Of a stretch of 64,000 bases of DNA, positions 1 through 64,000 are shown piece after piece; positions within the stretch are counted from its first letter, which is position 1; each line of letters starts with the position of its first letter. Source of the DNA: a bacterium (GTDB lineage Bacteria > Patescibacteriota > Minisyncoccia > Phycocordibacterales > UBA2100). The notes below the pieces were generated by a model. The model did not search any database, was not told where the DNA came from, and was given only the letters and a program-made list of their open reading frames with translations. The stretch is from NCBI GenBank assembly GCA_016789445.1, contig JAEUQT010000001.1:67603-131602 (forward strand), in the 5' to 3' direction. The translations under genes were made by a program, and so were the position numbers.

Positions 1-304
1 GCACCGTTAAGCCGGATTCTGTCGGGGACAGTCATTTATCTGGGATACATGTCGCCATGCACCTCGAGCGGTTCTCCACCTTGCGGTGACACGACCTTGC
101 ACGCGGGTAGGAATTTTGCCGTTTCAATCCTGTATTTCGACAGGCCTCACCCTCAAGAAGACTTGAGGGGCTTCGGGATCTCTCCTTCAGCGTCTCTGCT
201 CGCATCCCTTGGATTACCCAGGCGGGCGTTACCCGTTACCTTTTGAACTGAATCACGCGTGTCCGGACTTTCCTCTGGCTTTCGCCAGCGACTGCCTAGT
301 GCAG
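1..304 (-). ncRNA. rnpB: RNase P RNA (bacterial type A-like), 3' end truncated by window edge
   Basis: Minus-strand read gives GCAGTCGC (P2), CTGGCGAAAGCCAG (P3 hairpin with GAAA loop), GAGGAAAGTCCGGAC (P4 5' strand), GGTAACGCCCGCCTGGG, and ACAGAATCCGGCTTAACGG (P4 3' strand) at window start. These match the conserved RNase P RNA motifs GGAAAGUCCGG and ACAGAAcCCGGCUUA. Overlapping short ORFs 49..246 and 209..493 are therefore spurious. Confidence 0.75.
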
Positions 305-310
305 GAATAT

Positions 311-338
311 ATTATCCCACACTGTATTATTTATGCAA
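311..338 (-). promoter_or_regulatory. putative sigma70-type promoter of rnpB (-35 TTGCAT, 16-nt spacer, -10 GATAAT)
   Basis: Minus-strand TTGCAT at 338..333 and GATAAT at 316..311 in a locally AT-rich patch just upstream of the P1/P2 region. Confidence 0.4.
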
Positions 339-344
339 CTATCG

Positions 345-632
345 CTACGCTTCCGGCGAGTCCTCGTCGACTATCTTGGCTTGAATCGGGCTTACCATCG
401 GCTCGTTCGGCAATCTCCCATCGATCACGATATTATTCTTTGTCTCGATTTCTTCTACCTGCTGCGCCAATCCGCGCGAAAGCTTTTTCGTGAGATCAAG
501 CGGCAAGGTAAACGGATGCTTCTTCTCACCTGAAGTGAAGACGATATGCAGGAGGCCATTGATGATGCGGGCATGGAATCCCTCAATGAAGATCTTATCC
601 CCCTCCTTACTGAAGTCGTAGTGCGGTTCCAT
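345..632 (-). CDS. hypothetical protein (95 aa)
   Basis: ORF with AAGAGGAG about 14 nt upstream of the ATG. No family recognised. Confidence 0.4.
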   Translation of the reverse strand: MEPHYDFSKEGDKIFIEGFHARIINGLLHIVFTSGEKKHPFTLPLDLTKKLSRGLAQQVEEIETKNNIVIDGRLPNEPMVSPIQAKIVDEDSPEA

Positions 633-892
633 ATCTTTGCATTCTACTCCTCTTTATTTTCCCCACCAGCGAGACAGGGTTGCAGAATATGCTTTGACGG
701 GGTCTTTCGCAGCGCGACGCCGCCGAGTGAGACGGGGGTGGGGCCCCGTCGCAAGGCCGGAGCTAGCCCGCTAGCGAGGCAGGGTCGCGCAAAATCGCAG
801 CAGCGATTTATGCGTGACTTAGGCTAGGCCAGCAGGCCTAGATAGCGACCCGAGAGAACCGCACCCGCTGCGCGATACGCTCTACTCTTCCC

Positions 893-1882
893 CTACTTGT
901 GTTTTGCGTGCGACCCCGAATCCACCTCGTAGTTCGTATTCTGTGCCTCGAAGAAGTTCACGAGCTCGAAGACGTCGGTGGAAGTTGCCATCCACTTCGC
1001 CGGATTGGTGACGTTGTAGTGCTTCGTGAGGCCCAGCTCTTCCAAGCGGCGGTCAGCGACGTACTGCACGTACTGGTTCACGTAGTCGGCGTTGAGACCG
1101 AGGATGCCGCGCGGGAAGAGATCCTTGTTGTAGTTGGTCTCAAGATTCACGCCTTCCACGATGATACCGGCGATCTCCGCCGCGAAATCCGCGCTCACGA
1201 GATCAGCATTCTCTTCCAAGATATTGTGGATGAGGTTGATACCGAATTTCAAGTGGAGCGATTCATCGCGAATGACCCAGTTGATCATCGAGCCAAGATT
1301 GCGGAGCTGATTGCGCTGACGGAACGAGAGCGCGACCATGAAGCCTGAGTAGAACCAGATGCCTTCCATCACGATGTTCGTCGCGACGAGGTTGCGGATA
1401 AAGTCCTTCTTCCCTTCCGGAGTATCCACGTCGAGCGTGTCCTCCATCATGCGCTTCATGTACTTGTTGATGTACGCCTCCTTGGCGAGCATCGAGGGCG
1501 TCTGCGTATGGATCGCAAAGACCTCATCACGATTGAACGGGAAGGTCTGGAGCACATACTCGAACGCGACACAGTGGTTCGCCTCCTCCCACATCTGCTT
1601 CGCGAGATAGAGATGGCATTCCGGTGATTTGAGGTACGGATACACGCCGAGCGCGATCGAACGGTTCACGATGAGTTCCGCCGGGTTGAAGAACGCCATG
1701 AGGAACTTCACCGCGTGGCGCTCGTCGTCGGTCATCTTCGACCAGTCGTCGAGATCCTCCTTAAGAGCGATCTCATGCGGGAACCAGGTGTTGCGGACCG
1801 CTTGCTGATAGAGATCATACGCCCACTGATAGCGTATGGGGTGCAGATTCATGTCGTCCGGAGACGCTTTTCCAACTAACAT
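893..1882 (-). CDS. nrdB: ribonucleotide reductase class I beta (R2) subunit
   Basis: 329-aa ORF with ferritin-like R2 fold hallmarks (EANHCVAFEY, MVALSFRQ). 45 nt downstream of nrdA. Confidence 0.95.
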   Translation of the reverse strand: MLVGKASPDDMNLHPIRYQWAYDLYQQAVRNTWFPHEIALKEDLDDWSKMTDDERHAVKFLMAFFNPAELIVNRSIALGVYPYLKSPECHLYLAKQMWEEANHCVAFEYVLQTFPFNRDEVFAIHTQTPSMLAKEAYINKYMKRMMEDTLDVDTPEGKKDFIRNLVATNIVMEGIWFYSGFMVALSFRQRNQLRNLGSMINWVIRDESLHLKFGINLIHNILEENADLVSADFAAEIAGIIVEGVNLETNYNKDLFPRGILGLNADYVNQYVQYVADRRLEELGLTKHYNVTNPAKWMATSTDVFELVNFFEAQNTNYEVDSGSHAKHK

Positions 1883-1927
1883 ATGCGCAGTATGTTACCT
1901 AATATTTATAACGATTCGTATTGACTC

Positions 1928-4816
1928 TTACTGGCAGGCATCGCATTGCGCGAGCTCTGCGGGGTCGGTCGGGCACACGAGCGGCTTCTTCTTGATGACC
2001 GGAGCGGCCGCTACAGGCGCAGATGCTTGAACCGGAGTTGCTGCTGGTGCAGGAGCTGCAGCGACTACGGGAGCAGGAGCGACGTTCACAACAGGAGCTG
2101 GTGCCACATTTACGACCGCTGGTACCGGTATCGGCTGAGCCACCATCGGCGCAGCAGCAGCGACCGTCGCAAAGCCCATGCGTGCAACCGGTGCTTCTGC
2201 AGGAGCTGCCGCTACTTCAGGAATGGACTGCTGCATTGCGGGAGTAACGGGAGTAATCGGGAGCGGTGCCTGCGCAGCAACCGGCGAGAATCCTCGCGTT
2301 GCCGGCGTCGATTGCGGCATGACCGCCTCGACGATCGGCTGTGCGGACGCGCTCGGCTGCATCGGAACGACTTCCTGCACCGTAACCGGACTCATCTGGA
2401 TCGGAGATGCGGTCGGCTGTTCAGCGACTGCGCCGGTAGCCACCGCTGCGAAACCGCGCTTACCGATCGCCGCACCCTTGTTCACGTTCGTCGTCGACTG
2501 CTCTGCCGTGTGACGAGGCTTCATGTGGAGGTAGTAGGTGGTCTTAAGGCCGCGCTTCCATGCCGTCATGTAGACTTGCTTCATCTCATCCATATCGCGC
2601 GATTCGAGGTACATATTGCGAGAGAGCGCCTGGTCGACCCACTTCTGCGCACGTGCCGCGACTTCGATGTATGCGTACGGCGAAGTCGTGAACGACGTCT
2701 TGTAGATCTGCTTCAGGTACGACGGGATCTCATTGATCGCTGAAATATCTCCCTGCAGTTCCACGATCTTGTCCTTCACCTCATCCCAGATACCGAGATT
2801 CTTGAGGTCTTTGACGAGGTTGTGGTTGATATCCATGTACTTGCCGGAGATCTTGTTGCGCGAGAAGACCTGTGCGAAGCGCGGATCGATGCCCGGCGTG
2901 GTACCGGCAACGAGGCCGATGTTCGCATTCGGGGCAACCGCCATGAGCGTTGCATTACGCATGCCGCCCTTCACCTTTTCACGAAGAAGGTCCCAGTTGA
3001 GCTGCTTGTTCTTGCTCTCACGCTTCATGCCGGTCGACATGCCGCGATCCTCTTCAAGCACTTGGATACTGTCGAGCGGGACCATTCCCTTCGACCATCG
3101 CGAGCCGGCGAAATTTTTGTAGGTACCACGTGTGCGAGCAAGGTTTGCGCTTTCATCGATCGCCATGTAGCTCACGAATTCGAAGACGCGATCAGCGAAA
3201 TCCGCTGCGTGCGCACTCTCATACGGCATACCGAGCTGCTCGAGCGCATCAGAGAAGCCCATGATGCCTAAGCCCACCGCGCGATTGTCCTTGTCGGAGC
3301 GTGCTGCCTCTTCGATCGGGAGCACGTTGATGTCGATGAGGTTGTCGAGCTGGCGAATTGCGAGGCGGACGGACTCCTCAAGCTTGTGCCAGTTGAGCTG
3401 ACGGCCTTCGATATGTCCGGCGAGGTTGAGCGATGCGAGGTTACAGACGGCGATGTTGTTCTTATCCTGCGGGAGGCAGATCTCCGTGCAGAGGTTCGAC
3501 ATGTGGATCGTGCCGGTGTTGTTGTTGAGGGCGCGGAGGTTAACCGAATCCTTCCACGTCAGCCACGGGTGCGAGGTCGACATGAGGGAGACAAGGATCT
3601 GGTGCCACTGCTCGGAAGCAGGGACCTTCTTGAAGGCGCGCAACTGCCCCGCCTTTGCCATCTCGACGTATTCAGCATAGCGCTTTGCGAATGCCTGGCC
3701 GTAGAGCTCATTGAGATCAGGTGTCTCCTTCGGATCAAACATGTACCAGTCCTCGTTCGCCTCGACGCGTCGCATGAACTCGTCGGAGATCCAGACGGCC
3801 GTGTTCGCGGTACGCATGCGAAGGTAGTCATCACCGGCGTTGTGCTTCCAGTCGATATATTCCGGGAAGTCCATGTGCCAGTTCTCCATGTAGAAGCAGA
3901 GCGCCCCCATCTTCTTGCCGCCACGCTGGATGGCGCGGATAGCGGTGTCCATGATCTTCGCGAACGGCGTCGGGCCGGAAGAGACAGTGTTCGACGATGC
4001 GAGCGGCGAGCCGGTGGCGCGGAGCTTCGTTACCGAAACGCCGATACCGCCGGATGCCTTCGAGATCTTCATGACATCGGCTACCGACTTCGCGATGTGA
4101 TCGATATCGTCGTGCATCTCGAGAAGGAAGCAGTTCGAAAGCGCCGGGCGCGAGGTTCCTGCCTGGAGGTTGGTCGAGCCGCCGGCGATATAGAGGTGCT
4201 GCGACATGCGCTCATAGAACTTGAGCGCCATTTCGTTCGGATTCTCTTCGTTATAGGCAAGACCCATCGCCACACGCATGAAGAAGTATTGCGGAGCTTC
4301 GATCGGCTTTTGGTTGCGATCCTTCAAGGCGTAACGGTTCATGAGCGACGAAAGACCGGCATAGGTGAAGATCTCATCGCGTTCGAGGCGGAGGGCCTGG
4401 GAAAGGAGGTTGAGGTCGTATTTCTCAGCCATTCGGGTGTCCAAGAGGCCGTTCTGGATGCCTGTATGGACGTATTCAGGGAAATGCGCACGATACTTCG
4501 CTTCAAGCTCACCTGCATCGTCGTGGTACTCACCCACCACGCGGCGATATACCGTCTTCAGAAGGAGGCGTACTGCCACCTTGTCGTACTCGATGTCCTC
4601 CTTGATGTTCTGCACCGCCGCACTGATGGTCGCCTGATCCATCTCTTCGGTAGTGATGCCATCGTAGAGCGTGAGCTGTGTCTCAGTAGCGATCTGGGTC
4701 ACCATCGAAATAGGATCGGTAAGACCCACGCAGGCGCGCTCGATCGAGCGGTTGATCTTATCAGCATTAAAAGGCTGCTTTGTTCCGTCACGTTTAGTGA
4801 TTGTAAGTTGGACCAT
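1928..4816 (-). CDS. nrdA: ribonucleotide reductase class I alpha subunit with N-terminal ATP-cone and about 190-aa low-complexity C-terminal linker
   Basis: ATP-cone start MVQLTITKRDGTKQPF (ATG at 4816 inside the longer ORF 1928..4996). Catalytic core carries NLCTEI and a YY pair. Tail ends in a Cys pair (CDAC). Confidence 0.93.
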   Translation of the reverse strand: MVQLTITKRDGTKQPFNADKINRSIERACVGLTDPISMVTQIATETQLTLYDGITTEEMDQATISAAVQNIKEDIEYDKVAVRLLLKTVYRRVVGEYHDDAGELEAKYRAHFPEYVHTGIQNGLLDTRMAEKYDLNLLSQALRLERDEIFTYAGLSSLMNRYALKDRNQKPIEAPQYFFMRVAMGLAYNEENPNEMALKFYERMSQHLYIAGGSTNLQAGTSRPALSNCFLLEMHDDIDHIAKSVADVMKISKASGGIGVSVTKLRATGSPLASSNTVSSGPTPFAKIMDTAIRAIQRGGKKMGALCFYMENWHMDFPEYIDWKHNAGDDYLRMRTANTAVWISDEFMRRVEANEDWYMFDPKETPDLNELYGQAFAKRYAEYVEMAKAGQLRAFKKVPASEQWHQILVSLMSTSHPWLTWKDSVNLRALNNNTGTIHMSNLCTEICLPQDKNNIAVCNLASLNLAGHIEGRQLNWHKLEESVRLAIRQLDNLIDINVLPIEEAARSDKDNRAVGLGIMGFSDALEQLGMPYESAHAADFADRVFEFVSYMAIDESANLARTRGTYKNFAGSRWSKGMVPLDSIQVLEEDRGMSTGMKRESKNKQLNWDLLREKVKGGMRNATLMAVAPNANIGLVAGTTPGIDPRFAQVFSRNKISGKYMDINHNLVKDLKNLGIWDEVKDKIVELQGDISAINEIPSYLKQIYKTSFTTSPYAYIEVAARAQKWVDQALSRNMYLESRDMDEMKQVYMTAWKRGLKTTYYLHMKPRHTAEQSTTNVNKGAAIGKRGFAAVATGAVAEQPTASPIQMSPVTVQEVVPMQPSASAQPIVEAVMPQSTPATRGFSPVAAQAPLPITPVTPAMQQSIPEVAAAPAEAPVARMGFATVAAAAPMVAQPIPVPAVVNVAPAPVVNVAPAPVVAAAPAPAATPVQASAPVAAAPVIKKKPLVCPTDPAELAQCDACQ

Positions 4817-5133
4817 ACGACATTCGTCTTGAAGCTTGGTAGCGAGATGGCTAATAAAGGCTGCACCTGTATCAGCTCCTCGGCTCGGAAATGCATCGTA
4901 GATGCGTTTCTCTCGCCTTACGTCGCTGATAACTTTCCCTGAATTACTAACGACTTCCCTTCCCGGCGGCGTAATTCCGGGGGCAGAAAATTCCACCTGT
5001 CGCCTCTAGGACGACAAGTTTTCTTTACCCTGGCGTACGCACGCTCAGTTGTCTCAGAATACTGCGCAGCGAATTGCCCTCTTTCTATTTTGAGCTGTGG
5101 ATAAACCCGCACTGAAGCATTCCTGCAGGTTTT

Positions 5134-5592
5134 CTATTCGGGAAGATTTGCACGAGTCCCGATTTGTATGTCGTGCTGATCCGCGAATCCGGCACGTACC
5201 TCTAGTACATACCGAGCCGGTGAATGAGGAGTGAAGCTTTGAGGATAGGTATCAGGCGAGAGGTTTTTCTCGATATGGACCACGCTCCCTGTCGCATCAA
5301 GCCAGAAGATATCGATGGAATAGAGCATGTCCTTCATCCAGAAGGGATACACTCCATCCTCGTCGAAGATGAACAGCATCCCCTCGTCGTCTGCCAACGG
5401 AGCACTCCCGCTCAAGCCCTGAGCACGGAGCGCATCAGTATCAGCCACCGCCACGCGCAGCGGTTTGTCGGCGAGAAGCAGGGTTTCCGTCGGCACTATC
5501 GAATGAGGTGCCGAAACTTCAGTTTTATGAAAGAAAGCGTATCCCACGATACTGATGCCAAGAAGCCCGAGAACGATGGGAAGCGCGCGCAT
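5134..5592 (-). CDS. DUF192 family protein (N-terminal signal/TM)
   Basis: MRALPIVLGLL start gives a TAATG overlap with the upstream gene. Conserved LFIFDEDGVYPFWMKDMLYSIDIFWLD motif typical of DUF192/COG1430. Confidence 0.8.
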   Translation of the reverse strand: MRALPIVLGLLGISIVGYAFFHKTEVSAPHSIVPTETLLLADKPLRVAVADTDALRAQGLSGSAPLADDEGMLFIFDEDGVYPFWMKDMLYSIDIFWLDATGSVVHIEKNLSPDTYPQSFTPHSPARYVLEVRAGFADQHDIQIGTRANLPE

Positions 5593-6002
5593 TACGCCAA
5601 GAATACCAGGATGACCGCCATTACGATGAAGTTGACGAGCCAATACCCTCCGACGATCGCAAGGTGCTTAAGCGGCTTCATCTCCCAGAGGACCGCACCG
5701 AGAAGCGGCGGCAGTGCGAAACCGAGCCATACCCAGATACCCAACTCGATCGCCCCCACCCAGTCATAGACACCCCACGCGATACCGAAGTAATTAAGGA
5801 CGTACGCAGCCAGAAGTGCGCTCACAAATGCAAAGAAGACCGAAACCGGCATGCGCTTACGGGCTTTCGCCTGCTGCTCGGGTGTCAGATTGACACTACG
5901 CATATATGCGGCACCGAAGACCTTGGTATGGAACCAGGCAAAACCGACGATCACCGCTGCTACCGCAGCGGCAAGGAGAGGAATGAGCGTTACTTCGAAC
6001 AT
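5592..6002 (-). CDS. small integral membrane protein (4 TM, DUF1761-like)
   Basis: 136-aa hydrophobic ORF translationally coupled to the DUF192 gene. Confidence 0.7.
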   Translation of the reverse strand: MFEVTLIPLLAAAVAAVIVGFAWFHTKVFGAAYMRSVNLTPEQQAKARKRMPVSVFFAFVSALLAAYVLNYFGIAWGVYDWVGAIELGIWVWLGFALPPLLGAVLWEMKPLKHLAIVGGYWLVNFIVMAVILVFLA

Positions 6003-6090
6003 AGCGAAAAATAATGATGAGGCTGATACGTACCCTCATCATATGCCGATATCCGCCCACAGCCACTGGCTGCTGTTGAAAAACTCAGTG

Positions 6091-6175
6091 CGGAGGGTGA
6101 GAGATTCGAACTCTCGGTGGGTTTCCCCACGCTCGCTTTCCAAGCGAGTGCACTAGACCACTATGCGAACCCTCC
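6091..6175 (-). tRNA. tRNA-Ser (anticodon GGA)
   Basis: Minus-strand GGAGGGT acceptor stem. Anticodon loop TTGGAAA in a CTCGC/GCGAG stem. Long variable arm GTGGG-GAAA-CCCAC. T-arm GAGAG-TTCGAAT-CTCTC. Discriminator G. CCA not encoded. Confidence 0.85.
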
Positions 6176-6320
6176 TCAGACCTGACAATGCCCAAAGATA
6201 GCCGAAATCGGTCCTCACGACAACAAAGCGGTCTTCCCCACCCCTAAGGGTTACCCTCCTAGACAAGCCTATAGGGTGCTACTATAGCGGGAGGGGCTTA
6301 CCATTTAAAATAAGATTCAT

Positions 6321-6575
6321 ATGGCAAAAAGCAATTCTGCATTCATGAAGCCGATGAGCGTGAGCGATGAGCTCGCAGAAGTCGTCGGCAAAGGACCGAT
6401 GCCTCGTTCAGAGGTGGTCAAGAAGCTGTGGGTTTACATCAAGAAGCACGATCTTCAGGATGCAAAGAACAAGCGCAATATCAATGCTGACGCGACCCTC
6501 AAGAAGGTCTTCGGCGGCAAGGGTACGGTGAGCATGTTCGAGATGACCAAGCTCGTCTCCAAGCATCTTTCATAA
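6321..6575 (+). CDS. SWIB/MDM2 domain protein
   Basis: 84 aa. KKLWVYIKKHDLQD...KKVFGG pattern typical of the bacterial SWIB domain. Confidence 0.88.
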   Translation: MAKSNSAFMKPMSVSDELAEVVGKGPMPRSEVVKKLWVYIKKHDLQDAKNKRNINADATLKKVFGGKGTVSMFEMTKLVSKHLS

Positions 6576-6602
6576 AGCCCCTCAAAAAGGCGCATGACGA
6601 GA

Positions 6603-6628
6603 AACGACGCGGAAGCGTCGTTTTTTCG
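6603..6628 (+). terminator. rho-independent terminator after SWIB gene
   Basis: AACGACGC-GGAA-GCGTCGTT hairpin followed by TTTTTTCG. Confidence 0.6.
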
Positions 6629-6678
6629 TTGATTTCTGTAGGATTCGAGGTATAGTTTTGGCGGAAAGGAGATTCTTG

Positions 6679-6819
6679 ATGGAACGCACAAAGATAGTGG
6701 GGCTCTTCGGAGTACTGACGGCTGGCTTCGCCTATGTGGCAACCGTCGTCGTGACACTCAATCACTTTGTCCCGCCGCCTGAAAAAGCGGCTGCAATCAC
6801 CGCATCTGTAGCTCCATGA
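6679..6819 (+). CDS. small membrane protein (46 aa), unannotated in ORF track
   Basis: AAAGGAGA 7 nt upstream of the ATG. Single hydrophobic helix (VGLFGVLTAGFAYVATVVV). Followed by a hairpin terminator. Confidence 0.55.
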   Translation: MERTKIVGLFGVLTAGFAYVATVVVTLNHFVPPPEKAAAITASVAP

Positions 6820-6825
6820 CCTTTT

Positions 6826-6856
6826 AAGCCGCGCAGCTAGACTGCGCGGCTTTTCT
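6826..6856. terminator. bidirectional intrinsic terminator
   Basis: AAGCCGCGCAG-CTAGA-CTGCGCGGCTT followed by TTCT, between convergent small ORF and the 6855..7379 gene. Confidence 0.55.
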
Positions 6857-7379
6857 AGTGCTCCTCTTTTGAAACTGATTCCGTGGCGTGCCAATGATCC
6901 TTACGGCGGCGCCACCGGCGGCGCACCGCCTCACGACGCAAGACAAAGCGCTCCTTCTCCTTCTCGAACTCGGCTTTAAGCGTCTTCTCAAGGGTTGCGG
7001 CCTTATGCGATGCGAGCCAACCGAAGAAACTCAGGACACTATCAAGGATGAGGACTACGATGAACGCACCGATCGCCCACCCTCGTGGGATACCCGGCAG
7101 GAGGAGGAATGTGGGTGTAAAACTGGCCATACCCACCACCACATCAAGCACACGGTTCCATCGTGTCTCTTCGATTTCGGCAATGACCTCGAACATCTCG
7201 TAGGCGACCAAGAGGAGGAACGCGATCACGAACGCCGCACTGCCGGTGTAATCCAAGAAAAAAAGGGCGAAAGCGACCGCCATGCCTGAGAGGAAATGCG
7301 GGACGCTCCAGAGATCAAGATACTCTCCCTCACGCCAGATATCCGTACGGACCAACCTGCCTTCCCTATCAAGGCGCAT
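6855..7379 (-). CDS. hypothetical membrane protein (3-4 TM, basic C-terminus)
   Basis: 174-aa ORF 4 nt downstream of htpX. Hydrophobic segments plus an RRRWRRRK tail. Confidence 0.7.
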   Translation of the reverse strand: MRLDREGRLVRTDIWREGEYLDLWSVPHFLSGMAVAFALFFLDYTGSAAFVIAFLLLVAYEMFEVIAEIEETRWNRVLDVVVGMASFTPTFLLLPGIPRGWAIGAFIVVLILDSVLSFFGWLASHKAATLEKTLKAEFEKEKERFVLRREAVRRRWRRRKDHWHATESVSKEEH

Positions 7380-7382
7380 ATC

Positions 7383-8291
7383 TTAGACGCTGATCTCTCC
7401 AAGCGCGCGGATGCGTTCTTCGACCGGCGGATGGGTCGAGAAGAGCTTCGCGACGAATTTGCCGGCGTCGTGCGCACCGAACGGGTTCGAGATGAAAAGG
7501 TGCGCCGTAGCATGGCTTGCGCGCTCCATGGGTGCCTCGTATGAGGAGATCTTCGCGAGAGCTGACGCAAGCGCATCCGGATAGCGGGTAAGGAGCGCGC
7601 CGGAAGTGTCCGCCAGGAATTCACGGCGGCGTGAGATCGCCAGCTGGATGAGCTGTGCGGCGATGGGAGCAAGGATGATACCGATGATACCGAGCACCAT
7701 CACGATCGCATTCCCTTTACTGTCTCGATCGCCTCCGCCCCAGAAACTCATGCGCAGGAAGATATCCGCGATCATAGCTACGAAACCGGCGAGAACGACC
7801 GCGACGGTCATGACGAGAATATCGCGATTACCGATGTGCGAGAGTTCGTGCGCGATGACGCCCTCAAGCTCGCTGCGATCAAGTCGCTCCAGGAGGCCCG
7901 TGGTTACCGCGACAACGGCATTCTTCGGATTACGCCCCGCCGCAAATGCATTCGGCGCCGGATCATGGATGACATAGAGGCGTGGCTTCGGGAGTCCTGC
8001 CGTTATCGAGAGGTTCTCAAGTATGCGATGCAATTCGCGGAATTCCTTTTCATCCGCTTCCTGCGCGCCCGCGGAACTGATCGCCACCTTATCGGAGAAC
8101 CAGTATGCGAAGATATTCATGAAGAGCGAGAACGCCACCGCTACATAGAGAAGCCCCGGTTCCTGCATATACCACGCGATGAAATACCCGATCGCGATCA
8201 CGAAAACGAGGAAGCCCGTCATGAGGAGCCATGTCCGACGGATATTCCTGCCCTGCTGGGTGTAAAGGGATGCCATAGAAGCAAGTATCAA
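7383..8291 (-). CDS. htpX: M48 family zinc metalloprotease HtpX
   Basis: HELSHIGNRD (HExxH), 4 TM. Classic adjacency to lemA. Confidence 0.9.
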   Translation of the reverse strand: MILASMASLYTQQGRNIRRTWLLMTGFLVFVIAIGYFIAWYMQEPGLLYVAVAFSLFMNIFAYWFSDKVAISSAGAQEADEKEFRELHRILENLSITAGLPKPRLYVIHDPAPNAFAAGRNPKNAVVAVTTGLLERLDRSELEGVIAHELSHIGNRDILVMTVAVVLAGFVAMIADIFLRMSFWGGGDRDSKGNAIVMVLGIIGIILAPIAAQLIQLAISRRREFLADTSGALLTRYPDALASALAKISSYEAPMERASHATAHLFISNPFGAHDAGKFVAKLFSTHPPVEERIRALGEISV

Positions 8292-8353
8292 GCATCATGA
8301 CGGAACTATCAAGAACGTGCTATTTTGACATTAGACGGAGAAAGGAGGCATAC

Positions 8354-8572
8354 ATGCCTTTGAGATATGTTCTACAGGGCGCCGTGATGTTCGGGGATAT
8401 CCTCATCTTCGCTGCCGCAGCGATACTGCTCTGGGCGGCGCCGGATGAGCCACTCATCTGGCTCATGCTCTTCTTGGGTTTCCGCTCCTGGAAAAAGGTG
8501 GGCGGCTTCGAGGCATGGAGAAAGAAGGATCGTGCGCAATTCATGCGCAATGCGAAGTCGCTGGGAATCTAG
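8354..8572 (+). CDS. small membrane protein (72 aa, 2 TM)
   Basis: AAAGGAGG 6 nt upstream of the ATG at 8354. The longer ORF from 8297 would leave no room for a promoter against htpX. Confidence 0.55.
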   Translation: MPLRYVLQGAVMFGDILIFAAAAILLWAAPDEPLIWLMLFLGFRSWKKVGGFEAWRKKDRAQFMRNAKSLGI

Positions 8573-8574
8573 AC

Positions 8575-8602
8575 TGAAAGACCGCCTCTCGGCGGTCTTT
8601 CT
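8575..8602. terminator. bidirectional intrinsic terminator
   Basis: AAAGACCGCC-TCTC-GGCGGTCTTT followed by CTTTTCG, between convergent genes. Confidence 0.55.
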
Positions 8603-8607
8603 TTTCG

Positions 8608-9168
8608 TTAGAACGAAACCTTCACCGGCTGACGAGCAGCCTCTTCTCCTTCAGCAAGAGCGAAGAATTCACGCGTCTTGAACCCGAATGCGTTGCCGAT
8701 GATATTACCCGGGAACTGTTCGAGCGCGTTCTGGAGATCCTGGACGACCGAGTTGTAGAAGCGGCGTGCTGCTTGGATCTTGTTCTCGGTGTCGGAGAGT
8801 TCGCGCTGCAATTCCAGGAAGTTGGTGTTCGCCTTCAAGTCCGGATAGCTCTCCGCTACTGCAAAAAGAGATTTGAGTGCGTCGGTGAGCATATTCTCTG
8901 CCTGCGCATGCTGCGCGACGGTCTGCGCACCCATAGCTGCAGTGCGAGCTTCGGTCACCTTCTGGAGCGTGCCCGCCTCATGCTGCATGTAGCCCTTCAC
9001 GGCTTCAACGAGGTTCGGGATGAGGTCGTAGCGACGCTTCATCTGCACGTCGATATCCGACCATGCTTCCTCCGCGCGATTGGTGAGCGCGACGAAGCGG
9101 TTGTACATGATGATAAGGAGGACGGCGATCGCCGCCACAACGCCCAGCACGATATAGAGAGTTGTCAT
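8608..9168 (-). CDS. lemA: LemA family protein
   Basis: N-terminal TM, then NRFVALTNRAEEAWSDIDVQMKRRYDLIPNLV, characteristic of LemA. Confidence 0.9.
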   Translation of the reverse strand: MTTLYIVLGVVAAIAVLLIIMYNRFVALTNRAEEAWSDIDVQMKRRYDLIPNLVEAVKGYMQHEAGTLQKVTEARTAAMGAQTVAQHAQAENMLTDALKSLFAVAESYPDLKANTNFLELQRELSDTENKIQAARRFYNSVVQDLQNALEQFPGNIIGNAFGFKTREFFALAEGEEAARQPVKVSF

Positions 9169-9194
9169 AGGGTCAGTATAGCATTTTCTTCATC

Positions 9195-12100
9195 TCAGCG
9201 GATACCTCCCGGCGGGACACTGCAGCCACGAGGATTCGGCTCTGCTTCACACAGACACTTGATGAAGCTGTCCATCGCCTGCTCCGGATCACAGGTGCGG
9301 ACATCCTGCGGTGTCGGATTATTGCTTGAGCCATCATTCGATCCTTGCTGGGCGGACGAATTCTGCGAAGTAGGTCGCACCGGATTGCTTTGTGATGCCT
9401 GACTCGCCGCAATCTGCTCGTCGGTGAAGATGCGTGGAGGATCGGTGTCATCGCCGCGGACGCGGATCAGTGTCTCGTTCAGGAGCTTATCCTGCGCACC
9501 CTTCACGTTGCACACCAATCCGAAACGCGTCGATTCAGAAAGCGCACCGGAGTTGATCGAACCATTCTGTCCACCGCGCGCGAATACGGCGAAGTCCGAC
9601 GTCACGATCGCACAGGTCGAGCTGCTGACATCCGTACCCACGGTAGACCACGAGAGTGTTGTCGTGTCGCCATCATCGATAACCTGAGGGTTCCCGACGA
9701 TCGCACCGACCGGTGGTTCTGATGCGGGTTGCGATGGCTGTTGTGGTCGGGATTGATCACCCTCTTCTTCATCGCCACCCGTAAACCACTGCATGAGCCC
9801 TTGGAACAATCCTGACAACATATTCATGCCGCCACCGAAGAATCCTCCGTCGCCTCCGCTTGAACCTGCAGGTCCATAGCCGCCATATGCGATCGGACCT
9901 CCAGAACCGAGATCGCGACCGACTGAAGGGTCGGGACGCGGAGTATCAGTGCGTGGGTCAGGAGCAGGCTGACGCGGAGCGTCGGATGATGTCGTATCGC
10001 TAGAATCATCAGGTGTCGGTGCCGGCACCGGTGTCCCGCCTCCAGGCGGTATCTGGAATATCACACTAGTATCATCTTTGACTGGAATCCCATTGAAGTT
10101 GGTCGCGTCCTTCTGTGTCTCTTGCGGCGCCCCGTCTACCGTCACCTGCTGGTACGTCATCACGACACCGGTGAATCCGAGCGCACCGCAAATGAACTGC
10201 CGCACGCGTCCGCCGAGACAGAGTGCGTTCGCGATGCGGGTTGCGCGCGACGGCTCAGCATCATCTGCCGCTGCTGCGCCCGACCCGCCCGTAGTACCAC
10301 CTGCTCCACCCGAGCCTCCGTCGCTCGCCGCTTGTGCAGCACCGCCATATCGCGCCTCCCATTGCCCGAGTCGGCCGATCATGTCGTCAGCCGGTACTTC
10401 GGTATTCGCGCGAGCGATAGTGAGCGCGCGTGATTCCGCCGCCGCCCGTTCGCGCACCTTGTCCAAGCCGCTCGCCGCGAGTGCACGAGCTTCCGCATCA
10501 CCTTCCGGCGTATTCTTCGCTAACGCTTCTTCCGCACGCACGAGGTCTTGGATCGATTCATCGCCACGCGTAAGAGCGGTGGACATCTCTTTGTTCATGC
10601 TCGCAAGCTCAGTATCACGGACCGAAGGAATCCCGGATTGCGGCTCAGGCGTAACAGCGGCAAGGTCAGCAGCGTTACGCGCCACTATCTGCTGACGCAC
10701 CTGAAGCGCCTCCCTGAGTGTCGCGAGCTCCTGCATACGCTCTAATCGACTACCCTCGGAACGCGACCACGCATCGAGCCGTTGCGCGAATGAATCGTTC
10801 AAAGGAGCGGTAACTTCGGCAGGACGACCGGATCCGGTGAGTCGTGACCATCCGACCTGCGTATTGAAACGTGCACGGGCAAACGCATCGGAAAGCGCAT
10901 TGCGTGTACGAGAAATCAATCCTTCGTCCGCTATCGCAGGTGTTATTGGTCCGCCACCGGTCGTTAACGTCGGGGAGATCTCGCCGTCAGGACGAGCGCC
11001 GGTATTCTCCGGGAACGGGAGTTCAGGGTCCTGTCGCGGGAGCGGAGGCGGATTGAGTGCAGGATCTATCTCTTCCTCGCGGGCAATCGTCGGTGTGCGC
11101 CCCGAAGGAACACCGGGCTCCTGTCCCGGAAGATCCGCAGGACCTTGAGGCGTATTCGGAGTATCGGAAACGCGCGTAATCGACACTTCAAATGGACCTT
11201 TCGGTGCAGCGAGCGCGTCTGCCGAAGTCCACGTTCCCGGTGTTGCGGACGGGACATATGCGACCGGTCCTTCCTGATTCACGATCTGCGCTGCGCGCGC
11301 TTCTGCGATCCTTGCCTCCTCGACGAGACGAAGCTGCTCGGCTTCAGCAAGGCGCTTCGCCTCTGCACGAGCCGCATCTGCTGCGGCAATCGTCTTCTCC
11401 GCTCCACTTCGAGCCGCGGTTTCCAGTGCCTGCCGTTCAGCAAGTGAATCACTCAATCTCGCGGGGGTAGTCTTGATTGCTTGCAACCCTTCCGCGGCCC
11501 CATCTACACCGAATGTCGCTCCGAGAGATACCTTGCCGTGACTATTCGGGACAAGCCTCATCAGCTGCGGGCGCTGCGTCTCAAGCAACTGCGAAGTGCT
11601 TTTGACTGGTTCGAACAATTCACGAACTCGAGCGGCAGTAGCCGCATCAAGTGCGCCTAGGGCTTCCGCATCGGCGATCGCGCGCTCGAACCGATTGACC
11701 TGAGCGACTGACTTCTGAATAGCACTGCTGAGCGATTGCGGATCAAGTACTTTTCCTTGATTGAAATACGCACTCATCAAGCGATTTACGTTATCAGCGA
11801 GTTTCTTCGAGGTATCGAGCTCAGCAAGGAACACTTTTGCTGCGACCGCCTTCGCCTCAGCCGCCTCAACACCGGTAAGCGCCCCCTTCACTTCTGCAGA
11901 AGCTACCGCGGTCGCATCAGCACCGCTAATATCTTCCACACGAACGGTCTTCGATGCGATCTGAACGGGACGCTCCGCAACTTGCACGATTTCATTACCT
12001 AATCGATTCGACGGATTGAGCGCGATCGAGGTCGGAGTCGTCGGGCGAATCATTTCCCCTTCTGTCAAAGGTACCCGCGTTATTGCAATCGGACGCGATT

Positions 12101-15100
12101 CCGCAAGCACCGTCGGTGCAACTGGCTCAAGCGACTGCCCTGTTGGTGATGGCAAGATTTCAGTATTTTCCGGTGTACGCACCGGTACGCCCGGTTCGTT
12201 TGATGCGACCACCTGACCCGAGGAAGGCGTGTTCGCACTGCCTCGAGGGTTTTCCGGAACTGCCGGACCGACTAATGCAGTGCGGATATACGAACCCGCG
12301 TCAGCGATTCTGTTAGCGACCCATGACGGCGCATTACCGATGGCAATCGGTACTTCTATGAGATCGAGCGGGGAGAATCCGCGCGGCTCAGCGGCACTGC
12401 CTGGAGTTCGAGCGGGCTCATTCACGGCGACTGGCGTAGGCTCAGTCGGTCGCACGACGGGCGCCGGTTCGCTCACCAGAACAGGAGAAGGACGCACATT
12501 AAGCGGTGATGTGGCTTCAAGCGCAGACGGAGTGGTAAAATTTCTCACCAATTCCCCTCCCGACTGCGGCGCAGCACTAAAGGGCGACACACGATTGAAT
12601 GCAACATCCGCGATTGCAGCTGCCGGAGCGTCCGGTACCGCGACATTTTCTGCAACCAATACCCCGCCGCCCATATCGCGAAGCGCAGTGCGGACGGTTG
12701 AATCTAACGGACCACCTGCTGGCAGGTTCGCTACAGCGGTATTTACAAGTGCGCGATCGGAAACAGAGGTAAAGTCGGCAGCAGAATCAATTCCCGGACG
12801 ATATCCGAGCATACGCACCACATTCGCTGCTGCAGCACCTTCAACATATCGGTCTGCCACACGCGCACTGCTTTCAGCTTTATGCTGCACCCATGAATGG
12901 GCATACACTTTATCTGAAGGAATGTTGTATCGCTCCTGCAAGAAACGCCCGAGTTTAGCGGCCGTATCGAGCTGTTCAGCAGTAAGCGGATTTTGGAGGC
13001 GTCCCGGCGGATTACCCGCAAATTCAATGCCTATCGTATTCTCGCTGGTGATTACTCCGCGCGTTTGAGAGTTATCGATATATTTATTATCTCCACGCAA
13101 ACTGCTTCCACTTCGAATATGCTTCGGATTGGCACTCTCAGGAGCTGCCCAATAGAAGGTGCCGTCACGTTCCACCCAGATAGTTGTACCGACTTTATTC
13201 GGCCTCGACATCTGCGCTCGTGCATGCCCGACAGCATACGAGCCTTCTGTCTGGTGCATTATGATCGCAACACGTTTTGGCAACGTCTCCGGAGCTTGGA
13301 GCGGAACCATGAAATGCCCTTTCCCCTCCAATCCCGGAATTTCCGGGCGACCAGTCGCCTTCGCCACCTCACCGATAGTGCGCTGTGGCTGAAGCTCGCC
13401 GTTCAGGACCGCAAGCTGCCGCCCGATTTCAGCATCTGCACGCGCCGCCTCAGCAGCACTGACTCCACCCTGACCATCGCGACGCCCTGCCAATTCACGC
13501 GCCACGTTGTCACGCAGCTTCTTATATGCACTCGTCCCCACTGCCGATGGCTGCTCCTTCAAGACTTGTGCCGCAAGTTTCGTGCGAGGAATATATGGAT
13601 TCTGCTTGATGACCTGATTCACGATGTCTTTTACACCCTGCTCCGTCGGCGTGAAGATTCGGCCGAAGAAATCATCGACCTCATTAAGCGGATTGATCGC
13701 TTCTAGCTGCGGAGTTCCGACCGGTGCACGCGGAGGAATATTAGCAGTGAGAGATCGAGATGCCAGCTCATCGGGAGTAACGACCACGTTCTGCACGGGA
13801 GGAACAGTGGCGGTTTGAGCTGAGACGGTATTGGGAGGGGGCGCAGTCTCAACTCGTGCAACGAGAGTAGCACTGCCATCTACGGGTCCAGGTGTATAAC
13901 CAGTACCCTCGAGCACGGTTACTTTCACATCATTCAACACGCCACTGTTATTCCCATATTTGTTATTACTTAAATAGCGCATTGACGCCTCGTTGAGATC
14001 AATGATTCTTCCCGGAACGAGAGGACCATTATCATTGATCTTTACGATGAGCTTCTTATCTCCTTGTTCAACCAATGCGAATCCATTGCGAGGATAGTTC
14101 CCGTGCCCCATCTGATATTTCGCCGCCAAATCCGTCTGAAGCGCCGCTTCGTATGCTTTAGGGTTGTACCGTGCGCCGGTAGCCAGCTTCGTCCCGCCGG
14201 TGCGCCAGCCCGGCTTCGCTGGGTTATATGTCGATGCAGCACCTGATTCAACTCCCTTAATGCCGTCAATTTCGACGGTCACGGGAAGAGTGGCTTGCGA
14301 GGCAGGAGCTCCTTGCGCAGGAGTAACCGAACTGACTATGGGCACATCAATACCCGCAACCGGAATCGGTGGCAATGGATTCGTCAGCATACCGACACTC
14401 AACGCGACAGGAGCTGCAACACGACGAACGCTTTGCACTGCACCCTGCACTGCATCTCCGACATTACTTAACGCTTGCGAGAATCGCGTCGGCAAAGAGG
14501 TGAATGCAGCGGCCGGCGTACTCAATCCAGACGCAGGCAATCCAGCAGCAACTGGCGGTATTTCCGCCGCCGCTCGCGGCTTCGTCGAGAATGGTGACTG
14601 CGATGCCGGGCGTGAAGAAACGCTGATAGCTCTATTATTCGGCAGCGGTGCAGACGAACCCGCATCCGGCACGACAACGGGCCGAGGTGCAGGAGTGAAT
14701 CCTGCCTCAGGGACGATGCCCCGCGCCCGCATCTCGCTCTCCAGTGCATTCATCACATTCCTACCATTACCCGATGTGACGAAGTCTGTCTTACCCATCG
14801 AATTATGCAGACGGTTATATACAGCTCTCTCGAATGCTTCTGGCGCGACCGTACCTGATGCAACCTCCGCCTGAACAGCCTCGCGCGCGCTGCGCGTATA
14901 TGCATTCGCAAATCGCGATTCAGCCCCAGAAAGATCGTCTGCAAACGCTGGATTGAAATCCAAATCCGCAGCGCGAGCAGCTGCAGCTGCTCCGCCTGCG
15001 CCTGTATTACTTCCACTTCCGAAGAGGGTTCTTCCGGCAGCAGACACACCATCAAATGCACTACCGAGGGGGTTGCCCACGGATCCGATGCCTGCGACTT

Positions 15101-17168
15101 TTACTGCTCCTATACCCATCTGTTGAGCGGCCGCAATGCCTGTAGTCTTCCCAAGCACCCCTGCTACTGGCAACGCCCCAGCAAAGCCTCCCGCAAGGGT
15201 CCAGTTGTTCGCCTGATCAACCGATTGCGTAACGACCTGCGCTGTCGCATTCGCGATCACGCCCTCGCGCCACGCGGCGGGGTCGCTAATGAAAAGTCCA
15301 AGGTCGCGCAAACCTGCTTCCCCTCCGAAAATAGGCTTGTATAACAACGTTCCGAACCCGAACATCTCATTTACCTGAGCGCGCGCTTGCACGGCATCGT
15401 ACATCTGCTTCTCAAAGGCCGGATCACTGCCATCAAGCATCCTCTCCAGATTCGAATTCACCGTCTTCAATTGATCCGATGTCTCGCGCAACAAGGAGTT
15501 CACGTCGCCTTCCGGGATATCGCGCACTCCCATCGCCTCAAGCGCAGCAAGCTGATCAACTCGAGCGCGCAATTGATCACGGACGTCAATGGCATTTCCC
15601 GCTATTTCCTTCAGATTTGCGGAGGTGCTTTGTAGCGCAAGAGCTTTATCATTCGCCCGCTGCGACGCAGCCGATACACGTGCGCCCTCAGGAGTAGTTT
15701 CAAGCAGTTCTTGCACGGCTGCATCACTGAATTCCGGAAGCGCGGCCATCTGACCATTCGCTGCTAATCCTGACGCATTCGAACTAAGGATTCCCAGAGC
15801 TTCTGCACGAGATGCTTCCTGAAGTCCTGAATTAAGCTGAGCTAGTGTCTGTGCTCGATCGGAATAATTAATGAAGCGATCCATCGTTCGTGCAAACATG
15901 CCACGATCATCGGGCGCGGACTGTACGATACCGATAGCTTCCTTGTATTGGTCCGAAGAAGGGGTCCAACCCTGCTCCTTGCTGCCAAGTATTTCGTTCA
16001 CATAACCGCTCCGTACTTCCTCAGCGACCTGTGGGCTATCAAGCATCTGTGCGAGTTCCGTCACATTCTGCGGCAATCCGGCGATCGGAGTATCGGCACC
16101 CCGTGCAACATCAATGACAGGAAGCTCGTTTCCTGTAGGCGCATCGGGTAGCCCCGCTCCAGGCAGAGCCTCTTCAGTCGGCGTGAGTACCGCCATCGCC
16201 TTTTCCCACTGAGCAGCTGCAAAATCCCTCACTCCCTGCCATGCATTGGATGCAGTTTCTTGGGCAGCCACAAGCGCATTGCCGATCGCCGATCCTGCTG
16301 ATGACTGTACGCCAGGCAGATTCTCCGCCATCGACGCCCATGGATTCGAGAATGTACCTCCTGTTGACGGCGTATCTGATACGAACGACCCCGGACCACC
16401 CGAAGGAGATGGTGCGAAATTCCATCCCTGCGGTGGCGCGATTGAAGTCGGATTCTGCAGATACTGCTGCATCCGACCGAAAACCGTATCGACCGGATTC
16501 ACTTTTGTGCCGGTGATATCGCTCACTGCATTCAATGAGTCGGCCTGTTGTCGCGCAAGCGACTCGAGAGCACCTTGGCTTGCAGGAGCCGTGAGCGGCC
16601 TACCGCCCAGAGAATCTATTGCCTGATTGAGATCATCGAATCCAGAGGAGCCAGGATCGCGTATCGGCGTCGGATCCGGCGGAAGCTCACCGAATGCCTT
16701 CTGCAATCCCTCATAATATTCCTGCGCAGATGTCTGCGGGATGTCGCTTCCTGTCTGTCCGGGTTGCTGAGTGCCCCCGATATTCGTCTCACCGTTCTGC
16801 ATCGCCTCTTTGGCTTCGTAGAGCAAGCTCTGACATGTCGGACCAGCGACAGTACAGGACGGCATCTGCTTGCCTCCTTGTATGCCCGCCTTCCAGCAGG
16901 TCTTAGTACTCATGTAACCGGTTATGTTCACCTTATCGCACTCATTCTTGTTGCCCGTCTGATTCGATTGCGTTGAAGCGCTACCGGTGGAAGGAGTAAT
17001 CGTCTCTTCGAGCTGCGGGCATTTGCCGCACGCCTCCGTCACCGCCCCTCCGACGCTGCAATTGACCTTCGGCTGATCCGCCGGACAGGTGAGCGCAAAG
17101 ATCGCAGCGGGCGATGCAATGAGGATCGAGATTAACGACAGAAGAGACGCGGTCCGCGCGTAAGTCAT
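9195..17168 (-). CDS. giant secreted multidomain protein (2657 aa): signal peptide, Cys-rich N-terminus, Ala-rich coiled coils, Amidase_2 (PGRP-like) domain, RlpA-like DPBB domain, C-terminal Cys-rich module
   Basis: Continuous ORF. Signal peptide MTYARTASLLSLISILIASPAAIFA. Amidase_2 pattern IIMHQTEG...IGIEFAG...YAHSWVQHK at about 12820..13285. DPBB pattern IVKINDNGPLVPGRIIDLNEASMRYL at about 13940..14290. C-terminal module matches the 893-aa paralogue. Confidence 0.9.
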   Translation of the reverse strand: MTYARTASLLSLISILIASPAAIFALTCPADQPKVNCSVGGAVTEACGKCPQLEETITPSTGSASTQSNQTGNKNECDKVNITGYMSTKTCWKAGIQGGKQMPSCTVAGPTCQSLLYEAKEAMQNGETNIGGTQQPGQTGSDIPQTSAQEYYEGLQKAFGELPPDPTPIRDPGSSGFDDLNQAIDSLGGRPLTAPASQGALESLARQQADSLNAVSDITGTKVNPVDTVFGRMQQYLQNPTSIAPPQGWNFAPSPSGGPGSFVSDTPSTGGTFSNPWASMAENLPGVQSSAGSAIGNALVAAQETASNAWQGVRDFAAAQWEKAMAVLTPTEEALPGAGLPDAPTGNELPVIDVARGADTPIAGLPQNVTELAQMLDSPQVAEEVRSGYVNEILGSKEQGWTPSSDQYKEAIGIVQSAPDDRGMFARTMDRFINYSDRAQTLAQLNSGLQEASRAEALGILSSNASGLAANGQMAALPEFSDAAVQELLETTPEGARVSAASQRANDKALALQSTSANLKEIAGNAIDVRDQLRARVDQLAALEAMGVRDIPEGDVNSLLRETSDQLKTVNSNLERMLDGSDPAFEKQMYDAVQARAQVNEMFGFGTLLYKPIFGGEAGLRDLGLFISDPAAWREGVIANATAQVVTQSVDQANNWTLAGGFAGALPVAGVLGKTTGIAAAQQMGIGAVKVAGIGSVGNPLGSAFDGVSAAGRTLFGSGSNTGAGGAAAAARAADLDFNPAFADDLSGAESRFANAYTRSAREAVQAEVASGTVAPEAFERAVYNRLHNSMGKTDFVTSGNGRNVMNALESEMRARGIVPEAGFTPAPRPVVVPDAGSSAPLPNNRAISVSSRPASQSPFSTKPRAAAEIPPVAAGLPASGLSTPAAAFTSLPTRFSQALSNVGDAVQGAVQSVRRVAAPVALSVGMLTNPLPPIPVAGIDVPIVSSVTPAQGAPASQATLPVTVEIDGIKGVESGAASTYNPAKPGWRTGGTKLATGARYNPKAYEAALQTDLAAKYQMGHGNYPRNGFALVEQGDKKLIVKINDNGPLVPGRIIDLNEASMRYLSNNKYGNNSGVLNDVKVTVLEGTGYTPGPVDGSATLVARVETAPPPNTVSAQTATVPPVQNVVVTPDELASRSLTANIPPRAPVGTPQLEAINPLNEVDDFFGRIFTPTEQGVKDIVNQVIKQNPYIPRTKLAAQVLKEQPSAVGTSAYKKLRDNVARELAGRRDGQGGVSAAEAARADAEIGRQLAVLNGELQPQRTIGEVAKATGRPEIPGLEGKGHFMVPLQAPETLPKRVAIIMHQTEGSYAVGHARAQMSRPNKVGTTIWVERDGTFYWAAPESANPKHIRSGSSLRGDNKYIDNSQTRGVITSENTIGIEFAGNPPGRLQNPLTAEQLDTAAKLGRFLQERYNIPSDKVYAHSWVQHKAESSARVADRYVEGAAAANVVRMLGYRPGIDSAADFTSVSDRALVNTAVANLPAGGPLDSTVRTALRDMGGGVLVAENVAVPDAPAAAIADVAFNRVSPFSAAPQSGGELVRNFTTPSALEATSPLNVRPSPVLVSEPAPVVRPTEPTPVAVNEPARTPGSAAEPRGFSPLDLIEVPIAIGNAPSWVANRIADAGSYIRTALVGPAVPENPRGSANTPSSGQVVASNEPGVPVRTPENTEILPSPTGQSLEPVAPTVLAESRPIAITRVPLTEGEMIRPTTPTSIALNPSNRLGNEIVQVAERPVQIASKTVRVEDISGADATAVASAEVKGALTGVEAAEAKAVAAKVFLAELDTSKKLADNVNRLMSAYFNQGKVLDPQSLSSAIQKSVAQVNRFERAIADAEALGALDAATAARVRELFEPVKSTSQLLETQRPQLMRLVPNSHGKVSLGATFGVDGAAEGLQAIKTTPARLSDSLAERQALETAARSGAEKTIAAADAARAEAKRLAEAEQLRLVEEARIAEARAAQIVNQEGPVAYVPSATPGTWTSADALAAPKGPFEVSITRVSDTPNTPQGPADLPGQEPGVPSGRTPTIAREEEIDPALNPPPLPRQDPELPFPENTGARPDGEISPTLTTGGGPITPAIADEGLISRTRNALSDAFARARFNTQVGWSRLTGSGRPAEVTAPLNDSFAQRLDAWSRSEGSRLERMQELATLREALQVRQQIVARNAADLAAVTPEPQSGIPSVRDTELASMNKEMSTALTRGDESIQDLVRAEEALAKNTPEGDAEARALAASGLDKVRERAAAESRALTIARANTEVPADDMIGRLGQWEARYGGAAQAASDGGSGGAGGTTGGSGAAAADDAEPSRATRIANALCLGGRVRQFICGALGFTGVVMTYQQVTVDGAPQETQKDATNFNGIPVKDDTSVIFQIPPGGGTPVPAPTPDDSSDTTSSDAPRQPAPDPRTDTPRPDPSVGRDLGSGGPIAYGGYGPAGSSGGDGGFFGGGMNMLSGLFQGLMQWFTGGDEEEGDQSRPQQPSQPASEPPVGAIVGNPQVIDDGDTTTLSWSTVGTDVSSSTCAIVTSDFAVFARGGQNGSINSGALSESTRFGLVCNVKGAQDKLLNETLIRVRGDDTDPPRIFTDEQIAASQASQSNPVRPTSQNSSAQQGSNDGSSNNPTPQDVRTCDPEQAMDSFIKCLCEAEPNPRGCSVPPGGIR

Positions 17169-17176
17169 TACATCCT

Positions 17177-17182
17177 ATTATA
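17177..17182 (-). promoter_or_regulatory. -10 box TATAAT 8 nt upstream of giant-gene ATG (possible leaderless transcript)
   Basis: Minus strand reads TATAATAGGATGTAATG. The same architecture sits upstream of the 893-aa gene. Confidence 0.35.
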
Positions 17183-17225
17183 TTGAGCATTCCCGCCCAC
17201 TATCCGAGATTTCCCCATTTCACGA

Positions 17226-17268
17226 ACGCTCAAAAGAAAACGACCTCGCATATTTTTGCGAGGTCGTT
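17226..17268 (-). terminator. rho-independent terminator after small secreted-protein gene
   Basis: Minus strand AACGACCTCGC-AAAAATAT-GCGAGGTCGTT followed by TTCTTTTG. Confidence 0.55.
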
Positions 17269-17285
17269 CTACGGTGCCCGAGGAT

Positions 17286-17543
17286 TCAGATACCTCGGGC
17301 GGGCGCCGGACCGAGATCGACCGGACCCTTGCGGAGCTGCTCCTTCATGTGGCGCTCGAGCGCGCACTGGTCGGTGATTTCGAATCCGAACTCATCGGGC
17401 ACCGTCACGGTGTCCGCGACAGAGCACGTGTCCGACTGCAGCCAATCATGACTGCCGACCAACATCGTACGCGGCTGATCGCCGGCAAGAGCTGCTGTTG
17501 CCACAAGAGCGGCACCCAGTACGAGAAGCGACGTTGCCTTCAT
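17286..17543 (-). CDS. small secreted protein (85 aa, signal peptide, 2 Cys)
   Basis: ATG at 17543 preceded by AAAGGAGA. MKATSLLVLGAALVATAALA signal. Own terminator. Sits between the two giant-protein genes. Confidence 0.7.
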   Translation of the reverse strand: MKATSLLVLGAALVATAALAGDQPRTMLVGSHDWLQSDTCSVADTVTVPDEFGFEITDQCALERHMKEQLRKGPVDLGPAPARGI

Positions 17544-17698
17544 GGAAAATCTCCTTTTGTCAGGCGTTGCTTGTACTGTGACTATGTTACCATATATAAC
17601 GAAATAAGTCAATAGCAACGAACGGGCATCTGAAAAAGAACCATCTAAAGCCATTTTCCGGATTCGTCTGTGAAGGCGTTCTGAAGATGCTCTTGGAT

Positions 17699-20380
17699 TT
17701 ACTGCACCAGCGAGCAGCCGTTCGGGTTCGGCTCCGCTTCGCAGAGACACTTGATAAATGTATCCATCGATTGTTCTGGGTTACAGGTGCGCACATCAAT
17801 CGGATTCGGATTCGAGGAGCTGCCGCCAGATGCGCCCGCTTCCGCACCCGCTCCCCCTTGTACCGGTGCCGCCGTGGAAACCCTGCCGCTTTGTGCGAAG
17901 AGCCGCTTCGGTTCGTTCTCGTCGCCATTCACTCGAACCACCGTCTCATTCACGAACTTATCCTTCCCGGATTCGATGTCACAGATGACCCCGAAGCGTG
18001 TCGAGGAATTGAGTGCAGGTGTCGTGAGCTCGCCATCTTTCCCGCCCCGCTTGATCACGTTCAGCGTGGAGTCGACGACGACGCACGAGAGCGTGCCGAC
18101 GCTCGTCCATGAAAGTACGCTGGTATCGCCATCATCTATAGATGAAGGGTTGGCTGTGATGGATACAACGGCAGCAGGTTGTGTTGGTTTCGGCTGTGAG
18201 GGAGTTGGAGCTGAATTCGATTCGTCATCGTTGAAGAAATTAAGAACGGTACCGAGGAGCGCGCTCAGTATTCCCAGACCTCCTTGCAGGAATGAGTTCG
18301 GGCGCGATGCGGACCGCTGCGTCTGCGTCGGCTTTGGATCCGGTTGCGGCGCTGGCTGCGGAGCAGGTGCTGGGGTTGGAGCCGGCTTGGTATCTGGCGT
18401 CGGCGTGGGTTCAGGTTCAGGAGTCGGCGTCGGTTCCGGCTGAGCAGGAGTCTCCGTAACAGGAATTTCGACCCCCTCCGGAATACTCGCACCGACTCCC
18501 AGCACATACCCGAGACGATCGATCGCCGTGCGCGCAGCTTCTGCCACACGCTCGCCGATCTTGCTCAAACCTTCAAGCAGACGCGAAGGGGTCGGTGCCG
18601 GCTGCGGGGCCGCAGCCGCTATTTCAGATTCGAGATCGATTTCAAAGGTCGTACCTTCAAGTGCTTTCTCGATGGCCGGATCGATCGCACGAAGTTCATC
18701 GAATTTCTTATTGATGATAGCGCTTCGCTCTTCGTCAGTGGTTGCGGCATCAAATTCTTGAACAAGTTCGTTGTATTCTCGCTCGAACTGCGCACGCTGC
18801 TGCGGAGTAAGCGTGTTCTCCAGCGCCTCGGCTTCGGGCGGCGTAGCATCCGTCATCACCGATCCGCCTTGAGCGACTTGTACCGTCGAAGGGATCGCGC
18901 GTACGTCAGCGGCGATCTTCTCGAGACCCTCACGCATCGAGGCAGCCTTCAATTCATTGAGCGCCTGTCGGTAGGCCACGCCTTCCTTCGAGCCGATGCC
19001 GACCCAATCAAGCATCTCGCCGAACCACGAACGATCATCAAGTGCTTCGCGCGTTTCTTCTACCGCAGCAAATGCCTCTGCTGCTGTCGTAGGAATGATG
19101 GTGGCGACTACCGACGGAGGGAGCGGCGTTACCTCGGGAATCGGAACCGTGATGCCGCTCGGATTCTCTGCATCCTTAACCACGGCTGGCGGCAAGGTGC
19201 CGCGCGGTGTATCGCCGATGAGAGGCTCTCCGGAACCGACGGTCGGCAAACCGATGCGATCCGCAGGCTGCAACGGGACGATCGGGAATCCGGTAAGGAT
19301 GTTGCGTTCCAAGGGAAGATCAAGCGGCGATTGTGTCGGCTTGTTGATGTCGATGCCGCGCGATTCGTTGAGTCGCTTCAGTTTCTCGTCGAGCGCCTTG
19401 AGACGATCCTGCGCCGCAGCATCGGCGACCTGTACCGGCGGCTTGGTAGTGACCGGCGTCGGTTGCGGTTGCGGTTGCGGCTGTGGTGTCGGTGCAGGTG
19501 CAGGAGCTGGCGTCGGTGAAGAATTTCCTGAGGAGAGACCGCCTCCCCCGCCGAATCCGCCGAAAAGGCTGCCGATAGTGGAGATGAAATTCGAGAACAG
19601 ATTGAACCCCGCAGACGCACCAGTGCCACCGAATGAGGGTGACGCATCACCGAAGGTATTCCCGAACGGATTCCCTCCGCTGAAAACACCGTCTAGATAT
19701 TCCCTGTTGCCGGAGATGATTCCTCCGATACTCGGCTTGGTTCCCGGTTTCAGCGTGAAGGGAGAGCCCGAATCGGTAAACGTGGTTCCTGGTTTCGGTG
19801 GTGTTACCGGCTTTGGCGATTCCGAAATAAGTTCACCCTCCCATCCCTCTCCTGTCGGCGACGGGCGGACACTTCCACTAGTTCCACCTCCACCTGAACC
19901 GCCGCTCGGAATTGAAGGCGCGGACGGACTCGGGCTCGGCGTTGAAGGCTGCGGAGCACTCGGCGTCGGCGAAGGGGTTGGTGTAGAGGGAGTGGGGGTC
20001 GGGGTTGGTGCTGGTTTAAGTGGATCATCTTTTCCACTTGAGCCACCAGGGATTTCGTACGGCTTATCTTCGAGAGGCTTTCCATCGCACTTGAGCGATG
20101 CCACGCATTTTCCTGACTTACATATTGAAGTGATGACAGGATTGGCGATGTCTTTGCACTCCAAACCGACCTGATCTCCTGATATCGGCTCACGCATACA
20201 CACTTCCCCCTCTTTCAGAGGATCGAAACCATTCTCAACCCCTTGGCCGGCAGCGCAGCGGAAATTACCGACATCTTGGCGTGTACTACCTCGAAGGGGC
20301 GTATCTTGCGCAAAAAGCGTAAGCGGCATACTCGCTGCGAACACAAAAAGTGCCGCAGAGATCTGAAGATGTATCCTCAT
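17699..20380 (-). CDS. large secreted protein (893 aa) with Pro/Thr- and Gly-rich linkers and C-terminal Cys-rich module paralogous to the giant protein
   Basis: Signal peptide MRIHLQISAALFVFAASMPLTLFA. PTPTPEPEPTPTP linkers. C-terminal SIDDGDTSVLSWTSVG...DVRTCNPEQSMDTFIKCLCEAEPNPNGCS. Minus-strand TATAAT 7 nt upstream of the ATG (plus 20388..20393). Confidence 0.85.
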   Translation of the reverse strand: MRIHLQISAALFVFAASMPLTLFAQDTPLRGSTRQDVGNFRCAAGQGVENGFDPLKEGEVCMREPISGDQVGLECKDIANPVITSICKSGKCVASLKCDGKPLEDKPYEIPGGSSGKDDPLKPAPTPTPTPSTPTPSPTPSAPQPSTPSPSPSAPSIPSGGSGGGGTSGSVRPSPTGEGWEGELISESPKPVTPPKPGTTFTDSGSPFTLKPGTKPSIGGIISGNREYLDGVFSGGNPFGNTFGDASPSFGGTGASAGFNLFSNFISTIGSLFGGFGGGGGLSSGNSSPTPAPAPAPTPQPQPQPQPTPVTTKPPVQVADAAAQDRLKALDEKLKRLNESRGIDINKPTQSPLDLPLERNILTGFPIVPLQPADRIGLPTVGSGEPLIGDTPRGTLPPAVVKDAENPSGITVPIPEVTPLPPSVVATIIPTTAAEAFAAVEETREALDDRSWFGEMLDWVGIGSKEGVAYRQALNELKAASMREGLEKIAADVRAIPSTVQVAQGGSVMTDATPPEAEALENTLTPQQRAQFEREYNELVQEFDAATTDEERSAIINKKFDELRAIDPAIEKALEGTTFEIDLESEIAAAAPQPAPTPSRLLEGLSKIGERVAEAARTAIDRLGYVLGVGASIPEGVEIPVTETPAQPEPTPTPEPEPTPTPDTKPAPTPAPAPQPAPQPDPKPTQTQRSASRPNSFLQGGLGILSALLGTVLNFFNDDESNSAPTPSQPKPTQPAAVVSITANPSSIDDGDTSVLSWTSVGTLSCVVVDSTLNVIKRGGKDGELTTPALNSSTRFGVICDIESGKDKFVNETVVRVNGDENEPKRLFAQSGRVSTAAPVQGGAGAEAGASGGSSSNPNPIDVRTCNPEQSMDTFIKCLCEAEPNPNGCSLVQ

Positions 20381-20466
20381 TAGGTCTATTATATGCAGAG
20401 CGGCCGCCCTTTCGGGCGGCCGCTGCTTCTATTCTGTTGAGAACTCTAGCTGACGTAGCGACGGGA

Positions 20467-22122
20467 TTACTCCATCCCCATGCCGCCCATGCCCATGTCG
20501 CCGACTGCCGGATTGGCTTTCTTGTCTTCAGGTTCATCAGCGACCGCCGCTTCAGTTGTGAGAAGGACCGCTGCAGCGGAAGCCGCGTTCTGTACGCCCG
20601 AGCGCGTCACCTTCACCGGATCGACGATACCCGCTTCGATCATGTCGACGATCGTCGGTTCGGTCGATTCGCTTGCAGCGTCGTAGCCGAAGTTGCCGCC
20701 CTTCGTGACGACTTCGCGCAGAATCACTTCCGCATCTTCACGGCCGGCGTTCTTCGCGATCTGGAGAAGCGGAGCGGAAAGTGCGGTGATGAGGATGCGG
20801 TAGCCGATCGAGAATTCGTCGTGCGCACCTGCTTTCACGTTCTTCGCGATCTTCGCACCGACTTTCGCAAGCGCGGAACCGCCGCCCGGGACGATTCCTT
20901 CCGCGATAGCCGCCTTCGTCGCGTTGACCGCGTCTTCGATCTTGTCCTTGAGGTATTTCATCTCGGTCTCCGTTGCTGCACCGACACGGATGACCGCGAC
21001 ACCGCCGGAGAGCTTCGCGATACGCTCGTCGAGCTTCTCCGTATCGAATTTCGAATCCGAATTCTCTGCCTGCTTCTTGAGCTGCGCGACACGCTTCTCG
21101 ATGTCTGCTTTCTTTCCCTTGCCACCGACGATGACGGTCGAATCCTTCGTCGCGACGACGCGCTGTGCGCGACCGAGCATCGTGAGATCCGCTTTCTCGA
21201 GAGTCGAACCGGTGTCATCGGAAATGACCTGTGCACCGACGGTGATCGCGATATCCGCAAGGATCTCCTTCTTGCGATCGCCATAGCCCGGTGCCTTCAC
21301 CGCGAGCACGCTGAACGCGCCACGGAGCTTGTTGAGGACGAGCATCGGGAGCGCTTCGCCATCCACATCATCCGCGATGATGACGAGCTCTTTCTTGCCA
21401 CCTTGGGCTAGCTTCTCCAAGAGAGGAAGGATGTCTTTCACCGTCGAGATCTTCTTATCGGTGATGAGGATCGGCGCATCCTTCGCTTCTGCTTCCATAC
21501 GCTCCGCATTGGTGATCATGTACGCAGAGACGTAGCCTTTATCGAACTCGAGTCCTTCGACATAATCCGTCTCGATGCCGATCGACTGCGATTCTTCGAC
21601 GGTCACCACGCCATCCTTGCCGACTTTCTCGACGACATCCGCGATCTTCGCGCCAAGCTCTTCAGATTCAGCGGAGATGGATGCGACCTGACGCGTCTCC
21701 TCCTTGGTCTTGATCGGCTTCGCCATCTTCTTCAACTCATCGACAGCGTCCTTTGCCGCAGCTTCGATGCCGCGACGGATCATCATCGCGTTCGCGCCCA
21801 TTGCCGTGCGCTTCAAGCCTTCGTGGACGAGCGCCTGCGTGAGGACGACTGCGGTCGACGTACCATCACCTGCCTTGTCGTTCGTCTTCGTCGCGACCTC
21901 CTTCACGATGCCCGCGCCCATGTTCTCGAACTTATCCGCGAGCGTGATCTCCTTCGCGATGGAAACGCCGTCGTTGGTGATGACCGGACCGCCCCATGAG
22001 CGATCGATCGCGACATTGCGACCACGCGGACCGATGGTCACTTTCACTGCACCGGCGACGATGTCGACACCGCGCTTGAGCGCGTTGCGGACATCTCCCT
22101 CAAAGATTACTTGTTTTGCCAT
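20467..22122 (-). CDS. groL: chaperonin GroEL (60 kDa)
   Basis: MAKQVIFEGDVRNALKRGVD N-terminus. GGM-repeat C-terminus. Confidence 0.97.
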   Translation of the reverse strand: MAKQVIFEGDVRNALKRGVDIVAGAVKVTIGPRGRNVAIDRSWGGPVITNDGVSIAKEITLADKFENMGAGIVKEVATKTNDKAGDGTSTAVVLTQALVHEGLKRTAMGANAMMIRRGIEAAAKDAVDELKKMAKPIKTKEETRQVASISAESEELGAKIADVVEKVGKDGVVTVEESQSIGIETDYVEGLEFDKGYVSAYMITNAERMEAEAKDAPILITDKKISTVKDILPLLEKLAQGGKKELVIIADDVDGEALPMLVLNKLRGAFSVLAVKAPGYGDRKKEILADIAITVGAQVISDDTGSTLEKADLTMLGRAQRVVATKDSTVIVGGKGKKADIEKRVAQLKKQAENSDSKFDTEKLDERIAKLSGGVAVIRVGAATETEMKYLKDKIEDAVNATKAAIAEGIVPGGGSALAKVGAKIAKNVKAGAHDEFSIGYRILITALSAPLLQIAKNAGREDAEVILREVVTKGGNFGYDAASESTEPTIVDMIEAGIVDPVKVTRSGVQNAASAAAVLLTTEAAVADEPEDKKANPAVGDMGMGGMGME

Positions 22123-22132
22123 AGAGAATTAG

Positions 22133-22453
22133 TTAGTTGAAGACCGCAAGGATGCTGGACTCGCTGATAATGTAGTATTCCTGATCCTCTATCTTCACTT
22201 CGTCGAAACCGTATTTGGAGAACATCACCTTGTCGCCCACTTTGACGCCTACGGGGATGATGTCGTTATCGTCACCGCGCTTGCCGGGACCGACCGCGAC
22301 GACCGTTCCGCGCTCAGGCTTTTCAGTACGCGCCGTATCAGGGATATAAATGCCGCCAGGAGATTTCGCATCGTCCGCCGAATCCGGTCGGACTAAGACA
22401 CGATCACCAAGCGGTTGAATGCCGATCTTTTTTGATCCTTTCGATGTGGCCAT
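22133..22453 (-). CDS. groS: co-chaperonin GroES (10 kDa)
   Basis: 106 aa with IQPLGDRVLV and VVAVGPG mobile loop. 10 nt upstream of groL. Confidence 0.95.
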   Translation of the reverse strand: MATSKGSKKIGIQPLGDRVLVRPDSADDAKSPGGIYIPDTARTEKPERGTVVAVGPGKRGDDNDIIPVGVKVGDKVMFSKYGFDEVKIEDQEYYIISESSILAVFN

Positions 22454-22533
22454 AGTGCCTAGATAGATTAGTTATAAGCGCACAAATTATTGCAAAAAAA
22501 GCGCCGAAATCAAGTCTAAAAAAGAAGAAGCGG

Positions 22534-22560
22534 CATCTGTTCGATGCCGCTTCGTAATTC
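22534..22560 (-). terminator. minus-strand intrinsic terminator upstream of groES
   Basis: AAGCGGCATC-GAACA-GATGCCGCTT followed by CTTCTTTTTT on the minus strand. Confidence 0.5.
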
Positions 22561-22812
22561 TTCGGATGGGCCTATGCGGCCAGTCGGCGTGCCTTCTTCG
22601 GTCGTCGCGAGAATAACCTGCCGATTCTTCGAATAAACCGCTTGAAAAACGGCGTCGAGACGGTTGGTTGCGTGCGATGTGTCGCCCGATTGCAGCATTG
22701 CCGGTACTTCTTCTGATCTCTACCAGACATCCTGAACCCTCAGATTTGTACGCTTCAGACAGCCTGAAGCTCGCGGTAGTATGCTCCTCCTTTTTCTCGA
22801 CGCAAGCCTAAC

Positions 22813-22841
22813 TTGACTAGTGTTTGTATATATGATATTAT
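22813..22841 (+). promoter_or_regulatory. putative promoter for secG (-35 TTGACT, 17-nt spacer, -10 TATTAT)
   Basis: TTGACT at 22813..22818 and TATTAT at 22836..22841 in an AT-rich patch. Confidence 0.4.
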
Positions 22842-22907
22842 TATATCCATCAACGAGTCCGGTGGTCCTAAATTGACTGCCTCCCCCCGTTCTGATACCT
22901 TGAAGCC

Positions 22908-23138
22908 ATGGAAATCTCGGCGGTACTGCCATACGTGCAGATCGCTCTCTCGGTACTCCTCGTCGTTGCGATCCTCTTGCAGCGAACCGGAGCAAGCCTT
23001 GGGGGTGCTTTCGGTGCTGATAACTTCAGCTCCGGTTTCCACACGCGCAGGGGGTTTGAGAAGACACTCTTCCAAGCTACCATTGTCCTCGGCATCCTGT
23101 TTGCTTTGTCTGCGCTCGTGAATATCCTTATCAGTTAG
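22908..23138 (+). CDS. secG: preprotein translocase subunit SecG
   Basis: 76 aa, two TM. LLQRTGASLGGAFGADNFSSGFHTRRGFEKTL matches the SecG signature (LLQ..G.GLG.AFG). Confidence 0.8.
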   Translation: MEISAVLPYVQIALSVLLVVAILLQRTGASLGGAFGADNFSSGFHTRRGFEKTLFQATIVLGILFALSALVNILIS

Positions 23139-23201
23139 TCCGGCACGCGGCATATTCGCGGCCTCCGAGGACTCTTTCCTCGTGCTTCTACTTTTGTCTA
23201 C

Positions 23202-24941
23202 ATGAACGCGCCAGAACCCATCAGTCGCGCGCCTCGCTTCGAAGGCCTCCATACCCTCCTCGCTGCCTTCACGCCGGTACAGCGCATGCTGCTTTATATA
23301 TTCGCCGTCCTCATGGCGCTGAGCACCTTCGTGCTTCTTGCTCAGGCGAACAACATGATTTCGGTGCAGGTCCCCGCGCCGGGCGGATCGTTCGTCGAGG
23401 GCGGCGTCGGGACTCCCCGTTTCGCTAATCCGCTCCTCGCGACTTCGCAGACGGATCAGGATCTCACGACGCTCATCTATTCAGGACTCCTGCGCGAGAA
23501 TCACGACGGCGGCTTCTCGCCGGATCTTGCGGAAAGCATGGATGTTTCAGCTGACGGACTCACCTATACGTTCCGTCTCAAAGAAGGCCTCACCTTCCAC
23601 GACGGCCACCCGCTCACCGCCGATGATGTTCTGTTCACCGTAGCCCTCGCACAGAATCCTGATGCAAAGAGCACGCGCCGTGGCGACTGGGAAGGCATTG
23701 CGGCCCGCAAGGAAGACGATCGCACGGTCATTTTCACGCTTCCGGCAGCGTACGCACCGTTCTCTGAGATCGCGACGACCGGCATCCTGCCGAAGCATCT
23801 CTGGGAACCGGTCCCGGTCACCGAATTCCAATTCGCACCTTTGAATACGCACCCCGTGGGCAGCGGCCCCTACCGCATCAAGGATGTAACCGTCGATACG
23901 ACCGGTGCACCGACCGAATACAAACTCACCGCGTTCAAGAAATTCGCACTCGGCGAACCGAACGTGACGCGCATCACCTATCGCATCTATCTGAGCGAAG
24001 ATGAAGCGCGCTCGGCATTCGAGGACGGCGACATCGATAGCTTCGTCTCCACGGTGCCGAAGGCGCTGCCGCGCGATGCCGCAGAAGACGGCGCTCTCAT
24101 GCACGTCCCACTCAGCCGCGTATTCGGCGTCTTCTTCAACCAGAATCACGCAAGCGCTCTCGCGAATGCATCGGTGCGCCAAGCGCTCGATAGTGCGATC
24201 GATAAGCAACGAATCATCAATGAGGTCCTCGGCGGCTACGGCTCGGTGCTTGAAGGTCCGATCCCACCCGGCATGCTTCGCGCCACGACGACCGCAGCAA
24301 CTACGACGGCTCCGATCGATCATGCGGCGGACGCACGTGCGGCACTCACCCGCGGCGGTTGGAAATATGATGAGAGCTCGCAATCATGGAGCAAAGACGG
24401 TACGACGCTCTCGCTGAAGCTCGCTACGGCGGATACTGAAGAACTCGTCGCGACCGCCCGCGCCGTCGCCGACGCGTGGAACGCCATCGGCGTGAAAGCA
24501 GAGGTGGAAGTCTACCCGCTGACCGAGTTCAACCAGACCATATTGCGTCCGCGCGCATATGACGCTATTCTCTTCGGCGAAGTCGTCGGACGTTCGCTCG
24601 ACCTGTACCCCTACTGGCACTCGTCGCAGCGCAACGATCCCGGCCTCAATCTCGCCCTCTACGCGAATCCGGACGCCGATAAGGCGCTCGTAGACGCTCG
24701 GGCACAGGTGGACGTCCTCGCACGTCAGGCCTCGCTGCTTTCGTTCATCGAAAGCGTCGAGACCGATACGCCTGCCGTGTTCCTCTATGCGCCGCACGCC
24801 GCCTATCTCGTGCCGGAGGGCCTCCAGGGCATCCGCTTAGGGACGCTGACGACGCCCGCGGAGCGGTTCATCAATGTGCACGAATGGTATCGCGATACGG
24901 AACGTGTCTGGGATATCTTCGCGTCAGATTCAACTCAATAA
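23202..24941 (+). CDS. ABC transporter substrate-binding protein, family 5 (Opp/Dpp-like), N-terminal membrane anchor
   Basis: 579 aa. TM anchor then LIYSGLLREN...GLTYTFRLKEGLTFHDGHPLTADDV, typical of SBP_bac_5. Confidence 0.85.
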   Translation: MNAPEPISRAPRFEGLHTLLAAFTPVQRMLLYIFAVLMALSTFVLLAQANNMISVQVPAPGGSFVEGGVGTPRFANPLLATSQTDQDLTTLIYSGLLRENHDGGFSPDLAESMDVSADGLTYTFRLKEGLTFHDGHPLTADDVLFTVALAQNPDAKSTRRGDWEGIAARKEDDRTVIFTLPAAYAPFSEIATTGILPKHLWEPVPVTEFQFAPLNTHPVGSGPYRIKDVTVDTTGAPTEYKLTAFKKFALGEPNVTRITYRIYLSEDEARSAFEDGDIDSFVSTVPKALPRDAAEDGALMHVPLSRVFGVFFNQNHASALANASVRQALDSAIDKQRIINEVLGGYGSVLEGPIPPGMLRATTTAATTTAPIDHAADARAALTRGGWKYDESSQSWSKDGTTLSLKLATADTEELVATARAVADAWNAIGVKAEVEVYPLTEFNQTILRPRAYDAILFGEVVGRSLDLYPYWHSSQRNDPGLNLALYANPDADKALVDARAQVDVLARQASLLSFIESVETDTPAVFLYAPHAAYLVPEGLQGIRLGTLTTPAERFINVHEWYRDTERVWDIFASDSTQ

Positions 24942-24982
24942 GTTACAAACATTATCAAATTATTAATTCCAGAAATTCAGTT

Positions 24983-26869
24983 ATGTTCATGCAACCTAAC
25001 CAGCCTGCTCCGCAAGGAGGTGGCGAGACCCGCTCGCAAAACCGACCGCACGGCAATCGCCAAGGCGGCGGTCCGCGACAGCGCCGTGGCGGCGCCGGTC
25101 GATCATTTAGACCGAATCGTCCACGCCGCAACTCGATCGTAAAGGTCGAGCATGCAGCACCATCGCCGCGCCAGAAGCCGCAGGCGAAGATCCCGGCAGT
25201 ACCGGAAAACGCGGTGCGCATCGTACCGCTCGGCGGTGTCGAAGAGATCGGCCGCAACATGACGGCGGTGGAAGTCGGCAACGACATCTACATCCTCGAC
25301 GCAGGATTCCAGTTCAAGGAAGACGAGACGCCGGGTATCGATTACATCCTTCCGAACACCGGATACCTCGAAGAGAATCGCGACAAGATCCGCGGTCTTC
25401 TCATCTCGCACGGCCACCTCGACCACATCGGCGGTATTCCCTACATCATGGATCGCGTCGGTAATCCGATGATCTACACGCGCAAGCTCACGGGCAAGAT
25501 GATCCAGAAGCGTCAGGAAGAATTCGCCGGCGCACCGGTCGTCATCCGCGAAGTCGAGAAGGACGAGGCGATCCGCCTCGGTGATCACGTCATCCGCTTC
25601 TTCGGCGTCACCCACACCGTTCCGGATTCGATGGGTATCATCATCGAGACCCCGTGGGGCGATGTCGTCTTTACGGGAGATATCAAGCTCAACCACGACA
25701 ACGGCGAGCCGTCAGACGAGGAAAAGCGCGAATTCTCCATCTTCCAGAACCGCAAGGTATTGGCACTCCTCATGGACTCCACGAACGTGTGGCAGCCGGG
25801 CTTCTCGATTCCTGAGAAGAACGTCTACGCGACGCTCGAGAAGATCGTGAAGGATTCCAACAGCCGCCTCATCATCGCGATGTTCGCCTCCCACTTGGAG
25901 CGCCTCATCCGCGTCATCCATTTCGCGGAAGAAGCGGGCAAGAAGATCATCATCGATGGTCGTTCCATGCGCACCAACATCGAGATCGCGCGCGAGCTTG
26001 GGTTAGTGAAGTACAAGGACGAGAGCGTGGTCAGTGTCGAGAATATGGCGCAGTATCCGCCGGAGAAGCTTGTGATTCTTGCAACCGGCGCACAGGGAGA
26101 CGAATTCGCTTCCCTCGCTCGCATCGGTAACAAGACGCACAAGTACATCCGCTTGCAGCCGACGGACACCGTCGTTCTCTCGTCGTCCGTCATTCCAGGC
26201 AACGAGCGCGCCGTCCAGAAGCTTAAGGACAACCTCTCGCGTCAGGGCGCGCACATCATCACCTACCACGCATCCGACGTTCACGCGTCTGGTCACGGTA
26301 ACCGCGAAGAAGCGGCATGGATCCACAAGCAGGTGAAGCCGAAGTTCTTCATCCCGGTCCACGGCTATCACTACATGCTCCGCGTCCACGGCCATCTCGC
26401 ACACGAGCTCGGTATGCCGAAGGAGAACGTCATGATCCCGGACAACGGTTCGATCATCGAGATCTTCGAAGGAGAGAAGATCACGAAGAACTCGATCAAG
26501 GCGCCGTCGGAACTTCGCGTCGTCGAAGGGCACGTGGTCTCCGAACTGAGCGATGTCTTGATGCGCGATCGTAAGGCGCTTGGTCAGGAAGGTTTCTGTG
26601 TCGTCGTCGCCACCGTCGATCGCCGCACCGGCCGACTCCACAAATCTCCCGACATCATCTCACGCGGCTTCGTCTACCTGAGGGACAACAAGGATCTCAT
26701 GGATCAGACGCGCCTCATCATCCGCAAGAGCGTCGAAGGTTCGATGAAGAACCCGCGCTCAGCCGATCTCGATGCGGCGCGCGAGGATCTCGCCGAGAAC
26801 GTCTCGCGCTTTCTTCTCATGAAGACCCACAAGCGTCCGATCGTGATCCCGGTCATCGTGAGCATCTAG
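24983..26869 (+). CDS. rnj: ribonuclease J (metallo-beta-lactamase/beta-CASP) with Gly/Arg-rich N-terminal extension
   Basis: HGHLDHIGGIPY motif, beta-CASP and C-terminal domain. Start taken at the ATG at 24983 (MFMQPNQ) to avoid overlap with the upstream gene. Confidence 0.9.
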   Translation: MFMQPNQPAPQGGGETRSQNRPHGNRQGGGPRQRRGGAGRSFRPNRPRRNSIVKVEHAAPSPRQKPQAKIPAVPENAVRIVPLGGVEEIGRNMTAVEVGNDIYILDAGFQFKEDETPGIDYILPNTGYLEENRDKIRGLLISHGHLDHIGGIPYIMDRVGNPMIYTRKLTGKMIQKRQEEFAGAPVVIREVEKDEAIRLGDHVIRFFGVTHTVPDSMGIIIETPWGDVVFTGDIKLNHDNGEPSDEEKREFSIFQNRKVLALLMDSTNVWQPGFSIPEKNVYATLEKIVKDSNSRLIIAMFASHLERLIRVIHFAEEAGKKIIIDGRSMRTNIEIARELGLVKYKDESVVSVENMAQYPPEKLVILATGAQGDEFASLARIGNKTHKYIRLQPTDTVVLSSSVIPGNERAVQKLKDNLSRQGAHIITYHASDVHASGHGNREEAAWIHKQVKPKFFIPVHGYHYMLRVHGHLAHELGMPKENVMIPDNGSIIEIFEGEKITKNSIKAPSELRVVEGHVVSELSDVLMRDRKALGQEGFCVVVATVDRRTGRLHKSPDIISRGFVYLRDNKDLMDQTRLIIRKSVEGSMKNPRSADLDAAREDLAENVSRFLLMKTHKRPIVIPVIVSI

Positions 26870-27762
26870 TCGGCAAGCTGCCACGACTTCCCTTTCTTGA
26901 TGAGAAGCCCTTCGGCTTCCATCGCCCGAAGCACCTGCTCGATACGGTAGGTGTTTTTGGTTTGTTCGCGCACGAGTGCCGATTCAGCAATAGGCCCGTC
27001 CATCAAACGACGCAGGAGCTGTCCCCGAAGCTGGCGTTGCGACCCTTCGAATTTCGATTGCACCGTGTGGTGCTTGCTTCTGCGCGACGGGTTCGGGTGC
27101 GCTTTTTTGACATGGGAGCCGTAGTCCATGAATGCTGCATACCATTCGCGCGGTGATTCGGCATGAAGGATGAGTTTCCTGAGGATGGGCATAAGCTTCG
27201 TGTCCGGCACGTTCTTCGATCGAGGGAAGAAATGATGCAGCAGCGCGGCGCGGATATTCGTCTCGATGAACACCTCCGGCTCATCGAATGCAAAAGCACG
27301 GATCGCCCCTGCGGTATACGGGCCGATGGCAGGCAGCGCGACAAGCTTCTCGCGATCCTTCGGGACTTTGCCGCTATGCTTCTCGACGATCGCCTTCGCA
27401 CACTCGCGCAGCAGTTTCCCACGGCGGTTGTAGCCGAGCCCCTGCCACTCCTTCAAGACGCTGGGAAGCGATGCGGATGCGAGTGCTTGAGGGGTCGGGA
27501 ATTTCCGCATCCAGCGCTCGAAATACGGCTTCACGCGATTAACCTGCGTCTGTTGCAGCATGATCTCTGAGACGAGTATCGCGTACGGATCGCGCGTGCG
27601 GCGCCACGGCAGATCATGTCTCCCATATGCCTTCCAATACCCCACCACCAATGAGTGGAAGGCGGCGACCCGTGCGTTTTCATGCTTCTTCGCAGCGCGA
27701 CGGCGCGAGGAGGAATGAATTTTCAGCAGAAAATTACATGACCCCGAAAATGTGCGGGGCAC
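26866..27762 (-). CDS. HhH-GPD superfamily DNA glycosylase (MutY/Nth-like fold, no Fe-S cluster motif)
   Basis: LPWRRTRDPYAILVSEIMLQQTQVNRV and GLGYNRRGKLL match the HhH-GPD signature. No Cys residues at the C-terminus. Confidence 0.8.
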   Translation of the reverse strand: MPRTFSGSCNFLLKIHSSSRRRAAKKHENARVAAFHSLVVGYWKAYGRHDLPWRRTRDPYAILVSEIMLQQTQVNRVKPYFERWMRKFPTPQALASASLPSVLKEWQGLGYNRRGKLLRECAKAIVEKHSGKVPKDREKLVALPAIGPYTAGAIRAFAFDEPEVFIETNIRAALLHHFFPRSKNVPDTKLMPILRKLILHAESPREWYAAFMDYGSHVKKAHPNPSRRSKHHTVQSKFEGSQRQLRGQLLRRLMDGPIAESALVREQTKNTYRIEQVLRAMEAEGLLIKKGKSWQLAD

Positions 27763-27765
27763 AGA

Positions 27766-28473
27766 CTAGAGCTCATAAATCACATCCTTCCTCTCTACGA
27801 CGACCTTCCAGCCCACCCTTTTGGCGTGCTTATAGAGCTTGGCGTTCGGGTTGAAACAGATAGGTCGGGCGACGAGTTCAAGGAACGGGATATCCGATTC
27901 CGTATCCCCCACACCCACCGAACCATCCAAAGTGAGATCGTGCTTCTCGACGGCGCGCTTTACGATCGCCGCCTTATTGAATATGAGATGCGCGTCCATG
28001 ACTTCCCCCGTGAATGCGTCCGTGGGACCGATCTCATACATCGTGCCGTATACCTTGTCGAAGCCAAGGTGCGGACAGAACTTGTCGAGGATGCTCTTCG
28101 GAGAGTGCGACACCGCGAGGAGGAAATAACCGTCCTGCTTGAGCTGCTTCAGGAGATCGCGCGTATAGGTATACACGCGGCGCCAGTGCTCCTCGACGAC
28201 ATATTCGGCGACATCGGAAAGGACGCGATACTGCATGCCTTTCAAATGCTTGTAGAACGAGCTGACGACCGCTTGGATGTAGGCGTCGTAATCCCCTTCG
28301 CGGTTGAGCCACTTCTCCTTTTCCGCATCGAATTCATCGCGTGCACTTTCCGGAAACGCGCCGACGAAGATGAGCCGGTCCACCACCTCGATGAGGAGCG
28401 ACGAGCGGAATATCGTGCCATCAACATCAAAAACCGCAACTCGCTTTTTTTCCATAGGAGCAATAATACCCAT
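27766..28473 (-). CDS. HAD superfamily hydrolase (subfamily IB, phosphoserine phosphatase-like)
   Basis: Motif I VAVFDVDGTIF. Motif IV GVGDTESDIPFL. Confidence 0.8.
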   Translation of the reverse strand: MGIIAPMEKKRVAVFDVDGTIFRSSLLIEVVDRLIFVGAFPESARDEFDAEKEKWLNREGDYDAYIQAVVSSFYKHLKGMQYRVLSDVAEYVVEEHWRRVYTYTRDLLKQLKQDGYFLLAVSHSPKSILDKFCPHLGFDKVYGTMYEIGPTDAFTGEVMDAHLIFNKAAIVKRAVEKHDLTLDGSVGVGDTESDIPFLELVARPICFNPNAKLYKHAKRVGWKVVVERKDVIYEL

Positions 28474-28575
28474 TCTGGGGAGTCGAAGCTATACCACAGA
28501 CGACACTGGGCAGAAATTGCCGCAGTGCTACCATTCCTTCAGAAGTCGCGCTGACAACGATGCAAGGAGGATCGC

Positions 28576-28834
28576 TATGTCAGAAATGCACCAATGCGAA
28601 ATGCGCATCGCCACTGAGGACAATATGCAGTGCGCGGGTGAGACCAATTGCAGGATCGAGCATAACGGCACGAAAGTGTATGCGTGCGATCCCTGCATTG
28701 CGACCCTTACCGGGACTCCATTCTGCTTCGAGCACGGACGTGTACATATCATGTTCCTTGGGCGCCCCGGTGTATTTGGATGCCCCGATTGCCTGCGCGA
28801 AGCGGATGCCTTACCTCAACAGGTAATGGGATGA
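28576..28834 (+). CDS. cysteine-rich small protein (86 aa, 8 Cys including CDPC and CPDC, probable Zn ribbon)
   Basis: AAGGAGG 6 nt upstream of the ATG. Terminator hairpin immediately downstream. Confidence 0.65.
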
Positions 28835-28860
28835 TTATTTGGCTCGTGGCCAATGTCAGA

Positions 28861-28891
28861 AGTCCCCGATGAAAACATCGGGGACATTCTT
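28861..28891 (+). terminator. intrinsic terminator after Cys-rich gene
   Basis: GTCCCCGATG-AAAA-CATCGGGGAC followed by ATTCTTT. Confidence 0.55.
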
Positions 28892-29006
28892 TGAGAACTC
28901 TCGGTTCTCAACGGGCGATTTCGCTTCGCTCATCACCCTGCTCTCCGACACGGGAAAACTACAGTTTTCCCGACCCCTTTCGCCTCTCGTTGGCTGAAGG
29001 CCAACG
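28890..29006 (+). repeat. structured intergenic repeat, copy A (three hairpins)
   Basis: TTGAGAACTCTCGGTTCTCAA, then CCCTGCTCTCCGACAC, then GGGAAAACTACAGTTTTCCC, then CTCGTTGGC-TGAAG-GCCAACGAG. Homologous to copies at 34429..34542 and 39985..40095. Confidence 0.7.
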
Positions 29007-29648
29007 AGATTTTGCAGGTGGCCACAGTTTTGTGAGGGGGTGCTGCGCGCAATCATGCCGGTGCGCCTTGCAGATGTAACGGCCGTAGAGCACGAGGCCG
29101 TTGTTTACGTATTTCCAGTCTTTCTCCGGCACCAACGCTTCCAGATCCTTTGATATCTTGTTGAGATCGGTATGGGTCGTCAGTTCGAATTTCCGTGCAA
29201 AACGTTTTACGTGCGTGTCCGTCGGGATTCCCGGCCAGACATCAAATAATTCCCCCACAATGACATGCGCCGTCTTATAACCGACGCCCGGTAGTTTCTG
29301 CAGCCTCGCGACATCGTTCGGTACTCTGCCGCCGTATTCTGCCTGTACCATCTTCGCCGACGCGATCACATGCTTCGCTTTCGTGCGGAAGAACGAGACT
29401 CGAGCGATTTCGCGCGCGAATTCATTCGGATCCGCGGACGCAAAATCCTTGGGTGTCTTGTATTTTGCGAAGAGCGTCTCGGTGACTTTATTTACCAGCT
29501 TATCGGTACACTGCGCCGAGAGCATCACCGCAACCACGAACTGGAATGGCGTCGTGTGATTGAGCTCACTTTTTGGTTGCGGATAGGCCTTTTTGAGGTA
29601 GCGGACGATCTTTGCGGCGCGGGCTTTTCGTTCAGCAAGACTCGTCAT
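28959..29648 (-). CDS. nth: endonuclease III-like DNA glycosylase with incomplete Fe-S ligand set
   Basis: HhH-GPD core (LPGVGYKTAHVIVGELF, DTHVKR). C-terminal CKAHRHDC-AQ-H-PLTKL-W where consensus is C-X6-C-X2-C-X5-C. The last 17 codons lie inside repeat copy A. Confidence 0.82.
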   Translation of the reverse strand: MTSLAERKARAAKIVRYLKKAYPQPKSELNHTTPFQFVVAVMLSAQCTDKLVNKVTETLFAKYKTPKDFASADPNEFAREIARVSFFRTKAKHVIASAKMVQAEYGGRVPNDVARLQKLPGVGYKTAHVIVGELFDVWPGIPTDTHVKRFARKFELTTHTDLNKISKDLEALVPEKDWKYVNNGLVLYGRYICKAHRHDCAQHPLTKLWPPAKSRWPSANERRKGSGKL

Positions 29649-29657
29649 CCGAGCATC

Positions 29658-30155
29658 TTACTGGATGGTGATCGGAATTGAAATCGAGGCAGCGTTTTCA
29701 GGCAGACCCGATGGATTGTCGTTACGCAGTATGAGGGTCGCCTTCCCTTTGTAGTTCGGGATCGAGACTTGGAAGCTGAACGGTACGAAGGCCGGCGTCA
29801 TCCACTCTCCCTGTGCCTGTACCGGACCTTCAGCGATCTTTTTGCCATTCGCGTCTTGCACTTCATACGGGAAACTCGCCTCGAAATACCACCCACCGAC
29901 GGCCTTGCCGCTCACCGTGAATGTCGACGGGACGGTCGCGCCGGGCGCCGGCATAGTCACTTGGATGCGATTGGAATCCGCATTATCGTACACCGCCACC
30001 GGCGCGGTCGGATTCTGTGTCGGCGTAGTAGTCGGCGTGGAGGTTGCCGGCTGATTAAGCCCAGGAACCTGGGGCAAGGCTTCAAATCCACCGGTGTACC
30101 AGACACCTGCTGCAAAAGCGAGCGCCGCTATGAATATGGTGAAAAGGATACGCAT
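29658..30155 (-). CDS. Gmad2/GerMN-type immunoglobulin-like domain protein, membrane-anchored
   Basis: N-terminal TM (MRILFTIFIAALAFAA), Pro/Thr linker, then FTVSGKAVGGWYFEASFPYEV pattern of Gmad2. Confidence 0.72.
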   Translation of the reverse strand: MRILFTIFIAALAFAAGVWYTGGFEALPQVPGLNQPATSTPTTTPTQNPTAPVAVYDNADSNRIQVTMPAPGATVPSTFTVSGKAVGGWYFEASFPYEVQDANGKKIAEGPVQAQGEWMTPAFVPFSFQVSIPNYKGKATLILRNDNPSGLPENAASISIPITIQ

Positions 30156-30197
30156 GGCTTCACTATACCAGACGTATGAGGTGTCGTTTGCTTTCAA

Positions 30198-31163
30198 CTA
30201 GAGCTCAGCGAGGACCTTCGCCACCTTGTCCGAATCGTGGCGTGCAAGGTCTGATTCTGACGCGAAATCGCCCAGAATGATCTCCGTCGCATAGGTCTCC
30301 AGCTCGGTCGTATCGAGCACCATCGGCTCCTTCTTCTCTTCAGCGTAGGCAGCGAGCATTGCCGGATCAGGCTTCGTGGTGTTGCAGAGAACCGCATCGA
30401 ACGATTCGATACCCATGTACGCGCAGAGTTCTTTGGCGACGGCGGAGATGGTATATCCGTTGGTCTCTCCCCACTTGGTCATAAGCGGCGCGACGAGCAC
30501 TTTCTTGGCGGTACTGGTGCGGAGGACCTCCTGCATACCTTCGACAAGGAAATTCGGCATCAGCGACGAATAGAGGTCACCCGGGCAGATCACGATGACG
30601 TCGGCTTCTTCGATGGCCTCTGCGGTCTCATCGTAGATGCGGGCAGGCGGCTTGAGGAAGACCTCTTCGATCCTGATATTGCCATCATGCTTAGGCTCGT
30701 CGATATTCGTCTCTCCTTCGATCTCGGTGCCGTCTTCCAAGCGCGCATGCACATGCGCCTTATCGAGCGAGACCGGTAATACCTTGCCGTTGAGATCGAG
30801 AAGCTCCGAGGCCTTTTTGATTCCTTCAATATCTGAGCCGTAGATGGACGTGAGCGCCACGAGGAACAGATTCCCGAAGCTATGTCCGTGGAGTGAGGAT
30901 TTATTCCCGTTGCCGTTACCGTTCTCGAAACGGAACGCGAACAGTTTGCGGAGGATCTCCGCGCGCTTCCCTTCCGAGAGCGCGAGGAGACAGCGGCGCA
31001 CATCGCCCGGCGGGAGCACGCCGAATTCGTCCCGCAGGACACCGGTAGAGCCGCCGGAATCGAACATGGTAACGACCGCCGTGATATCCAGCGTATACAT
31101 CCTGAGGCCGCGCAGCACGACGTAACTGCCGGTGCCGCCTCCGATCGTGACGACTTTCTTCAT
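30198..31163 (-). CDS. YvcK/CofD family protein (UPF0052, gluconeogenesis factor-like)
   Basis: VVTIGGGTGSYVVLRGL and FDSGGSTG motifs. Confidence 0.85.
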   Translation of the reverse strand: MKKVVTIGGGTGSYVVLRGLRMYTLDITAVVTMFDSGGSTGVLRDEFGVLPPGDVRRCLLALSEGKRAEILRKLFAFRFENGNGNGNKSSLHGHSFGNLFLVALTSIYGSDIEGIKKASELLDLNGKVLPVSLDKAHVHARLEDGTEIEGETNIDEPKHDGNIRIEEVFLKPPARIYDETAEAIEEADVIVICPGDLYSSLMPNFLVEGMQEVLRTSTAKKVLVAPLMTKWGETNGYTISAVAKELCAYMGIESFDAVLCNTTKPDPAMLAAYAEEKKEPMVLDTTELETYATEIILGDFASESDLARHDSDKVAKVLAEL

Positions 31164-31250
31164 ACGTATCCTGAGAATAGCCGCCGCCGGAAGGCAGTGG
31201 TGATTCCTACTATAGCTGACGGATAGTCCGTACGCTACTGACCGCTTACG

Positions 31251-31637
31251 TTACGCGTCCAGGGAGTACGGATCGGCTGGCAGGAACGAGAGCGCGAAGG
31301 TGGCCATCATGATGGCGAAATCGCGCATACCGATGGGACTCAGTCCTATCTCAAAGACAAGGACAGCGAGATGCAGGCCAAGCAGGATTGCCGCCGGTCG
31401 GATATACAAACCGAGCGCAAGAAGGACTCCCATGGCGATCTCGAAACCGCCATTGAGAAGGACGATCATCTCAGCCTCGAGACCGGTGATGTTCATCGCC
31501 CACTGCGGTACCCAGCTCGTCCACGCCGATTGATCGAAGAATTGCGAGAAACCGAACCACAGGAAGAGGATCGCGAGTCCGATGCGTAGTACGAAGATAC
31601 CCCATTCAGTTCTGCGTTCCATATCACTTGACGACAC
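31251..31637 (-). CDS. DoxX family membrane protein
   Basis: 128 aa, 4 TM. GIFVLRIGLAILFLWFGFSQF typical of DoxX. Confidence 0.72.
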   Translation of the reverse strand: MSSSDMERRTEWGIFVLRIGLAILFLWFGFSQFFDQSAWTSWVPQWAMNITGLEAEMIVLLNGGFEIAMGVLLALGLYIRPAAILLGLHLAVLVFEIGLSPIGMRDFAIMMATFALSFLPADPYSLDA

Positions 31638-31642
31638 CTACC

Positions 31643-32017
31643 TTAAGATCGACTAAGATCGACTAAGATCGCGGCTTGCGCCGCGCCGCCGCCATGCTGC
31701 CCGTTGAATGCGGCGGAACCATCCTTGCCGCACAGCCCTTCGATGGCACGCTCGCCACCCGGGTGTCGCGGTATCCACGACGTGAGATCGTACACACCGC
31801 CATTGATGATGGACCAGCAATCGCTGGATGAGTTGTGTGACGCGACATCTGCAGCGCTGTAGGCAGCCTGCGCAGCATCTTCATTCGAAGGCACTGAAGG
31901 GGTTGCTGGTGCCTCGTGACCATCCTGCCAATACGCGAGTCCGCCGGTTGCAGCAATTACGGCAATACCGATGAGTGTGGGGATGAATTTGTTCTGCATG
32001 GATCCAGTATACCCCAT
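31643..32017 (-). CDS. cytochrome b5-like heme-binding domain protein, membrane-anchored
   Basis: CWSIINGGVYDLTSWIPRHPGG (HPGG heme motif) after an N-terminal TM. Confidence 0.72.
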   Translation of the reverse strand: MGYTGSMQNKFIPTLIGIAVIAATGGLAYWQDGHEAPATPSVPSNEDAAQAAYSAADVASHNSSSDCWSIINGGVYDLTSWIPRHPGGERAIEGLCGKDGSAAFNGQHGGGAAQAAILVDLSRS

Positions 32018-32602
32018 CTAGAGCGCCGCTTGCGCCAGCAGGGTGACACCGAGGATGCCGATGAAATTCATCGCATACGAGATCGGTATGAAGACGCGGG
32101 TGTCCATCTTCGAGAAGCCCATGAGCGCGAGCCCGAGCTCATCCGGGAGCGGCGATGCGATGATGATGGCTCCCGTCACAGGAAGGATCCAGTGCAGTAA
32201 CGGATGATGGCGAAGGACACGTAGACGCTGACGCAGCGAGGTCGTCAGAAGCATCATGGCATTGTCGGCGAGGGAATTGCGCACGAACATGAACAGGAAT
32301 AAATCCCCGAGCACAGCACCGGCTGCGCCGATGAGTGCGACCGTGAGCGGGGAGGATACATTCGCGATCTCCATCAAGACGACCGTCGCCGGCGCGAGCG
32401 TGAAGAGCGAGGTGAATCCCATGCCGGCAAGGAAGCTGCCCGGGACGACATGCGGCATCGAGGCAAGTACCCATGTCTCGATGGCACCGGTGAGATACAG
32501 CTCGATCGCCACATAGATGCTCACGATGATGAGGAAGAGGTTTCGCGCACGCGCGATACGCTGCGCATGCACTTCCCCGCGCGATAATTTATTACGCGAC
32601 AT
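32018..32602 (-). CDS. hypothetical polytopic membrane protein
   Basis: ORF 32018..32629 trimmed to M10 to limit overlap with uppP. 5-6 TM. Confidence 0.55.
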   Translation of the reverse strand: MSRNKLSRGEVHAQRIARARNLFLIIVSIYVAIELYLTGAIETWVLASMPHVVPGSFLAGMGFTSLFTLAPATVVLMEIANVSSPLTVALIGAAGAVLGDLFLFMFVRNSLADNAMMLLTTSLRQRLRVLRHHPLLHWILPVTGAIIIASPLPDELGLALMGFSKMDTRVFIPISYAMNFIGILGVTLLAQAAL

Positions 32603-33368
32603 AGAGATACGCGAGAACCGCGACACCAAGCACGACGCGGTACCAGCCGAAACCGGTGAACGAGTGCGTCTGCACGAGACGCATCAAGAAACGGATACCT
32701 GCATAGGCGGCGATGAACGAAACAAGGAAGCCGACCGCGAGAAGCTCCCATTCGTGCGCAGCGAACGAGCTACCGGTTTTCAGAAGATCGTATCCGGTTG
32801 CCGCAAGCATCGTCGGGATCGCCAGAAGGAACGAGAACTCGACGATCTCCTTGCGCCCGAGGCCGAGGAGCATGCCTCCCACGATGGTGGCCCCCGCGCG
32901 CGAGACGCCCGGGATGATCGCGATCGCCTGGATGCAGCCGATGACGAACGCGGTCATATACGGCATTTCCGAAAGCGGTGTCTCGACGATCGTGCGGTCC
33001 TTTCGCCAGTATTCGAAAATGATGAGTATGATACCCCCCAAAAGAAGCGTCCACGCGATTATTTCCAAGCTGTCGAAAAGGAATCCTTTCACCAACGAAT
33101 AGAGGGCGTAACCGATAAGTGCGGTGGGTATGAACGCCACACTCACCCGCTTCATCACGCAGAAGTTCAGGAAGACGCGCCGCCAGAAGATGAGGACCAC
33201 GCTCGCGATGGCTCCGAGCTGGATCGCGATGATGAAGCTCGAGAGGAACGCGCTTTCAGGGATCCGCAGGACCTGCGACGTCAGGATGAGATGGGCCGTC
33301 GATGAGATCGGGAGAAATTCGGTAAATCCCTCGACGACGCCGAGGATGATGGCTTCAAGGAAATTCAT
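32592..33368 (-). CDS. uppP: undecaprenyl-diphosphate phosphatase (BacA/UppP)
   Basis: VVEGFTEFLPISSTAHL and PGVSRAGATIVGG motifs. Confidence 0.92.
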   Translation of the reverse strand: MNFLEAIILGVVEGFTEFLPISSTAHLILTSQVLRIPESAFLSSFIIAIQLGAIASVVLIFWRRVFLNFCVMKRVSVAFIPTALIGYALYSLVKGFLFDSLEIIAWTLLLGGIILIIFEYWRKDRTIVETPLSEMPYMTAFVIGCIQAIAIIPGVSRAGATIVGGMLLGLGRKEIVEFSFLLAIPTMLAATGYDLLKTGSSFAAHEWELLAVGFLVSFIAAYAGIRFLMRLVQTHSFTGFGWYRVVLGVAVLAYLYVA

Positions 33369-33374
33369 ATCCTA

Positions 33375-33842
33375 CTACTGTACACGATGGAACGAGAGAG
33401 TGTTGCCCCGATCCAGATAGATAAGCTCGAGAGAATCTTCGTCCGCTTCCACGACCTTGAAATAGAGCTTCTCCTCTTCGCTCATGGCGAGCGAGAGATA
33501 TACCGCACCGTCTTCAATCGTCCCCGCGTATGCGGTGTCGGGTATTTCCTTGGTAAACACCATCCAGAGACCATCGGAATCCTCCTCGCCTTCATAGCCA
33601 TCCACCACGGTGCCGTCATTACGGATCTCGCGGGTGAATTTCGGATCCTCATCGGACTGCCACATCCCGATGATGTTCGACATCACCGTCGCAGCATCAC
33701 TGAGCGATCCCTGCTCATAGGGCGCAGTAACAGGATCCGCACTCCGATTAAAACCATGATCGAATCCCACGAAATATCCGACACCGCTCGCGATTATGAT
33801 TCCGCCGAGGATAAGGAGCAGTTGTTGCATACCGATAATCAT
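33375..33842 (-). CDS. hypothetical membrane-anchored protein (155 aa)
   Basis: N-terminal TM followed by an acidic soluble domain. No family recognised. Confidence 0.6.
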   Translation of the reverse strand: MIIGMQQLLLILGGIIIASGVGYFVGFDHGFNRSADPVTAPYEQGSLSDAATVMSNIIGMWQSDEDPKFTREIRNDGTVVDGYEGEEDSDGLWMVFTKEIPDTAYAGTIEDGAVYLSLAMSEEEKLYFKVVEADEDSLELIYLDRGNTLSFHRVQ

Positions 33843-33890
33843 ACTCTGCCGGTAACCTTCTGAAAAAGCAGCAGCGTGAGGCGTGGGGAA

Positions 33891-33920
33891 AAGAAAAAGG
33901 AGCCAGCCGGCTCCTTTTTC
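33891..33920. terminator. bidirectional intrinsic terminator
   Basis: AAAAAGGAGCC-AGCC-GGCTCCTTTTTC, 20 nt downstream of the 33939..34328 gene. Confidence 0.6.
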
Positions 33921-33938
33921 CTACGTATATTCGAGAGA

Positions 33939-34328
33939 TTACCAGAGGCCGAAACCCTTTCCTGCCAGATACCCGCCCATGACGATCGCCACCAAGCCGC
34001 CGGAGGTATACCACGTCGGCGTATTGAACTGGCGCATGAGGCGTCCGACTTTCGTGTACGGCATCGCAAGATAGATGATACCTTCGACTGCCATCCAGGC
34101 ACCGACAAGCGTGAGGAGGCCCTGCCAAGTTGCCGTGAAGATAGGGTGTGCGATGACGATCGCGAGACCGGCGAGAAGCTCGGCCACGCCGAGGATGAGA
34201 AGCAGCGGCCTGCTGCCGAGTATCTCCGTGAAGATCGGCATGAATGATCGCTGTCGCATCATGATGATGCCGCCGGCAATCAAGAAATACAGACCGAATA
34301 ATTTCGCAAGAAAGATGGAAAGTTCCAT
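33939..34328 (-). CDS. DoxX-like family membrane protein
   Basis: 129 aa, 4 TM, DoxX-like hydrophobic pattern. Confidence 0.68.
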   Translation of the reverse strand: MELSIFLAKLFGLYFLIAGGIIMMRQRSFMPIFTEILGSRPLLLILGVAELLAGLAIVIAHPIFTATWQGLLTLVGAWMAVEGIIYLAMPYTKVGRLMRQFNTPTWYTSGGLVAIVMGGYLAGKGFGLW

Positions 34329-34428
34329 ATCTGATAAGAGAGGTTTCCCTACCGTTTAATGAGCGAATTGTAACGTATCTAGCGGACCACAATGCTCGCT
34401 TCGCCGTGCAACGGGGATAACTTAAAAC

Positions 34429-34542
34429 TTGAGAACCCTCGGTTCTCAACGGAGAACTTCGCTTTGCTCGTTCCCCTGCTCTCCGACACGGGGAACCGGC
34501 CGCGGTTCCCCGACCCCCTCCGCGATTCGTCTAAGACGAATC
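34429..34542 (+). repeat. structured intergenic repeat, copy B
   Basis: TTGAGAACCCTCGGTTCTCAA, CCCTGCTCTCCGACAC, GGGGAACCGGCCGCGGTTCCCC (compensatory version of hairpin 2), GATTCGTCT-TAAG-ACGAATC. Confidence 0.7.
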
Positions 34543-35101
34543 ATTTCCCCGCCTGCCACGCACCGATCGCATCGATGGGATGGATGAGCTGGATTACATT
34601 GAGCGCGAGCGAATCGCGGATGAAATAGAGCGCGACAAGCTCGAGAGCGATGACAAGTGCGATCGAGGCCCGCGTCGGCAGTTTCCATGTTAGGAGGAAA
34701 CCGATGATGACGGAGATGATATCTCCCACCGAATTGACGATACTGTCGCCGAAATAACCTTGTGCGAGCGCCTGCTCGCGATACCGATCGATGACCATGT
34801 CGGTATTCTCGAACAACTCCCATCCCATTTCTATCCCGATCGCGAGCATGAGGCGGATACCAAGCGGGATACGCGGAAAGAAGTACGTAAGGAGCGCGTA
34901 GAAAAGGACGCCGTGGATGATATGCGAGAGCGAATACCAGTCGCTCACGTGTTGCGAATTGCCGTCGCTGAGCACGACACCGTGCCAGAATTTGATGTAT
35001 CCGCCGGAATACATGAGCGGCTGCCCCATGTACCACAAAAGCCCTGCATGCAGAAGAATAAGTCCCAGAACACCCGCAATTACAAGAAGGATATTTCGCA
35101 T
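34541..35101 (-). CDS. polytopic membrane protein (DUF2585/UPF0314-like)
   Basis: 186 aa, 5 TM. Tightly linked to the upstream DsbD-like gene. Confidence 0.65.
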   Translation of the reverse strand: MRNILLVIAGVLGLILLHAGLLWYMGQPLMYSGGYIKFWHGVVLSDGNSQHVSDWYSLSHIIHGVLFYALLTYFFPRIPLGIRLMLAIGIEMGWELFENTDMVIDRYREQALAQGYFGDSIVNSVGDIISVIIGFLLTWKLPTRASIALVIALELVALYFIRDSLALNVIQLIHPIDAIGAWQAGK

Positions 35102-35102
35102 A

Positions 35103-36791
35103 TCAGCCGAAGGTAAACGTAAACGCTTCTAAGGTACCGCTCTTCACCCTGATTTCGAGCACGTGCTCTTCCCCACTGGGATTGCGGATGAGCTCGTAGA
35201 GGCGCTCATCCTGTACCCGTACCACACCTGTTTGTACATCTTTGCCCGCAGCAGCATTCACGATCTCACCATCCTGCCATATCTCAAGTTCAGCTCCTTG
35301 CGCGGAACCTGCCACCATAAATACCTCACCCGCTTTATAGCGGAATACGATCGTTGCGTCCTCCGATACTGAAGCTGCATGTTCGGGAGTGATGTTCCAG
35401 GTGCCGCCAAGATACAGCGCATTCAGCACGAACGAATCCGGAAGCGTAAATGATTGCTGCCCCGGTACGAAACGCTTCCCTCCTGCAAGATTTTGATTGC
35501 GCAGCGATCCGAAATAGATCTCCGGGCTTTGCGCAAGATTCCGGGCTTCACTTCGCTGATCGGCAACCAAGGGGAGAGACACATCGGGTTCGGGAAGACT
35601 AAGTTTCTCTGCGCGATCCCGCAATGCCTCGCGGATCTTCTTTTCAGTCTCGGCGTACCCGCCTTCGCCGATATGGTCGTAGATGATATTCCCCTCGATA
35701 TCCACGAGATATTTGCGGGGCCAGTACTGATTGCCGCAGGCGCGCCACGTCGCGTAATTATTATCCAAGACCACCGGATAGGTGATACCGAATTTCCGCA
35801 TCGCCTCCTCCACGTTGTTGATGTCCTTCTCGAACGCGAATTCCGGCGTGTGAATGCCGATGATCTCCAGACCCTGATCCTTGTATCGTTCGTACCAGGC
35901 GTTCATATACGGGAATGTGCGTTGGCAATTGATGCAGCTATAGGTCATGAAATCGATGAGAATGACCTTCTTCCCCACCAGTTCACCGACCGTGATTCCG
36001 TCGGTATTCACGAATCCTGCGGGGGACTCGATCTCGAAATACGGACGGATGCCCGTCTCTTCTTCCATGCCGATACGCTGCAGGAGTCGCTGTTCCCAAC
36101 GGACGGAATCAACATACCCGCTTTCCAAGAGCCACACTTCAAACTTCTTTTCGTAGCCCGATGCGATAAGTAGACCGAGCGCAATAAAGAGGATGCCGAC
36201 CGTCTTTTTGAGGGCGCCACGAGAATCAGCTGCGCGTGTAAGACGATCCGCGAACCGCTGTCCGATGAGCGCGATACAGATGAGCATGATCGCAAGCCCA
36301 GCGGTATACGCGAGAAGATAGGAAAAGCCGAGCAGAAATGAAGCCGGCAGCACCGTGGCAAGGATGACGAAATACGTCGGCGAACACGATGAGAATACCG
36401 GACCGAGTGCGACGCCGATTACGACATCGCCCCAGAAGCTTTTCTTCTGATACCCCGTACCGACGAGTTTATTCGAACGCGATGAGAGTTTTGCCATCCC
36501 GGGGATTCGTTCCCACAAGGAGGGGAATATGAACGTGAATCCCAAGAAGACGAGCAGCCCTCCGGATAGATACGTCCAGAAACTTTCAGGTACGGCAATG
36601 AAGAGCGATGAGACTTTAAGGAGGAGCGTGAAGAGGATTATCGAGAGCGAAACCGAAGCGACGACGACATAGGGCGTGAGCCTGCTCCTCTCTGCCGCGG
36701 AAGAGCCCACGACCACCGGCAGGAGCGGTAGTATGCACGGAGCAAGGACGGTCAGCGTACCGGCAAGAAACGATACCGCAAGAAGCGCCAT
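35103..36791 (-). CDS. thiol:disulfide interchange protein, DsbD/CcdA-like transmembrane domain fused to thioredoxin-like (TlpA/ResA-type) domain
   Basis: N-terminal TM with LAPCILPLLP, central TM bundle, then thioredoxin CXXC (YSCINCQRT). Confidence 0.82.
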   Translation of the reverse strand: MALLAVSFLAGTLTVLAPCILPLLPVVVGSSAAERSRLTPYVVVASVSLSIILFTLLLKVSSLFIAVPESFWTYLSGGLLVFLGFTFIFPSLWERIPGMAKLSSRSNKLVGTGYQKKSFWGDVVIGVALGPVFSSCSPTYFVILATVLPASFLLGFSYLLAYTAGLAIMLICIALIGQRFADRLTRAADSRGALKKTVGILFIALGLLIASGYEKKFEVWLLESGYVDSVRWEQRLLQRIGMEEETGIRPYFEIESPAGFVNTDGITVGELVGKKVILIDFMTYSCINCQRTFPYMNAWYERYKDQGLEIIGIHTPEFAFEKDINNVEEAMRKFGITYPVVLDNNYATWRACGNQYWPRKYLVDIEGNIIYDHIGEGGYAETEKKIREALRDRAEKLSLPEPDVSLPLVADQRSEARNLAQSPEIYFGSLRNQNLAGGKRFVPGQQSFTLPDSFVLNALYLGGTWNITPEHAASVSEDATIVFRYKAGEVFMVAGSAQGAELEIWQDGEIVNAAAGKDVQTGVVRVQDERLYELIRNPSGEEHVLEIRVKSGTLEAFTFTFG

Positions 36792-36795
36792 CGCG

Positions 36796-38019
36796 TTATT
36801 CTACCGCTTCTTTCGAGAGGGATTTGAGCGCAACACTGTACGCCGCATCGCGCAGCGAGATCTTTTGTGCGACTGATTCCGCATACACGTTCTCTGCGGC
36901 TGCTTCCATCATCGGGCGCAGCTTCGCGAATACGTCCTCTTTCGTCCATTTCTCCTGCCGCCTGTTCTGCTCCCATTCGAAATAGGAGACCGCCACTCCT
37001 CCTGCGTTCGCAAGAATGTCAGGAATCACGATTATTCCCTTGTTATTCAGAATCGCATCCGCTTCGAGCGTGGTCGGACCATTTGCGAGCTCGAGCACGA
37101 TCGATGCTTTGATATCAGGTGCGTTCGTCTCCGTGATGGAATTCTCGAGGGCTGCCGGGACGATGATATCGACGGGGAGCGCCAGAACATCAGAAGGGGA
37201 GATGGCAGTTCCACCGAAACCGGAGAGCGTCCCCTTTTCGTCTTTGAATTTTCCTACCGCTTCGACATCGATGCCGTCTTCCTTGTAGATACCGCTCTTC
37301 GAATCGGAAAGACCGACGATAGTGAATCCTTGGCGGGAGAGGTACTCCGCAAGATATGAACCTACATTACCGAATCCCTGGATCGCAACCGTCCCCTTCG
37401 GCTCTTTCCCCAGCTTCCGCATGATCGCTTCAAGTGCGAAGCCGCCGCCGTAGCCCGTAGCCTCAGTGCGACCTTCAGAACCACCCTGTCCAACCGGCTT
37501 TCCGGTGACGACTGCGGGCGAATGCTCACCGACATGCTTCGAATACTCATCCGCGATCCAATGCATCATCTGCGCATTCGATCCCACATCCGGTGCCGGC
37601 ACGTCTTTTTCAGGTCCGATGACATGCGCGAGCTCACGTGCGAAATTCCGTGTGAGACGTTCCAACTCTCCTTCTGAGAGCGATTTCGGATCGACTTCGA
37701 TGCCGCCTTTGCCGCCGCCGAAGGGGACTCCGATGAGAGCATTCTTCATCGTCATCCAGAACGCGAGCGCCTTCGCCTCATCGAGATCCACCTGCGGATG
37801 GAAACGCAAACCGCCCTTGTATGGCCCGCGGATATTATTGTGCTGCACGCGATACCCACGGAAGGTCTTGGTCTCCCCGCTATCCATTTCAACAGGCACG
37901 TTCACTTCGACGACCCGATCAGGTTCCTTGAGGCGCTGCTGGAGATTGGGATGCGCTTCGGTGAGCTCGAGCGTTCGCTGTAATTGCGCCAGAGCGCGCT
38001 GCCAGGGATTGTTCTGCAT
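36796..38019 (-). CDS. gdhA: Glu/Leu/Phe/Val family dehydrogenase (glutamate dehydrogenase)
   Basis: KGGLRFHPQVDLDEAKALAFWMT and GGGKGGIEVDPK motifs. Rossmann GFGNVGSY. Confidence 0.9.
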   Translation of the reverse strand: MQNNPWQRALAQLQRTLELTEAHPNLQQRLKEPDRVVEVNVPVEMDSGETKTFRGYRVQHNNIRGPYKGGLRFHPQVDLDEAKALAFWMTMKNALIGVPFGGGKGGIEVDPKSLSEGELERLTRNFARELAHVIGPEKDVPAPDVGSNAQMMHWIADEYSKHVGEHSPAVVTGKPVGQGGSEGRTEATGYGGGFALEAIMRKLGKEPKGTVAIQGFGNVGSYLAEYLSRQGFTIVGLSDSKSGIYKEDGIDVEAVGKFKDEKGTLSGFGGTAISPSDVLALPVDIIVPAALENSITETNAPDIKASIVLELANGPTTLEADAILNNKGIIVIPDILANAGGVAVSYFEWEQNRRQEKWTKEDVFAKLRPMMEAAAENVYAESVAQKISLRDAAYSVALKSLSKEAVE

Positions 38020-38037
38020 CTAAGGATTTTACTGGAA

Positions 38038-38088
38038 AACGCCAAGAATGCCCGGCCTTTTGGCACGGGGCATTCTTGGCGTTCTTTT
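38038..38088. terminator. long-stem hairpin (16 bp) with flanking A/T runs, 19 nt upstream of gdh start
   Basis: AACGCCAAGAATGCCC ... GGGCATTCTTGGCGTT, then TCTTTTG. Confidence 0.5.
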
Positions 38089-38122
38089 GAAAAGAGCGCC
38101 GGCGGGCGCATCCGCTTCCAGC

Positions 38123-38189
38123 AAAAACGCCCGGTCCGAATTAACAAACTCCGCGCTCGTCGCGCAGAGTTTGTTAATTCGGCGTTTTT
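38123..38189 (-). terminator. long imperfect hairpin terminator immediately after the sugar dehydrogenase stop
   Basis: AAAAACGCC...CCGAATTAACAAACTC...GAGTTTGTTAATTCGG...GGCGTTTTT. Confidence 0.5.
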
Positions 38190-39345
38190 ACTCCTCTCTT
38201 TTCACAATGCGAAAGATGCGATCATCCCCTTCAGCCGGAGAGCCGCGGCCATCCTGGTTAGATGTCGCAAAGTAGATCGCCCCGTCCGGCCCCTCGATCA
38301 CCTCGCGGATTCGTCCGTATTCTTCGCGGAAAAGACGATCAAACCCTGATGCGGCGCCATCCACCAAAGAGACCCGCATCAGGTTCTCTCCACGAAGCGC
38401 ACCGAAGAAAAGATTATCCTTGAATTGCGGAAAGAGCTTCCCCGAATAGATCATGGCAGATGACGGCGCCTCTGCTGGAGTAAAAACGAGAAGGGGAGAA
38501 ACCGTTCCTTCTTTCGTCTTCTCATGCGAGACCAATGGCCAGCCGTAATTCCCTCCCATCACGATCTTATTCACCTCATCACCTCCGCCAGGGCCGTCGA
38601 AACCGGACGGACCATGTTCCGTCTCGTACATCTCTCTTTTCGAATTCCACGCGATGCCCTGCGGGTTCCGATGCCCGTAGCTCCAGATAGGTGATTGCGG
38701 GAAGGGATTCCCCTCCGGAATCGACCCGTCGTCATTCACGCGCAGTATCTTCCCTGCGAGCGAATTCAGATCCTGGGCGAGTTCACCATCGGTCGCGTCT
38801 CCGGTCGTGATATAGAGCTTCCCGTCGGGACCGAATGCTAATTCGCAACCCGCATGGAAGCGCGCCGCTGGGATATCGCGCACGATCGGTATGATGTCGG
38901 AAATAGAATCACCCTCGTCTTTGAATCGCACGACATCGACACGCATTCCTTCAGACCCTTGATAAGCATACGCGGTATATACGTATTTGTTTGAAGCATA
39001 CTGCGGGTGGAGCGTCAGCGACATGAGTCCCTCTTCGCCACCACTCGAGACTTCATCAAAAGTATGGAGCGGCGCTTCGCGCAGCGTGCCGTTTTCAACC
39101 ACCCGAATGCGTCCGGGACGTTCTGTAATGAGCATGCGTGTCGATGAGGTAAAAACGATGCCCCATGGCACTTCAAGACCGCGCACGACTTCTTCGACCC
39201 GATAGGCGACTTCCCCGTCCATAACGGGAATCGTAGCATCCGCTGTCTGATTGATGGGTGAATATCCAAGCCAATAGATACCGAAGGCAGTCGTGATAAT
39301 GAGGGCGAGAACGGCGAACGCGGTAGCGAACGGAAGGGAATTCAT
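38188..39345 (-). CDS. PQQ-dependent sugar (glucose/sorbosone) dehydrogenase family beta-propeller protein, membrane-anchored
   Basis: HAGCELAFGPDGKLYITTGDA, HRNPQGIAW and NYGWP motifs. Start taken at MNSLPFATAFAVLALI (ATG 39345) inside the longer ORF. Confidence 0.85.
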   Translation of the reverse strand: MNSLPFATAFAVLALIITTAFGIYWLGYSPINQTADATIPVMDGEVAYRVEEVVRGLEVPWGIVFTSSTRMLITERPGRIRVVENGTLREAPLHTFDEVSSGGEEGLMSLTLHPQYASNKYVYTAYAYQGSEGMRVDVVRFKDEGDSISDIIPIVRDIPAARFHAGCELAFGPDGKLYITTGDATDGELAQDLNSLAGKILRVNDDGSIPEGNPFPQSPIWSYGHRNPQGIAWNSKREMYETEHGPSGFDGPGGGDEVNKIVMGGNYGWPLVSHEKTKEGTVSPLLVFTPAEAPSSAMIYSGKLFPQFKDNLFFGALRGENLMRVSLVDGAASGFDRLFREEYGRIREVIEGPDGAIYFATSNQDGRGSPAEGDDRIFRIVKREE

Positions 39346-39347
39346 TG

Positions 39348-39926
39348 TTATTTGAATACCACCGTCCGAAGGATATCCTCGAAGTCCCGTCGAATGCCGT
39401 CTTCTGGCGTGAGATAGGTACTGGTGAATGCGTATACATATGATGGACGGGCGATCGCGGTCGTGTCGCCTCGATACAAGCCGTCCCAGGTATAGGTCAG
39501 CGACTGCTGCCCTGCGATCGTCGTCGATGAAAGCTTCCCATCCACGGACTGTTTGAAATTCGAAGCGCTGGAATTCTTGATCCACTCTTCCGTGGTCAGA
39601 TCATCCAGATCATTCTGGATCATTTCTATGGAAATAGCAGGCGGCCCCTCGCCTCCTTGCGGTGCGGGGAGATCGGTAATGCGCATAAGGGTGACCACAT
39701 GATGACGACGCTGGGAACTTCCCGGCAGATCACGTTCCGTAAGCTGATATGAGGACGGATAGCGGAATTCGATGCCGTATTCCGGCGAACTATACGTTTT
39801 CAGGCTCGCGCCCGGTGTGGATGTGGAGGTATCCGGCGTTGGCACTTGGACCGCCTGGTCAGAGAGGAGCCAATACCCGCCGGCCGCAAGAACGACAACC
39901 ACTACGATGCCGATAAGCGCTTTCAT
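39348..39926 (-). CDS. hypothetical exported/membrane-anchored protein
   Basis: MKALIGIVVVVVLAAGGYWLL N-terminal anchor. Ends 2 nt before the downstream gene. Confidence 0.6.
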   Translation of the reverse strand: MKALIGIVVVVVLAAGGYWLLSDQAVQVPTPDTSTSTPGASLKTYSSPEYGIEFRYPSSYQLTERDLPGSSQRRHHVVTLMRITDLPAPQGGEGPPAISIEMIQNDLDDLTTEEWIKNSSASNFKQSVDGKLSSTTIAGQQSLTYTWDGLYRGDTTAIARPSYVYAFTSTYLTPEDGIRRDFEDILRTVVFK

Positions 39927-39984
39927 AACCGCACTATACCAACGCCGCGTATTTTTTCCATGAACCAACAAGATTCTCTTGTTT

Positions 39985-40095
39985 TTGAGAACCCTCGGTT
40001 CTCAACGGACGCCAGCGCTTCGCTCGGCGCCCTGCTCTCCGACACGGGAAAACTACAGTTTTCCCGACCCCTTTCGCCTCGCGCTGCTGCGCGAG
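39985..40095 (+). repeat. structured intergenic repeat, copy C
   Basis: TTGAGAACCCTCGGTTCTCAA, CCCTGCTCTCCGACAC, GGGAAAACTACAGTTTTCCC, CTCGCGC-TGCTG-CGCGAG. Confidence 0.7.
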
Positions 40096-40100
40096 CCGCT

Positions 40101-40694
40101 TCAAGTACCCGAAAGCTTGGTAAATACGACCAGGCGCTGATCGTACGTCTTGGCGGATTTCACCCACGAGCCGCCGCAGGTTATGAGATTCAGCCGCGCA
40201 GAACCCGAAGGATTGAAAATGATCTCCGTCGGCACCGCGTCATACGGGTACGATCGCTTACCGGTGACCACGAATGTGCGCCGGGTCCCGTCACGCCGCT
40301 CGACGATTATCTCATCGCCGGTTTCAAGTTCATCGAGGCGTTTGAAAACACCAGAGAGCCCGAGTCCGTTGTCGACATGTCCGGCAATGACCGAAGATCC
40401 TGCGCCGCCGGGCACGACGCCGTACTTGTACCAACCGACATCGGTGAAATTGCTCGGCACTCCCATGTTGCCTGCAGCATTTACGCCGACATCCTGCACA
40501 TTCGCATCGATACCGAGCGAAGGGACGATGAGGCGTACCGGATGGTGCTGCGGATTCGAGGCCACCACCTCATCAGGTGGCACCGTGATCTCCGTATCCG
40601 GGTTGTAGAAGAACGCACGCACGATGGTCGTGGTGAATATCGCGACCGCACAGAGCGTGAGCGTGAATATGAAAAAACGCGAAAGTCTGGCCAT
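40101..40694 (-). CDS. sortase family transpeptidase
   Basis: N-terminal TM, catalytic His (VIAGHVD), TLXTC motif (LNLITCGG) and conserved Arg. Confidence 0.85.
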   Translation of the reverse strand: MARLSRFFIFTLTLCAVAIFTTTIVRAFFYNPDTEITVPPDEVVASNPQHHPVRLIVPSLGIDANVQDVGVNAAGNMGVPSNFTDVGWYKYGVVPGGAGSSVIAGHVDNGLGLSGVFKRLDELETGDEIIVERRDGTRRTFVVTGKRSYPYDAVPTEIIFNPSGSARLNLITCGGSWVKSAKTYDQRLVVFTKLSGT

Positions 40695-40756
40695 ATGAAT
40701 ACTAAGACGTGCGCAGCCAAGGCATCTTTCGATGCCCGGGCTGCGCAAAGGCACTG

Positions 40757-40972
40757 CTATTCAGCTAGCGCATTCCGCTGCATGTACAGATACAGCGCAC
40801 CGCCGACTGCTATCATCGCCGAGATGCCGAGGATGACCGCGTTAAGCGCGATATCTCCCGCACCGGTATTCGGGACGCCTGGTGTCGTCGTCGACGTGGT
40901 GGTCTGGGCGCTCGCGATGCCTGCCACGAAGAGGGAGGCTGCCGCTGCGCCGTTAACGAATTTCTTCAACAT
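40757..40972 (-). CDS. mini sortase-substrate precursor (71 aa): signal peptide plus VPNTG sorting signal, predicted mature part about 14 aa (Thr-rich)
   Basis: MLKKFVNGAAAASLFVAGIASA signal. QTTTSTTTPG-VPNTG-AGDIALNAVILGISAMIAVGGALYLYM-QRNALAE gives motif, hydrophobic segment and basic tail. Sits immediately upstream of the sortase gene. Confidence 0.6.
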   Translation of the reverse strand: MLKKFVNGAAAASLFVAGIASAQTTTSTTTPGVPNTGAGDIALNAVILGISAMIAVGGALYLYMQRNALAE

Positions 40973-41053
40973 ATTTGCAAGATGAGGTTAATTCCTAATC
41001 ATCTCGACCGCTTCTGGTTATATACGCAGGCGGTGAACCAAATATGAACGCGC

Positions 41054-41704
41054 TTACCGGCCGCGGCGATACACCATCATGACGAAGATCGCGAGTGCTG
41101 CGAGGATCAGGAGGCCGAAGATCGGCCACAGGAGAAGCGGCGTGAGATATGCCTCTGCTGCGGACTTTCCGAAGAAATCGGATTTGATAGCCGGCACGGT
41201 GCCGTAGCGGCGGAACGTCTCCAGAAGCGAGAACGAGCTGTCTCCCGCTACCACGAGTACGTACTGCGCATCATCGGCGGCACTGGAGACCTGCACGCGA
41301 TACTCGCTGGGCGGAAGATTCGCTTCAAGCGTCGGGCCTGCAAGATAGCTATCACGTCCGGCAGTGTCGAAGAATCGCTGCCATTCGGTGAGCGTTCCGT
41401 CTCCCGGGATGAAAACGCCTTGCGGGTTCTTCACATCAACGAGCGTCGCCGAAACCTGCGTATTCGCGTCCGGTACATCGGGGACGAGGAGCACGAATTT
41501 GACCGGTGTCTCTTCGTCCACCGTAAAGGTGAAATCGTGCGGTTCGCCGGAGAGCTTGCCGTAATAGGCGCGGTATTTAGTCGGATTAATCGCAGTAGAA
41601 CCCTCGTCTACGATCCTGAGCTGCTGCGCAGAGACGGCGATAGGAAGAACGAGGAATAAAAGCACCGCGAGGATGCCGACGCTGATACGGGATTGGTGGG
41701 TCAT
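41054..41704 (-). CDS. hypothetical exported protein with C-terminal membrane anchor
   Basis: Start at MTHQSRISVGILAVLLFLVLPIAVSA signal inside the longer ORF. C-terminal TM plus YRRGR tail. Confidence 0.62.
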   Translation of the reverse strand: MTHQSRISVGILAVLLFLVLPIAVSAQQLRIVDEGSTAINPTKYRAYYGKLSGEPHDFTFTVDEETPVKFVLLVPDVPDANTQVSATLVDVKNPQGVFIPGDGTLTEWQRFFDTAGRDSYLAGPTLEANLPPSEYRVQVSSAADDAQYVLVVAGDSSFSLLETFRRYGTVPAIKSDFFGKSAAEAYLTPLLLWPIFGLLILAALAIFVMMVYRRGR

Positions 41705-41735
41705 GAGAAGAGTATGGCAGAGAGGGAGGCCGACT

Positions 41736-41954
41736 TCAATGCTGCTTGGTGATGGAGTGTTGGCGGCCGCGCGGTACATCGCTACCTGCGCGACGCGCCT
41801 TCGAAAGCCCGATAGCAACTGCCTGTTTGCGAGTACGGACCTTCGCACCGCTACCGCTCTTCAGTGTTCCTCGCTTGTATTCGTGCATCGCCTTTGCAAC
41901 CTTCTTCTTGGCACTTCGTGGATATTGGGAAGCCATATGCGGGTACGATTGCAC
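41736..41954 (-). CDS. small basic conserved protein of unknown function (Lys/Gly/Ser-rich)
   Basis: KKKVAKAMHEYKRGTLKSGSGAKVRTRKQAVAIGLSKARRAG. No RBS seen. Confidence 0.45.
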   Translation of the reverse strand: MQSYPHMASQYPRSAKKKVAKAMHEYKRGTLKSGSGAKVRTRKQAVAIGLSKARRAGSDVPRGRQHSITKQH

Positions 41955-42365
41955 AGGGGATTGAAGGGGACATGAAGGGGATTCGGGTCCGGCACTTCAG
42001 CCGCCTCGAGTACCGATCATCGGTTATTGCATCCAGTACGACCAGCTTCTCGGAAGAAGGGAAAGAGCAGGGGAGTCAGAGCGATTTTTATGCGACACAG
42101 CACAACGGTGTGCAGTTTTTTTCTTCCTCCACTTTCCCACCATGCCTTAGAAGAACGCTCGTGCAATGAAAACGAATATATACACGCGTGCAACACTGCC
42201 GCCGACGAACATGAATATGGACATCGGCAACCCGAGGTTGAGTTATCCACAGGTCCGAGATACCGGGGTCCGAGATTGCCCTTGACTCCCCTCGCTTTCC
42301 CCTGCCCTTTATGAAGGCGTCGGAATGGATACTTCGAGGAAGACTTGATTCGGCAATGATCCTGC

Positions 42366-42542
42366 TTAGACAGTCTCAGGTTCGATCTCGATCTGTTCGA
42401 TCGGCGTCGCTTCTTGGATTATTTTCGTAAGCGCAAGTACCAATCCGGCGACTAGTAACAGATGGATCATTCCGCCCATCGTGAATTCGGCCATGAGACC
42501 GAAGAACCAAAGGCCGACTAATGCCGCAGCGAATGTAAGCAT
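42366..42542 (-). CDS. small membrane protein (58 aa)
   Basis: MLTFAAALVGLWFFGLMAEFTMGGMIHLLLVAGLVLAL, two hydrophobic helices. Start inside the longer ORF 42366..42650. Confidence 0.45.
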   Translation of the reverse strand: MLTFAAALVGLWFFGLMAEFTMGGMIHLLLVAGLVLALTKIIQEATPIEQIEIEPETV

Positions 42543-42654
42543 AGTGGGTGCGTTTAAAGTTTGTATAAAATCCCCGAAGCTGCGCACGACCTCGAGATAG
42601 GTACATTGTGTACACTGCGCATGAAGCGTGTGTGATGAATCGAAACCCAATCCA

Positions 42655-42682
42655 AAAAGATCCCTTGCGGGATCTTTTTGGA
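42655..42682. terminator. bidirectional intrinsic terminator
   Basis: AAAAGATCCC-TTGC-GGGATCTTTTT. Confidence 0.5.
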
Positions 42683-43199
42683 ACGGGCGCTTATTGGAAT
42701 AGGTAGCGGTTAGCGATCGTCTGCCGAGGTGTCAGTGCTTTCGCGCTGATCCCCTTGACGATCTCCGCTTGAGCCAGCGTTGTTCTGGCTCCGCATGTCG
42801 TGTGTCATACGTCTGGTGTATTACGACGATTAAAGCTCGACACAGATAGAGCGTAGCAGTGGCCAATGAACGTGAGATTAAGTTTTTGAATGTAAGAAAT
42901 GTTCATACTGGACGGCTCCTGTGACAGGACAGAGTCGGAAGAATCATGCGCTTGTGGTGTTGCGACTCAAGCGAAGAGACGACCGGCTTGCTTGATAGGG
43001 AGATTCCCTCCTCTATCGGGCTGTCACGGACACCCTTCAGTCCCCTCCCTCGGGGACTGAAGCCAGTTCCGTACACTGTCGAAATTGGCGCTAAGGATGG
43101 CCGCATTTCAGCGATTCCGACGTTTGGTGAGGTCGGTCTGCTGTGCTAGACTTCCTTCACGGAAACCAGTGCAGCGTTTAATTCAGTACTGCATTCTGC

Positions 43200-44192
43200 A
43201 TGGCCTCTATCCTTGTCACCGGCGGTGCCGGATTCATCGGTTCCAATCTCTGCCGCACCCTTCTTGCAGAAGGACATACAGTGCACGCGGTTGATAACTG
43301 CATCACCGGATCGCGAACCAATGTCGTACCGCTTGAGAGCGATACGAATTTCTTTTTTTATCTTCAGGATATTTCCGATCCTCAGTTCCTGGAAACATTT
43401 TTGCGTACAAAGATCGATCTTATCTACAGCCTCGCCTGCCCTACCGGTGTTCCCAACCTCATCACGCTCGCGGAAGAGATGCTCCGCACCTGTTCGTACG
43501 GCACGTTCAATGTGCTGGAAATCGCGAAACACCATCGTGCGAAACTCCTCCTTTCCTCGACGGCCGAAGTGTACGGCCAGCCGCTTACCAGCCCGCAGGA
43601 CGAGACCTATAACGGCAACGTAAACCCCCTTGGTATGCGCAGTGCCTACGAGGAAGGCAAACGCTTTGCTGAATCAACGCTCGCGATGTACGTCCGTAAA
43701 TACGACGTCGACGCACGCGTCGTGCGCATCTTCAATACGTTCGGCCCGGGCATGTCGCTCAACGATTTCCGCGTTATCCCGCATTTCATCCAGTGCGTAC
43801 TCAATGAACAGCCGCTACGTCTCTACGGCGACGGTCTTCAGACCCGCACGCATCTCTATGTCGATGATCTCGTACGCGGGCTCACCACGGTCATGGAACA
43901 CGGCATTCCTGGCGAGGCATACAACGTCGGCGGCGAGCATCAGATGACGATCCGTGAACTCGCTGAGCTCGTAATCACCCTCACTGACCACACAGCCGGC
44001 ATCGTCTACGAACCGCATTTTATCGAGGATCATACGCATCGTCGTCCTGCCGTTGAGAAAGCAAAATCCCTTGGCTGGTCGCAGCAGGTCACCGTCGAAG
44101 AAGGTCTACGTCGCATGGTCGCGCACCACCTGCCGCTGCGTGTCGTCACAGAATCCGAAATCCAACCATCCGCTGACCAGGTCATCACATAG
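43200..44192 (+). CDS. NAD-dependent epimerase/dehydratase, UDP-glucuronate decarboxylase (UDP-xylose synthase)-like
   Basis: ILVTGGAGFIGSNL Rossmann. YEEGKRFAESTLAMY catalytic YxxxK. High similarity pattern to UXS/ArnA C-terminal domain. Confidence 0.88.
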   Translation: MASILVTGGAGFIGSNLCRTLLAEGHTVHAVDNCITGSRTNVVPLESDTNFFFYLQDISDPQFLETFLRTKIDLIYSLACPTGVPNLITLAEEMLRTCSYGTFNVLEIAKHHRAKLLLSSTAEVYGQPLTSPQDETYNGNVNPLGMRSAYEEGKRFAESTLAMYVRKYDVDARVVRIFNTFGPGMSLNDFRVIPHFIQCVLNEQPLRLYGDGLQTRTHLYVDDLVRGLTTVMEHGIPGEAYNVGGEHQMTIRELAELVITLTDHTAGIVYEPHFIEDHTHRRPAVEKAKSLGWSQQVTVEEGLRRMVAHHLPLRVVTESEIQPSADQVIT

Positions 44193-44194
44193 CC

Positions 44195-45868
44195 ATGGTC
44201 GGGTTCTTCCAGTTTTTCGGCATCAGTTTCCTCTTCTGGATCATTGTAGGGTGCCTCAGATTCATTTTTGAGACACTGCGTAAGCTGCGCGATATGCCCC
44301 AGAAGTCTTCGCGCATCAATCTGGTCGCAGCATCCATAGCAGGAGTCGGCCTCAGCGCCTCACTGTTCTTCCTCGTCTTCTTCAGTTTCGGCTTTGAAGA
44401 AAGCTTACTCCTCACCGCGAACGTGTCCGCCTTGCATGTCTCCAGCTTCATCCTCTGGCTCGCCTGTATCGGCGTCGGCTCATATATCGCAGCACGAATC
44501 TACGTGCACGAACCGTACATTCTCTCGTTCGCGGTCTCCATGGGAACCCTTGCGGCAGTCACGACCTCCCTTCTCTACTCACCTTCTCTTTCCGCGAATC
44601 TTATCCCGCAGAATGCCGGTTTCGCCTTCCTCATATTCGCTTCAACGATGGGCATCGGTTTTCTCGGCGGACATATTGCGCGCAGTATGAATGCGCTTGA
44701 ACGCGAACGCGATGCCATTCGCCGCGAAGCAACTAAGCACGCACGCATCGCACCAGAAGACGTTGCCATCCTCATCGCAGCGCACAACGAAGAACTCACC
44801 ATCGGCACCACGGTGGCATCAGTGCTTGCGTTTACGGATGCCAAAAACGTCTTCGTGGCGAGCGACGGCTCATCCGACAAAACCATTGACGTCGTGCGCT
44901 CACTGGGCGCGCATGCGGACGATATTCGGCCGAATCGGGGAAAAGCAGGCGCGATCGTCGAAGCGCTTAAGAGAAATGACCTGCTTGATCGCTACAAGGC
45001 CGTGTTTCTCATGGATGCGGACCTGAAAGTCGATCCAAATTTTTTCACTCATGCCCTCCCCTTTTTCGACAATCCGAACGTCGCAGCGGTCGCAGGTCAT
45101 CTCGATTCGCTGTGGATCCCACACCTCATGCCGCGATGGAATATGTTTTTCACCGCGTACCGAATCCGACTGTGGCGGATCCTACAATTCTGCGTACGCT
45201 ACGGACAGACATGGCAATATACCAACGTCTCCCCGATTATCCCTGGCGGAGGAAGCGTATATCGTAGCGAGGCTCTTAAAAAGATAACCATCGAAGTACC
45301 TGGCCTCATCATTGAGGACTTCAACATGACGTTTGAGGTCCATCACAAGAACCTCGGCCTCATCGCCTTTGATCCGAAAGCCTTTGCTACGACTCAAGAA
45401 CCATTTTCGCTGCGAGACTATACCAAACAGATCAATCGCTGGTATTTGGGATACTTCCAGACAATCCGGCACCATGGCATCTGGCCGAGCTGGTTCATAT
45501 TCTCAACGCTTTTTTTCACGGTCGAGCTTGCTCTCTCTTCTCTACTGTTTGCGTTGCTTCCTTTTTTCGTACTAGAACTTCTCCTCAGCTCACGGGATTC
45601 CCTATTCATCAACATCCCTGTTTTCGGCTTTGAGATAAGCCTTGCGGGCATCGCCATGGTCGTGTTTGCACTGGATTACATCGTTACGATTCTGGTCGCG
45701 TTCATTGAGCGCAAACCCGTGCTCATGTTCTACGGGCCCGCTTTCTTCTTCTTGCGATACATCGAGACATGGATATTCCTCTATGCGCTCGGTGTTGGCC
45801 TTTTCACCACCCCACAGACCGAAGGAAAGTGGAAAAGCCCGAAACGAGTGGCGTACTCGAAAAACTAA
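44195..45868 (+). CDS. membrane glycosyltransferase family 2 (processive synthase-like, N- and C-terminal TM bundles)
   Basis: 4 N-terminal TM, GT2 core (ILIAAHNEELTIG, FVASDGSSDKT, FLMDADLKVDP), QINRWYLGY (QxxRW-like) motif, C-terminal TMs. Confidence 0.85.
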   Translation: MVGFFQFFGISFLFWIIVGCLRFIFETLRKLRDMPQKSSRINLVAASIAGVGLSASLFFLVFFSFGFEESLLLTANVSALHVSSFILWLACIGVGSYIAARIYVHEPYILSFAVSMGTLAAVTTSLLYSPSLSANLIPQNAGFAFLIFASTMGIGFLGGHIARSMNALERERDAIRREATKHARIAPEDVAILIAAHNEELTIGTTVASVLAFTDAKNVFVASDGSSDKTIDVVRSLGAHADDIRPNRGKAGAIVEALKRNDLLDRYKAVFLMDADLKVDPNFFTHALPFFDNPNVAAVAGHLDSLWIPHLMPRWNMFFTAYRIRLWRILQFCVRYGQTWQYTNVSPIIPGGGSVYRSEALKKITIEVPGLIIEDFNMTFEVHHKNLGLIAFDPKAFATTQEPFSLRDYTKQINRWYLGYFQTIRHHGIWPSWFIFSTLFFTVELALSSLLFALLPFFVLELLLSSRDSLFINIPVFGFEISLAGIAMVVFALDYIVTILVAFIERKPVLMFYGPAFFFLRYIETWIFLYALGVGLFTTPQTEGKWKSPKRVAYSKN

Positions 45869-45873
45869 TTAAA

Positions 45874-45899
45874 AAACCGCGGCAGATGCCGCGGTTTTT
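45874..45899. terminator. bidirectional intrinsic terminator
   Basis: AAAAAACCGCGGCA-GA-TGCCGCGGTTTTT between convergent GT2 and deacetylase genes. Confidence 0.6.
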
Positions 45900-45916
45900 A
45901 ATACCTATGATCAGGA

Positions 45917-46912
45917 TTATTCGATCGAGCCGAGCCTTTCGAGACCTTCGCTCGCGGTGACCACCTCGATGTTCGACTGCTTTACATAGTCGACAATCTG
46001 CGTGAGCAGCTCGCTGGAAATATTCACGGCGGTATCACCCGAACCTTCGTCTACCGGTTCGTCTACCTTATGGATAAGGAAGATGACCCATTTCTTCTGC
46101 GCAATTGCCTGATCGATCACCTCCTTGGCCTTCTCGAACGTCATATTGCTCGCATTCCAGCTGTAGAGAACGTAGCGATCGGTGTTTTTATCGTTGAATC
46201 CCTCCTCGACGCCGCGGGCACCGCTGAAGGACCCTGCTACCACAGTGCGGACATCATTGTTCACTGCACCGTAGGGATACGCGAAAACCTTAGTCTCATG
46301 CCCGAGATTCGCGAGGTCTTGCTTACCACCGATCACTTCATCCTGGACCCGTTGACTGTCTAAGGTTGTCAAATCCGGATGCGATCTGGTATGTGCCCCA
46401 ATCTCATGCCCACGTGCCGCTATATCGGCCAGATTGTTCGGTTTTATGAATGCCTCATAGCCTCCGTCTCCGAGATACTCCGTCGTGACGTAATAGGTCG
46501 TCTTGATGCCTGCAGCATCGAAGATGGGAAGCCCTTTCTCATAGCCTGATATCCATCCGTCATCAAAATCGAATGAAATAAGCGCACCACTTGCCGGCTG
46601 CGGCGCAGGTTGCGGTTCTGGAGTCGGAGTCGGGTCTGGTTCCGGCTGCGGCGCAGGTTCTGGAGTCGGCGTTGGCGTCGGTTCAGGTTGCGGCTGCGGT
46701 TCCGGCGTCGGCGTCGGCGTCGGCGTCGGCTCAGGAGTTGGCGTTGGAGCCGGACCACGAAGCGAATTGCGCAATTCGACACGCATCTGCACTGCAGCTT
46801 CTCGAGCCGCACGAGCGGCTTCGCGATCGGCGTGCGCCGTCTGATAAGGGAGACCAGTACTCACCAAAACAAGTGACGCGAGTACAATCAAAGCATTGAA
46901 TCGCTTCATCAT
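45917..46912 (-). CDS. secreted polysaccharide deacetylase (CE4/NodB domain) with Pro-rich linker
   Basis: Signal peptide, PTPEPTPTPTPEPQPQPEPTP linker, NodB motifs FDFDDGW and HTRSHPDL. Confidence 0.85.
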   Translation of the reverse strand: MMKRFNALIVLASLVLVSTGLPYQTAHADREAARAAREAAVQMRVELRNSLRGPAPTPTPEPTPTPTPTPEPQPQPEPTPTPTPEPAPQPEPDPTPTPEPQPAPQPASGALISFDFDDGWISGYEKGLPIFDAAGIKTTYYVTTEYLGDGGYEAFIKPNNLADIAARGHEIGAHTRSHPDLTTLDSQRVQDEVIGGKQDLANLGHETKVFAYPYGAVNNDVRTVVAGSFSGARGVEEGFNDKNTDRYVLYSWNASNMTFEKAKEVIDQAIAQKKWVIFLIHKVDEPVDEGSGDTAVNISSELLTQIVDYVKQSNIEVVTASEGLERLGSIE

Positions 46913-47064
46913 ATTTAATTTGTAGAAACGTTAACAGCAAATAACCCCCCGAGACGTTCCCTCCTTACAAAGCTAAGGGTACGCTAAGGGTACGCTTTTT
47001 TTATGAGGAATGTGTGACGAAGAATGTGGATAAAAATGTATGACAGGGGTCGGGGCTACCGTCG

Positions 47065-47901
47065 GTGGTTGATGGAGAAGTAAATTGCTATCATCCCCCC
47101 ATGCTTCTTTTGATACTATCAGTCGTACTATCAGACTGGTTTCGTGGCATAATCCTCTCATTCGTGACACTTGTCTCCATGTTTGCACATAATCCGCAGA
47201 CAACGACTCAGCCTATCACCGACCTTCGCGACGCCGTGATCGAGTTGTCGGCCATTCATCAAGAACAAGAATCGGAAGCGCCATCGATTTCAAGCGCCTA
47301 TCCGCTTCATCGCGGCATCGTGGCGACCGTCTTTTGGGTAGGCGAACCTGAAGGCGGAGGATCTTCAGAAGATAATGCGCTGTCCGCATGGGATGACGAC
47401 TGGCAAAGAAACTATGGCGGCTTCGACGACCCTCAGAAGCGCAATGGCTATCATCCGATCGGATTCACCCCGAAAGAAAATCCTTTCTATCTTGATCTGC
47501 CGTACAACGACTTCGACGATGAAGGCAGACGGAAGACGAATGCCTATCGCGTGATACCGTGGGCGAACGAAAAACAGTGGGGACCACGAGAGTCAATGAT
47601 GAAGAATCGCTGGGTCAAGCTGATCCGTAATGGCATCACCTGCTATGGCCAGATCCAAGATGCCGGGCCGTATGAATACGACGATCATGCCTATGTGTTC
47701 GGCGATGGAAGCACTAAACCCAAATCGACCCTTGCTAACAATGCCGGACTAGACGTCTCACCGGCCCTCCGCGACTGCCTCAAATTCAATCATTGGAATA
47801 ACGCAGACAACAAGGTTGACTGGCAATTTGTGGACGCTGCCGATGTGCCGGCAGGACCCTGGAACGAGATCGTAACAACATCACAGATACACTGGCGCTA
47901 A
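47065..47901 (+). CDS. hypothetical membrane-anchored protein, possibly RlpA/expansin-like DPBB fold
   Basis: N-terminal TM. ATVFWVGEP ... CYGQIQDAGPYEYDD ... GLDVSPALRDCL loosely matches the DPBB pattern (ASWYG ... INDRGP ... IDLS.AA). Fold assignment tentative. Confidence 0.65.
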   Translation: MVDGEVNCYHPPMLLLILSVVLSDWFRGIILSFVTLVSMFAHNPQTTTQPITDLRDAVIELSAIHQEQESEAPSISSAYPLHRGIVATVFWVGEPEGGGSSEDNALSAWDDDWQRNYGGFDDPQKRNGYHPIGFTPKENPFYLDLPYNDFDDEGRRKTNAYRVIPWANEKQWGPRESMMKNRWVKLIRNGITCYGQIQDAGPYEYDDHAYVFGDGSTKPKSTLANNAGLDVSPALRDCLKFNHWNNADNKVDWQFVDAADVPAGPWNEIVTTSQIHWR

Positions 47902-48082
47902 GCACGACAGTTGCACAGGCAACCTTGCATTTGTCGTGAAAATGATGCCTTCTCTCATGCTTCGTAATAAGAAACTGGCCCATCCGGCACAAGATATGAT
48001 ACGCTTGTATCGTATCGCGGTTATAAGTTCTTGACAGGGGAACAAGAACGCACGAAGTCGTCTGTCATTAATAACTTATTCC

Positions 48083-50098
48083 TTGTTCCTCGCTATGATG
48101 TTTCTAAAAGGGCGCGTCTTCCCTTATCAGTCTCCTATTGCATCCGCACTGCTCTTCGCACTCATCGTTGCGGCCACGCCATTGCAAGCGGTCTTTGCAG
48201 CGCAAACAGGCCTTATCGCACCGAGCACCAACGTGAACAGCGGCTGGCAGAATCCGCAGAATGCATATGCCTCGGACAACAATCGCGCGATCGCGGATAA
48301 TAACGCTGATATCGTCCAGTACGGTGGTTTTTCGTTTCCGACGACTACCGGTGTCATAAACGGCATCGAGCTGGTCGTTGAAGGCTATACCACCGGTCGG
48401 ACATCACTCTCCTCCGTAGGGCGTCCTCAAGAGCAAATTTCCCTCTCCTGGAACGGTGGTACCAACTACACTTCCGGAACCGCTGGCGTGAAGACGACGA
48501 GTCTACCGCTCAATCGTGAGACGACGCAGACATTCGGCGGATCCAGGGATGCATGGGGCCGCACGTGGACCCCTGAAGAGCTTGCGAACCTACGAGTGAA
48601 GCTCGCGACCAGAGGAGCAACTGGCGGGAAACTATATGTGGATCAAATTCGAGTACGTATTCATTACACCCCCCGCATCACTACGCAAACGGTTATAACA
48701 TCTCACACTCCAGACCCTTCGACGACCAATCAAGCCTATACCGTAAACGTAACAGTCACTCCTGCCTCGGGTTCCACACGCCCATCCGGAAGCGTAACGG
48801 TCACTGACGGAACGAGCTCGTGCACCGACACGACTGCAAGCAACGGAGCAAGCAGCACCTCAGCCTTCTCATGCGCACTTACCTCCACGACCGCGGGCAC
48901 CAAGACCCTCACCGCAACCTTTACCAGCACCAATGCCTTTACGGGCAGTTCGGGAACAGCGTCGCACACCGTCACCGCAGCACCCCCACCCCCACCTTCG
49001 TCGGAGACCTTCAGCAAAGGCATGGTTTCCATCACCTTCGATGACGGCACGAAATCCGTGTACAACGCAATCGCCGCTCGCAACCTGCTTCAAGGTTTGC
49101 CGAGCACGCAGTACGTGTATTCAATCCCGATGTACGGTGCTGCGCTATGCAATGGCGCCTGCTACACCGAATACATGTCAACCGCAGACGTGCAGAACCT
49201 TGCTGCAGCGGGACATGAAATCGCTTCGCATACGCGCGGACACCGTAATCTATCGACGCTCTCAGGAACCGATTCGCTCTTTGAGACGAACGGTTCGCGA
49301 CTTGATTTCATCGGTGAGTTCCCATCCCTGGCTGTTACAAGCCTTGCGTATCCGTACGGAGGATTCAACAGCGCGGTCAAACAACAACTTCAAGCGGCGG
49401 GCTACAGCGGCGGCCGCACCGTAGATATCATAGGCGCTGATGGACGACCCATACTTAACAAGCCGTCAACGGATCGATTCGCACTCTTTTCAGGCCAAGT
49501 AACCGGCACGTCACCCGTAACGCCGAACGACCCTTTACCGACCGGCTGGAATCCCGAATTCGGTACGATCCAATCCTGGATTGATGATGCGGTAAACAAC
49601 AAGCAATGGCTGATTCTGACCCTTCACGAAGTCAAAGACGACTGCGGCGCGGACGCGTATTGCGTCACCCCCGCGAAACTCACACAGATCGTGAATTATC
49701 TCAAGTCAAAAGGATCATCGATCGATGTGGTTACGGTTGGACAGGGATTGAGTCGCATGAATAGTGCCCCCACTTCAGACGGTGCGGCACCGGTAGTGAC
49801 CGTACCTCAAACGGTCAACAATACGATCACCACCAAGGCAACATCGTCGTCCGGAGCGGCAGTCACCTTCACCCCGGTCGTAACCGACTCGAACTCCGGC
49901 TTGAACGCACTCTGCGTTCTCCCCGCCATCCAAGAGGAGTTCGTGTTCCCTTCCGGTGAAGCCTCGGGAATACAGCTCCCGAAAGTCGTCACCTCCGGAT
50001 ACACGTTCCCGACAGGCTCGACAAGCGTGCGATGTTCCGCGAGCGACGTCGGCGGTAAAGTCGGTACCTACACCTTTACGGTTACCGTAACCCCGTAG
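48083..50098 (+). CDS. secreted multidomain polysaccharide deacetylase (N-terminal domain of unknown function, Ig-like Thr/Ser-rich domain, CE4 NodB domain, C-terminal HYR-like domain)
   Basis: Signal peptide. NodB motifs ITFDDGTKS and HTRGHRNL. C-terminal CVLPA...TFTVTVTP beta-sandwich. Confidence 0.85.
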   Translation: MFLAMMFLKGRVFPYQSPIASALLFALIVAATPLQAVFAAQTGLIAPSTNVNSGWQNPQNAYASDNNRAIADNNADIVQYGGFSFPTTTGVINGIELVVEGYTTGRTSLSSVGRPQEQISLSWNGGTNYTSGTAGVKTTSLPLNRETTQTFGGSRDAWGRTWTPEELANLRVKLATRGATGGKLYVDQIRVRIHYTPRITTQTVITSHTPDPSTTNQAYTVNVTVTPASGSTRPSGSVTVTDGTSSCTDTTASNGASSTSAFSCALTSTTAGTKTLTATFTSTNAFTGSSGTASHTVTAAPPPPPSSETFSKGMVSITFDDGTKSVYNAIAARNLLQGLPSTQYVYSIPMYGAALCNGACYTEYMSTADVQNLAAAGHEIASHTRGHRNLSTLSGTDSLFETNGSRLDFIGEFPSLAVTSLAYPYGGFNSAVKQQLQAAGYSGGRTVDIIGADGRPILNKPSTDRFALFSGQVTGTSPVTPNDPLPTGWNPEFGTIQSWIDDAVNNKQWLILTLHEVKDDCGADAYCVTPAKLTQIVNYLKSKGSSIDVVTVGQGLSRMNSAPTSDGAAPVVTVPQTVNNTITTKATSSSGAAVTFTPVVTDSNSGLNALCVLPAIQEEFVFPSGEASGIQLPKVVTSGYTFPTGSTSVRCSASDVGGKVGTYTFTVTVTP

Positions 50099-50116
50099 CC
50101 GGCACCCGACCAGCGC

Positions 50117-50150
50117 GAAAACCCCGGCGAATAGCCGGGGTTTTCAAATG
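50117..50150. terminator. bidirectional intrinsic terminator
   Basis: AAAACCCCGGC-GAATA-GCCGGGGTTTTC. Confidence 0.6.
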
Positions 50151-50211
50151 ATCAAGGATCAAGAATGTATCCGCAGCGTACGATACGACACTACTACAAC
50201 AAACATTTTGC

Positions 50212-51606
50212 TTGCGTGCGAGAGGATATTTCATGCTATACTCCTCGACAAGGAAACTGGCGTACGCCGAGATGGAAACGCAGCAACGGGAAACCCTTGA
50301 ACCAATCGCAACGGAACTCACGTCCGCTGCGCTTTCCTATTCAGTGGCCGTTGTCGGCCTCGGCTACGTCGGATTGCCACTCGCCCTCCTCGCCGCCCGC
50401 AAGGGTCATCGCGTGGTGGGTATCGATGTAAGCGAAAAGAAGGTCGCCTCTATTCGTGGCGGGACTTCGCCGTTTTATGACGAAGCGATCACCCGCCACC
50501 TTGCCGAAACCAAGCTCGAAGCCGACACCGATTTCGTGCGCATTCGCGATGCCGAAATCGTCATTGTCTGCGTTCCGACGCCGGTGCGTGACGATCATTC
50601 GCCCGATCTCGATCCCCTCATCAAGGCGTGCGAATCGATCGCGCCGCACCTCTCACAAGGTTCGCTTATCGTCATTGAATCTACGGTGAACCCCGGCATC
50701 TGCGACACGATCGTTATCCCGACTCTCGAGCAGCATTCCAATCTCGTTGCAGGACGTGATTTCATGGTCTCCCACTGTCCTGAGCGCGTAAACCCGGGCG
50801 ATGATCGCTGGGGCGTCGACAACATCAACCGCGTCGCCGGCTCTCTCACGCCACAGGGTCTTGAGAAAACGCTCCTCTTTTATCGCTCGATCGTGGACGG
50901 CGAGGTGCGGCCGATGGGCTCCCTCAAGGAGGCCGAAGCAGTAAAAATCGTCGAAAACACGTTCCGTGATATCAACATCGCATTTGTGAACGAACTCGCA
51001 ATGTCGTTCGACCGAATGGGCATCGACATCGTCAATGTCATCGACGCGGCATCGACCAAGCCATTTGCTTTCATGCCGCACTACCCCGGCTGTGGCGTCG
51101 GCGGCCACTGCATTCCGGTTGATCCGTACTACCTCATCGAAGAAGGACGCCGTCATGGATTCGATCACGAATTCCTCGCCCTCGCTCGCCGTATCAACAA
51201 CCGCATGCCGATCCATACCGTCGACATACTCGAGAAAATGCTCTCTGAAGCTGGTATCGCGCTCTCCGATGCCCGCATCGCGGTCCTCGGTCTCGCCTAC
51301 AAGGCTGACATCGACGACATGCGCGAGAGCCCAGCACACGACATCCTGAATGAGCTCACCGCGCGCGGCGCTACGCCGGTCGCCTTTGATCCGTACGTGC
51401 AGGACGACCGCTACGCATCTTCGCTTGATGAGGCGCTTCTGGGCGCTCAGGCAGCCATCATCGCGACACCGCACAAAGCATTCCGCAATATGCACCCGCG
51501 CGACTTCCTCGACCGCGGCGTAGAAATCGTCCTCGACGGCAAGAACTGCCTGCCGAAGAAACTGTTCCTCGATTCAGGAATTACGTTCAAGGGAATCGGT
51601 CGCTAG
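50212..51606 (+). CDS. nucleotide-sugar (UDP-glucose/UDP-ManNAc) 6-dehydrogenase family
   Basis: VAVVGLGYVGLPLA Rossmann. Catalytic GGHCIPVDPYY. Start may be at METQQR (50272). Confidence 0.9.
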   Translation: MRARGYFMLYSSTRKLAYAEMETQQRETLEPIATELTSAALSYSVAVVGLGYVGLPLALLAARKGHRVVGIDVSEKKVASIRGGTSPFYDEAITRHLAETKLEADTDFVRIRDAEIVIVCVPTPVRDDHSPDLDPLIKACESIAPHLSQGSLIVIESTVNPGICDTIVIPTLEQHSNLVAGRDFMVSHCPERVNPGDDRWGVDNINRVAGSLTPQGLEKTLLFYRSIVDGEVRPMGSLKEAEAVKIVENTFRDINIAFVNELAMSFDRMGIDIVNVIDAASTKPFAFMPHYPGCGVGGHCIPVDPYYLIEEGRRHGFDHEFLALARRINNRMPIHTVDILEKMLSEAGIALSDARIAVLGLAYKADIDDMRESPAHDILNELTARGATPVAFDPYVQDDRYASSLDEALLGAQAAIIATPHKAFRNMHPRDFLDRGVEIVLDGKNCLPKKLFLDSGITFKGIGR

Positions 51607-52028
51607 CTGCGCGCCTTCTTCTTTGCAGCTTTCTTTTTAGCTGTCGGTCGCTTCTTTGCAGCAGTCTTCTTCGGTGCGATGCGGACGCCGAGGCGGCTCT
51701 TTACGACCTTCCCTGCATCCTGCCAGCTTTTCTGGACCGCGCTCACGAATTCCCGCACATCCTTCGGATCGAGTTCGCGCGCGGTCTCATAGCGCTTCGC
51801 TACCTCGTCGATGACGCGGCGGATATTCTGATCGGTATACGCCGCGCTCTTCAGACGTTTCGCCTCGTGGACGATCTCGCGCTCCGCACGACGCATCCAT
51901 GCGCCGACCTTACGGCGATGCGCGGATGCCTTCTCACTGCCGTAGAGATAATACGCTCCAGCCGCCGCCGCCATAGTCGCTCCCGCGGCTCCGAGAGCAG
52001 CTGCGGTCTTCTTTGTGGTTTGCTTCAT
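51603..52028 (-). CDS. hypothetical protein with histone H1-like Lys/Ala-rich C-terminal tail
   Basis: 141 aa. N-terminal Ala-rich hydrophobic segment, helical middle, KKTAAKKRPTAKKKAAKKKARS tail. Confidence 0.6.
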   Translation of the reverse strand: MKQTTKKTAAALGAAGATMAAAAGAYYLYGSEKASAHRRKVGAWMRRAEREIVHEAKRLKSAAYTDQNIRRVIDEVAKRYETARELDPKDVREFVSAVQKSWQDAGKVVKSRLGVRIAPKKTAAKKRPTAKKKAAKKKARS

Positions 52029-52068
52029 AGTGAAAAGATTAGATGTATTAATTGTTTAATAAGCATGA

Positions 52069-52347
52069 TTATCGGCGCCGGCGTTTCTTCTTCGGCTGCG
52101 TGATGAGATCAGCGACCACCTCGGCCGCGAGTCCGGCACCTTTGGCGAGCGCGCTCTCCCCGCTATCCTCACGTGCTTCTTCCAATTCCTCGATGATCTC
52201 CTCCCCTTCCTGCTGGACTTTCTGCGAAAGATCACGCACTCGTCGGAGGATGTCGAGAAGATAATAGGCGATGGCGATGAGGATGGCGGCGATCGCGAGA
52301 TCTGCGATTGCTTCCACGACCTGTGCGATGGAAACTAACGTGCTCAC
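52069..52347 (-). CDS. small membrane protein with acidic helix and KKKRRRR tail
   Basis: 92-aa ORF. One TM (IADLAIAAILIAIAYYLL). Confidence 0.5.
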   Translation of the reverse strand: MSTLVSIAQVVEAIADLAIAAILIAIAYYLLDILRRVRDLSQKVQQEGEEIIEELEEAREDSGESALAKGAGLAAEVVADLITQPKKKRRRR

Positions 52348-52462
52348 TCTTCAGAATGTAGCACTCTGATGATTGAGAAATCATGAAGATTGCGTGCTTC
52401 ACAAACACATGGTGATGATGTAATAATCCTGCCCAGCCAGATGTTCTTGAAAGGAGCACACG

Positions 52463-53020
52463 ATGAAAAGTCCACAGAAGGACGCGAATATCATCACGAC
52501 CGTCGCGCAAGCTATGCGGAGGCAGTTCACCATCAGAACCGTCCTGCGGGATATGTGGTGGGCGGAACAACTTGCGAGCGCACGGATTCAGCGGGCAAAT
52601 CAGCAGAAGGAGGATCGTCTCGGCTTCCTCAGGGAAAGACTCCGTGGACTTATCGATCCGCTGGTCGCCTTCGTACGGAAAGAACGTGATTCCCTAGCGG
52701 ATCCGAAGAATCCGAAGATGATCCGCCTGGCGGGCGGTACCATCGAACGGACGGCAGCGCACCGCATCACCGTCACCGACGAAGATGCCGCGCTCGCCGC
52801 GCTCAAGAGGATGAAAAAGAAGCATCCGGATGCAATCAGGACGAAACTCGAGATCAATAAACTGTACCTGCACGCGCATCCGGAGCTCGTGGATGCGATT
52901 CCGGGAATCGAGTGGGACGATACGCCCGCACTCACCTTCAGCTTCCTGGATAACGACGCCCGCATCGAATACACGGACGATGACGTGCTAACCATCACGC
53001 TTCCTCGTCGGCAGAAATGA
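52463..53020 (+). CDS. bacteriophage Mu Gam-like protein (DNA-end-binding, Ku-like host-nuclease inhibitor family)
   Basis: GAAAGGAG 6 nt upstream of the ATG. Coiled-coil N-terminus. KMIRLAGGTIERTAAHRITVTDEDAALAALKRM...IRTKLEINKLYLHAHPELVDAIPGIEWDD resembles Mu Gam (IRTKQEINKEAIL ... GIEDFSI). Confidence 0.65.
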   Translation: MKSPQKDANIITTVAQAMRRQFTIRTVLRDMWWAEQLASARIQRANQQKEDRLGFLRERLRGLIDPLVAFVRKERDSLADPKNPKMIRLAGGTIERTAAHRITVTDEDAALAALKRMKKKHPDAIRTKLEINKLYLHAHPELVDAIPGIEWDDTPALTFSFLDNDARIEYTDDDVLTITLPRRQK

Positions 53021-53023
53021 CTC

Positions 53024-53053
53024 AAAGCCCCGTCTTCCGCGGGGCTTTTCTTT
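53024..53053 (+). terminator. intrinsic terminator after Gam-like gene
   Basis: AAAGCCCCG-TCTTCCG-CGGGGCTTT followed by TCTTTC. Confidence 0.55.
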
Positions 53054-53077
53054 CAGTCATCCTGCTGATAGTCTGTC

Positions 53078-54226
53078 GTGATGTTCAAATTCAAGGTTCT
53101 GAAGCAATCGAAAAAGAGCCGCGCCCGTCTCGGTGTCATCTCTACACCCCATGGCGAGGTCGAGACCCCGACGTTCATTCCGGTCGCGACGCGGGCCACG
53201 GTGCGCACCCTCGATACCGATGAGATCGCGGAAGTGGGCTCGCAGATGCTCATCGCGAACACCTACCACCTCCACCTCGCTCCTGGCGAAGATATCGTCA
53301 AGAAAGCAGGCGGCATCCATGGCTACATGCAGTGGGATAAGCCCCTCATGACGGATAGCGGCGGGTTCCAGGTCTTCTCGCTCGGCTTCGGGCGCGATCA
53401 CGGCGTCGGAAAGATCCTCAAAGACGAAAAGGAGCGCTCGATCGAAACCGGCGCACAGCCGGTTGCGGTGAAGATCACTCCAGATGGCGTGCATTTCCGC
53501 TCCCCTATCGACGGAAAACAGCACTACCTCTCCCCGAAGGTCTCCGTCGGCATCCAGGAGAAACTCGGCGCCGATATCATCTTCGCGTTCGATGAATGCC
53601 CATCCCCCCTCGCGAGCGAGGACTACATGCGTAAATCGCTTGAGACCACACACCGCTGGGCCAAGGAATCACTTGATGCACGCAAGAATGCGAAGAAGCA
53701 GGCCATGTACGGCATCGTGCAGGGCGGCGCGTTCAAGCACTTACGTCTCGAGAGCGCGAGAGCGATCGGCGCCATGGACGGTTTTGAAGGCTTCGGTTTC
53801 GGCGGCGAATTCGGCTACAACAAGGCGCAGCTCAAGAAAGGCGTGAGCGAGGTCGTTGATGCTCTCCCTTCGCACAAGCCACGCCACGTCCTCGGCATCG
53901 GCCATCCGGAAGATTTCCCGATCATCGCCCAAGCAGGCGGTGACACCTTCGACTGCATCGCTCCCACGCACTACGCACGTCGCGGCGTCATCTTCACCTC
54001 GAAGGGTCGCATTGATTTGCGCAAGCCGCGCTTCCTCAAAGAATTAAAACCCCTTGATCCGAACTGCAAGTGCATGATCTGCCAGAACTACACACGCAGC
54101 TATATCTCGCACCTTCTGCGCGGCCACGAACTCTCGGGCCTCAAGCTCGCCACCTACCACAACCTCTTCTTCTTCAACAATCTCGCGAAGACGATGCGCA
54201 AGCGCATCAAGGACGGCGACCTCTAA
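53078..54226 (+). CDS. tgt: queuine tRNA-ribosyltransferase
   Basis: TPHGEVETPTFIPVAT, LIANTYHL and MTDSGGFQV motifs. C-terminal Zn site CKCMICQNY...H. Confidence 0.92.
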   Translation: MMFKFKVLKQSKKSRARLGVISTPHGEVETPTFIPVATRATVRTLDTDEIAEVGSQMLIANTYHLHLAPGEDIVKKAGGIHGYMQWDKPLMTDSGGFQVFSLGFGRDHGVGKILKDEKERSIETGAQPVAVKITPDGVHFRSPIDGKQHYLSPKVSVGIQEKLGADIIFAFDECPSPLASEDYMRKSLETTHRWAKESLDARKNAKKQAMYGIVQGGAFKHLRLESARAIGAMDGFEGFGFGGEFGYNKAQLKKGVSEVVDALPSHKPRHVLGIGHPEDFPIIAQAGGDTFDCIAPTHYARRGVIFTSKGRIDLRKPRFLKELKPLDPNCKCMICQNYTRSYISHLLRGHELSGLKLATYHNLFFFNNLAKTMRKRIKDGDL

Positions 54227-55782
54227 TCCTCGAGGAAACGCACGCTTGCGTGCATCCCCGGGTGTATACGATCATCCGGATCAAGCGCGACGGTTACCGC
54301 AAAACTGACGAATCCGTCGGTATTTTTCTCGCCTTTGCCGATTTCCGCGACACGCCCCTTCAGCTGGATATCCGTTCCTTCGAATGCAACAAGGGCGGGT
54401 TGTCCGACGTTCGTGCGCACGACCTGTCCTTGTGCGAGATACACCACCACAAGCGTGTCTCGCGCGAGAAGTCTCGCGACCACCTCCCCATCATCCACAT
54501 ACTGGGCTTTTTTCTTCTCGATACTCGCGATGACGCCACTGAACGGTGCCCGTACTTCGTAATTCGAGAGTGTGCCCTTCGCATCATCGAGCCGGTTACG
54601 CGCACGCGTCACCTCCAGCTCCGCGGCTTTCCGCTCAGCGTCAGAGGCTGAGATGCGTGTCTGTGCAGCGTCTCCCCCTTCTGAAGCTGCGCGCGCCATG
54701 CGGATCCCCTCGATGGATCCATTGAGAAGCGCGAGCTGATCGGTCAGCTGGGAGGAGTAGTTCGAAAGCGCATCAGTATATTCCTGGAAGACCGGTGGTT
54801 CCGTATATCTCAGTGACCGGAAATGATTCTGTTCGAATGAAAATAATTCGTTGACTGCTTTCGTCGCATCCGAGAGCGCACCGATCGCCTCTTGGGACTG
54901 GATGAGCAGCGCCCACATCTCTTCGTCGCTCGAATTGCTTGAGATGCGATGGTATTGATCGGCGGCCCGCTGGTATTTTTCCTTCGCCGCCAGATACCGA
55001 TCACCTGCACGAGTACTGACGTCGTCGATGGCCTCGTTGTCCTCACTGATGCGCTGCGCATGCGCCATCAGGTAATCGACGCCATCGTCCGAAAATCCGC
55101 TGCCATAGAGCATGCCTGAGAGTCCCGAGACGAGATCCGGCAGCGTCAGATAGATCTCCGTCATCTGAATGTAGGCATCATCAAAGAGACCGGGGATGGA
55201 CGCGGCCGCTTCGCGACGAGACGATGAATCATCGGGAGCGGAGGCAGCCTCGGAACCCACCTGCGCGAGCGCGAGTTCGGCACGAGCGAGCTCCGCTTCC
55301 GCATCGCGTACGTTCCGCCGTGCTTCCACATCATCAATGCGGACGATAACCGCACCCTCTTCGACAAAATCGCCCACACGCCCGACGACTTCCTCGACGA
55401 GTCCGCCTGCCCGTGATGAGAGCGAGAGTTCGCGCGCCGGCACCGTATCCCCATCAGCGATAACGCCCGCAATCGCTGCAGGCGGCATATCCCCTTCGAG
55501 GGAGAACGGCAGCATCGCGACCAGCGAATTCCGGAACTCTCCCGGAGTCGATACGCCCATGGCGACACCGAAGCTCGCAAGGATGAGAAGGAGCCCTGCA
55601 ATCGCCACCGAGGCGCGCACGCCACCGGCCGCAACCGCCGCTGATTGCGTGTGATGCGTACGGAAATTATTCCATCGATCACGTACGGAGGTCTTCGTCG
55701 TATTCAGTAATTCAGTCAGATTCGATCGTTTCATCCATGACGGCATACCTACTATTTTCATGCGCAATCTATAGCGTGGCAA
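54223..55782 (-). CDS. HlyD-family periplasmic adaptor (membrane fusion protein) with long coiled-coil insert
   Basis: N-terminal TM, biotinyl/lipoyl-like beta strands (VVGRVGDFVEEGAVIVRID, VRAPFSGVIASI), long alpha-helical hairpin, C-terminal beta-barrel. Confidence 0.8.
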   Translation of the reverse strand: MPRYRLRMKIVGMPSWMKRSNLTELLNTTKTSVRDRWNNFRTHHTQSAAVAAGGVRASVAIAGLLLILASFGVAMGVSTPGEFRNSLVAMLPFSLEGDMPPAAIAGVIADGDTVPARELSLSSRAGGLVEEVVGRVGDFVEEGAVIVRIDDVEARRNVRDAEAELARAELALAQVGSEAASAPDDSSSRREAAASIPGLFDDAYIQMTEIYLTLPDLVSGLSGMLYGSGFSDDGVDYLMAHAQRISEDNEAIDDVSTRAGDRYLAAKEKYQRAADQYHRISSNSSDEEMWALLIQSQEAIGALSDATKAVNELFSFEQNHFRSLRYTEPPVFQEYTDALSNYSSQLTDQLALLNGSIEGIRMARAASEGGDAAQTRISASDAERKAAELEVTRARNRLDDAKGTLSNYEVRAPFSGVIASIEKKKAQYVDDGEVVARLLARDTLVVVYLAQGQVVRTNVGQPALVAFEGTDIQLKGRVAEIGKGEKNTDGFVSFAVTVALDPDDRIHPGMHASVRFLED

Positions 55783-55931
55783 GGAGAATTCCGCATGAAG
55801 CCATCATTCAGCGGGACTGTAAATGATTCCGTGCGCATGATTCGCTCCCGGAGCGCGCACGCATTCACGGCAGTCTAATCTCATCAATCTAGAGTACGTA
55901 CGTCGCGCATTACTAGCATCTAAGCGCCCAA

Positions 55932-57056
55932 ATGGCGCATTACGACGATATGCATTCGAAACACTATTCAGAAGATTATAAGGATATATTCCTCGCACTC
56001 GGGATCCTCACCGCGGCGATCCTTGCCTTGGGCGCTACCACCGCCTACGCGGATACCAACGACCAGGACTGGGAGAATCGTGACGAGGCACGGAATATCG
56101 ATGTGCAGCTCTCGGGGTCGAAGGAGGTACCTTCGGTCAATACCGATACCACGGGACGATACTGGCTCGACTTCGACAAAGACGGCTCCGACATGACCAG
56201 TCGGCTTGATGTCTACGACGGAGATGAAATCACCGCCGCCCACCTCCATTGCGCGGAGCCGGGCGAGAACGGTCCTCCCGTCGTGACGCTGTTCGAAGAC
56301 TCGAACGGCACTGACGTGGATGGCCAGCTCGTCAGCGGCTCGATCGATGATACCGATATCGATGACGCGAACTGCCAGTCGGAGATCGGCTATGACATCG
56401 ACAATGTTCAGGACCTTGCCCGCGTTATCAATGACGGCAAGATCTATGTGAACGTGCACTCACAGGCACGCCCTGAAGGACTGATCCGCGCGGATCTTCC
56501 GGAAGGTCAGCGCAATGACGATAATGGTCATGGCGGCTGGAATGGATCAGATGATCACGGCTGGGATTCCAATGATCACGGCTGGAAGGACGATGACCGT
56601 GACGGAAAGAACGACTGGTACAAGGATCATGATGGTTCCTGGAAGGACAGCTGCAATGACTGGAGCGATGACAATCACGACGGCAGGCATGACTGGAACA
56701 ACAAGGAATGGGATCGATGGGAGAAGGATCGATCTGGTTCATGGGATAACAATTCCCACTCCTGGAATGATTCGAAGGATGATCACCATGACTACGATTG
56801 GAAGGATTCTGATCATCAGAAGAACAATAACCATGACTGGGACAACCAGAATGACCACGAATGGAAGCACGGAAAGAATGACTGGAATTCCAACGAAAAC
56901 GATGGTCGTGATGGGAAGGACGGCAACGATGGCCACGACGGCTACAGCAACAACCGGAAGGATGATGGGAACCGATGGGGTGGAAACGATTCGCACACAT
57001 CGGATCGCATCCTCTCCGACATCAGCGCGCGACTCGGTGTCCGACTCGGTCGCTAG
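55932..57056 (+). CDS. CHRD domain protein with about 160-aa Asp/Asn/His/Trp-rich periodic C-terminal tail
   Basis: CHRD signature AAHLHCAEPGENGPPV ... IYVNVHS. Tail has DHGW/NDW/HDW units with Trp every 6-12 residues. Confidence 0.8.
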   Translation: MAHYDDMHSKHYSEDYKDIFLALGILTAAILALGATTAYADTNDQDWENRDEARNIDVQLSGSKEVPSVNTDTTGRYWLDFDKDGSDMTSRLDVYDGDEITAAHLHCAEPGENGPPVVTLFEDSNGTDVDGQLVSGSIDDTDIDDANCQSEIGYDIDNVQDLARVINDGKIYVNVHSQARPEGLIRADLPEGQRNDDNGHGGWNGSDDHGWDSNDHGWKDDDRDGKNDWYKDHDGSWKDSCNDWSDDNHDGRHDWNNKEWDRWEKDRSGSWDNNSHSWNDSKDDHHDYDWKDSDHQKNNNHDWDNQNDHEWKHGKNDWNSNENDGRDGKDGNDGHDGYSNNRKDDGNRWGGNDSHTSDRILSDISARLGVRLGR

Positions 57057-57066
57057 ATTGCAACGC

Positions 57067-57094
57067 AAACCGCCCCGCAAACGGGGCGGTTTCG
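57067..57094. terminator. bidirectional intrinsic terminator
   Basis: AAACCGCCCCG-CAAA-CGGGGCGGTTT between convergent genes. Confidence 0.6.
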
Positions 57095-58126
57095 TTATGC
57101 GTGCTCTTCGAGAACCTTCATATACACCGCTTCGTAGCCGTCGGCCATCTTTGTGGCGCTGAAATTCGTGAGCGCCCTCTCTCGACAGACCGCACGATCG
57201 ATATTGCCGATATTCTCGACCGCCTCGATCATCGTGTCGAGATCCTGCACGACGAATCCGGTCACCCCCGTATCGATGATTTCCGGGATCGAGCCTTTAT
57301 CAAAGGCCACGACCGGGCACCCCGTCGCCATGGCTTCGATCAGCGTGAGTCCGAACGGCTCCCGCCAGGTGACCGGATGCAGGAAGCAGCGTGCGTTCAT
57401 CATGAGCTTGTTGCGCTCTTCCTCATTCACCTCTCCGATCCACTGGATGCGATCGCTCAGGCGCGGCTCGATATATTCCTTGAAATACAGCTGATCCTGC
57501 GGATCCACCTTTGCGGCAATGATGAGCGGTAGATCCAATTGCTGCGCGACCTCGATCGCGAAGTGCACACCCTTCTCCTGCGAGATGCGGCCGACATAGA
57601 GGAGATACTCCCCCATTTCTTCTCCGAACGGATAATCATCCATCGGCAAGCCGTTGTAGACGGTCCCCGCATGATTGAGACTCGGCAGGCTGTACATCTG
57701 CGCCTCGGAGATGGTTACGATATGCGGCCCATGCAGCGTTTGGAAAAGCTTTTTCGTTTCTGCATTGAATGCCCCATGCATCGTCATGACGACCGGAGTG
57801 GTCGCAAGATTCGCGATAGGAAGGCTTACCGGCGCGAGATGATCGTGGATGATATCGAACTCATCCTGCAGTTCGTAGGCGAGACCGAGGTTAAGAAGCG
57901 TCCACGGATTCAGTCCATAGATATCTTTCATCTTCGCCTCGCGGATCCCGCGGGGATAGACGCTTTCAAGCTTGGCTGATGTGAGCGAATCCCCGCTCGC
58001 GAACAGGGTCACCTCATGTCCACGCTTCACCAACTCCTCCGTGAGGGCATGGACCATGCGTTCGGTCCCCCCGTATTTCTTGGGAGGTACCCGCTCGACG
58101 ATCGGGGATATCTGCGCGATGCGCAT
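57095..58126 (-). CDS. glycosyltransferase family 4
   Basis: MRIAQISPIVERVPPKKYGGTERMVHALTEEL and C-terminal EPFGLTLIEAMATGCPVVA (GT4 EX7E region). Confidence 0.88.
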   Translation of the reverse strand: MRIAQISPIVERVPPKKYGGTERMVHALTEELVKRGHEVTLFASGDSLTSAKLESVYPRGIREAKMKDIYGLNPWTLLNLGLAYELQDEFDIIHDHLAPVSLPIANLATTPVVMTMHGAFNAETKKLFQTLHGPHIVTISEAQMYSLPSLNHAGTVYNGLPMDDYPFGEEMGEYLLYVGRISQEKGVHFAIEVAQQLDLPLIIAAKVDPQDQLYFKEYIEPRLSDRIQWIGEVNEEERNKLMMNARCFLHPVTWREPFGLTLIEAMATGCPVVAFDKGSIPEIIDTGVTGFVVQDLDTMIEAVENIGNIDRAVCRERALTNFSATKMADGYEAVYMKVLEEHA

Positions 58127-58246
58127 TTGCCTAAGTGTACGGATGTAAGATGAAAACTGGCTGAGCTTGCAGTAGTAAAAAACCTATGTTATAGTAACGA
58201 CGGCTTCGCGACGGGTTTCCCTCCCCGCCAAAACGCGAGCCGTGCT

Positions 58247-58289
58247 GCCCCAGGATCACCTCCCCCGTGATCCTGGGGTTTTCTTTTTA
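58247..58289 (+). terminator. orphan plus-strand intrinsic terminator between two minus-strand genes
   Basis: CCCCAGGATCAC-CTCCCCC-GTGATCCTGGGG followed by TTTTCTTTTT. No plus-strand CDS upstream. Confidence 0.5.
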
Positions 58290-58790
58290 CGCGCGCCGTG
58301 CCGCCTGTGCTTTTTTGATATTCGCCTTCTGCGCCCTTCGCATGGCGGGAGTCGGCTTCGCTGCTTCCGGCACGTTCCTTGCCGGGTGTGCGCGGAAAAT
58401 ATCGCCCTTCACATGGTATATGTGACCGCTCAGGCTTTTGAGGACAGAACGTGCTTTCTTATCGGTGATGATGAGATGCCCGTTCTTTACGTGAGCATCT
58501 TCCTTGGAAATGAGCCACGAGACCGTGTCCCATGAGCCGCTGGATCGTCGTCCGGTTAACCGCTCAAGTCCACCCTTCTCTCCCACATCCTGCACACGGA
58601 AACTCGTGAAGTCATTCTTATCCCGCACCACGATCCGATAGAATTTTCCCCCTCCGGTCGAACTGGGTTTCTTGCGGGCCCTCCCTTGCGGCTGCGCGAG
58701 CGTGCGCTGCCGTTTCGTCATCCCTCTCCATGCAGCCTGCGCTTTCTTGATGTTCTTCTTCGCGGCCGCGCTCTGCTTTTTCGTTGCCAT
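58287..58790 (-). CDS. hypothetical protein with duplicated Lys/Ala-rich termini
   Basis: 167 aa. KKNIKKAQAAWRG near the N-terminus and KANIKKAQAARRA at the C-terminus. Confidence 0.62.
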   Translation of the reverse strand: MATKKQSAAAKKNIKKAQAAWRGMTKRQRTLAQPQGRARKKPSSTGGGKFYRIVVRDKNDFTSFRVQDVGEKGGLERLTGRRSSGSWDTVSWLISKEDAHVKNGHLIITDKKARSVLKSLSGHIYHVKGDIFRAHPARNVPEAAKPTPAMRRAQKANIKKAQAARRA

Positions 58791-58867
58791 AGCGAATACA
58801 TGAACTCATAATGCACCCACTATAGCACTCGAGGACGCCTGTAATGAACGTGACGCACGCAACCGGC

Positions 58868-59383
58868 TTACCCGCGCACGTACGCGAGAAGCGGTTCAAG
58901 ATTCTGTTTCTTCACGCCGTCGAACGGCTTGAACCCTTCGTAGGCCGCCTTGTTCTCCGGTGTCCGATTGAAAAGGTATCTCAGATAGAGCATCGTCTGC
59001 GGGACGGCGACCAGGAAACGATCCTTGAGATCGAGATCCATCGCCCTGCCGAGAAGGCCGAAATGGACGATCTTCTCGCGGATATCCGCAGGGACATTAT
59101 CGGTATAGAACTTCTCCTCCGCCGGTCCCGGACCGGCTCCCGAGACGGTAAAAAGGATCACCTCCTTGTTCCGCAGCACGTTCCATTCATCGAGGAGGAA
59201 TTTCACGCCGACGATCTTCCCCATATGCAGATAGCCGCCGATGATGACGCGATCAAAACGCGCGAGATCGGTCACCGCTATATCGGAGACATGCTTCAAT
59301 TCCGCACCGATTTCAGCGGCGACCCATTCCGCATACTGTTTCGTCGATCCGTATTTACTCTCGTACACGACGAGCGTAGCCAT
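58868..59383 (-). CDS. flavodoxin-like fold protein
   Basis: TLVVYESKYGSTKQYAEWVA, typical flavodoxin N-terminal phosphate-binding loop. Confidence 0.78.
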   Translation of the reverse strand: MATLVVYESKYGSTKQYAEWVAAEIGAELKHVSDIAVTDLARFDRVIIGGYLHMGKIVGVKFLLDEWNVLRNKEVILFTVSGAGPGPAEEKFYTDNVPADIREKIVHFGLLGRAMDLDLKDRFLVAVPQTMLYLRYLFNRTPENKAAYEGFKPFDGVKKQNLEPLLAYVRG

Positions 59384-59384
59384 A

Positions 59385-59636
59385 TCATTCCTCTCCTTCC
59401 ATCTCCGCCAGACGCGTGTAGTAATCGGGCAATTCCTTCAGATGGGCCAGAGCGATCTTGCCGGTTGTCGTAAGATCATCGTCCGTCACGTTCGTCTGCG
59501 GGTCGCGCGCTCCGTGCTCGAGCTCGACGGCAAGGCCGAGGCGGAACTGTTCGAGGTCGACGACGGTCCAATCGATACCGATACCCTCCCCGATGGTTCG
59601 CGCTTCGTCTGCAGTGAATTCACGCTTCATAATCAC
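59385..59636 (-). CDS. small acidic hypothetical protein (83 aa)
   Basis: ORF 2 nt downstream of the flavodoxin-like gene. No family assigned. Confidence 0.55.
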   Translation of the reverse strand: MIMKREFTADEARTIGEGIGIDWTVVDLEQFRLGLAVELEHGARDPQTNVTDDDLTTTGKIALAHLKELPDYYTRLAEMEGEE

Positions 59637-59776
59637 TTCTTGAATATCTGGTAGCCGCCGAGGAGTCCGAGCGCGGCGGTCGCTATCACGATGGAGACCG
59701 AAGGATCGATCATGGCGCTCCCGAGGACGAGGATGGCGGCCAATATCGAGAGTATGCCGTGATGCTTATCGCTCAT
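59633..59776 (-). CDS. small membrane protein (47 aa)
   Basis: Start MSDKHHGILSILAAILVLG overlaps the upstream stop as ATGA. Two hydrophobic helices. Confidence 0.45.
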   Translation of the reverse strand: MSDKHHGILSILAAILVLGSAMIDPSVSIVIATAALGLLGGYQIFKK

Positions 59777-60237
59777 ACCGTCAGCGGGATATCGATGATC
59801 ACGTTCTCGGTTCCCGATGCATTCGTCGTGTAATCCGCCCAACGGACCGACTTCGGTTGGATCCAGATGATCGCCGTCGCATCATTATCGAGCTTCGTGA
59901 TGGGTGCGTAATACCGGCTGTTCGACGTGAGGGCTTTCATGAGATCCATCCCATGTGCGCCGATCTCCTCCGGATGCTGCAGCGCGCTCGCGACACCCTC
60001 GATCTGGATGGTCTGCGGAACATCCTGGCGCCCTACCGTGAATGCGACCGCAGGATGTTCCTGCAGGTTCGCGAATTTCCTGCTTGTCTTGAGGGTGACA
60101 AAAAAGATATTGAACGCGTCATCTGCCACGTAGTAGATCGCGCTGCCATGCGGCTTGTCGTCCGATGTGACCGTAGAAAGCACTCCGGCCTGATGCTCCT
60201 TGAGGAAAGCGAGCGCTGCGGTTCGCGCGTCTGCCAT
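59773..60237 (-). CDS. pyridoxamine 5'-phosphate oxidase-like FMN-binding split-barrel protein
   Basis: AFLKEHQAGVLSTV...GSAIYYV, pattern of the PNPOx-like family. Confidence 0.78.
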   Translation of the reverse strand: MADARTAALAFLKEHQAGVLSTVTSDDKPHGSAIYYVADDAFNIFFVTLKTSRKFANLQEHPAVAFTVGRQDVPQTIQIEGVASALQHPEEIGAHGMDLMKALTSNSRYYAPITKLDNDATAIIWIQPKSVRWADYTTNASGTENVIIDIPLTV

Positions 60238-60241
60238 ACGA

Positions 60242-60760
60242 TTATTCTACCACCAAACGGCCGCCCTCGATCTTCGCGCGAAGCGTTATTCCCACGGAAG
60301 GCTGTACCGCCATCGGTTCATCTGGTTTGCGATCAGCGTAGTTGACGATCACTTTTCCGTCCTGGATCTCGGTGGACTGTGGCGCCACGCGATCCCCGAG
60401 AAGTATGCCGTTGGTGCCGCGATACCCTTCACCATCCTTGAGTGCCGCAACGACGTACACGAACGTGCCGCTTCCCCCGCCGTTCTGGATAAGGATGAAT
60501 GCGCTGTCTTCGTCGCCATCACCGTCGAGATCACCCTTCGCTTCGTTGCCGAAATATGCCGTGATCGTCTTGGATGTCGGCGTGTCCTCCACGATGGAGT
60601 TACCGTCGGTGAGCGTCACCTGCTTTTCCTGGATCTCGTAGGTCGCGTTCTTAGGGGTGCTCGCGAGCGGTTCGTGCCCGCCCGCGGGCGGCGCACTGTA
60701 GAGATAAAACCCGACGCCGATGATGATAAGGATCAAGAGACCGAAGATGAAACGTAGCAT
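60242..60760 (-). CDS. hypothetical membrane-anchored protein (172 aa)
   Basis: N-terminal TM then soluble domain with DLDGDGDED motif. Confidence 0.62.
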   Translation of the reverse strand: MLRFIFGLLILIIIGVGFYLYSAPPAGGHEPLASTPKNATYEIQEKQVTLTDGNSIVEDTPTSKTITAYFGNEAKGDLDGDGDEDSAFILIQNGGGSGTFVYVVAALKDGEGYRGTNGILLGDRVAPQSTEIQDGKVIVNYADRKPDEPMAVQPSVGITLRAKIEGGRLVVE

Positions 60761-60767
60761 GGTGGTT

Positions 60768-60992
60768 TTATAAATCTTGAAGGACTTGTAAATCTCCGGC
60801 TTCGATCATGCTCGTATACGAGCTCATTGCTTTCGGCACGGCATAGATGAGGCCGAAGAGCGGCAACACGAGTAACACGATGGTCACCCAGAACATGATC
60901 TGCATATAGCGACGCGTGGCGAGCACTGCTTCCCTGATCTCTTCGATCTTTGCTTCCTGCTGCTGAAGCTTTTGCGCGAGCTCGGTATCCAT
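60768..60992 (-). CDS. small membrane protein (74 aa)
   Basis: Coiled N-terminus followed by one TM. Confidence 0.5.
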   Translation of the reverse strand: MDTELAQKLQQQEAKIEEIREAVLATRRYMQIMFWVTIVLLVLPLFGLIYAVPKAMSSYTSMIEAGDLQVLQDL

Positions 60993-61053
60993 AGCGACAA
61001 GTGTAGCAAGGATTGCCGTGAGAGATAAGAATACCTACGCCAAATCGGGCAGA

Positions 61054-61287
61054 TCACGCGACGATCCGGAATCGTTTGTTCGGCGATCGCACTCCGGCTT
61101 CGAGCCGCACCTTCTGGACGGCGACGCCGAAATGCCGCGCAAGAAGCTCGCGCACGCGATCATTCGCACGGTTCTCTTCTGCCGGCTCTTTGACTGCTAT
61201 CTCGAACTGCGTCGGTTTCAGCTCGAACGATTCCTTCCGTGCACCGGCACGGACTTTGACGCGTATGCTTTTCCCGCTATTCGGCAT
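61054..61287 (-). CDS. DUF167 (YggU/UPF0235) family protein
   Basis: IRVKVRAGARKESFE ... IAVKEPAEENRANDRVRELLARHFGV ... VRLEAGVRSPNKRFRI. Start trimmed to MPNSGK. Confidence 0.7.
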   Translation of the reverse strand: MPNSGKSIRVKVRAGARKESFELKPTQFEIAVKEPAEENRANDRVRELLARHFGVAVQKVRLEAGVRSPNKRFRIVA

Positions 61288-61543
61288 CCGGGTGGTGCTG
61301 GGACTCGGTGGTGTCGTGATGCTCAGCCTTGGTTGCATGAGCAGGTGCGTGCGGCGGCAGCGGCATGATGACGATCGCAAGGATGTACGCGATCACTCCC
61401 GGGAAGATGCCCGTGAAGATGACGATGAGCATCCAGAAGAGGCGCAGGAGCGTCGCGTCGATATTGAAATACTCGGCGATGCCGCCGCAGACGCCCGCAA
61501 GGAGCTTGTTCGAAGTACTGCGATAGAGCTTCTTCTCCAACAT
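61277..61543 (-). CDS. PspC domain protein
   Basis: LYRSTSNKLLAGVCGGIAEYFNIDATLLRLFWMLIVIFTG, the PspC N-terminal domain signature. Confidence 0.75.
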   Translation of the reverse strand: MLEKKLYRSTSNKLLAGVCGGIAEYFNIDATLLRLFWMLIVIFTGIFPGVIAYILAIVIMPLPPHAPAHATKAEHHDTTESQHHPDAE

Positions 61544-61607
61544 ATCTGCATGCTACCACCGGCTGGAACATAAGAAAACCCCGAGCGATTTCTCGCTCGG
61601 GGGTATG

Positions 61608-62216
61608 TCATGCCGCTTTCACGGCTCGCAGGCCGCCGCGCAGCAGCGCACGCTCATCTTCCGTGAACAATGACGCCATCTCGCGGACATGCCTGATGAG
61701 AGCCTTGTCGTCGGAGCTGAGGATCAGCCTGATGAGCATCTCGCGATACGCATCGTTATAGCGACGGAGCCGTCGTCGCTTCCAACGCTCTCGTGCTTCG
61801 TGCGGGAACGTGGCCCCGACACTGCGCAGAAGCTCCCACGTACGCGAGAACGACTCGCGATCAAGCGACGGGTGCCGCAGCCCGCTTTTGAGCAACGTCA
61901 TCCGGCCGGCCCGCGTCGCCCCGATCGTCGGCGTGTCGGCATCGCCGAAGACGAAAAACGCCTTGAGTGCGGCTTCGGCGTCACCGAGCCGGGTGAGCAC
62001 CTGCACGAAGCGTTCGGGAGCCATCTGGACGAGCGCAAGGGCGACCATCTCCTTCAGATAGCGTTTCGACTGGTCGGAGGTGTCGCCGGAGTCGTAGTTA
62101 CGACGATAGAAATCAGCGGCATGATGCCCGCCATATTTCTCGAGCAACTCGACTCCCTTCTTCGAGAACAGCATTAAAGAACTCCTTTGGCTGTTTCGCT
62201 GCATCTGCAGCAGCAA
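61608..62216 (-). CDS. hypothetical protein (about 190 aa, helical)
   Basis: ORF with no recognised family. Likely start at MLFSKKG. Confidence 0.55.
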   Translation of the reverse strand: MLLQMQRNSQRSSLMLFSKKGVELLEKYGGHHAADFYRRNYDSGDTSDQSKRYLKEMVALALVQMAPERFVQVLTRLGDAEAALKAFFVFGDADTPTIGATRAGRMTLLKSGLRHPSLDRESFSRTWELLRSVGATFPHEARERWKRRRLRRYNDAYREMLIRLILSSDDKALIRHVREMASLFTEDERALLRGGLRAVKAA

Positions 62217-62247
62217 GTAAAATACAATGTATATTGAGGAACGTCAA

Positions 62248-63048
62248 CTACGCGACCGTCTCCGCACTGTAGCGCGCGATGAGGCCGGTGCGCACTGCGC
62301 GTCGGTAGACGCTCACGAAGAATGCGTATGAGAGCGCGATATAAAAGACGCCGAGAATAGAGCCGATGACGAGCGCGCCCGATTCGATCCCCTTCCCCGC
62401 AACGACCGCACGGACACCGTCGAACACATACGTCGGCGGGAGCGCTTTACCGATGAGCTGCATCCAGTGCGGCAGCGTTTCGATCGGATAGAAGACGCCG
62501 ACGAATGGCGCGACGATGGCCGGCAGCGGCCAGATGAACCACTCCGCCGATGGACCGAAACGCAAAACCAATGCGACGCCGAAGATGCCGAGCGCCACAC
62601 CTGAGAGGAATAGAACAAGGAGGAACGGGAGCGAAAGGAGTCCGTACGAGGTGATCGTGAATCCGAACAGGAATCCGCCGGCGATCAGCATGCCGATGAA
62701 TCCGATCGCGCTCGTCCCCACCGTCGAGACCACCATGCCAGAGACGTATTCACGGATGGAAAGCGGTGAAGCGAACATATTGAGGAAGTTGCGCGACCAC
62801 ACATCCTCGAAGAACGTCATAGTCACACCCGTCATGACGCGGGAGAGGAAATCCCAGAGGATGATGGCGCCGAGAAGGACCGGAATGAGATCGCCTCCCG
62901 GAGATACTTCGTTCAGGTATTTACTGATGAACCCCCAGAGCACGATGTCGAGGAACGGCCAGAGGAAGATCTGGAGTGTGCGCGTCGGATTATCCCTCGT
63001 GAGGTAGTACTGACGCAGTACGATGGCGAAGATGCGGGTCCAGCTCAT
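62248..63048 (-). CDS. ABC-2 type transporter permease
   Basis: 6 TM. Start MSWTRIFAIVLRQYYL 1 nt after the ATPase stop. The upstream extension of ORF 62248..63432 overlaps the ATPase gene and is rejected. Confidence 0.85.
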   Translation of the reverse strand: MSWTRIFAIVLRQYYLTRDNPTRTLQIFLWPFLDIVLWGFISKYLNEVSPGGDLIPVLLGAIILWDFLSRVMTGVTMTFFEDVWSRNFLNMFASPLSIREYVSGMVVSTVGTSAIGFIGMLIAGGFLFGFTITSYGLLSLPFLLVLFLSGVALGIFGVALVLRFGPSAEWFIWPLPAIVAPFVGVFYPIETLPHWMQLIGKALPPTYVFDGVRAVVAGKGIESGALVIGSILGVFYIALSYAFFVSVYRRAVRTGLIARYSAETVA

Positions 63049-63049
63049 A

Positions 63050-63787
63050 TCAGTCGGAAAGAGAAAGCGGCTCGCGCGCGACGGTGATGAATAATTCCTC
63101 GAGATTCTTCTTGCCGCGCTGCGCCGGTAACTCACGCGGATTCCCTTCCAAGAGGATGTTTCCATGCGAGACGAAGAGCACGCGGTCGCACACATCGGTG
63201 ACCTCATGCATGTTGTGCGAGGTCCACAGGACCGTTCCGCCTTTCGCGGCGTACTCGCGGATCTTCTCGCGCACGAGCTGCGCCGACGACGGATCGAGCG
63301 AGGCCGTCGGTTCATCCAGAAGAAGCAGCTGCGGCTCGTTAAGGAATGCCTTCGCGAGCGTGACGCGCGTCTGCTCACCCGAGGAAAGGACGCCTGCTTT
63401 CGTGTGCTCGAATTTTTTGAGATCCAACTCACGCATCACCGCTTCGATGCGGTCGCTCAGATGCTCGACCTCGTAGATACGCCCGAAGACATTGAGATTC
63501 TGTCGCACCGTGAGATTGCCGGGGAGCTGCGCATAGACTGCGGCGAAATTCGTGACTTTAAGCGCATTCGTGCGATCTCGCTGGACATCGTGACCGCCGA
63601 TGGTGATCGAGCCTTCGCTCGGCTCCAAGATTCCGAGGATCATGCTGATCGTGGTCGTCTTACCCGCCCCATTCGGACCGAGGAGTCCCACGATCTCCCC
63701 CTTGGCGACCGAGAACGAGATGCCGGTAACGGCTTCCTTCTCGCCATAGCGTTTCTTCAGATCACGGACACGCAAGACTGACATCAC
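63050..63787 (-). CDS. ABC transporter ATP-binding protein
   Basis: Walker A GPNGAGKTT, signature LSSGEQTRV, Walker B LLLLDEPT. Confidence 0.92.
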   Translation of the reverse strand: MMSVLRVRDLKKRYGEKEAVTGISFSVAKGEIVGLLGPNGAGKTTTISMILGILEPSEGSITIGGHDVQRDRTNALKVTNFAAVYAQLPGNLTVRQNLNVFGRIYEVEHLSDRIEAVMRELDLKKFEHTKAGVLSSGEQTRVTLAKAFLNEPQLLLLDEPTASLDPSSAQLVREKIREYAAKGGTVLWTSHNMHEVTDVCDRVLFVSHGNILLEGNPRELPAQRGKKNLEELFITVAREPLSLSD

Positions 63788-63793
63788 GGGATT

Positions 63794-64000
63794 CTAGCGT
63801 CTTTTTGCTGACTGTACGAGCCTGAAATGATTCCCTGCGCCGAAGAGGAGTATGAGGATGATCGCAGCGAAATGCGGCAAGTGTCCGGTGAGTTCGATCG
63901 GTCCCAAGAGGAATATCGGGATGCTGAATATCGTCGCGACGACGAGCGCATTGAGGCGCGTCATGATGCCGAGAATGAAGATGAGCCCGAAGAGCGACTC
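63794..64000 (-). CDS. partial CDS (C-terminal fragment) of a membrane protein, start beyond window end
   Basis: Open frame reading ...IFILGIMTRLNALVVATIFSIPIFLLGPIELTGHLPHF... ending at the stop 63794..63796. Confidence 0.45.
   Translation of the reverse strand, partial: ESLFGLIFILGIMTRLNALVVATIFSIPIFLLGPIELTGHLPHFAAIILILLFGAGNHFRLVQSAKRR

Follow-up and report, generated by a model that had tools for sequence, protein, structure and literature searches.

The analyzed window, i.e. the whole stretch of 64,000 nt, covers positions 67,603-131,602 of contig JAEUQT010000001.1 (assembly GCA_016789445.1) of UBA2100 (Patescibacteriota; Minisyncoccia; Phycocordibacterales). It harbors an endonuclease III gene (nth), a second, MutY-like glycosylase gene and a small Cys-rich ORF convergent with nth. 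In addition, a structured repeat is present in exactly three copies (model R1, E-values 8e-19 to 8e-15), one of which, copy A, overlaps the 3' end of nth (Table 1).

Table 1. Features of the glycosylase genes and repeat copies (positions within the window)
Feature	Position	Strand	Basis
Predicted MutYX-type clusterless adenine DNA glycosylase	26866..27762	-	PDB 8UUC, Pfam, Cys count
ORF of 85 aa, Cys-rich (CxxC...CxxC), in convergent orientation to nth	28578..28834	+	AAGGAGG 6 nt upstream of ATG; Cys motif
Ancestral nth 3' end preserved as a relic, TGG CCA CGA GCC AAA TAA (WPRAK-stop)	28835..28852	-	17/18 identity to the end of L001
Far-end variable hairpin of copy A, GTCCCCGATG-AAAA-CATCGGGGAC	28862..28885	.	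Terminator scan, RNA fold
Repeat copy A, conserved core	28886..28987	-	Repeat family D2, three-copy alignment, model R1, helices
nth (endonuclease III) CDS, 229 aa	28959..29648	-	ORF list, Pfam, TIGR01083, PDB match, AF2/Foldseek
Hairpin H3, CGTTGGC-CTTCA-GCCAACG (nth strand), codons R215-N220 and first base of E221	28988..29006	-	Sequence
Lineage-specific aromatic C-terminal segment, W209-PPAKSR-W216-P217	28998..29024	-	Conservation; pLDDT 60-75
Degenerate cluster motif, C193-KAHR-H198-D-C200-AQ-H203-PLTKL-W209	29022..29072	-	Ungapped 1ORN alignment, conservation 120/120
Repeat copy B, core 34424-34523 and hairpin 34524-34542	34424..34542	-	R1 76 bits, E 8e-15
Repeat copy C, core 39980-40077 and hairpin 40078-40095	39980..40095	-	R1 94.1 bits, E 8e-19

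The nth product carries an HhH-GPD domain (Pfam PF00730, 1.8e-19) and exceeds the cutoff of the NCBIfam equivalog TIGR01083 (nth) marginally, by about 1 bit (212.9 against 211.7 bits). In a phmmer search against PDB sequences, it aligned ungapped and end to end with G. stearothermophilus EndoIII (1ORN/1P59, E about 7e-45 to 9e-45) and was likewise free of gaps from end to end with E. coli EndoIII (2ABK). K125 and D144 align with the catalytic residues K120 (HhH motif) and D138 of the E. coli enzyme and were invariant in 51 aligned homologues. The structure prediction proposed in the preliminary description of this DNA (AF2, 51 homologues) returned an EndoIII fold with a mean pLDDT of 84.6 and 1ORN and 2ABK as top Foldseek matches (TM 0.78), while model confidence was moderate for residues 191-220 (pLDDT 60-75) and fell below 50 for the last eight residues. 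With the catalytic Lys/Asp pair intact, the protein is reasonably likely to be a functional endonuclease III, which would act as a glycosylase/AP-lyase on oxidised pyrimidines.

The [4Fe-4S] ligand pattern C-X6-C-X2-C-X5-C is not present in this protein, which instead shows C193-X6-C200-X2-H203-X5-W209 and thus retains two of the four ligands. On 1ORN, C193 and C200 take the places of Cys1 and Cys2, and H203 and W209 those of Cys3 and Cys4, so that the assignment of His and Trp to ligand positions 3 and 4 in the preliminary description was exact. In the translation, the motif is preceded by YGRYI, W209 is followed by PPAKSRWPSANERRKGSGKL and the stop, and the closing residues read YGRYICKAHRHDCAQHPLTKLWPPAKSRWPSANERRKGSGKL. 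Within the aromatic segment downstream of the motif, homologues show no variation at W209, A212 and W216, and at least 90% of them keep P210 and P217. Compared to EndoIII of E. coli and G. stearothermophilus (2ABK, 1ORN, 1P59), the window Nth shares the HhH-GPD fold, the HhH motif, the catalytic Lys/Asp, the length, the basic loop between Cys1 and Cys2 and an alignment that is collinear to the very end, but differs in His and Trp at ligands 3 and 4, in His for Pro at position 198 and in the WPPAxxRWP extension.

A homologue search among 5.8 billion proteins gave 5046 matches, of which the best 120 (68-94% identity to the window Nth) came, where a name was given, from Kaiserbacteria, Parcubacteria, Paceibacterota or Minisyncoccia according to their labels. 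All 120 contained C-x4-H-x-C-x2-H-P-L-T-K-[LI]-W, with C193, H198, C200, H203 and W209 each invariant, and no close orthologue with four Cys was found among them. Most were about 220 aa long and ended in ...RWP(R/K)A(K/H). An additional tail, (E/D)xRKGSGKL or a variant of it, was present in ten of the 120, the window protein counted, and absent from the other 110.

For a deeper survey, a full HMMER scan was run on 1.84 billion representatives clustered at 50% identity, and the best 150 were scored at positions 193, 198, 200, 203 and 209. The canonical combination C-P-C-C-C occurred in 104 of these 150, every one with at most 47% identity to the window Nth; position 198 is Pro in these canonical EndoIII representatives and His in the window protein. 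The representative clusters nearest to the window Nth were all non-canonical, showing CHCHW, CHCHY, CHCC(Y/L), CHHC or a loss of all four positions; in the sister clusters without any of the four (e.g. AYIDY, SKADL, GYQDL), the catalytic residues were kept. When a CHHC-type EndoIII served as the seed of a third search, scored on 120 sequences, a second large family emerged, labelled Jorgensen-, Giovannoni-, Brenner-, Lipton- and Roizmanbacteria. Here, C193-H198-H200-C203 (C-x4-H-x-H-x2-C) was found in 114/120, the remaining six lacking one of these residues; the chain ends shortly after the motif, and the fourth canonical Cys position is variable or absent. Two large families therefore hold two Cys and two His at positions 193, 198, 200 and 203, with Cys and His exchanged between 200 and 203. 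The four residues are conserved as a set (C/H/C/H in 120/120, C/H/H/C in 114/120) and are jointly lost in sister clusters, and a His in place of the canonical Pro at position 198 is confined to sequences with Cys or His at the remaining three positions. As judged from these comparisons, the ligand loss is inherited across this patescibacterial lineage and is found in every close relative. The suggestion that the Nth of this lineage tolerates loss of the cluster is therefore supported at the sequence level, and lineage-wide.

The second glycosylase gene showed a comparable absence of cluster ligands. Its product matched MutYX of Eggerthella (PDB 8UUC) with an E-value of 9.9e-64 over residues 49-257, including the start of the X-domain, and the catalytic Glu of its IETN motif, which replaces Asp as in the Actinobacteria-type MutYX, aligns to LETN of 8UUC. 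In the NPSRRSKHHTVQSKFEGSQRQLRG segment, the motif QSKFEGSQR places a Gln and an Arg eight residues apart, a spacing that matches the Q201/R209 pair by which MutYX recognizes 8-oxoG (Trasvina-Arenas et al., PMC12631127). The score against TIGR01084 (172.9 bits) lies below the cutoff and comes from the N-terminal domain only. Counted from the homologous start, the protein has about 270 aa, and Pfam returned HhH-GPD and HHH only, with no NUDIX-like C-terminal domain of MutY. As the preliminary description had remarked, there is no C-terminal Cys: none occurs beyond residue 120, and most of the closest 120 homologues are likewise free of Cys from the former cluster region onward. The protein is clearly a homologue of MutYX, a known and recently described family, and is predicted to be clusterless. 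With two of four ligands left in Nth and a MutYX homologue beside it, the prediction that both glycosylases lack a cluster is supported.

Copy A of the repeat was matched by model R1 at 28886-28983 (92.3 bits, E 2e-18), and its conservation extends to about 28987. The core encodes E221-L229 of Nth (ERRKGSGKL) and the TAG stop (28959-28961), which lies in the loop of hairpin H2. Directly before it lies hairpin H3, whose stem lengthens to 10 bp when the RNA is folded; H3 is specific to this copy, equivalent hairpins of other sequence flanking copies B and C and other loci, and the RWPxAN hairpin is the same in L028 and L030. At the far end of the copy, the variable hairpin was detected by the terminator scan on the + strand (10 pairs), is terminator-like for the convergent small ORF and also forms in the nth-sense RNA fold.

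The repeat-free orthologue L001 (87% identity) was informative on how this arrangement arose. Its nth ends with ...KDKWPRAK (AAG TGG CCA CGA GCT AAA TAA), and one base past the nth TAA a small, Cys-rich ORF running in the convergent direction has its stop; as read by eye, this ORF is similar to that of the window and lies at the corresponding place. In the window, the WPRAK-stop relic directly adjoins the stop of the small ORF on the far side of the element, in the position that the nth end holds in L001. Relics distal to the element were also found in three more element-bearing orthologues (L028, WPRTK-stop; L029, WPRAAARWPRTK-stop; L030, WPRAS-stop), and together they place the insertion of the element a few codons upstream of the former nth stop. 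In such an event, a small structured mobile element would have pushed the WPRAK-stop sequence to its far side, and nth would then read through a duplicated RWPSAN into the element for the nine codons ERRKGSGKL, up to the stop in the hairpin loop. By comparison with L001, H3 (R215-N220, RWPSAN) is best described as a proximal, diverged duplicate of the ancestral end RWPRAK. We hold with high confidence that the nth tail is the footprint of an insertion. The very low model confidence for the tail suggests that these nine residues are probably disordered, and they are probably functionally neutral as well.

These results refine two earlier statements. The preliminary description derived the final 17 codons of nth from the repeat; the core indeed supplies E221-L229 and the stop, but R215-N220 stem from a duplicate of the gene's own end. 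It further proposed that the 3' end was remodelled by the repeat, which applies to the last 9-15 codons and does not extend to removal of the ligands, since 120/120 homologues keep the His/Trp motif. The motif itself is almost certainly ancestral and not due to the repeat.

Contigs with the 94%-identical orthologue end exactly at the point of the repeat, as would be expected of an assembly break in a repeat. The element-bearing Nth proteins are scattered: except for the pair formed by the window protein and P0001, the nearest neighbour of each is one without the element. This lack of clustering points to recurrent insertion at the site or repeated precise loss.

What took the place of the cluster can be approached from the pattern of conservation. 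EndoIII variants that lack cluster ligands exist (Trasvina-Arenas et al., NAR 2025, PMC12631127), and Nth of the window very probably has no canonical [4Fe-4S] cluster. The exchange of Cys and His at fixed positions, combined with their all-or-none loss, is characteristic of a metal site, from which we infer a compact mononuclear Cys2His2 (zinc-type) site. C193, H198, C200 and H203, which lie within eleven positions, would form this site, and such a function is marginally favored for them. The site would pin the former cluster loop, whose basic residues would be kept for contact with the DNA backbone, while the invariant Trp209 and the WPPAxxRWP extension would plug the cavity vacated by the cluster. 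Taken as a whole, this explanation comprises a lineage-wide EndoIII variant without the four-Cys site, a zinc-type site and a separate insertion of the repeat, and we assign it a probability of roughly 0.6. The metal may be dispensable in Nth, as sister clusters have none of the four positions.

Structural zinc in HhH glycosylases is known from the Cys2His2 "zinc snap" of TAG and from the Zn linchpin of MutY/MUTYH. These sites provide a precedent for structural Zn, including the Cys2His2 type; in TAG the Zn is located at the termini and in MutY in the interdomain connector, whereas the site proposed for Nth occupies the former cluster loop. The closest parallel in terms of cluster loss is MutYX (Eggerthella sp., 8UUC), an HhH glycosylase of the [4Fe-4S] subfamily that, as predicted for Nth, has given up the cluster in anaerobe-type lineages, and in which all Cys are gone and the region is rebuilt with helices and a new C-terminal domain (PMC12631127). 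Nth, in contrast, retains the loop architecture and the four Cys/His residues. The MutYX precedent also indicates that clusterless HhH glycosylases can work (PMC12631127).

An alternative that we regard as unlikely, but still credible, is that Nth is both clusterless and metal-free, with the Cys and His residues only packing or forming hydrogen bonds and the aromatic extension alone steadying the former cluster loop. The sister clusters in which the four positions are gone but the catalytic residues persist are consistent with this, as are the six members of the CHHC family without one ligand and the compensation by helices, without metal, in MutYX (PMC12631127). Packing alone, however, gives a poor account of the Cys/His swap at 200 and 203 and of a His198 that appears only with the other three residues, and the four positions are invariant in 120/120 sequences of one family and conserved in 114/120 of the other.

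Less probable still is the retention of a non-canonical Fe-S center, either a Rieske- or mitoNEET-like [2Fe-2S] cluster or a mixed Cys/His [4Fe-4S] cluster held by C193, H198, C200 and H203. Fe-S sites with two Cys and two His or with three Cys and one His occur in other protein families, and the two Cys and two His of Nth could hold a Rieske-type [2Fe-2S] cluster. C-H-C-C intermediates are also present among the representatives, and E. coli MutY tolerates His as second ligand, but substitution of ligands other than the second abolishes MutY function (PMC12631127). The four residues of Nth moreover span 11 positions, tighter than the canonical span of 17 residues, a bulky Trp occupies ligand position 4, and the MutY that accompanies Nth in these genomes is homologous to the clusterless MutYX. 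In a separate regular-expression scan of the window, no plausible gene among the ORFs of 90 aa or more contained an Fe-S Cys motif, which for a 64-kb sample is not decisive.

The idea that the repeat insertion rebuilt the nth 3' end and thereby deleted ligands 3 and 4, which was the main reading of the preliminary description, retains a negligible probability. It drew on the overlap of the last nth codons with the repeat and on the stop inside it; the core of the element, however, begins at codon 221, twelve codons beyond W209. The 110 of 120 close orthologues without the repeat-encoded tail share the identical C-X6-C-X2-H-X5-W ending, which the preliminary description itself had named as evidence against insertion, and the repeat-free orthologue L001 has ...CALHPLTKLWPPAKDKWPRAK followed by the stop, so that these repeat-free sequences refute insertion as the cause of the ligand loss. 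Equally negligible is a sequencing or assembly error that masks Cys codons, a sequencing error having been considered in the preliminary description, or a decaying pseudogene: a single base change would turn TGG (Trp209) into a Cys codon, but His203 would need two, the reading frame is unbroken and its catalytic residues do not vary among homologues, and the recurrence of the identical motif in independent assemblies from many samples excludes an error.

In the favored reading, a lineage-wide EndoIII variant with a zinc-type site, these findings touch on a long-standing debate. Roles proposed for the [4Fe-4S] cluster of EndoIII and MutY include support of the structure, binding to DNA, allostery and the search for lesions by DNA-mediated charge transport. 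A bacterial radiation in which EndoIII has lost cluster ligands and kept a Cys2His2 set, with MutYX alongside, offers a natural test of which of these functions are replaceable, and how. Both base-excision glycosylases of the cluster type may have been freed of Fe-S in Patescibacteria, by conversion of the EndoIII cluster loop to a Cys2His2 zinc knuckle and by replacement of MutY with MutYX; if true, they would be natural organisms without cluster-mediated DNA charge-transport signalling between EndoIII and MutY. The annotation as "endonuclease III", with an equivalog score barely over the cutoff, hides such a change of cofactor. Clusterless MutY is already known, with a crystal structure for MutYX; searches for clusterless or zinc EndoIII in CPR/Patescibacteria returned nothing relevant, and in the literature searched we found no paper describing the patescibacterial EndoIII variants or proposing a zinc site.

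The nth 3' tail is at the same time a record of a small mobile structured element that is absent from Rfam. Overall, the repeat is about 100-150 nt long, structured and found across Patescibacteria. Its invariant 19-mer was detected in 14 Patescibacteria MAGs of the one-genome-per-species GTDB set (Saccharibacteria, Nomurabacteria, Paceibacterota, Parcubacteria), as well as about 27 contigs from metagenomes, each time within the same conserved element of roughly 80-100 nt. In viral contigs, two matches of the 19-mer fell inside a phage structural ORF and were attributed to chance (model score 11 bits). RNAalifold and pair counts on 24 cores in nth sense revealed three helices with 98% pairing and compensatory changes, and 16 double-substitution cells compared to 4.0 +/- 1.5 in shuffles (0/500); G-U pairs occurred only in the nth-sense orientation. 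The 178-nt nth-sense RNA folds at -86.4 kcal/mol (z = -7.8), and some copies contain an additional domain of 45-60 nt in the H1 loop.

At the gathering threshold, Rfam searches of the whole window and six loci returned tRNA and rRNA only and no repeat family; with E up to 10 in 28780-29080, the best matches over the repeat (Chloroflexus-1, E 0.48; sX8; RsaE) were noise. Known ribozymes and riboswitches (hammerhead, twister, ykkC, TPP, SRP, tmRNA, group II domain V) showed no consistency by eye across copies. Coding potential was rejected as well, because the length of hairpin H2 differs by 2 nt between copies. A literature search on Patescibacteria MITEs or structured mobile RNAs gave nothing relevant.

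Insertions recur where conserved genes begin or end. The 3' end of rplL was the commonest site; lepA, rnhA and a gene for a typA-like GTPase are hit at their 5' ends, and nth at its 3' end. Many sites are flanked by diverged direct duplicates of the gene end of 16-42 nt, and at rplL and nth the duplicate spans a hairpin. At lepA (L018), every difference between the displaced fragment and the resident copy was synonymous by eye. A simple target-site duplication is doubtful given these synonymous-only differences, which fit a fragment from another functional allele or a later allele replacement.

Islands that target tRNA genes or dusA hit gene ends and carry a replacement end, and IS200/IS605-derived PATEs and integron attC target hairpins. 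The repeat resembles these in its preference for the ends of conserved genes, two-sided target duplication that leaves the gene intact, strand-specific hairpins and a patchy phyletic distribution. It is unlike them in its size of about 100-150 nt, the absence of a recombinase gene inside, of terminal inverted repeats and of an Rfam match, and in target duplications of 16-42 nt that span a hairpin. From these features, the repeat reads as a non-autonomous, site- or structure-specific mobile element. More tentatively, and at less than even odds, it could represent an undescribed class of small, structured, strand-specific mobile elements that home to conserved gene ends and leave the host gene functional; upon insertion, the element would duplicate or replace the gene end, and the host gene would thereby survive.

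The other two copies in the window also lie next to gene ends. Copy C is located 5 nt beyond the stop of a 217-aa ORF (40101..40754), and copy B directly past the stop of a DUF2585 gene. Copy B is missing from the syntenic site in two relatives, and comparison with the unoccupied site of L001 reveals that it inserted cleanly into a native hairpin, GGGGA..TCCCC, within the loop. Relative to L002, a rearrangement may have occurred between copies B and C.

A structured element conserved across Patescibacteria is present in the window as copies A, B and C and at loci L004-L064 on other genomes or contigs (see table). Its helices covary, G-U pairs occur on the nth-sense strand only, and the loop of hairpin H1 holds an extra domain in some copies. 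A scan of the window and six loci against Rfam returned no family matching the repeat. The element is located at the ends of conserved genes (3' of rplL and nth; 5' of lepA, typA and rnhA), and often has duplicated, diverged gene-end sequence at its borders.

Coordinates of the repeat copies and other features
Feature	Sequence	Position (strand)
Repeat copy A, core	window	28886-28987 (-)
Repeat copy B	window	34424-34542 (-)
Repeat copy C	window	39980-40095 (-)
Contig end within element	L002	6666-6693
Contig end within element	L003	1482-1508
Displaced 5' gene fragment and repeat before lepA/typA/rnhA	L018	693-931
same	L022	974-1212
same	L005	7476-7714
same	L024	2167-2405
Region compared with L001 and L002	window	33939-40754
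MutYX-like gene, canonical start	window	27683-27675
MutYX-like gene, start region with upstream extension	window	27675-27762
Small ORF	window	28578-28834 (+)
GC-rich arrays	window	18328-18441, 19453-19518, 46594-46755

Where the repeat lies upstream of lepA, typA and rnhA, it is preceded by a displaced fragment of the gene's 5' end, comprising the ATG and 14-19 further codons. Compared by eye at these loci, the fragment and the resident gene start differ almost exclusively at synonymous positions, which suggests that the fragment originates from another functional allele, brought with the element, or that the allele was replaced later.

Two contigs encoding a 94%-identical Nth (L002, L003) end exactly within the element, at the nth stop, a pattern consistent with assemblies breaking off at a repeat that has several copies. 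The interval between the DUF2585 gene, directly before copy B, and the gene for a 129-aa protein is syntenic in two relatives (L002 and L001, which carries a repeat-free nth orthologue) and lacks copies B and C there. Gene order in this interval differs between the window and L002, where a 207-aa gene separates the two genes, and this hints at a possible repeat-associated rearrangement.

In the second glycosylase gene (MutYX-like), the canonical start ATG AAA ACG, corresponding to MKT... of its homologues, is shifted by one base relative to the reading frame of the remaining gene, and the ORF is open from an upstream GTG (27762), adding ~27 residues. This extension is probably real, since the 98%-identical protein P0121, from other samples, has it as well.

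Convergent with nth lies a small ORF (85 aa, CxxC...CxxC, zinc-ribbon-like); a similar one can be read at the equivalent position of L001, in an interval without a gene call. The GC-rich arrays, built of GGCGTC/GGTTGC-type units with periods of 6 and 12 nt, probably encode low-complexity linkers within large ORFs.

What the first reader, a model, noticed from the sequence alone, without database searches (positions are those of the whole stretch)
40101..41704. Sortase gene immediately preceded by a 71-aa precursor whose sortase-processed product would be only about 14 residues
The ORF at 40757-40972 encodes MLKKFVNGAAAASLFVAGIASA|QTTTSTTTPG-VPNTG-AGDIALNAVILGISAMIAVGGALYLYM-QRNALAE. It has a Sec signal peptide, a Thr-rich 14-mer, an LPXTG-like VPNTG motif, a hydrophobic helix and a basic tail. 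That is a complete sortase sorting signal attached to almost no cargo. The sortase gene follows 63 nt downstream on the same strand, and an exported, C-terminally anchored protein gene sits just upstream. A cell-wall-linked or protein-linked Thr-rich oligopeptide could be a glycosylation carrier or a pilus-tip or adaptor peptide. It could also be the remnant of a larger substrate after internal deletion.
Basis: partly seen in the sequence, partly recalled or inferred. Interest (0 to 1): 0.6.

Follow-up and report, generated by a model that had tools for sequence, protein, structure and literature searches.

The report
Cargo-less sortase substrate with dedicated sortase
An ultra-small (Patescibacteria) bacterium carries a conserved two-gene cassette in which a sortase sits next to a 71-residue precursor whose only "cargo" is a 14-residue threonine-rich peptide, so the cell most likely decorates its wall with a bare peptide stalk rather than a protein.

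Summary
There is a 71-aa ORF (40757-40972), a 62-nt spacer, and a 197-aa sortase (40101-40694).

It is not a remnant. Word-based search found 47 homologues of 61-90 aa. A profile search found 320 clusters (50% identity), nearly all 59-138 aa. dN/dS is 0.05-0.1, matching the sortase.

The consensus is signal peptide, AxA|Q-T, a Thr/Ser/Gly spacer, TPG-[VTA]-P-[NDS]-T-G-x-G-(G)-D, a transmembrane helix and a basic residue. Predicted cargo is 10-76 residues (median 16), 38% Thr, with no Cys and almost never Lys.

Precursor and sortase stay adjacent in Paceibacteria genomes with unrelated flanks; no third gene is shared. A strong hairpin, conserved in structure but not sequence, sits between the genes in 27 of 30 loci with a spacer of at least 40 nt. 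That suggests precursor is made in excess over enzyme.

The sortase has the fold and the His-Cys-Arg triad. It scores best as class F but below NCBIfam's cutoff.

Best reading: a dedicated sortase attaches a short Thr-rich peptide (possibly glycosylated and pyroGlu-capped) to peptidoglycan. Anchoring chemistry, acceptor and glycosylation are inferred. I found no published description.

The parts
40757..40972 (-). Mini-precursor gene (71 aa plus stop): signal peptide, Thr-rich 14-mer, VPNTG, transmembrane helix and a short tail
   Evidence: ORF listing and sequence. TIGR01167 at 17.7 bits against a cutoff of 15.9. 47 homologues of 61-90 aa. 320 clusters in a profile search. dN/dS 0.05-0.24.
40907..40972 (-). 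Predicted Sec signal peptide, residues 1-22 (MLKKFVNGAAAASLFVAGIASA), with cleavage at ASA|Q
   Evidence: Sequence inspection. G18, A22 and Q23 are invariant in alignment A1. In 187 parsed members the residue after Q is T in 153; that parse required Q after the AxA-like site, so Q conservation itself rests on A1 (47/47). No signal-peptide predictor was available.
40865..40906 (-). Predicted mature product Q23-T36, QTTTSTTTPGVPNT (14 residues)
   Evidence: This is the most conserved part of the family. T30, P31, G32, P34 and T36 are invariant; T24, T25, T29, V33 and N35 are at least 90% conserved. There is no Lys or Cys.
40862..40876 (-). Sortase recognition pentapeptide VPNTG (residues 33-37)
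   Evidence: Motif counts across 187 family members: VPNTG 88, TPNTG 19, VPSTG 15, APNTG 14. The motif is preceded by TPG in 148 of 187 and followed by GAGG or GAGD.
40760..40861 (-). Post-cleavage segment: AGD, a hydrophobic transmembrane helix, then YLYMQRNALAE
   Evidence: Sequence. Matches positions 3-29 of the LPXTG_anchor model. D40 is invariant; N44, L48, Y61 and L62 are at least 90% conserved.
40710..40747 (-). Intergenic RNA hairpin with a 9+7 bp stem and a GAAA loop, between the precursor stop and the sortase start
   Evidence: The 91-nt context folds at -43.6 kcal/mol, z = -4.6 against dinucleotide shuffles, with 0 of 200 shuffles as stable. Equivalent hairpins of unrelated sequence occur in 27 of 30 related loci with spacers of at least 40 nt. 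In four close relatives, 7 of 14 pairs show compensatory changes.
40101..40694 (-). Sortase gene (197 aa): N-terminal membrane helix, linker and catalytic domain. Catalytic His106 is at 40377-40379, Cys173 at 40176-40178 and Arg187 at 40134-40136.
   Evidence: Pfam PF04203 at 3.6e-21. Best NCBIfam match is class_F_sortase at 141.1 bits, cutoff 166. H106, C173 and R187 are invariant in A2. AF2 model has pLDDT 83 with a helix at residues 2-29. Foldseek gives probability 1.0 to solved sortases.
40994..41049 (-). Conserved upstream region of the precursor gene: direct repeat GTTCA-N6-GTTCA (41045-41049 and 41034-41038), TATAAC (41017-41022) and an invariant block GGTCGAGATGAT (within 40994-41009)
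   Evidence: Alignment of six relatives. A promoter or regulator-site role is inferred only. The sigma-70 consensus scan did not call it.
41054..41704 (-). Neighbouring gene: 216-aa exported beta-sandwich protein with a C-terminal membrane anchor. It is syntenic only in the closest clade.
   Evidence: No Pfam or NCBIfam hit. 46 homologues, many on the same contigs as precursor and sortase homologues. Absent in L004 and L005. AF2 pLDDT 82; Foldseek's best match is the ColG collagen-binding/PPC-type domain at E = 3e-6.

Best explanation
This is a dedicated two-gene sortase system of Paceibacteria (Patescibacteria/CPR). Its substrate has been reduced to the wall-spanning stalk alone.

Proposed sequence of events:
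1. The precursor gene is transcribed from its own conserved upstream region.
2. A stable hairpin before the sortase gene lets precursor mRNA exceed sortase mRNA (inferred).
3. The 71-aa precursor is exported by Sec and cut after ASA, leaving an N-terminal Gln.
4. It is held in the membrane by its C-terminal helix.
5. The membrane-anchored sortase (His106/Cys173/Arg187) cleaves between Thr36 and Gly37 of VPNTG.
6. The sortase transfers the 14-residue peptide QTTTSTTTPGVPNT to an amine of the peptidoglycan precursor.

The result would be a dense layer of short, hydroxyl-rich peptides on the wall. The N-terminal Gln probably cyclises to pyroglutamate, and the peptides may be O-glycosylated.

Shown here: gene structure, the motifs and their conservation, pairing with the sortase, the sortase fold and catalytic triad, the hairpin and its structural conservation, and purifying selection.

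Inferred from what is known of sortases: the cleavage site, the peptidoglycan acceptor, excess expression of the precursor, pyroglutamate formation, glycosylation, and the biological role.
For: - Real, conserved gene: 47 homologues of 61-90 aa, with the cargo and motif being the most conserved part.
- Family size: 320 clusters at 50% identity, nearly all 59-138 aa.
- Selection: dN/dS 0.05-0.1 against close relatives, as for the sortase.
- Pairing: precursor and sortase are adjacent in contigs with unrelated flanks. Most of 80 Patescibacteria genome loci also have an adjacent substrate.
- No third partner: no other gene recurs across loci.
- Co-variation: sortase clades track substrate type. 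[VTA]P[NDS]TG goes with Thr-rich cargo; LPTTG or FPVTG goes with Cys-repeat cargo.
- Cargo behaves as a spacer: length runs 10-76 (median 16) with constant composition (T 38%, S 9%, G 11%). Mini and longer low-complexity forms are interspersed on the sortase tree.
- Enzyme looks functional: sortase fold, triad and membrane anchor.
- Hairpin.
- Exclusivity in this window: only one sortase and one sorting signal in 64 kb. The two giant surface proteins there lack sorting signals.
Against: - There is no experimental or expression data.
- The acceptor is unknown.
- No protein O-glycosylation or LCP genes were found among the window ORFs scanned, so glycosylation has no direct support.
- The window's C-terminal tail has only one basic residue.
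- The sortase scores below the class F cutoff, so its specificity cannot be transferred from the one characterised class F enzyme.
- A whole-genome census of substrates was not possible, so calling the sortase 'dedicated' rests on adjacency.
- The hairpin might be only a terminator, with an independent sortase promoter.
Confidence: 0.55

Rival explanations
1. The sortase joins the peptides to something other than peptidoglycan. One option is head-to-tail ligation through the free alpha-amine of the conserved N-terminal Gln, giving a linear poly(QTTT...PNT) mucin-like fibre or a cyclic peptide. Another is attachment to a different envelope polymer or protein.
For: The N-terminal Gln is invariant in A1 (47/47) and Thr follows it in 153 of 187 parsed members, although signal peptidase needs no particular residue after its cut. 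The cargo has no other nucleophile, with Lys in 2 of 187. Some members carry two tandem TPGVPNTG motifs separated by Thr-rich spacers, as if repeats are tolerated (P0216, P0225, P0289, P0303).
Against: From established knowledge, known sortases use Gly or Ala alpha-amines, or Lys or DAP side chains, and N-terminal Gln cyclises readily, which would block it as a nucleophile. Nothing here tests the acceptor. Gln after the signal-peptide cut also occurs in the neighbouring protein (AVSA|QQ).
Confidence: 0.1
2. The useful product is not the wall-linked peptide. Either the sortase releases a small soluble peptide signal, or the membrane-retained C-terminal fragment left after cleavage acts as a signal or as a regulator of the sortase or the envelope.
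For: The transmembrane segment is also conserved among close relatives (GAGD..N..IL..SA.IA.GGALYLY). The gene order of small precursor, hairpin and enzyme resembles peptide-maturation loci.
Against: Across the family the strongest conservation is in the cargo and motif, not the helix. A species-specific signal would be expected to diverge, yet QTTT...TPGVPNT is nearly constant over hundreds of clusters while its length drifts. No sensor kinase or transporter is a conserved neighbour.
Confidence: 0.1
3. The wall-anchored mini-peptide is an adaptor. It would hold a non-covalently bound surface protein or complex, as the small LPXTG protein CscD is proposed to do. Here the partner could be the neighbouring beta-sandwich membrane protein.
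For: The upstream 216-aa protein has a binding-module-like beta-sandwich resembling PPC/collagen-binding domains. It is syntenic with the pair in the closest clade. Small LPXTG proteins in Csc clusters are a precedent (PMC5341603, PMC4522977).
Against: The upstream gene is missing from more distant loci that keep the pair (L004, L005). It does not recur across the 80 loci. A 10-14-residue unstructured peptide is a poor docking site unless it is modified. There are no WxL or DUF916 domains.
Confidence: 0.1
4. The small ORF is a decayed remnant of a larger surface protein, or it is not translated at all.
For: It is very short, and there is no obvious Shine-Dalgarno sequence at the usual distance; the nearest AGGA is about 21 nt upstream. 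One database entry (P0182) is a precursor-sortase fusion with a broken motif, VPNIG, showing that decay does occur.
Against: There are hundreds of clusters of the same small size. dN/dS is 0.05-0.1 with saturated synonymous sites. Signal-peptide cut site, motif and Asp40 are invariant. The upstream region and downstream hairpin are conserved.
Confidence: 0.02

Closest known systems
Class F sortases (NCBIfam NF033748; the only characterised member is the housekeeping sortase of Cutibacterium/Propionibacterium acnes, Di Girolamo et al. 2019, cited in PMC13251363)
   Same: Class F is the best-scoring sortase class for this enzyme (141 bits, against 35 bits for class E). Close homologues are named class F sortase by NCBI. 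It has an N-terminal membrane anchor and the His-Cys-Arg triad.
   Different: The score is below the family cutoff of 166. The motif is [VTA]P[NDS]TG rather than LPXTG. The enzyme is paired with a single adjacent mini-substrate instead of serving many surface proteins. Physiological roles of class F enzymes are themselves unknown: deleting all four in Actinoplanes missouriensis gave no phenotypic changes (PMC13251363).
Dedicated sortase plus single adjacent target cassettes (from my own knowledge: SrtB-IsdC in Staphylococcus aureus; class D SrtC with BasI/BasH in Bacillus anthracis; the 'marine'/class GN sortase TIGR03784 with its vWA-domain target)
   Same: The sortase gene lies next to its cognate substrate gene, uses a variant recognition motif, and co-varies with its substrate.
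   Different: In those systems the cargo is a folded functional domain. Here it is 10-20 unstructured Thr-rich residues.
CscD, the 'small LPXTG protein' of Csc/WxL cell-surface-complex clusters in Lactobacillales (Siezen 2006, as cited in PMC5341603; elr operon, PMC4522977)
   Same: It is the only class of small LPXTG proteins my literature searches turned up. It too is encoded beside a protein with a C-terminal membrane anchor.
   Different: There are no WxL or DUF916 partners here. There is no sequence relationship, since no CscD-type family was hit in Pfam or NCBIfam. Csc clusters, as described in those papers (cscA-D), list no sortase gene of their own.
Ser/Thr/Pro-rich wall-spanning or stalk regions that precede C-terminal sorting signals (LPXTG proteins of Gram-positives; Thr-rich O-glycosylated linkers before PGF-CTERM in archaea, from my own knowledge; O-glycosylated Ser/Thr-rich disordered regions of streptococcal membrane-associated proteins, PMC12041528)
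   Same: The composition and the position directly before the sorting motif match. Length is evolutionarily labile.
   Different: Here the stalk is the whole exported product, with no domain attached to it. Glycosylation is not shown.
Sortase-assembled pilins (class C sortases)
   Same: A small, abundant structural substrate encoded next to its sortase. A hairpin after the structural gene is a common way to over-produce a subunit (my own knowledge).
   Different: There is no pilin-motif lysine and no Ig-like domains. The sortase is not class C by HMM, at 18 bits.

Membership tests
Sortase superfamily (Pfam PF04203) | HMM match above the curated gathering score | tested here: met
   75.6 bits against a cutoff of 26.6, E = 3.6e-21, covering 124 of 125 profile positions.
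Sortase superfamily (Pfam PF04203) | Catalytic His-Cys-Arg triad, with Cys in a TLxTC-like motif | tested here: met
   H106 (AGHVDN), C173 (LITCGG) and R187 are invariant in 30 homologues.
Sortase superfamily (Pfam PF04203) | Eight-stranded beta-barrel sortase fold with a membrane anchor | tested here: met
   AF2 model has pLDDT 83, a helix at residues 2-29 and a beta-rich domain at 52-194. Foldseek gives probability 1.0 to solved class A, C and E sortases, E down to 5e-10.
Sortase superfamily (Pfam PF04203) | Transpeptidase activity on the cognate motif | not testable with these tools
   Needs an enzyme assay.
Class F sortase (NCBIfam NF033748) | HMM score at or above the curated cutoff (166 bits) | tested here: not met
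   141.1 bits. It is still by far the best class, with class E at 34.8, D at 25.6 and C at 18.3. Some homologues at about 55-63% identity are named class F sortase by NCBI. I therefore call it 'class F-like'.
LPXTG cell-wall sorting signal (NCBIfam TIGR01167) | HMM match above the curated cutoff | tested here: met
   17.7 bits against 15.9, residues 34-63.
LPXTG cell-wall sorting signal (NCBIfam TIGR01167) | Pentapeptide, then a hydrophobic helix, then a positively charged tail at the extreme C-terminus, plus an N-terminal signal peptide | tested here: met
   VPNTG, a helix of about 25 residues, then QRNALAE with one Arg; relatives have RR or RK. The signal peptide with ASA|Q was identified by inspection. 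Leu at position 1 of the motif is replaced by Val, Thr or Ala in most of the family.
Sortase-dependent pilins | A lysine nucleophile (pilin motif) in the exported part | tested here: not met
   No Lys in the window's cargo. Lys is present in only 2 of 187 family cargos.
CscD / Csc-WxL surface-complex clusters | Co-located WxL-domain (CscB/C) and DUF916 (CscA) genes | tested here: not met
   The upstream and downstream neighbours have no such Pfam hits. No recurrent third gene appears across 80 loci.
O-glycosylated Ser/Thr-rich stalk | A protein O-glycosyltransferase (GT-C/PMT type) or LCP enzyme acting on the region | tested here: inconclusive
   None was found among the window ORFs scanned. 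The nearby GT2 (44195-45868) is a 7-TM synthase-type enzyme flanked by an epimerase and deacetylases. The rest of the genome could not be read.

The most novel reading that the evidence does not exclude
Paceibacteria may use a dedicated sortase to build a new envelope component from a cargo-less substrate. One form would be a dense peptide or glycopeptide 'brush' that caps peptidoglycan stem-peptide amines. The other would be a head-to-tail, sortase-polymerised Thr-rich mucin-like fibre that uses the invariant N-terminal Gln as the acceptor. Either would be a mode of sortase use not described before. It would also make these peptides a major surface determinant of ultra-small episymbiotic bacteria.
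Probability: 0.15. Interest if true: 0.85.

Novelty: new variant of a known kind. Interest (0 to 1): 0.6.

Why it matters
- Sortase biology: every textbook sortase substrate is a protein domain tethered to the wall. A conserved, widespread family whose exported part is only 10-20 Thr-rich residues would mean the tether itself can be the product. That points to an unrecognised covalent modification of peptidoglycan in Patescibacteria, whose envelope is essentially uncharacterised.
- Testable biochemistry: it gives a concrete pair to test, namely the sortase domain and a TTPGVPNTGAGGD peptide.
- Detectable product: it gives a predicted mass-spectrometric target, (pyroGlu)TTTSTTTPGVPNT on a stem peptide, with or without hexoses.
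- Tools: it offers a natural minimal sorting tag and a sortase with a non-LPXTG specificity ([VTA]PNTG) that could be useful for protein ligation.
- Annotation: NCBI and JGI name these genes 'hypothetical protein' or generic 'LPXTG anchor' proteins. No Pfam or NCBIfam model captures the family.

Tried and rejected
- Remnant or untranslated ORF: rejected by family size, the length distribution and dN/dS.
- Pilin reading: rejected because the cargo lacks Lys and the class C score is weak.
- Three-gene operon with the upstream exported protein as a universal partner: rejected. That gene is syntenic only in the closest clade.
- Conserved neighbouring glycosylation gene: BLAST clustering of all neighbours in 80 loci found nothing recurrent except the sortase and a Cys-repeat substrate family. 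Pfam scans of window ORFs found no LCP or GT-C enzyme.
- Solved close homologue of the sortase: none. There were only remote class C and D hits at E about 1e-5.
- Rfam: no known RNA family in the spacer. The only hit in the window is a tRNA.
- Consensus promoter/terminator scan: it called neither the hairpin (there is no U-tract) nor a promoter before the small ORF.
- Literature: searches for sortase or LPXTG with CPR, Patescibacteria, Parcubacteria or Saccharibacteria, and for small or short LPXTG proteins, found no description of this family. They returned only general statements that CPR encode sortases (PMC6744442, PMC7143001).
- Whole-genome census of sorting signals: not possible, because only about 10-kb flanks of relatives can be fetched.
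- Caveats on my own scripts: the classification and tree are rough. A few loci were mis-parsed (for example L087 and L032), and the tree is a simple neighbour-joining tree. The z-scores use mononucleotide shuffles.
Full report
**1. What is in the sequence**

All genes of the finding lie on the minus strand.
- The small ORF is 40757-40972(-).
- A 62-nt spacer (40695-40756) follows.
- Then comes a sortase gene, open from a GTG at 40754. Homologues and independent gene calls on identical contigs start it at the ATG at 40694, giving 197 aa with stop at 40101.
- Eighty-one nt upstream of the small ORF, a 216-aa gene ends (41054-41704). It has a signal peptide and a C-terminal membrane helix ending RRGR.

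Family scans support both identifications.
- The sortase matches Pfam PF04203 at E = 3.6e-21.
- The small ORF reaches NCBIfam's LPXTG_anchor model above its cutoff, 17.7 against 15.9 bits.

Within the 64-kb window (56% G+C) this is the only ORF with a sorting-signal-like C-terminus and the only sortase. Two giant secreted proteins in the window have no sorting signal.

**2. The gene is real and conserved as a mini-gene**

- A word-indexed search of 5.8 billion proteins returned 47 homologues, all 61-90 aa.
- The exact sequence is already in NCBI as 'LPXTG cell wall anchor domain-containing protein [bacterium]'.
- In their alignment the invariant positions are G18, A22, Q23, T30, P31, G32, P34, T36, G37 and D40. 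These are the signal-peptidase site, the end of the cargo, the sortase motif and the acidic residue after it.
- A profile of that alignment, run against 1.84 billion cluster representatives, found 320 clusters at E <= 1e-3 and 67 at E <= 1e-10. The 150 listed are almost all 59-138 aa.

I parsed 187 members.
- Predicted cargo, from the Gln after the AxA site to the Thr of the motif, is 10-76 residues with a median of 16. 123 of 187 are under 20 residues.
- The shortest form is QTTTPGVPNT.
- Composition is T 38.5%, P 11%, G 11% and S 9%. Cys never occurs and Lys occurs in 2 of 187.
- The second residue is Thr in 153 of 187.
- The motif is VPNTG (88), TPNTG (19), VPSTG (15), APNTG (14) or a close variant.
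- TPG precedes the motif in 148 of 187, and GAGG or GAGD usually follows it.

Codon-level comparison with five relatives gives dN/dS of 0.053 (L089), 0.089 (L087) and 0.084 (L090). Synonymous sites are near saturation. The sortase falls in the same range, 0.06-0.13.

The 'internal-deletion remnant' and 'untranslated' readings are therefore rejected.

**3. The conserved unit is the precursor-sortase pair**

- Contigs identical or close to the window keep the three-gene arrangement of beta-sandwich protein, precursor and sortase.
- In L004 (precursor 62% identical) and L005 (57%) the pair sits in different surroundings. L005 has a recombinase upstream and TsaD downstream, and the 216-aa gene is absent.
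- A scan of one genome per GTDB species found at least 584 relatives of the sortase. The best 80 are nearly all labelled as Patescibacteria: Paceibacterota, Kaiserbacteria, Nomurabacteria, Adlerbacteria, Parcubacteria, plus MAGs labelled Saccharibacteria.
- In most of these loci an ORF with xPxTG, a helix and a basic tail ends just upstream of the sortase on the same strand.
- All-against-all BLAST of the neighbours found only two recurrent families: the sortase (73 loci) and a Cys-repeat substrate (14 loci).

Substrate type tracks the sortase clade (both scripts are rough).
- Thr-rich cargos with [VTA]P[NDS]TG go with sortases at least about 48% identical to the window's.
- A monophyletic group of more distant sortases pairs with cargos of about 100 aa. 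These carry three GCSSxxGYSxxTGxxCNG repeats and LPTTG, FPVTG or LPRTG motifs.
- A separate clade has no adjacent small substrate. It sometimes follows 600-730-aa LPNTG or LPDTG proteins and looks like a second, general sortase.
- Mini and longer low-complexity Thr/Ser/Gly cargos are interspersed on the tree, so stalk length expands and contracts readily.

**4. The enzyme**

- His106, Cys173 (in LITCGG) and Arg187 are invariant in 30 homologues.
- The AlphaFold2 model (pLDDT 83) has an N-terminal helix at residues 2-29, a poorly ordered linker and a beta-rich domain.
- Foldseek matches solved class C, A and E sortases with probability 1.0.
- Sequence search of the PDB finds only remote sortases at E about 1e-5.
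- Among NCBIfam class models, class F is clearly best at 141 bits but falls below its cutoff of 166. I therefore call the enzyme class F-like.
- Little is known of class F function. One enzyme has been characterised, and a quadruple class F deletion in Actinoplanes gave no phenotypic changes (PMC13251363).

**5. Regulatory anatomy**

- The spacer folds into a 16-bp hairpin capped by GAAA (40710-40747). The 91-nt context has an MFE of -43.6 kcal/mol and z = -4.6, and none of 200 dinucleotide shuffles is as stable.
- It has no U-tract, so the terminator scan did not call it.
- In 27 of 30 distinct related loci with a spacer of at least 40 nt, the spacer also holds a strong hairpin of unrelated sequence (z <= -2 against mononucleotide shuffles). 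Several in AT-rich genomes carry U-tracts.
- Loci with spacers under 25 nt have no hairpin.
- Among four close relatives, 7 of 14 stem pairs show compensatory changes.
- I infer an attenuator or stabiliser that raises precursor mRNA over sortase mRNA, as expected for a stoichiometric structural substrate.
- Upstream of the precursor, six relatives share GTTCA-N6-GTTCA, a TATAA box and an invariant GGTCGAGATGAT block. A promoter or regulator site is plausible but untested.

**6. Mechanism and function**

The steps from export to transfer onto a wall amine follow from the established sortase pathway. None was tested here.
- Sec export.
- Cleavage at ASA|Q.
- Membrane retention by the C-terminal helix.
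- Thioester formation at Thr36.
- Transfer to a cell-wall amine.

The product would be QTTTSTTTPGVPNT. Three features suggest a composition-dependent role as a hydrophilic or glycosylated stalk or brush on peptidoglycan, possibly protected by N-terminal pyroglutamate:
- constant composition with variable length;
- the near-universal N-terminal Gln-Thr;
- the absence of Lys and Cys.

O-glycosylation of extracytoplasmic Ser/Thr-rich regions in Gram-positives has precedent (PMC12041528, abstract). However, I found no GT-C or LCP gene in the window.

The nearby cluster encodes a polysaccharide pathway. It comprises a GT2 synthase, a UXS-like epimerase, a UDP-glucose dehydrogenase and deacetylases. 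It is syntenic in close relatives only, so it is a lead rather than evidence.

Rivals that remain open:
- transfer to a non-peptidoglycan acceptor, or head-to-tail ligation via the Gln amine;
- a released peptide, or signalling by the C-terminal fragment;
- an adaptor role for the neighbouring beta-sandwich protein, whose fold resembles PPC/collagen-binding modules.

**7. Comparison with known systems and novelty**

- The system works like a dedicated sortase-plus-target cassette, but the target has no domain.
- The only 'small LPXTG proteins' my searches found in the literature are CscD of Csc/WxL clusters. Their defining partners are absent here.
- Papers on CPR note only that sortases are common (PMC6744442; PMC7143001).
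- No Pfam or NCBIfam model is specific for the mini-precursor.
- Database names are 'hypothetical protein' or generic LPXTG anchor.

I rate it a new variant of a known kind. The genes exist in databases. The family, its pairing, its minimal cargo and the hairpin architecture appear undescribed, within the limits of the open-access library I could search.

Noticed in passing
window 9195-17168(-) and 17699-20380(-): Two giant secreted proteins (2657 and 893 aa) end in the same Cys-rich tail, DVRTC(D/N)PEQxMDxFIKCLCEAEPNPxGCS. Neither has a sorting signal. The larger one has Amidase_2 and DPBB_1 (lytic transglycosylase-like) domains, so it may attack peptidoglycan. The shared tail could be a secretion or attachment tag.
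   Followed up: partly
L030, L035, L047, L050-L052, L059, L061, L066, L072, L076 (about 2300-2990, + strand): A second substrate type sits next to more distant Paceibacteria sortases. The cargo is about 100 aa with three repeats of GCSSxxGYSxxTGxxCNG (6 Cys) and LPTTG, FPVTG or LPRTG motifs. It has no Pfam match and pairs with a monophyletic sortase clade.
   Followed up: partly
window 40994-41049(-): The conserved region upstream of the mini-precursor holds a direct repeat GTTCA-N6-GTTCA with 11-bp periodicity, as in response-regulator sites. It also holds a TATAAC box and an invariant GGTCGAGATGAT block in the presumed 5' UTR.
   Followed up: partly
window 41054-41704(-): The upstream 216-aa protein has no family assignment. 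Its model folds as a beta-sandwich resembling the ColG collagen-binding/PPC domain, followed by two long C-terminal helices. Its 46 homologues are confined to the clade closest to the window.
   Followed up: yes
protein P0182 (151 aa): This database entry fuses the mini-precursor (with a broken VPNIG motif) in frame to the sortase from its AGHVDN region onward. It is probably a deletion pseudogene or an assembly artefact.
   Followed up: no
proteins P0216, P0225, P0289, P0303: Some longer family members carry two TPGVP(N/E)TG motifs in tandem, separated by a Thr/Gly-rich spacer. This suggests internal duplication of the stalk-plus-motif unit.
   Followed up: no
window 43200-51606, both strands: A polysaccharide gene cluster lies 2-10 kb from the cassette. 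It has a UXS-like epimerase, a 7-TM GT2 synthase, two polysaccharide deacetylases (one with a Pro/Thr-rich linker, one with a Big_3_5 domain) and a UDP-glucose dehydrogenase. Synteny is kept in close relatives (L001, L087-L089) but not in L005.
   Followed up: partly
L069, L075, L078, L079, L082, L083, L085, L086: These loci form a separate clade of Patescibacteria sortases, matching only residues about 50-194 of the query. They have no adjacent mini-substrate. Three follow 600-730-aa LPNTG or LPDTG proteins. One MAG (JAIFWI01) has both types (L063 and L073), so some genomes carry a dedicated and a general sortase.
   Followed up: partly
window 39846-40985(+): A 379-codon ORF on the plus strand runs antisense across the sortase and the mini-precursor. 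It is a shadow ORF of the G+C-rich coding strand, not a gene.
   Followed up: no
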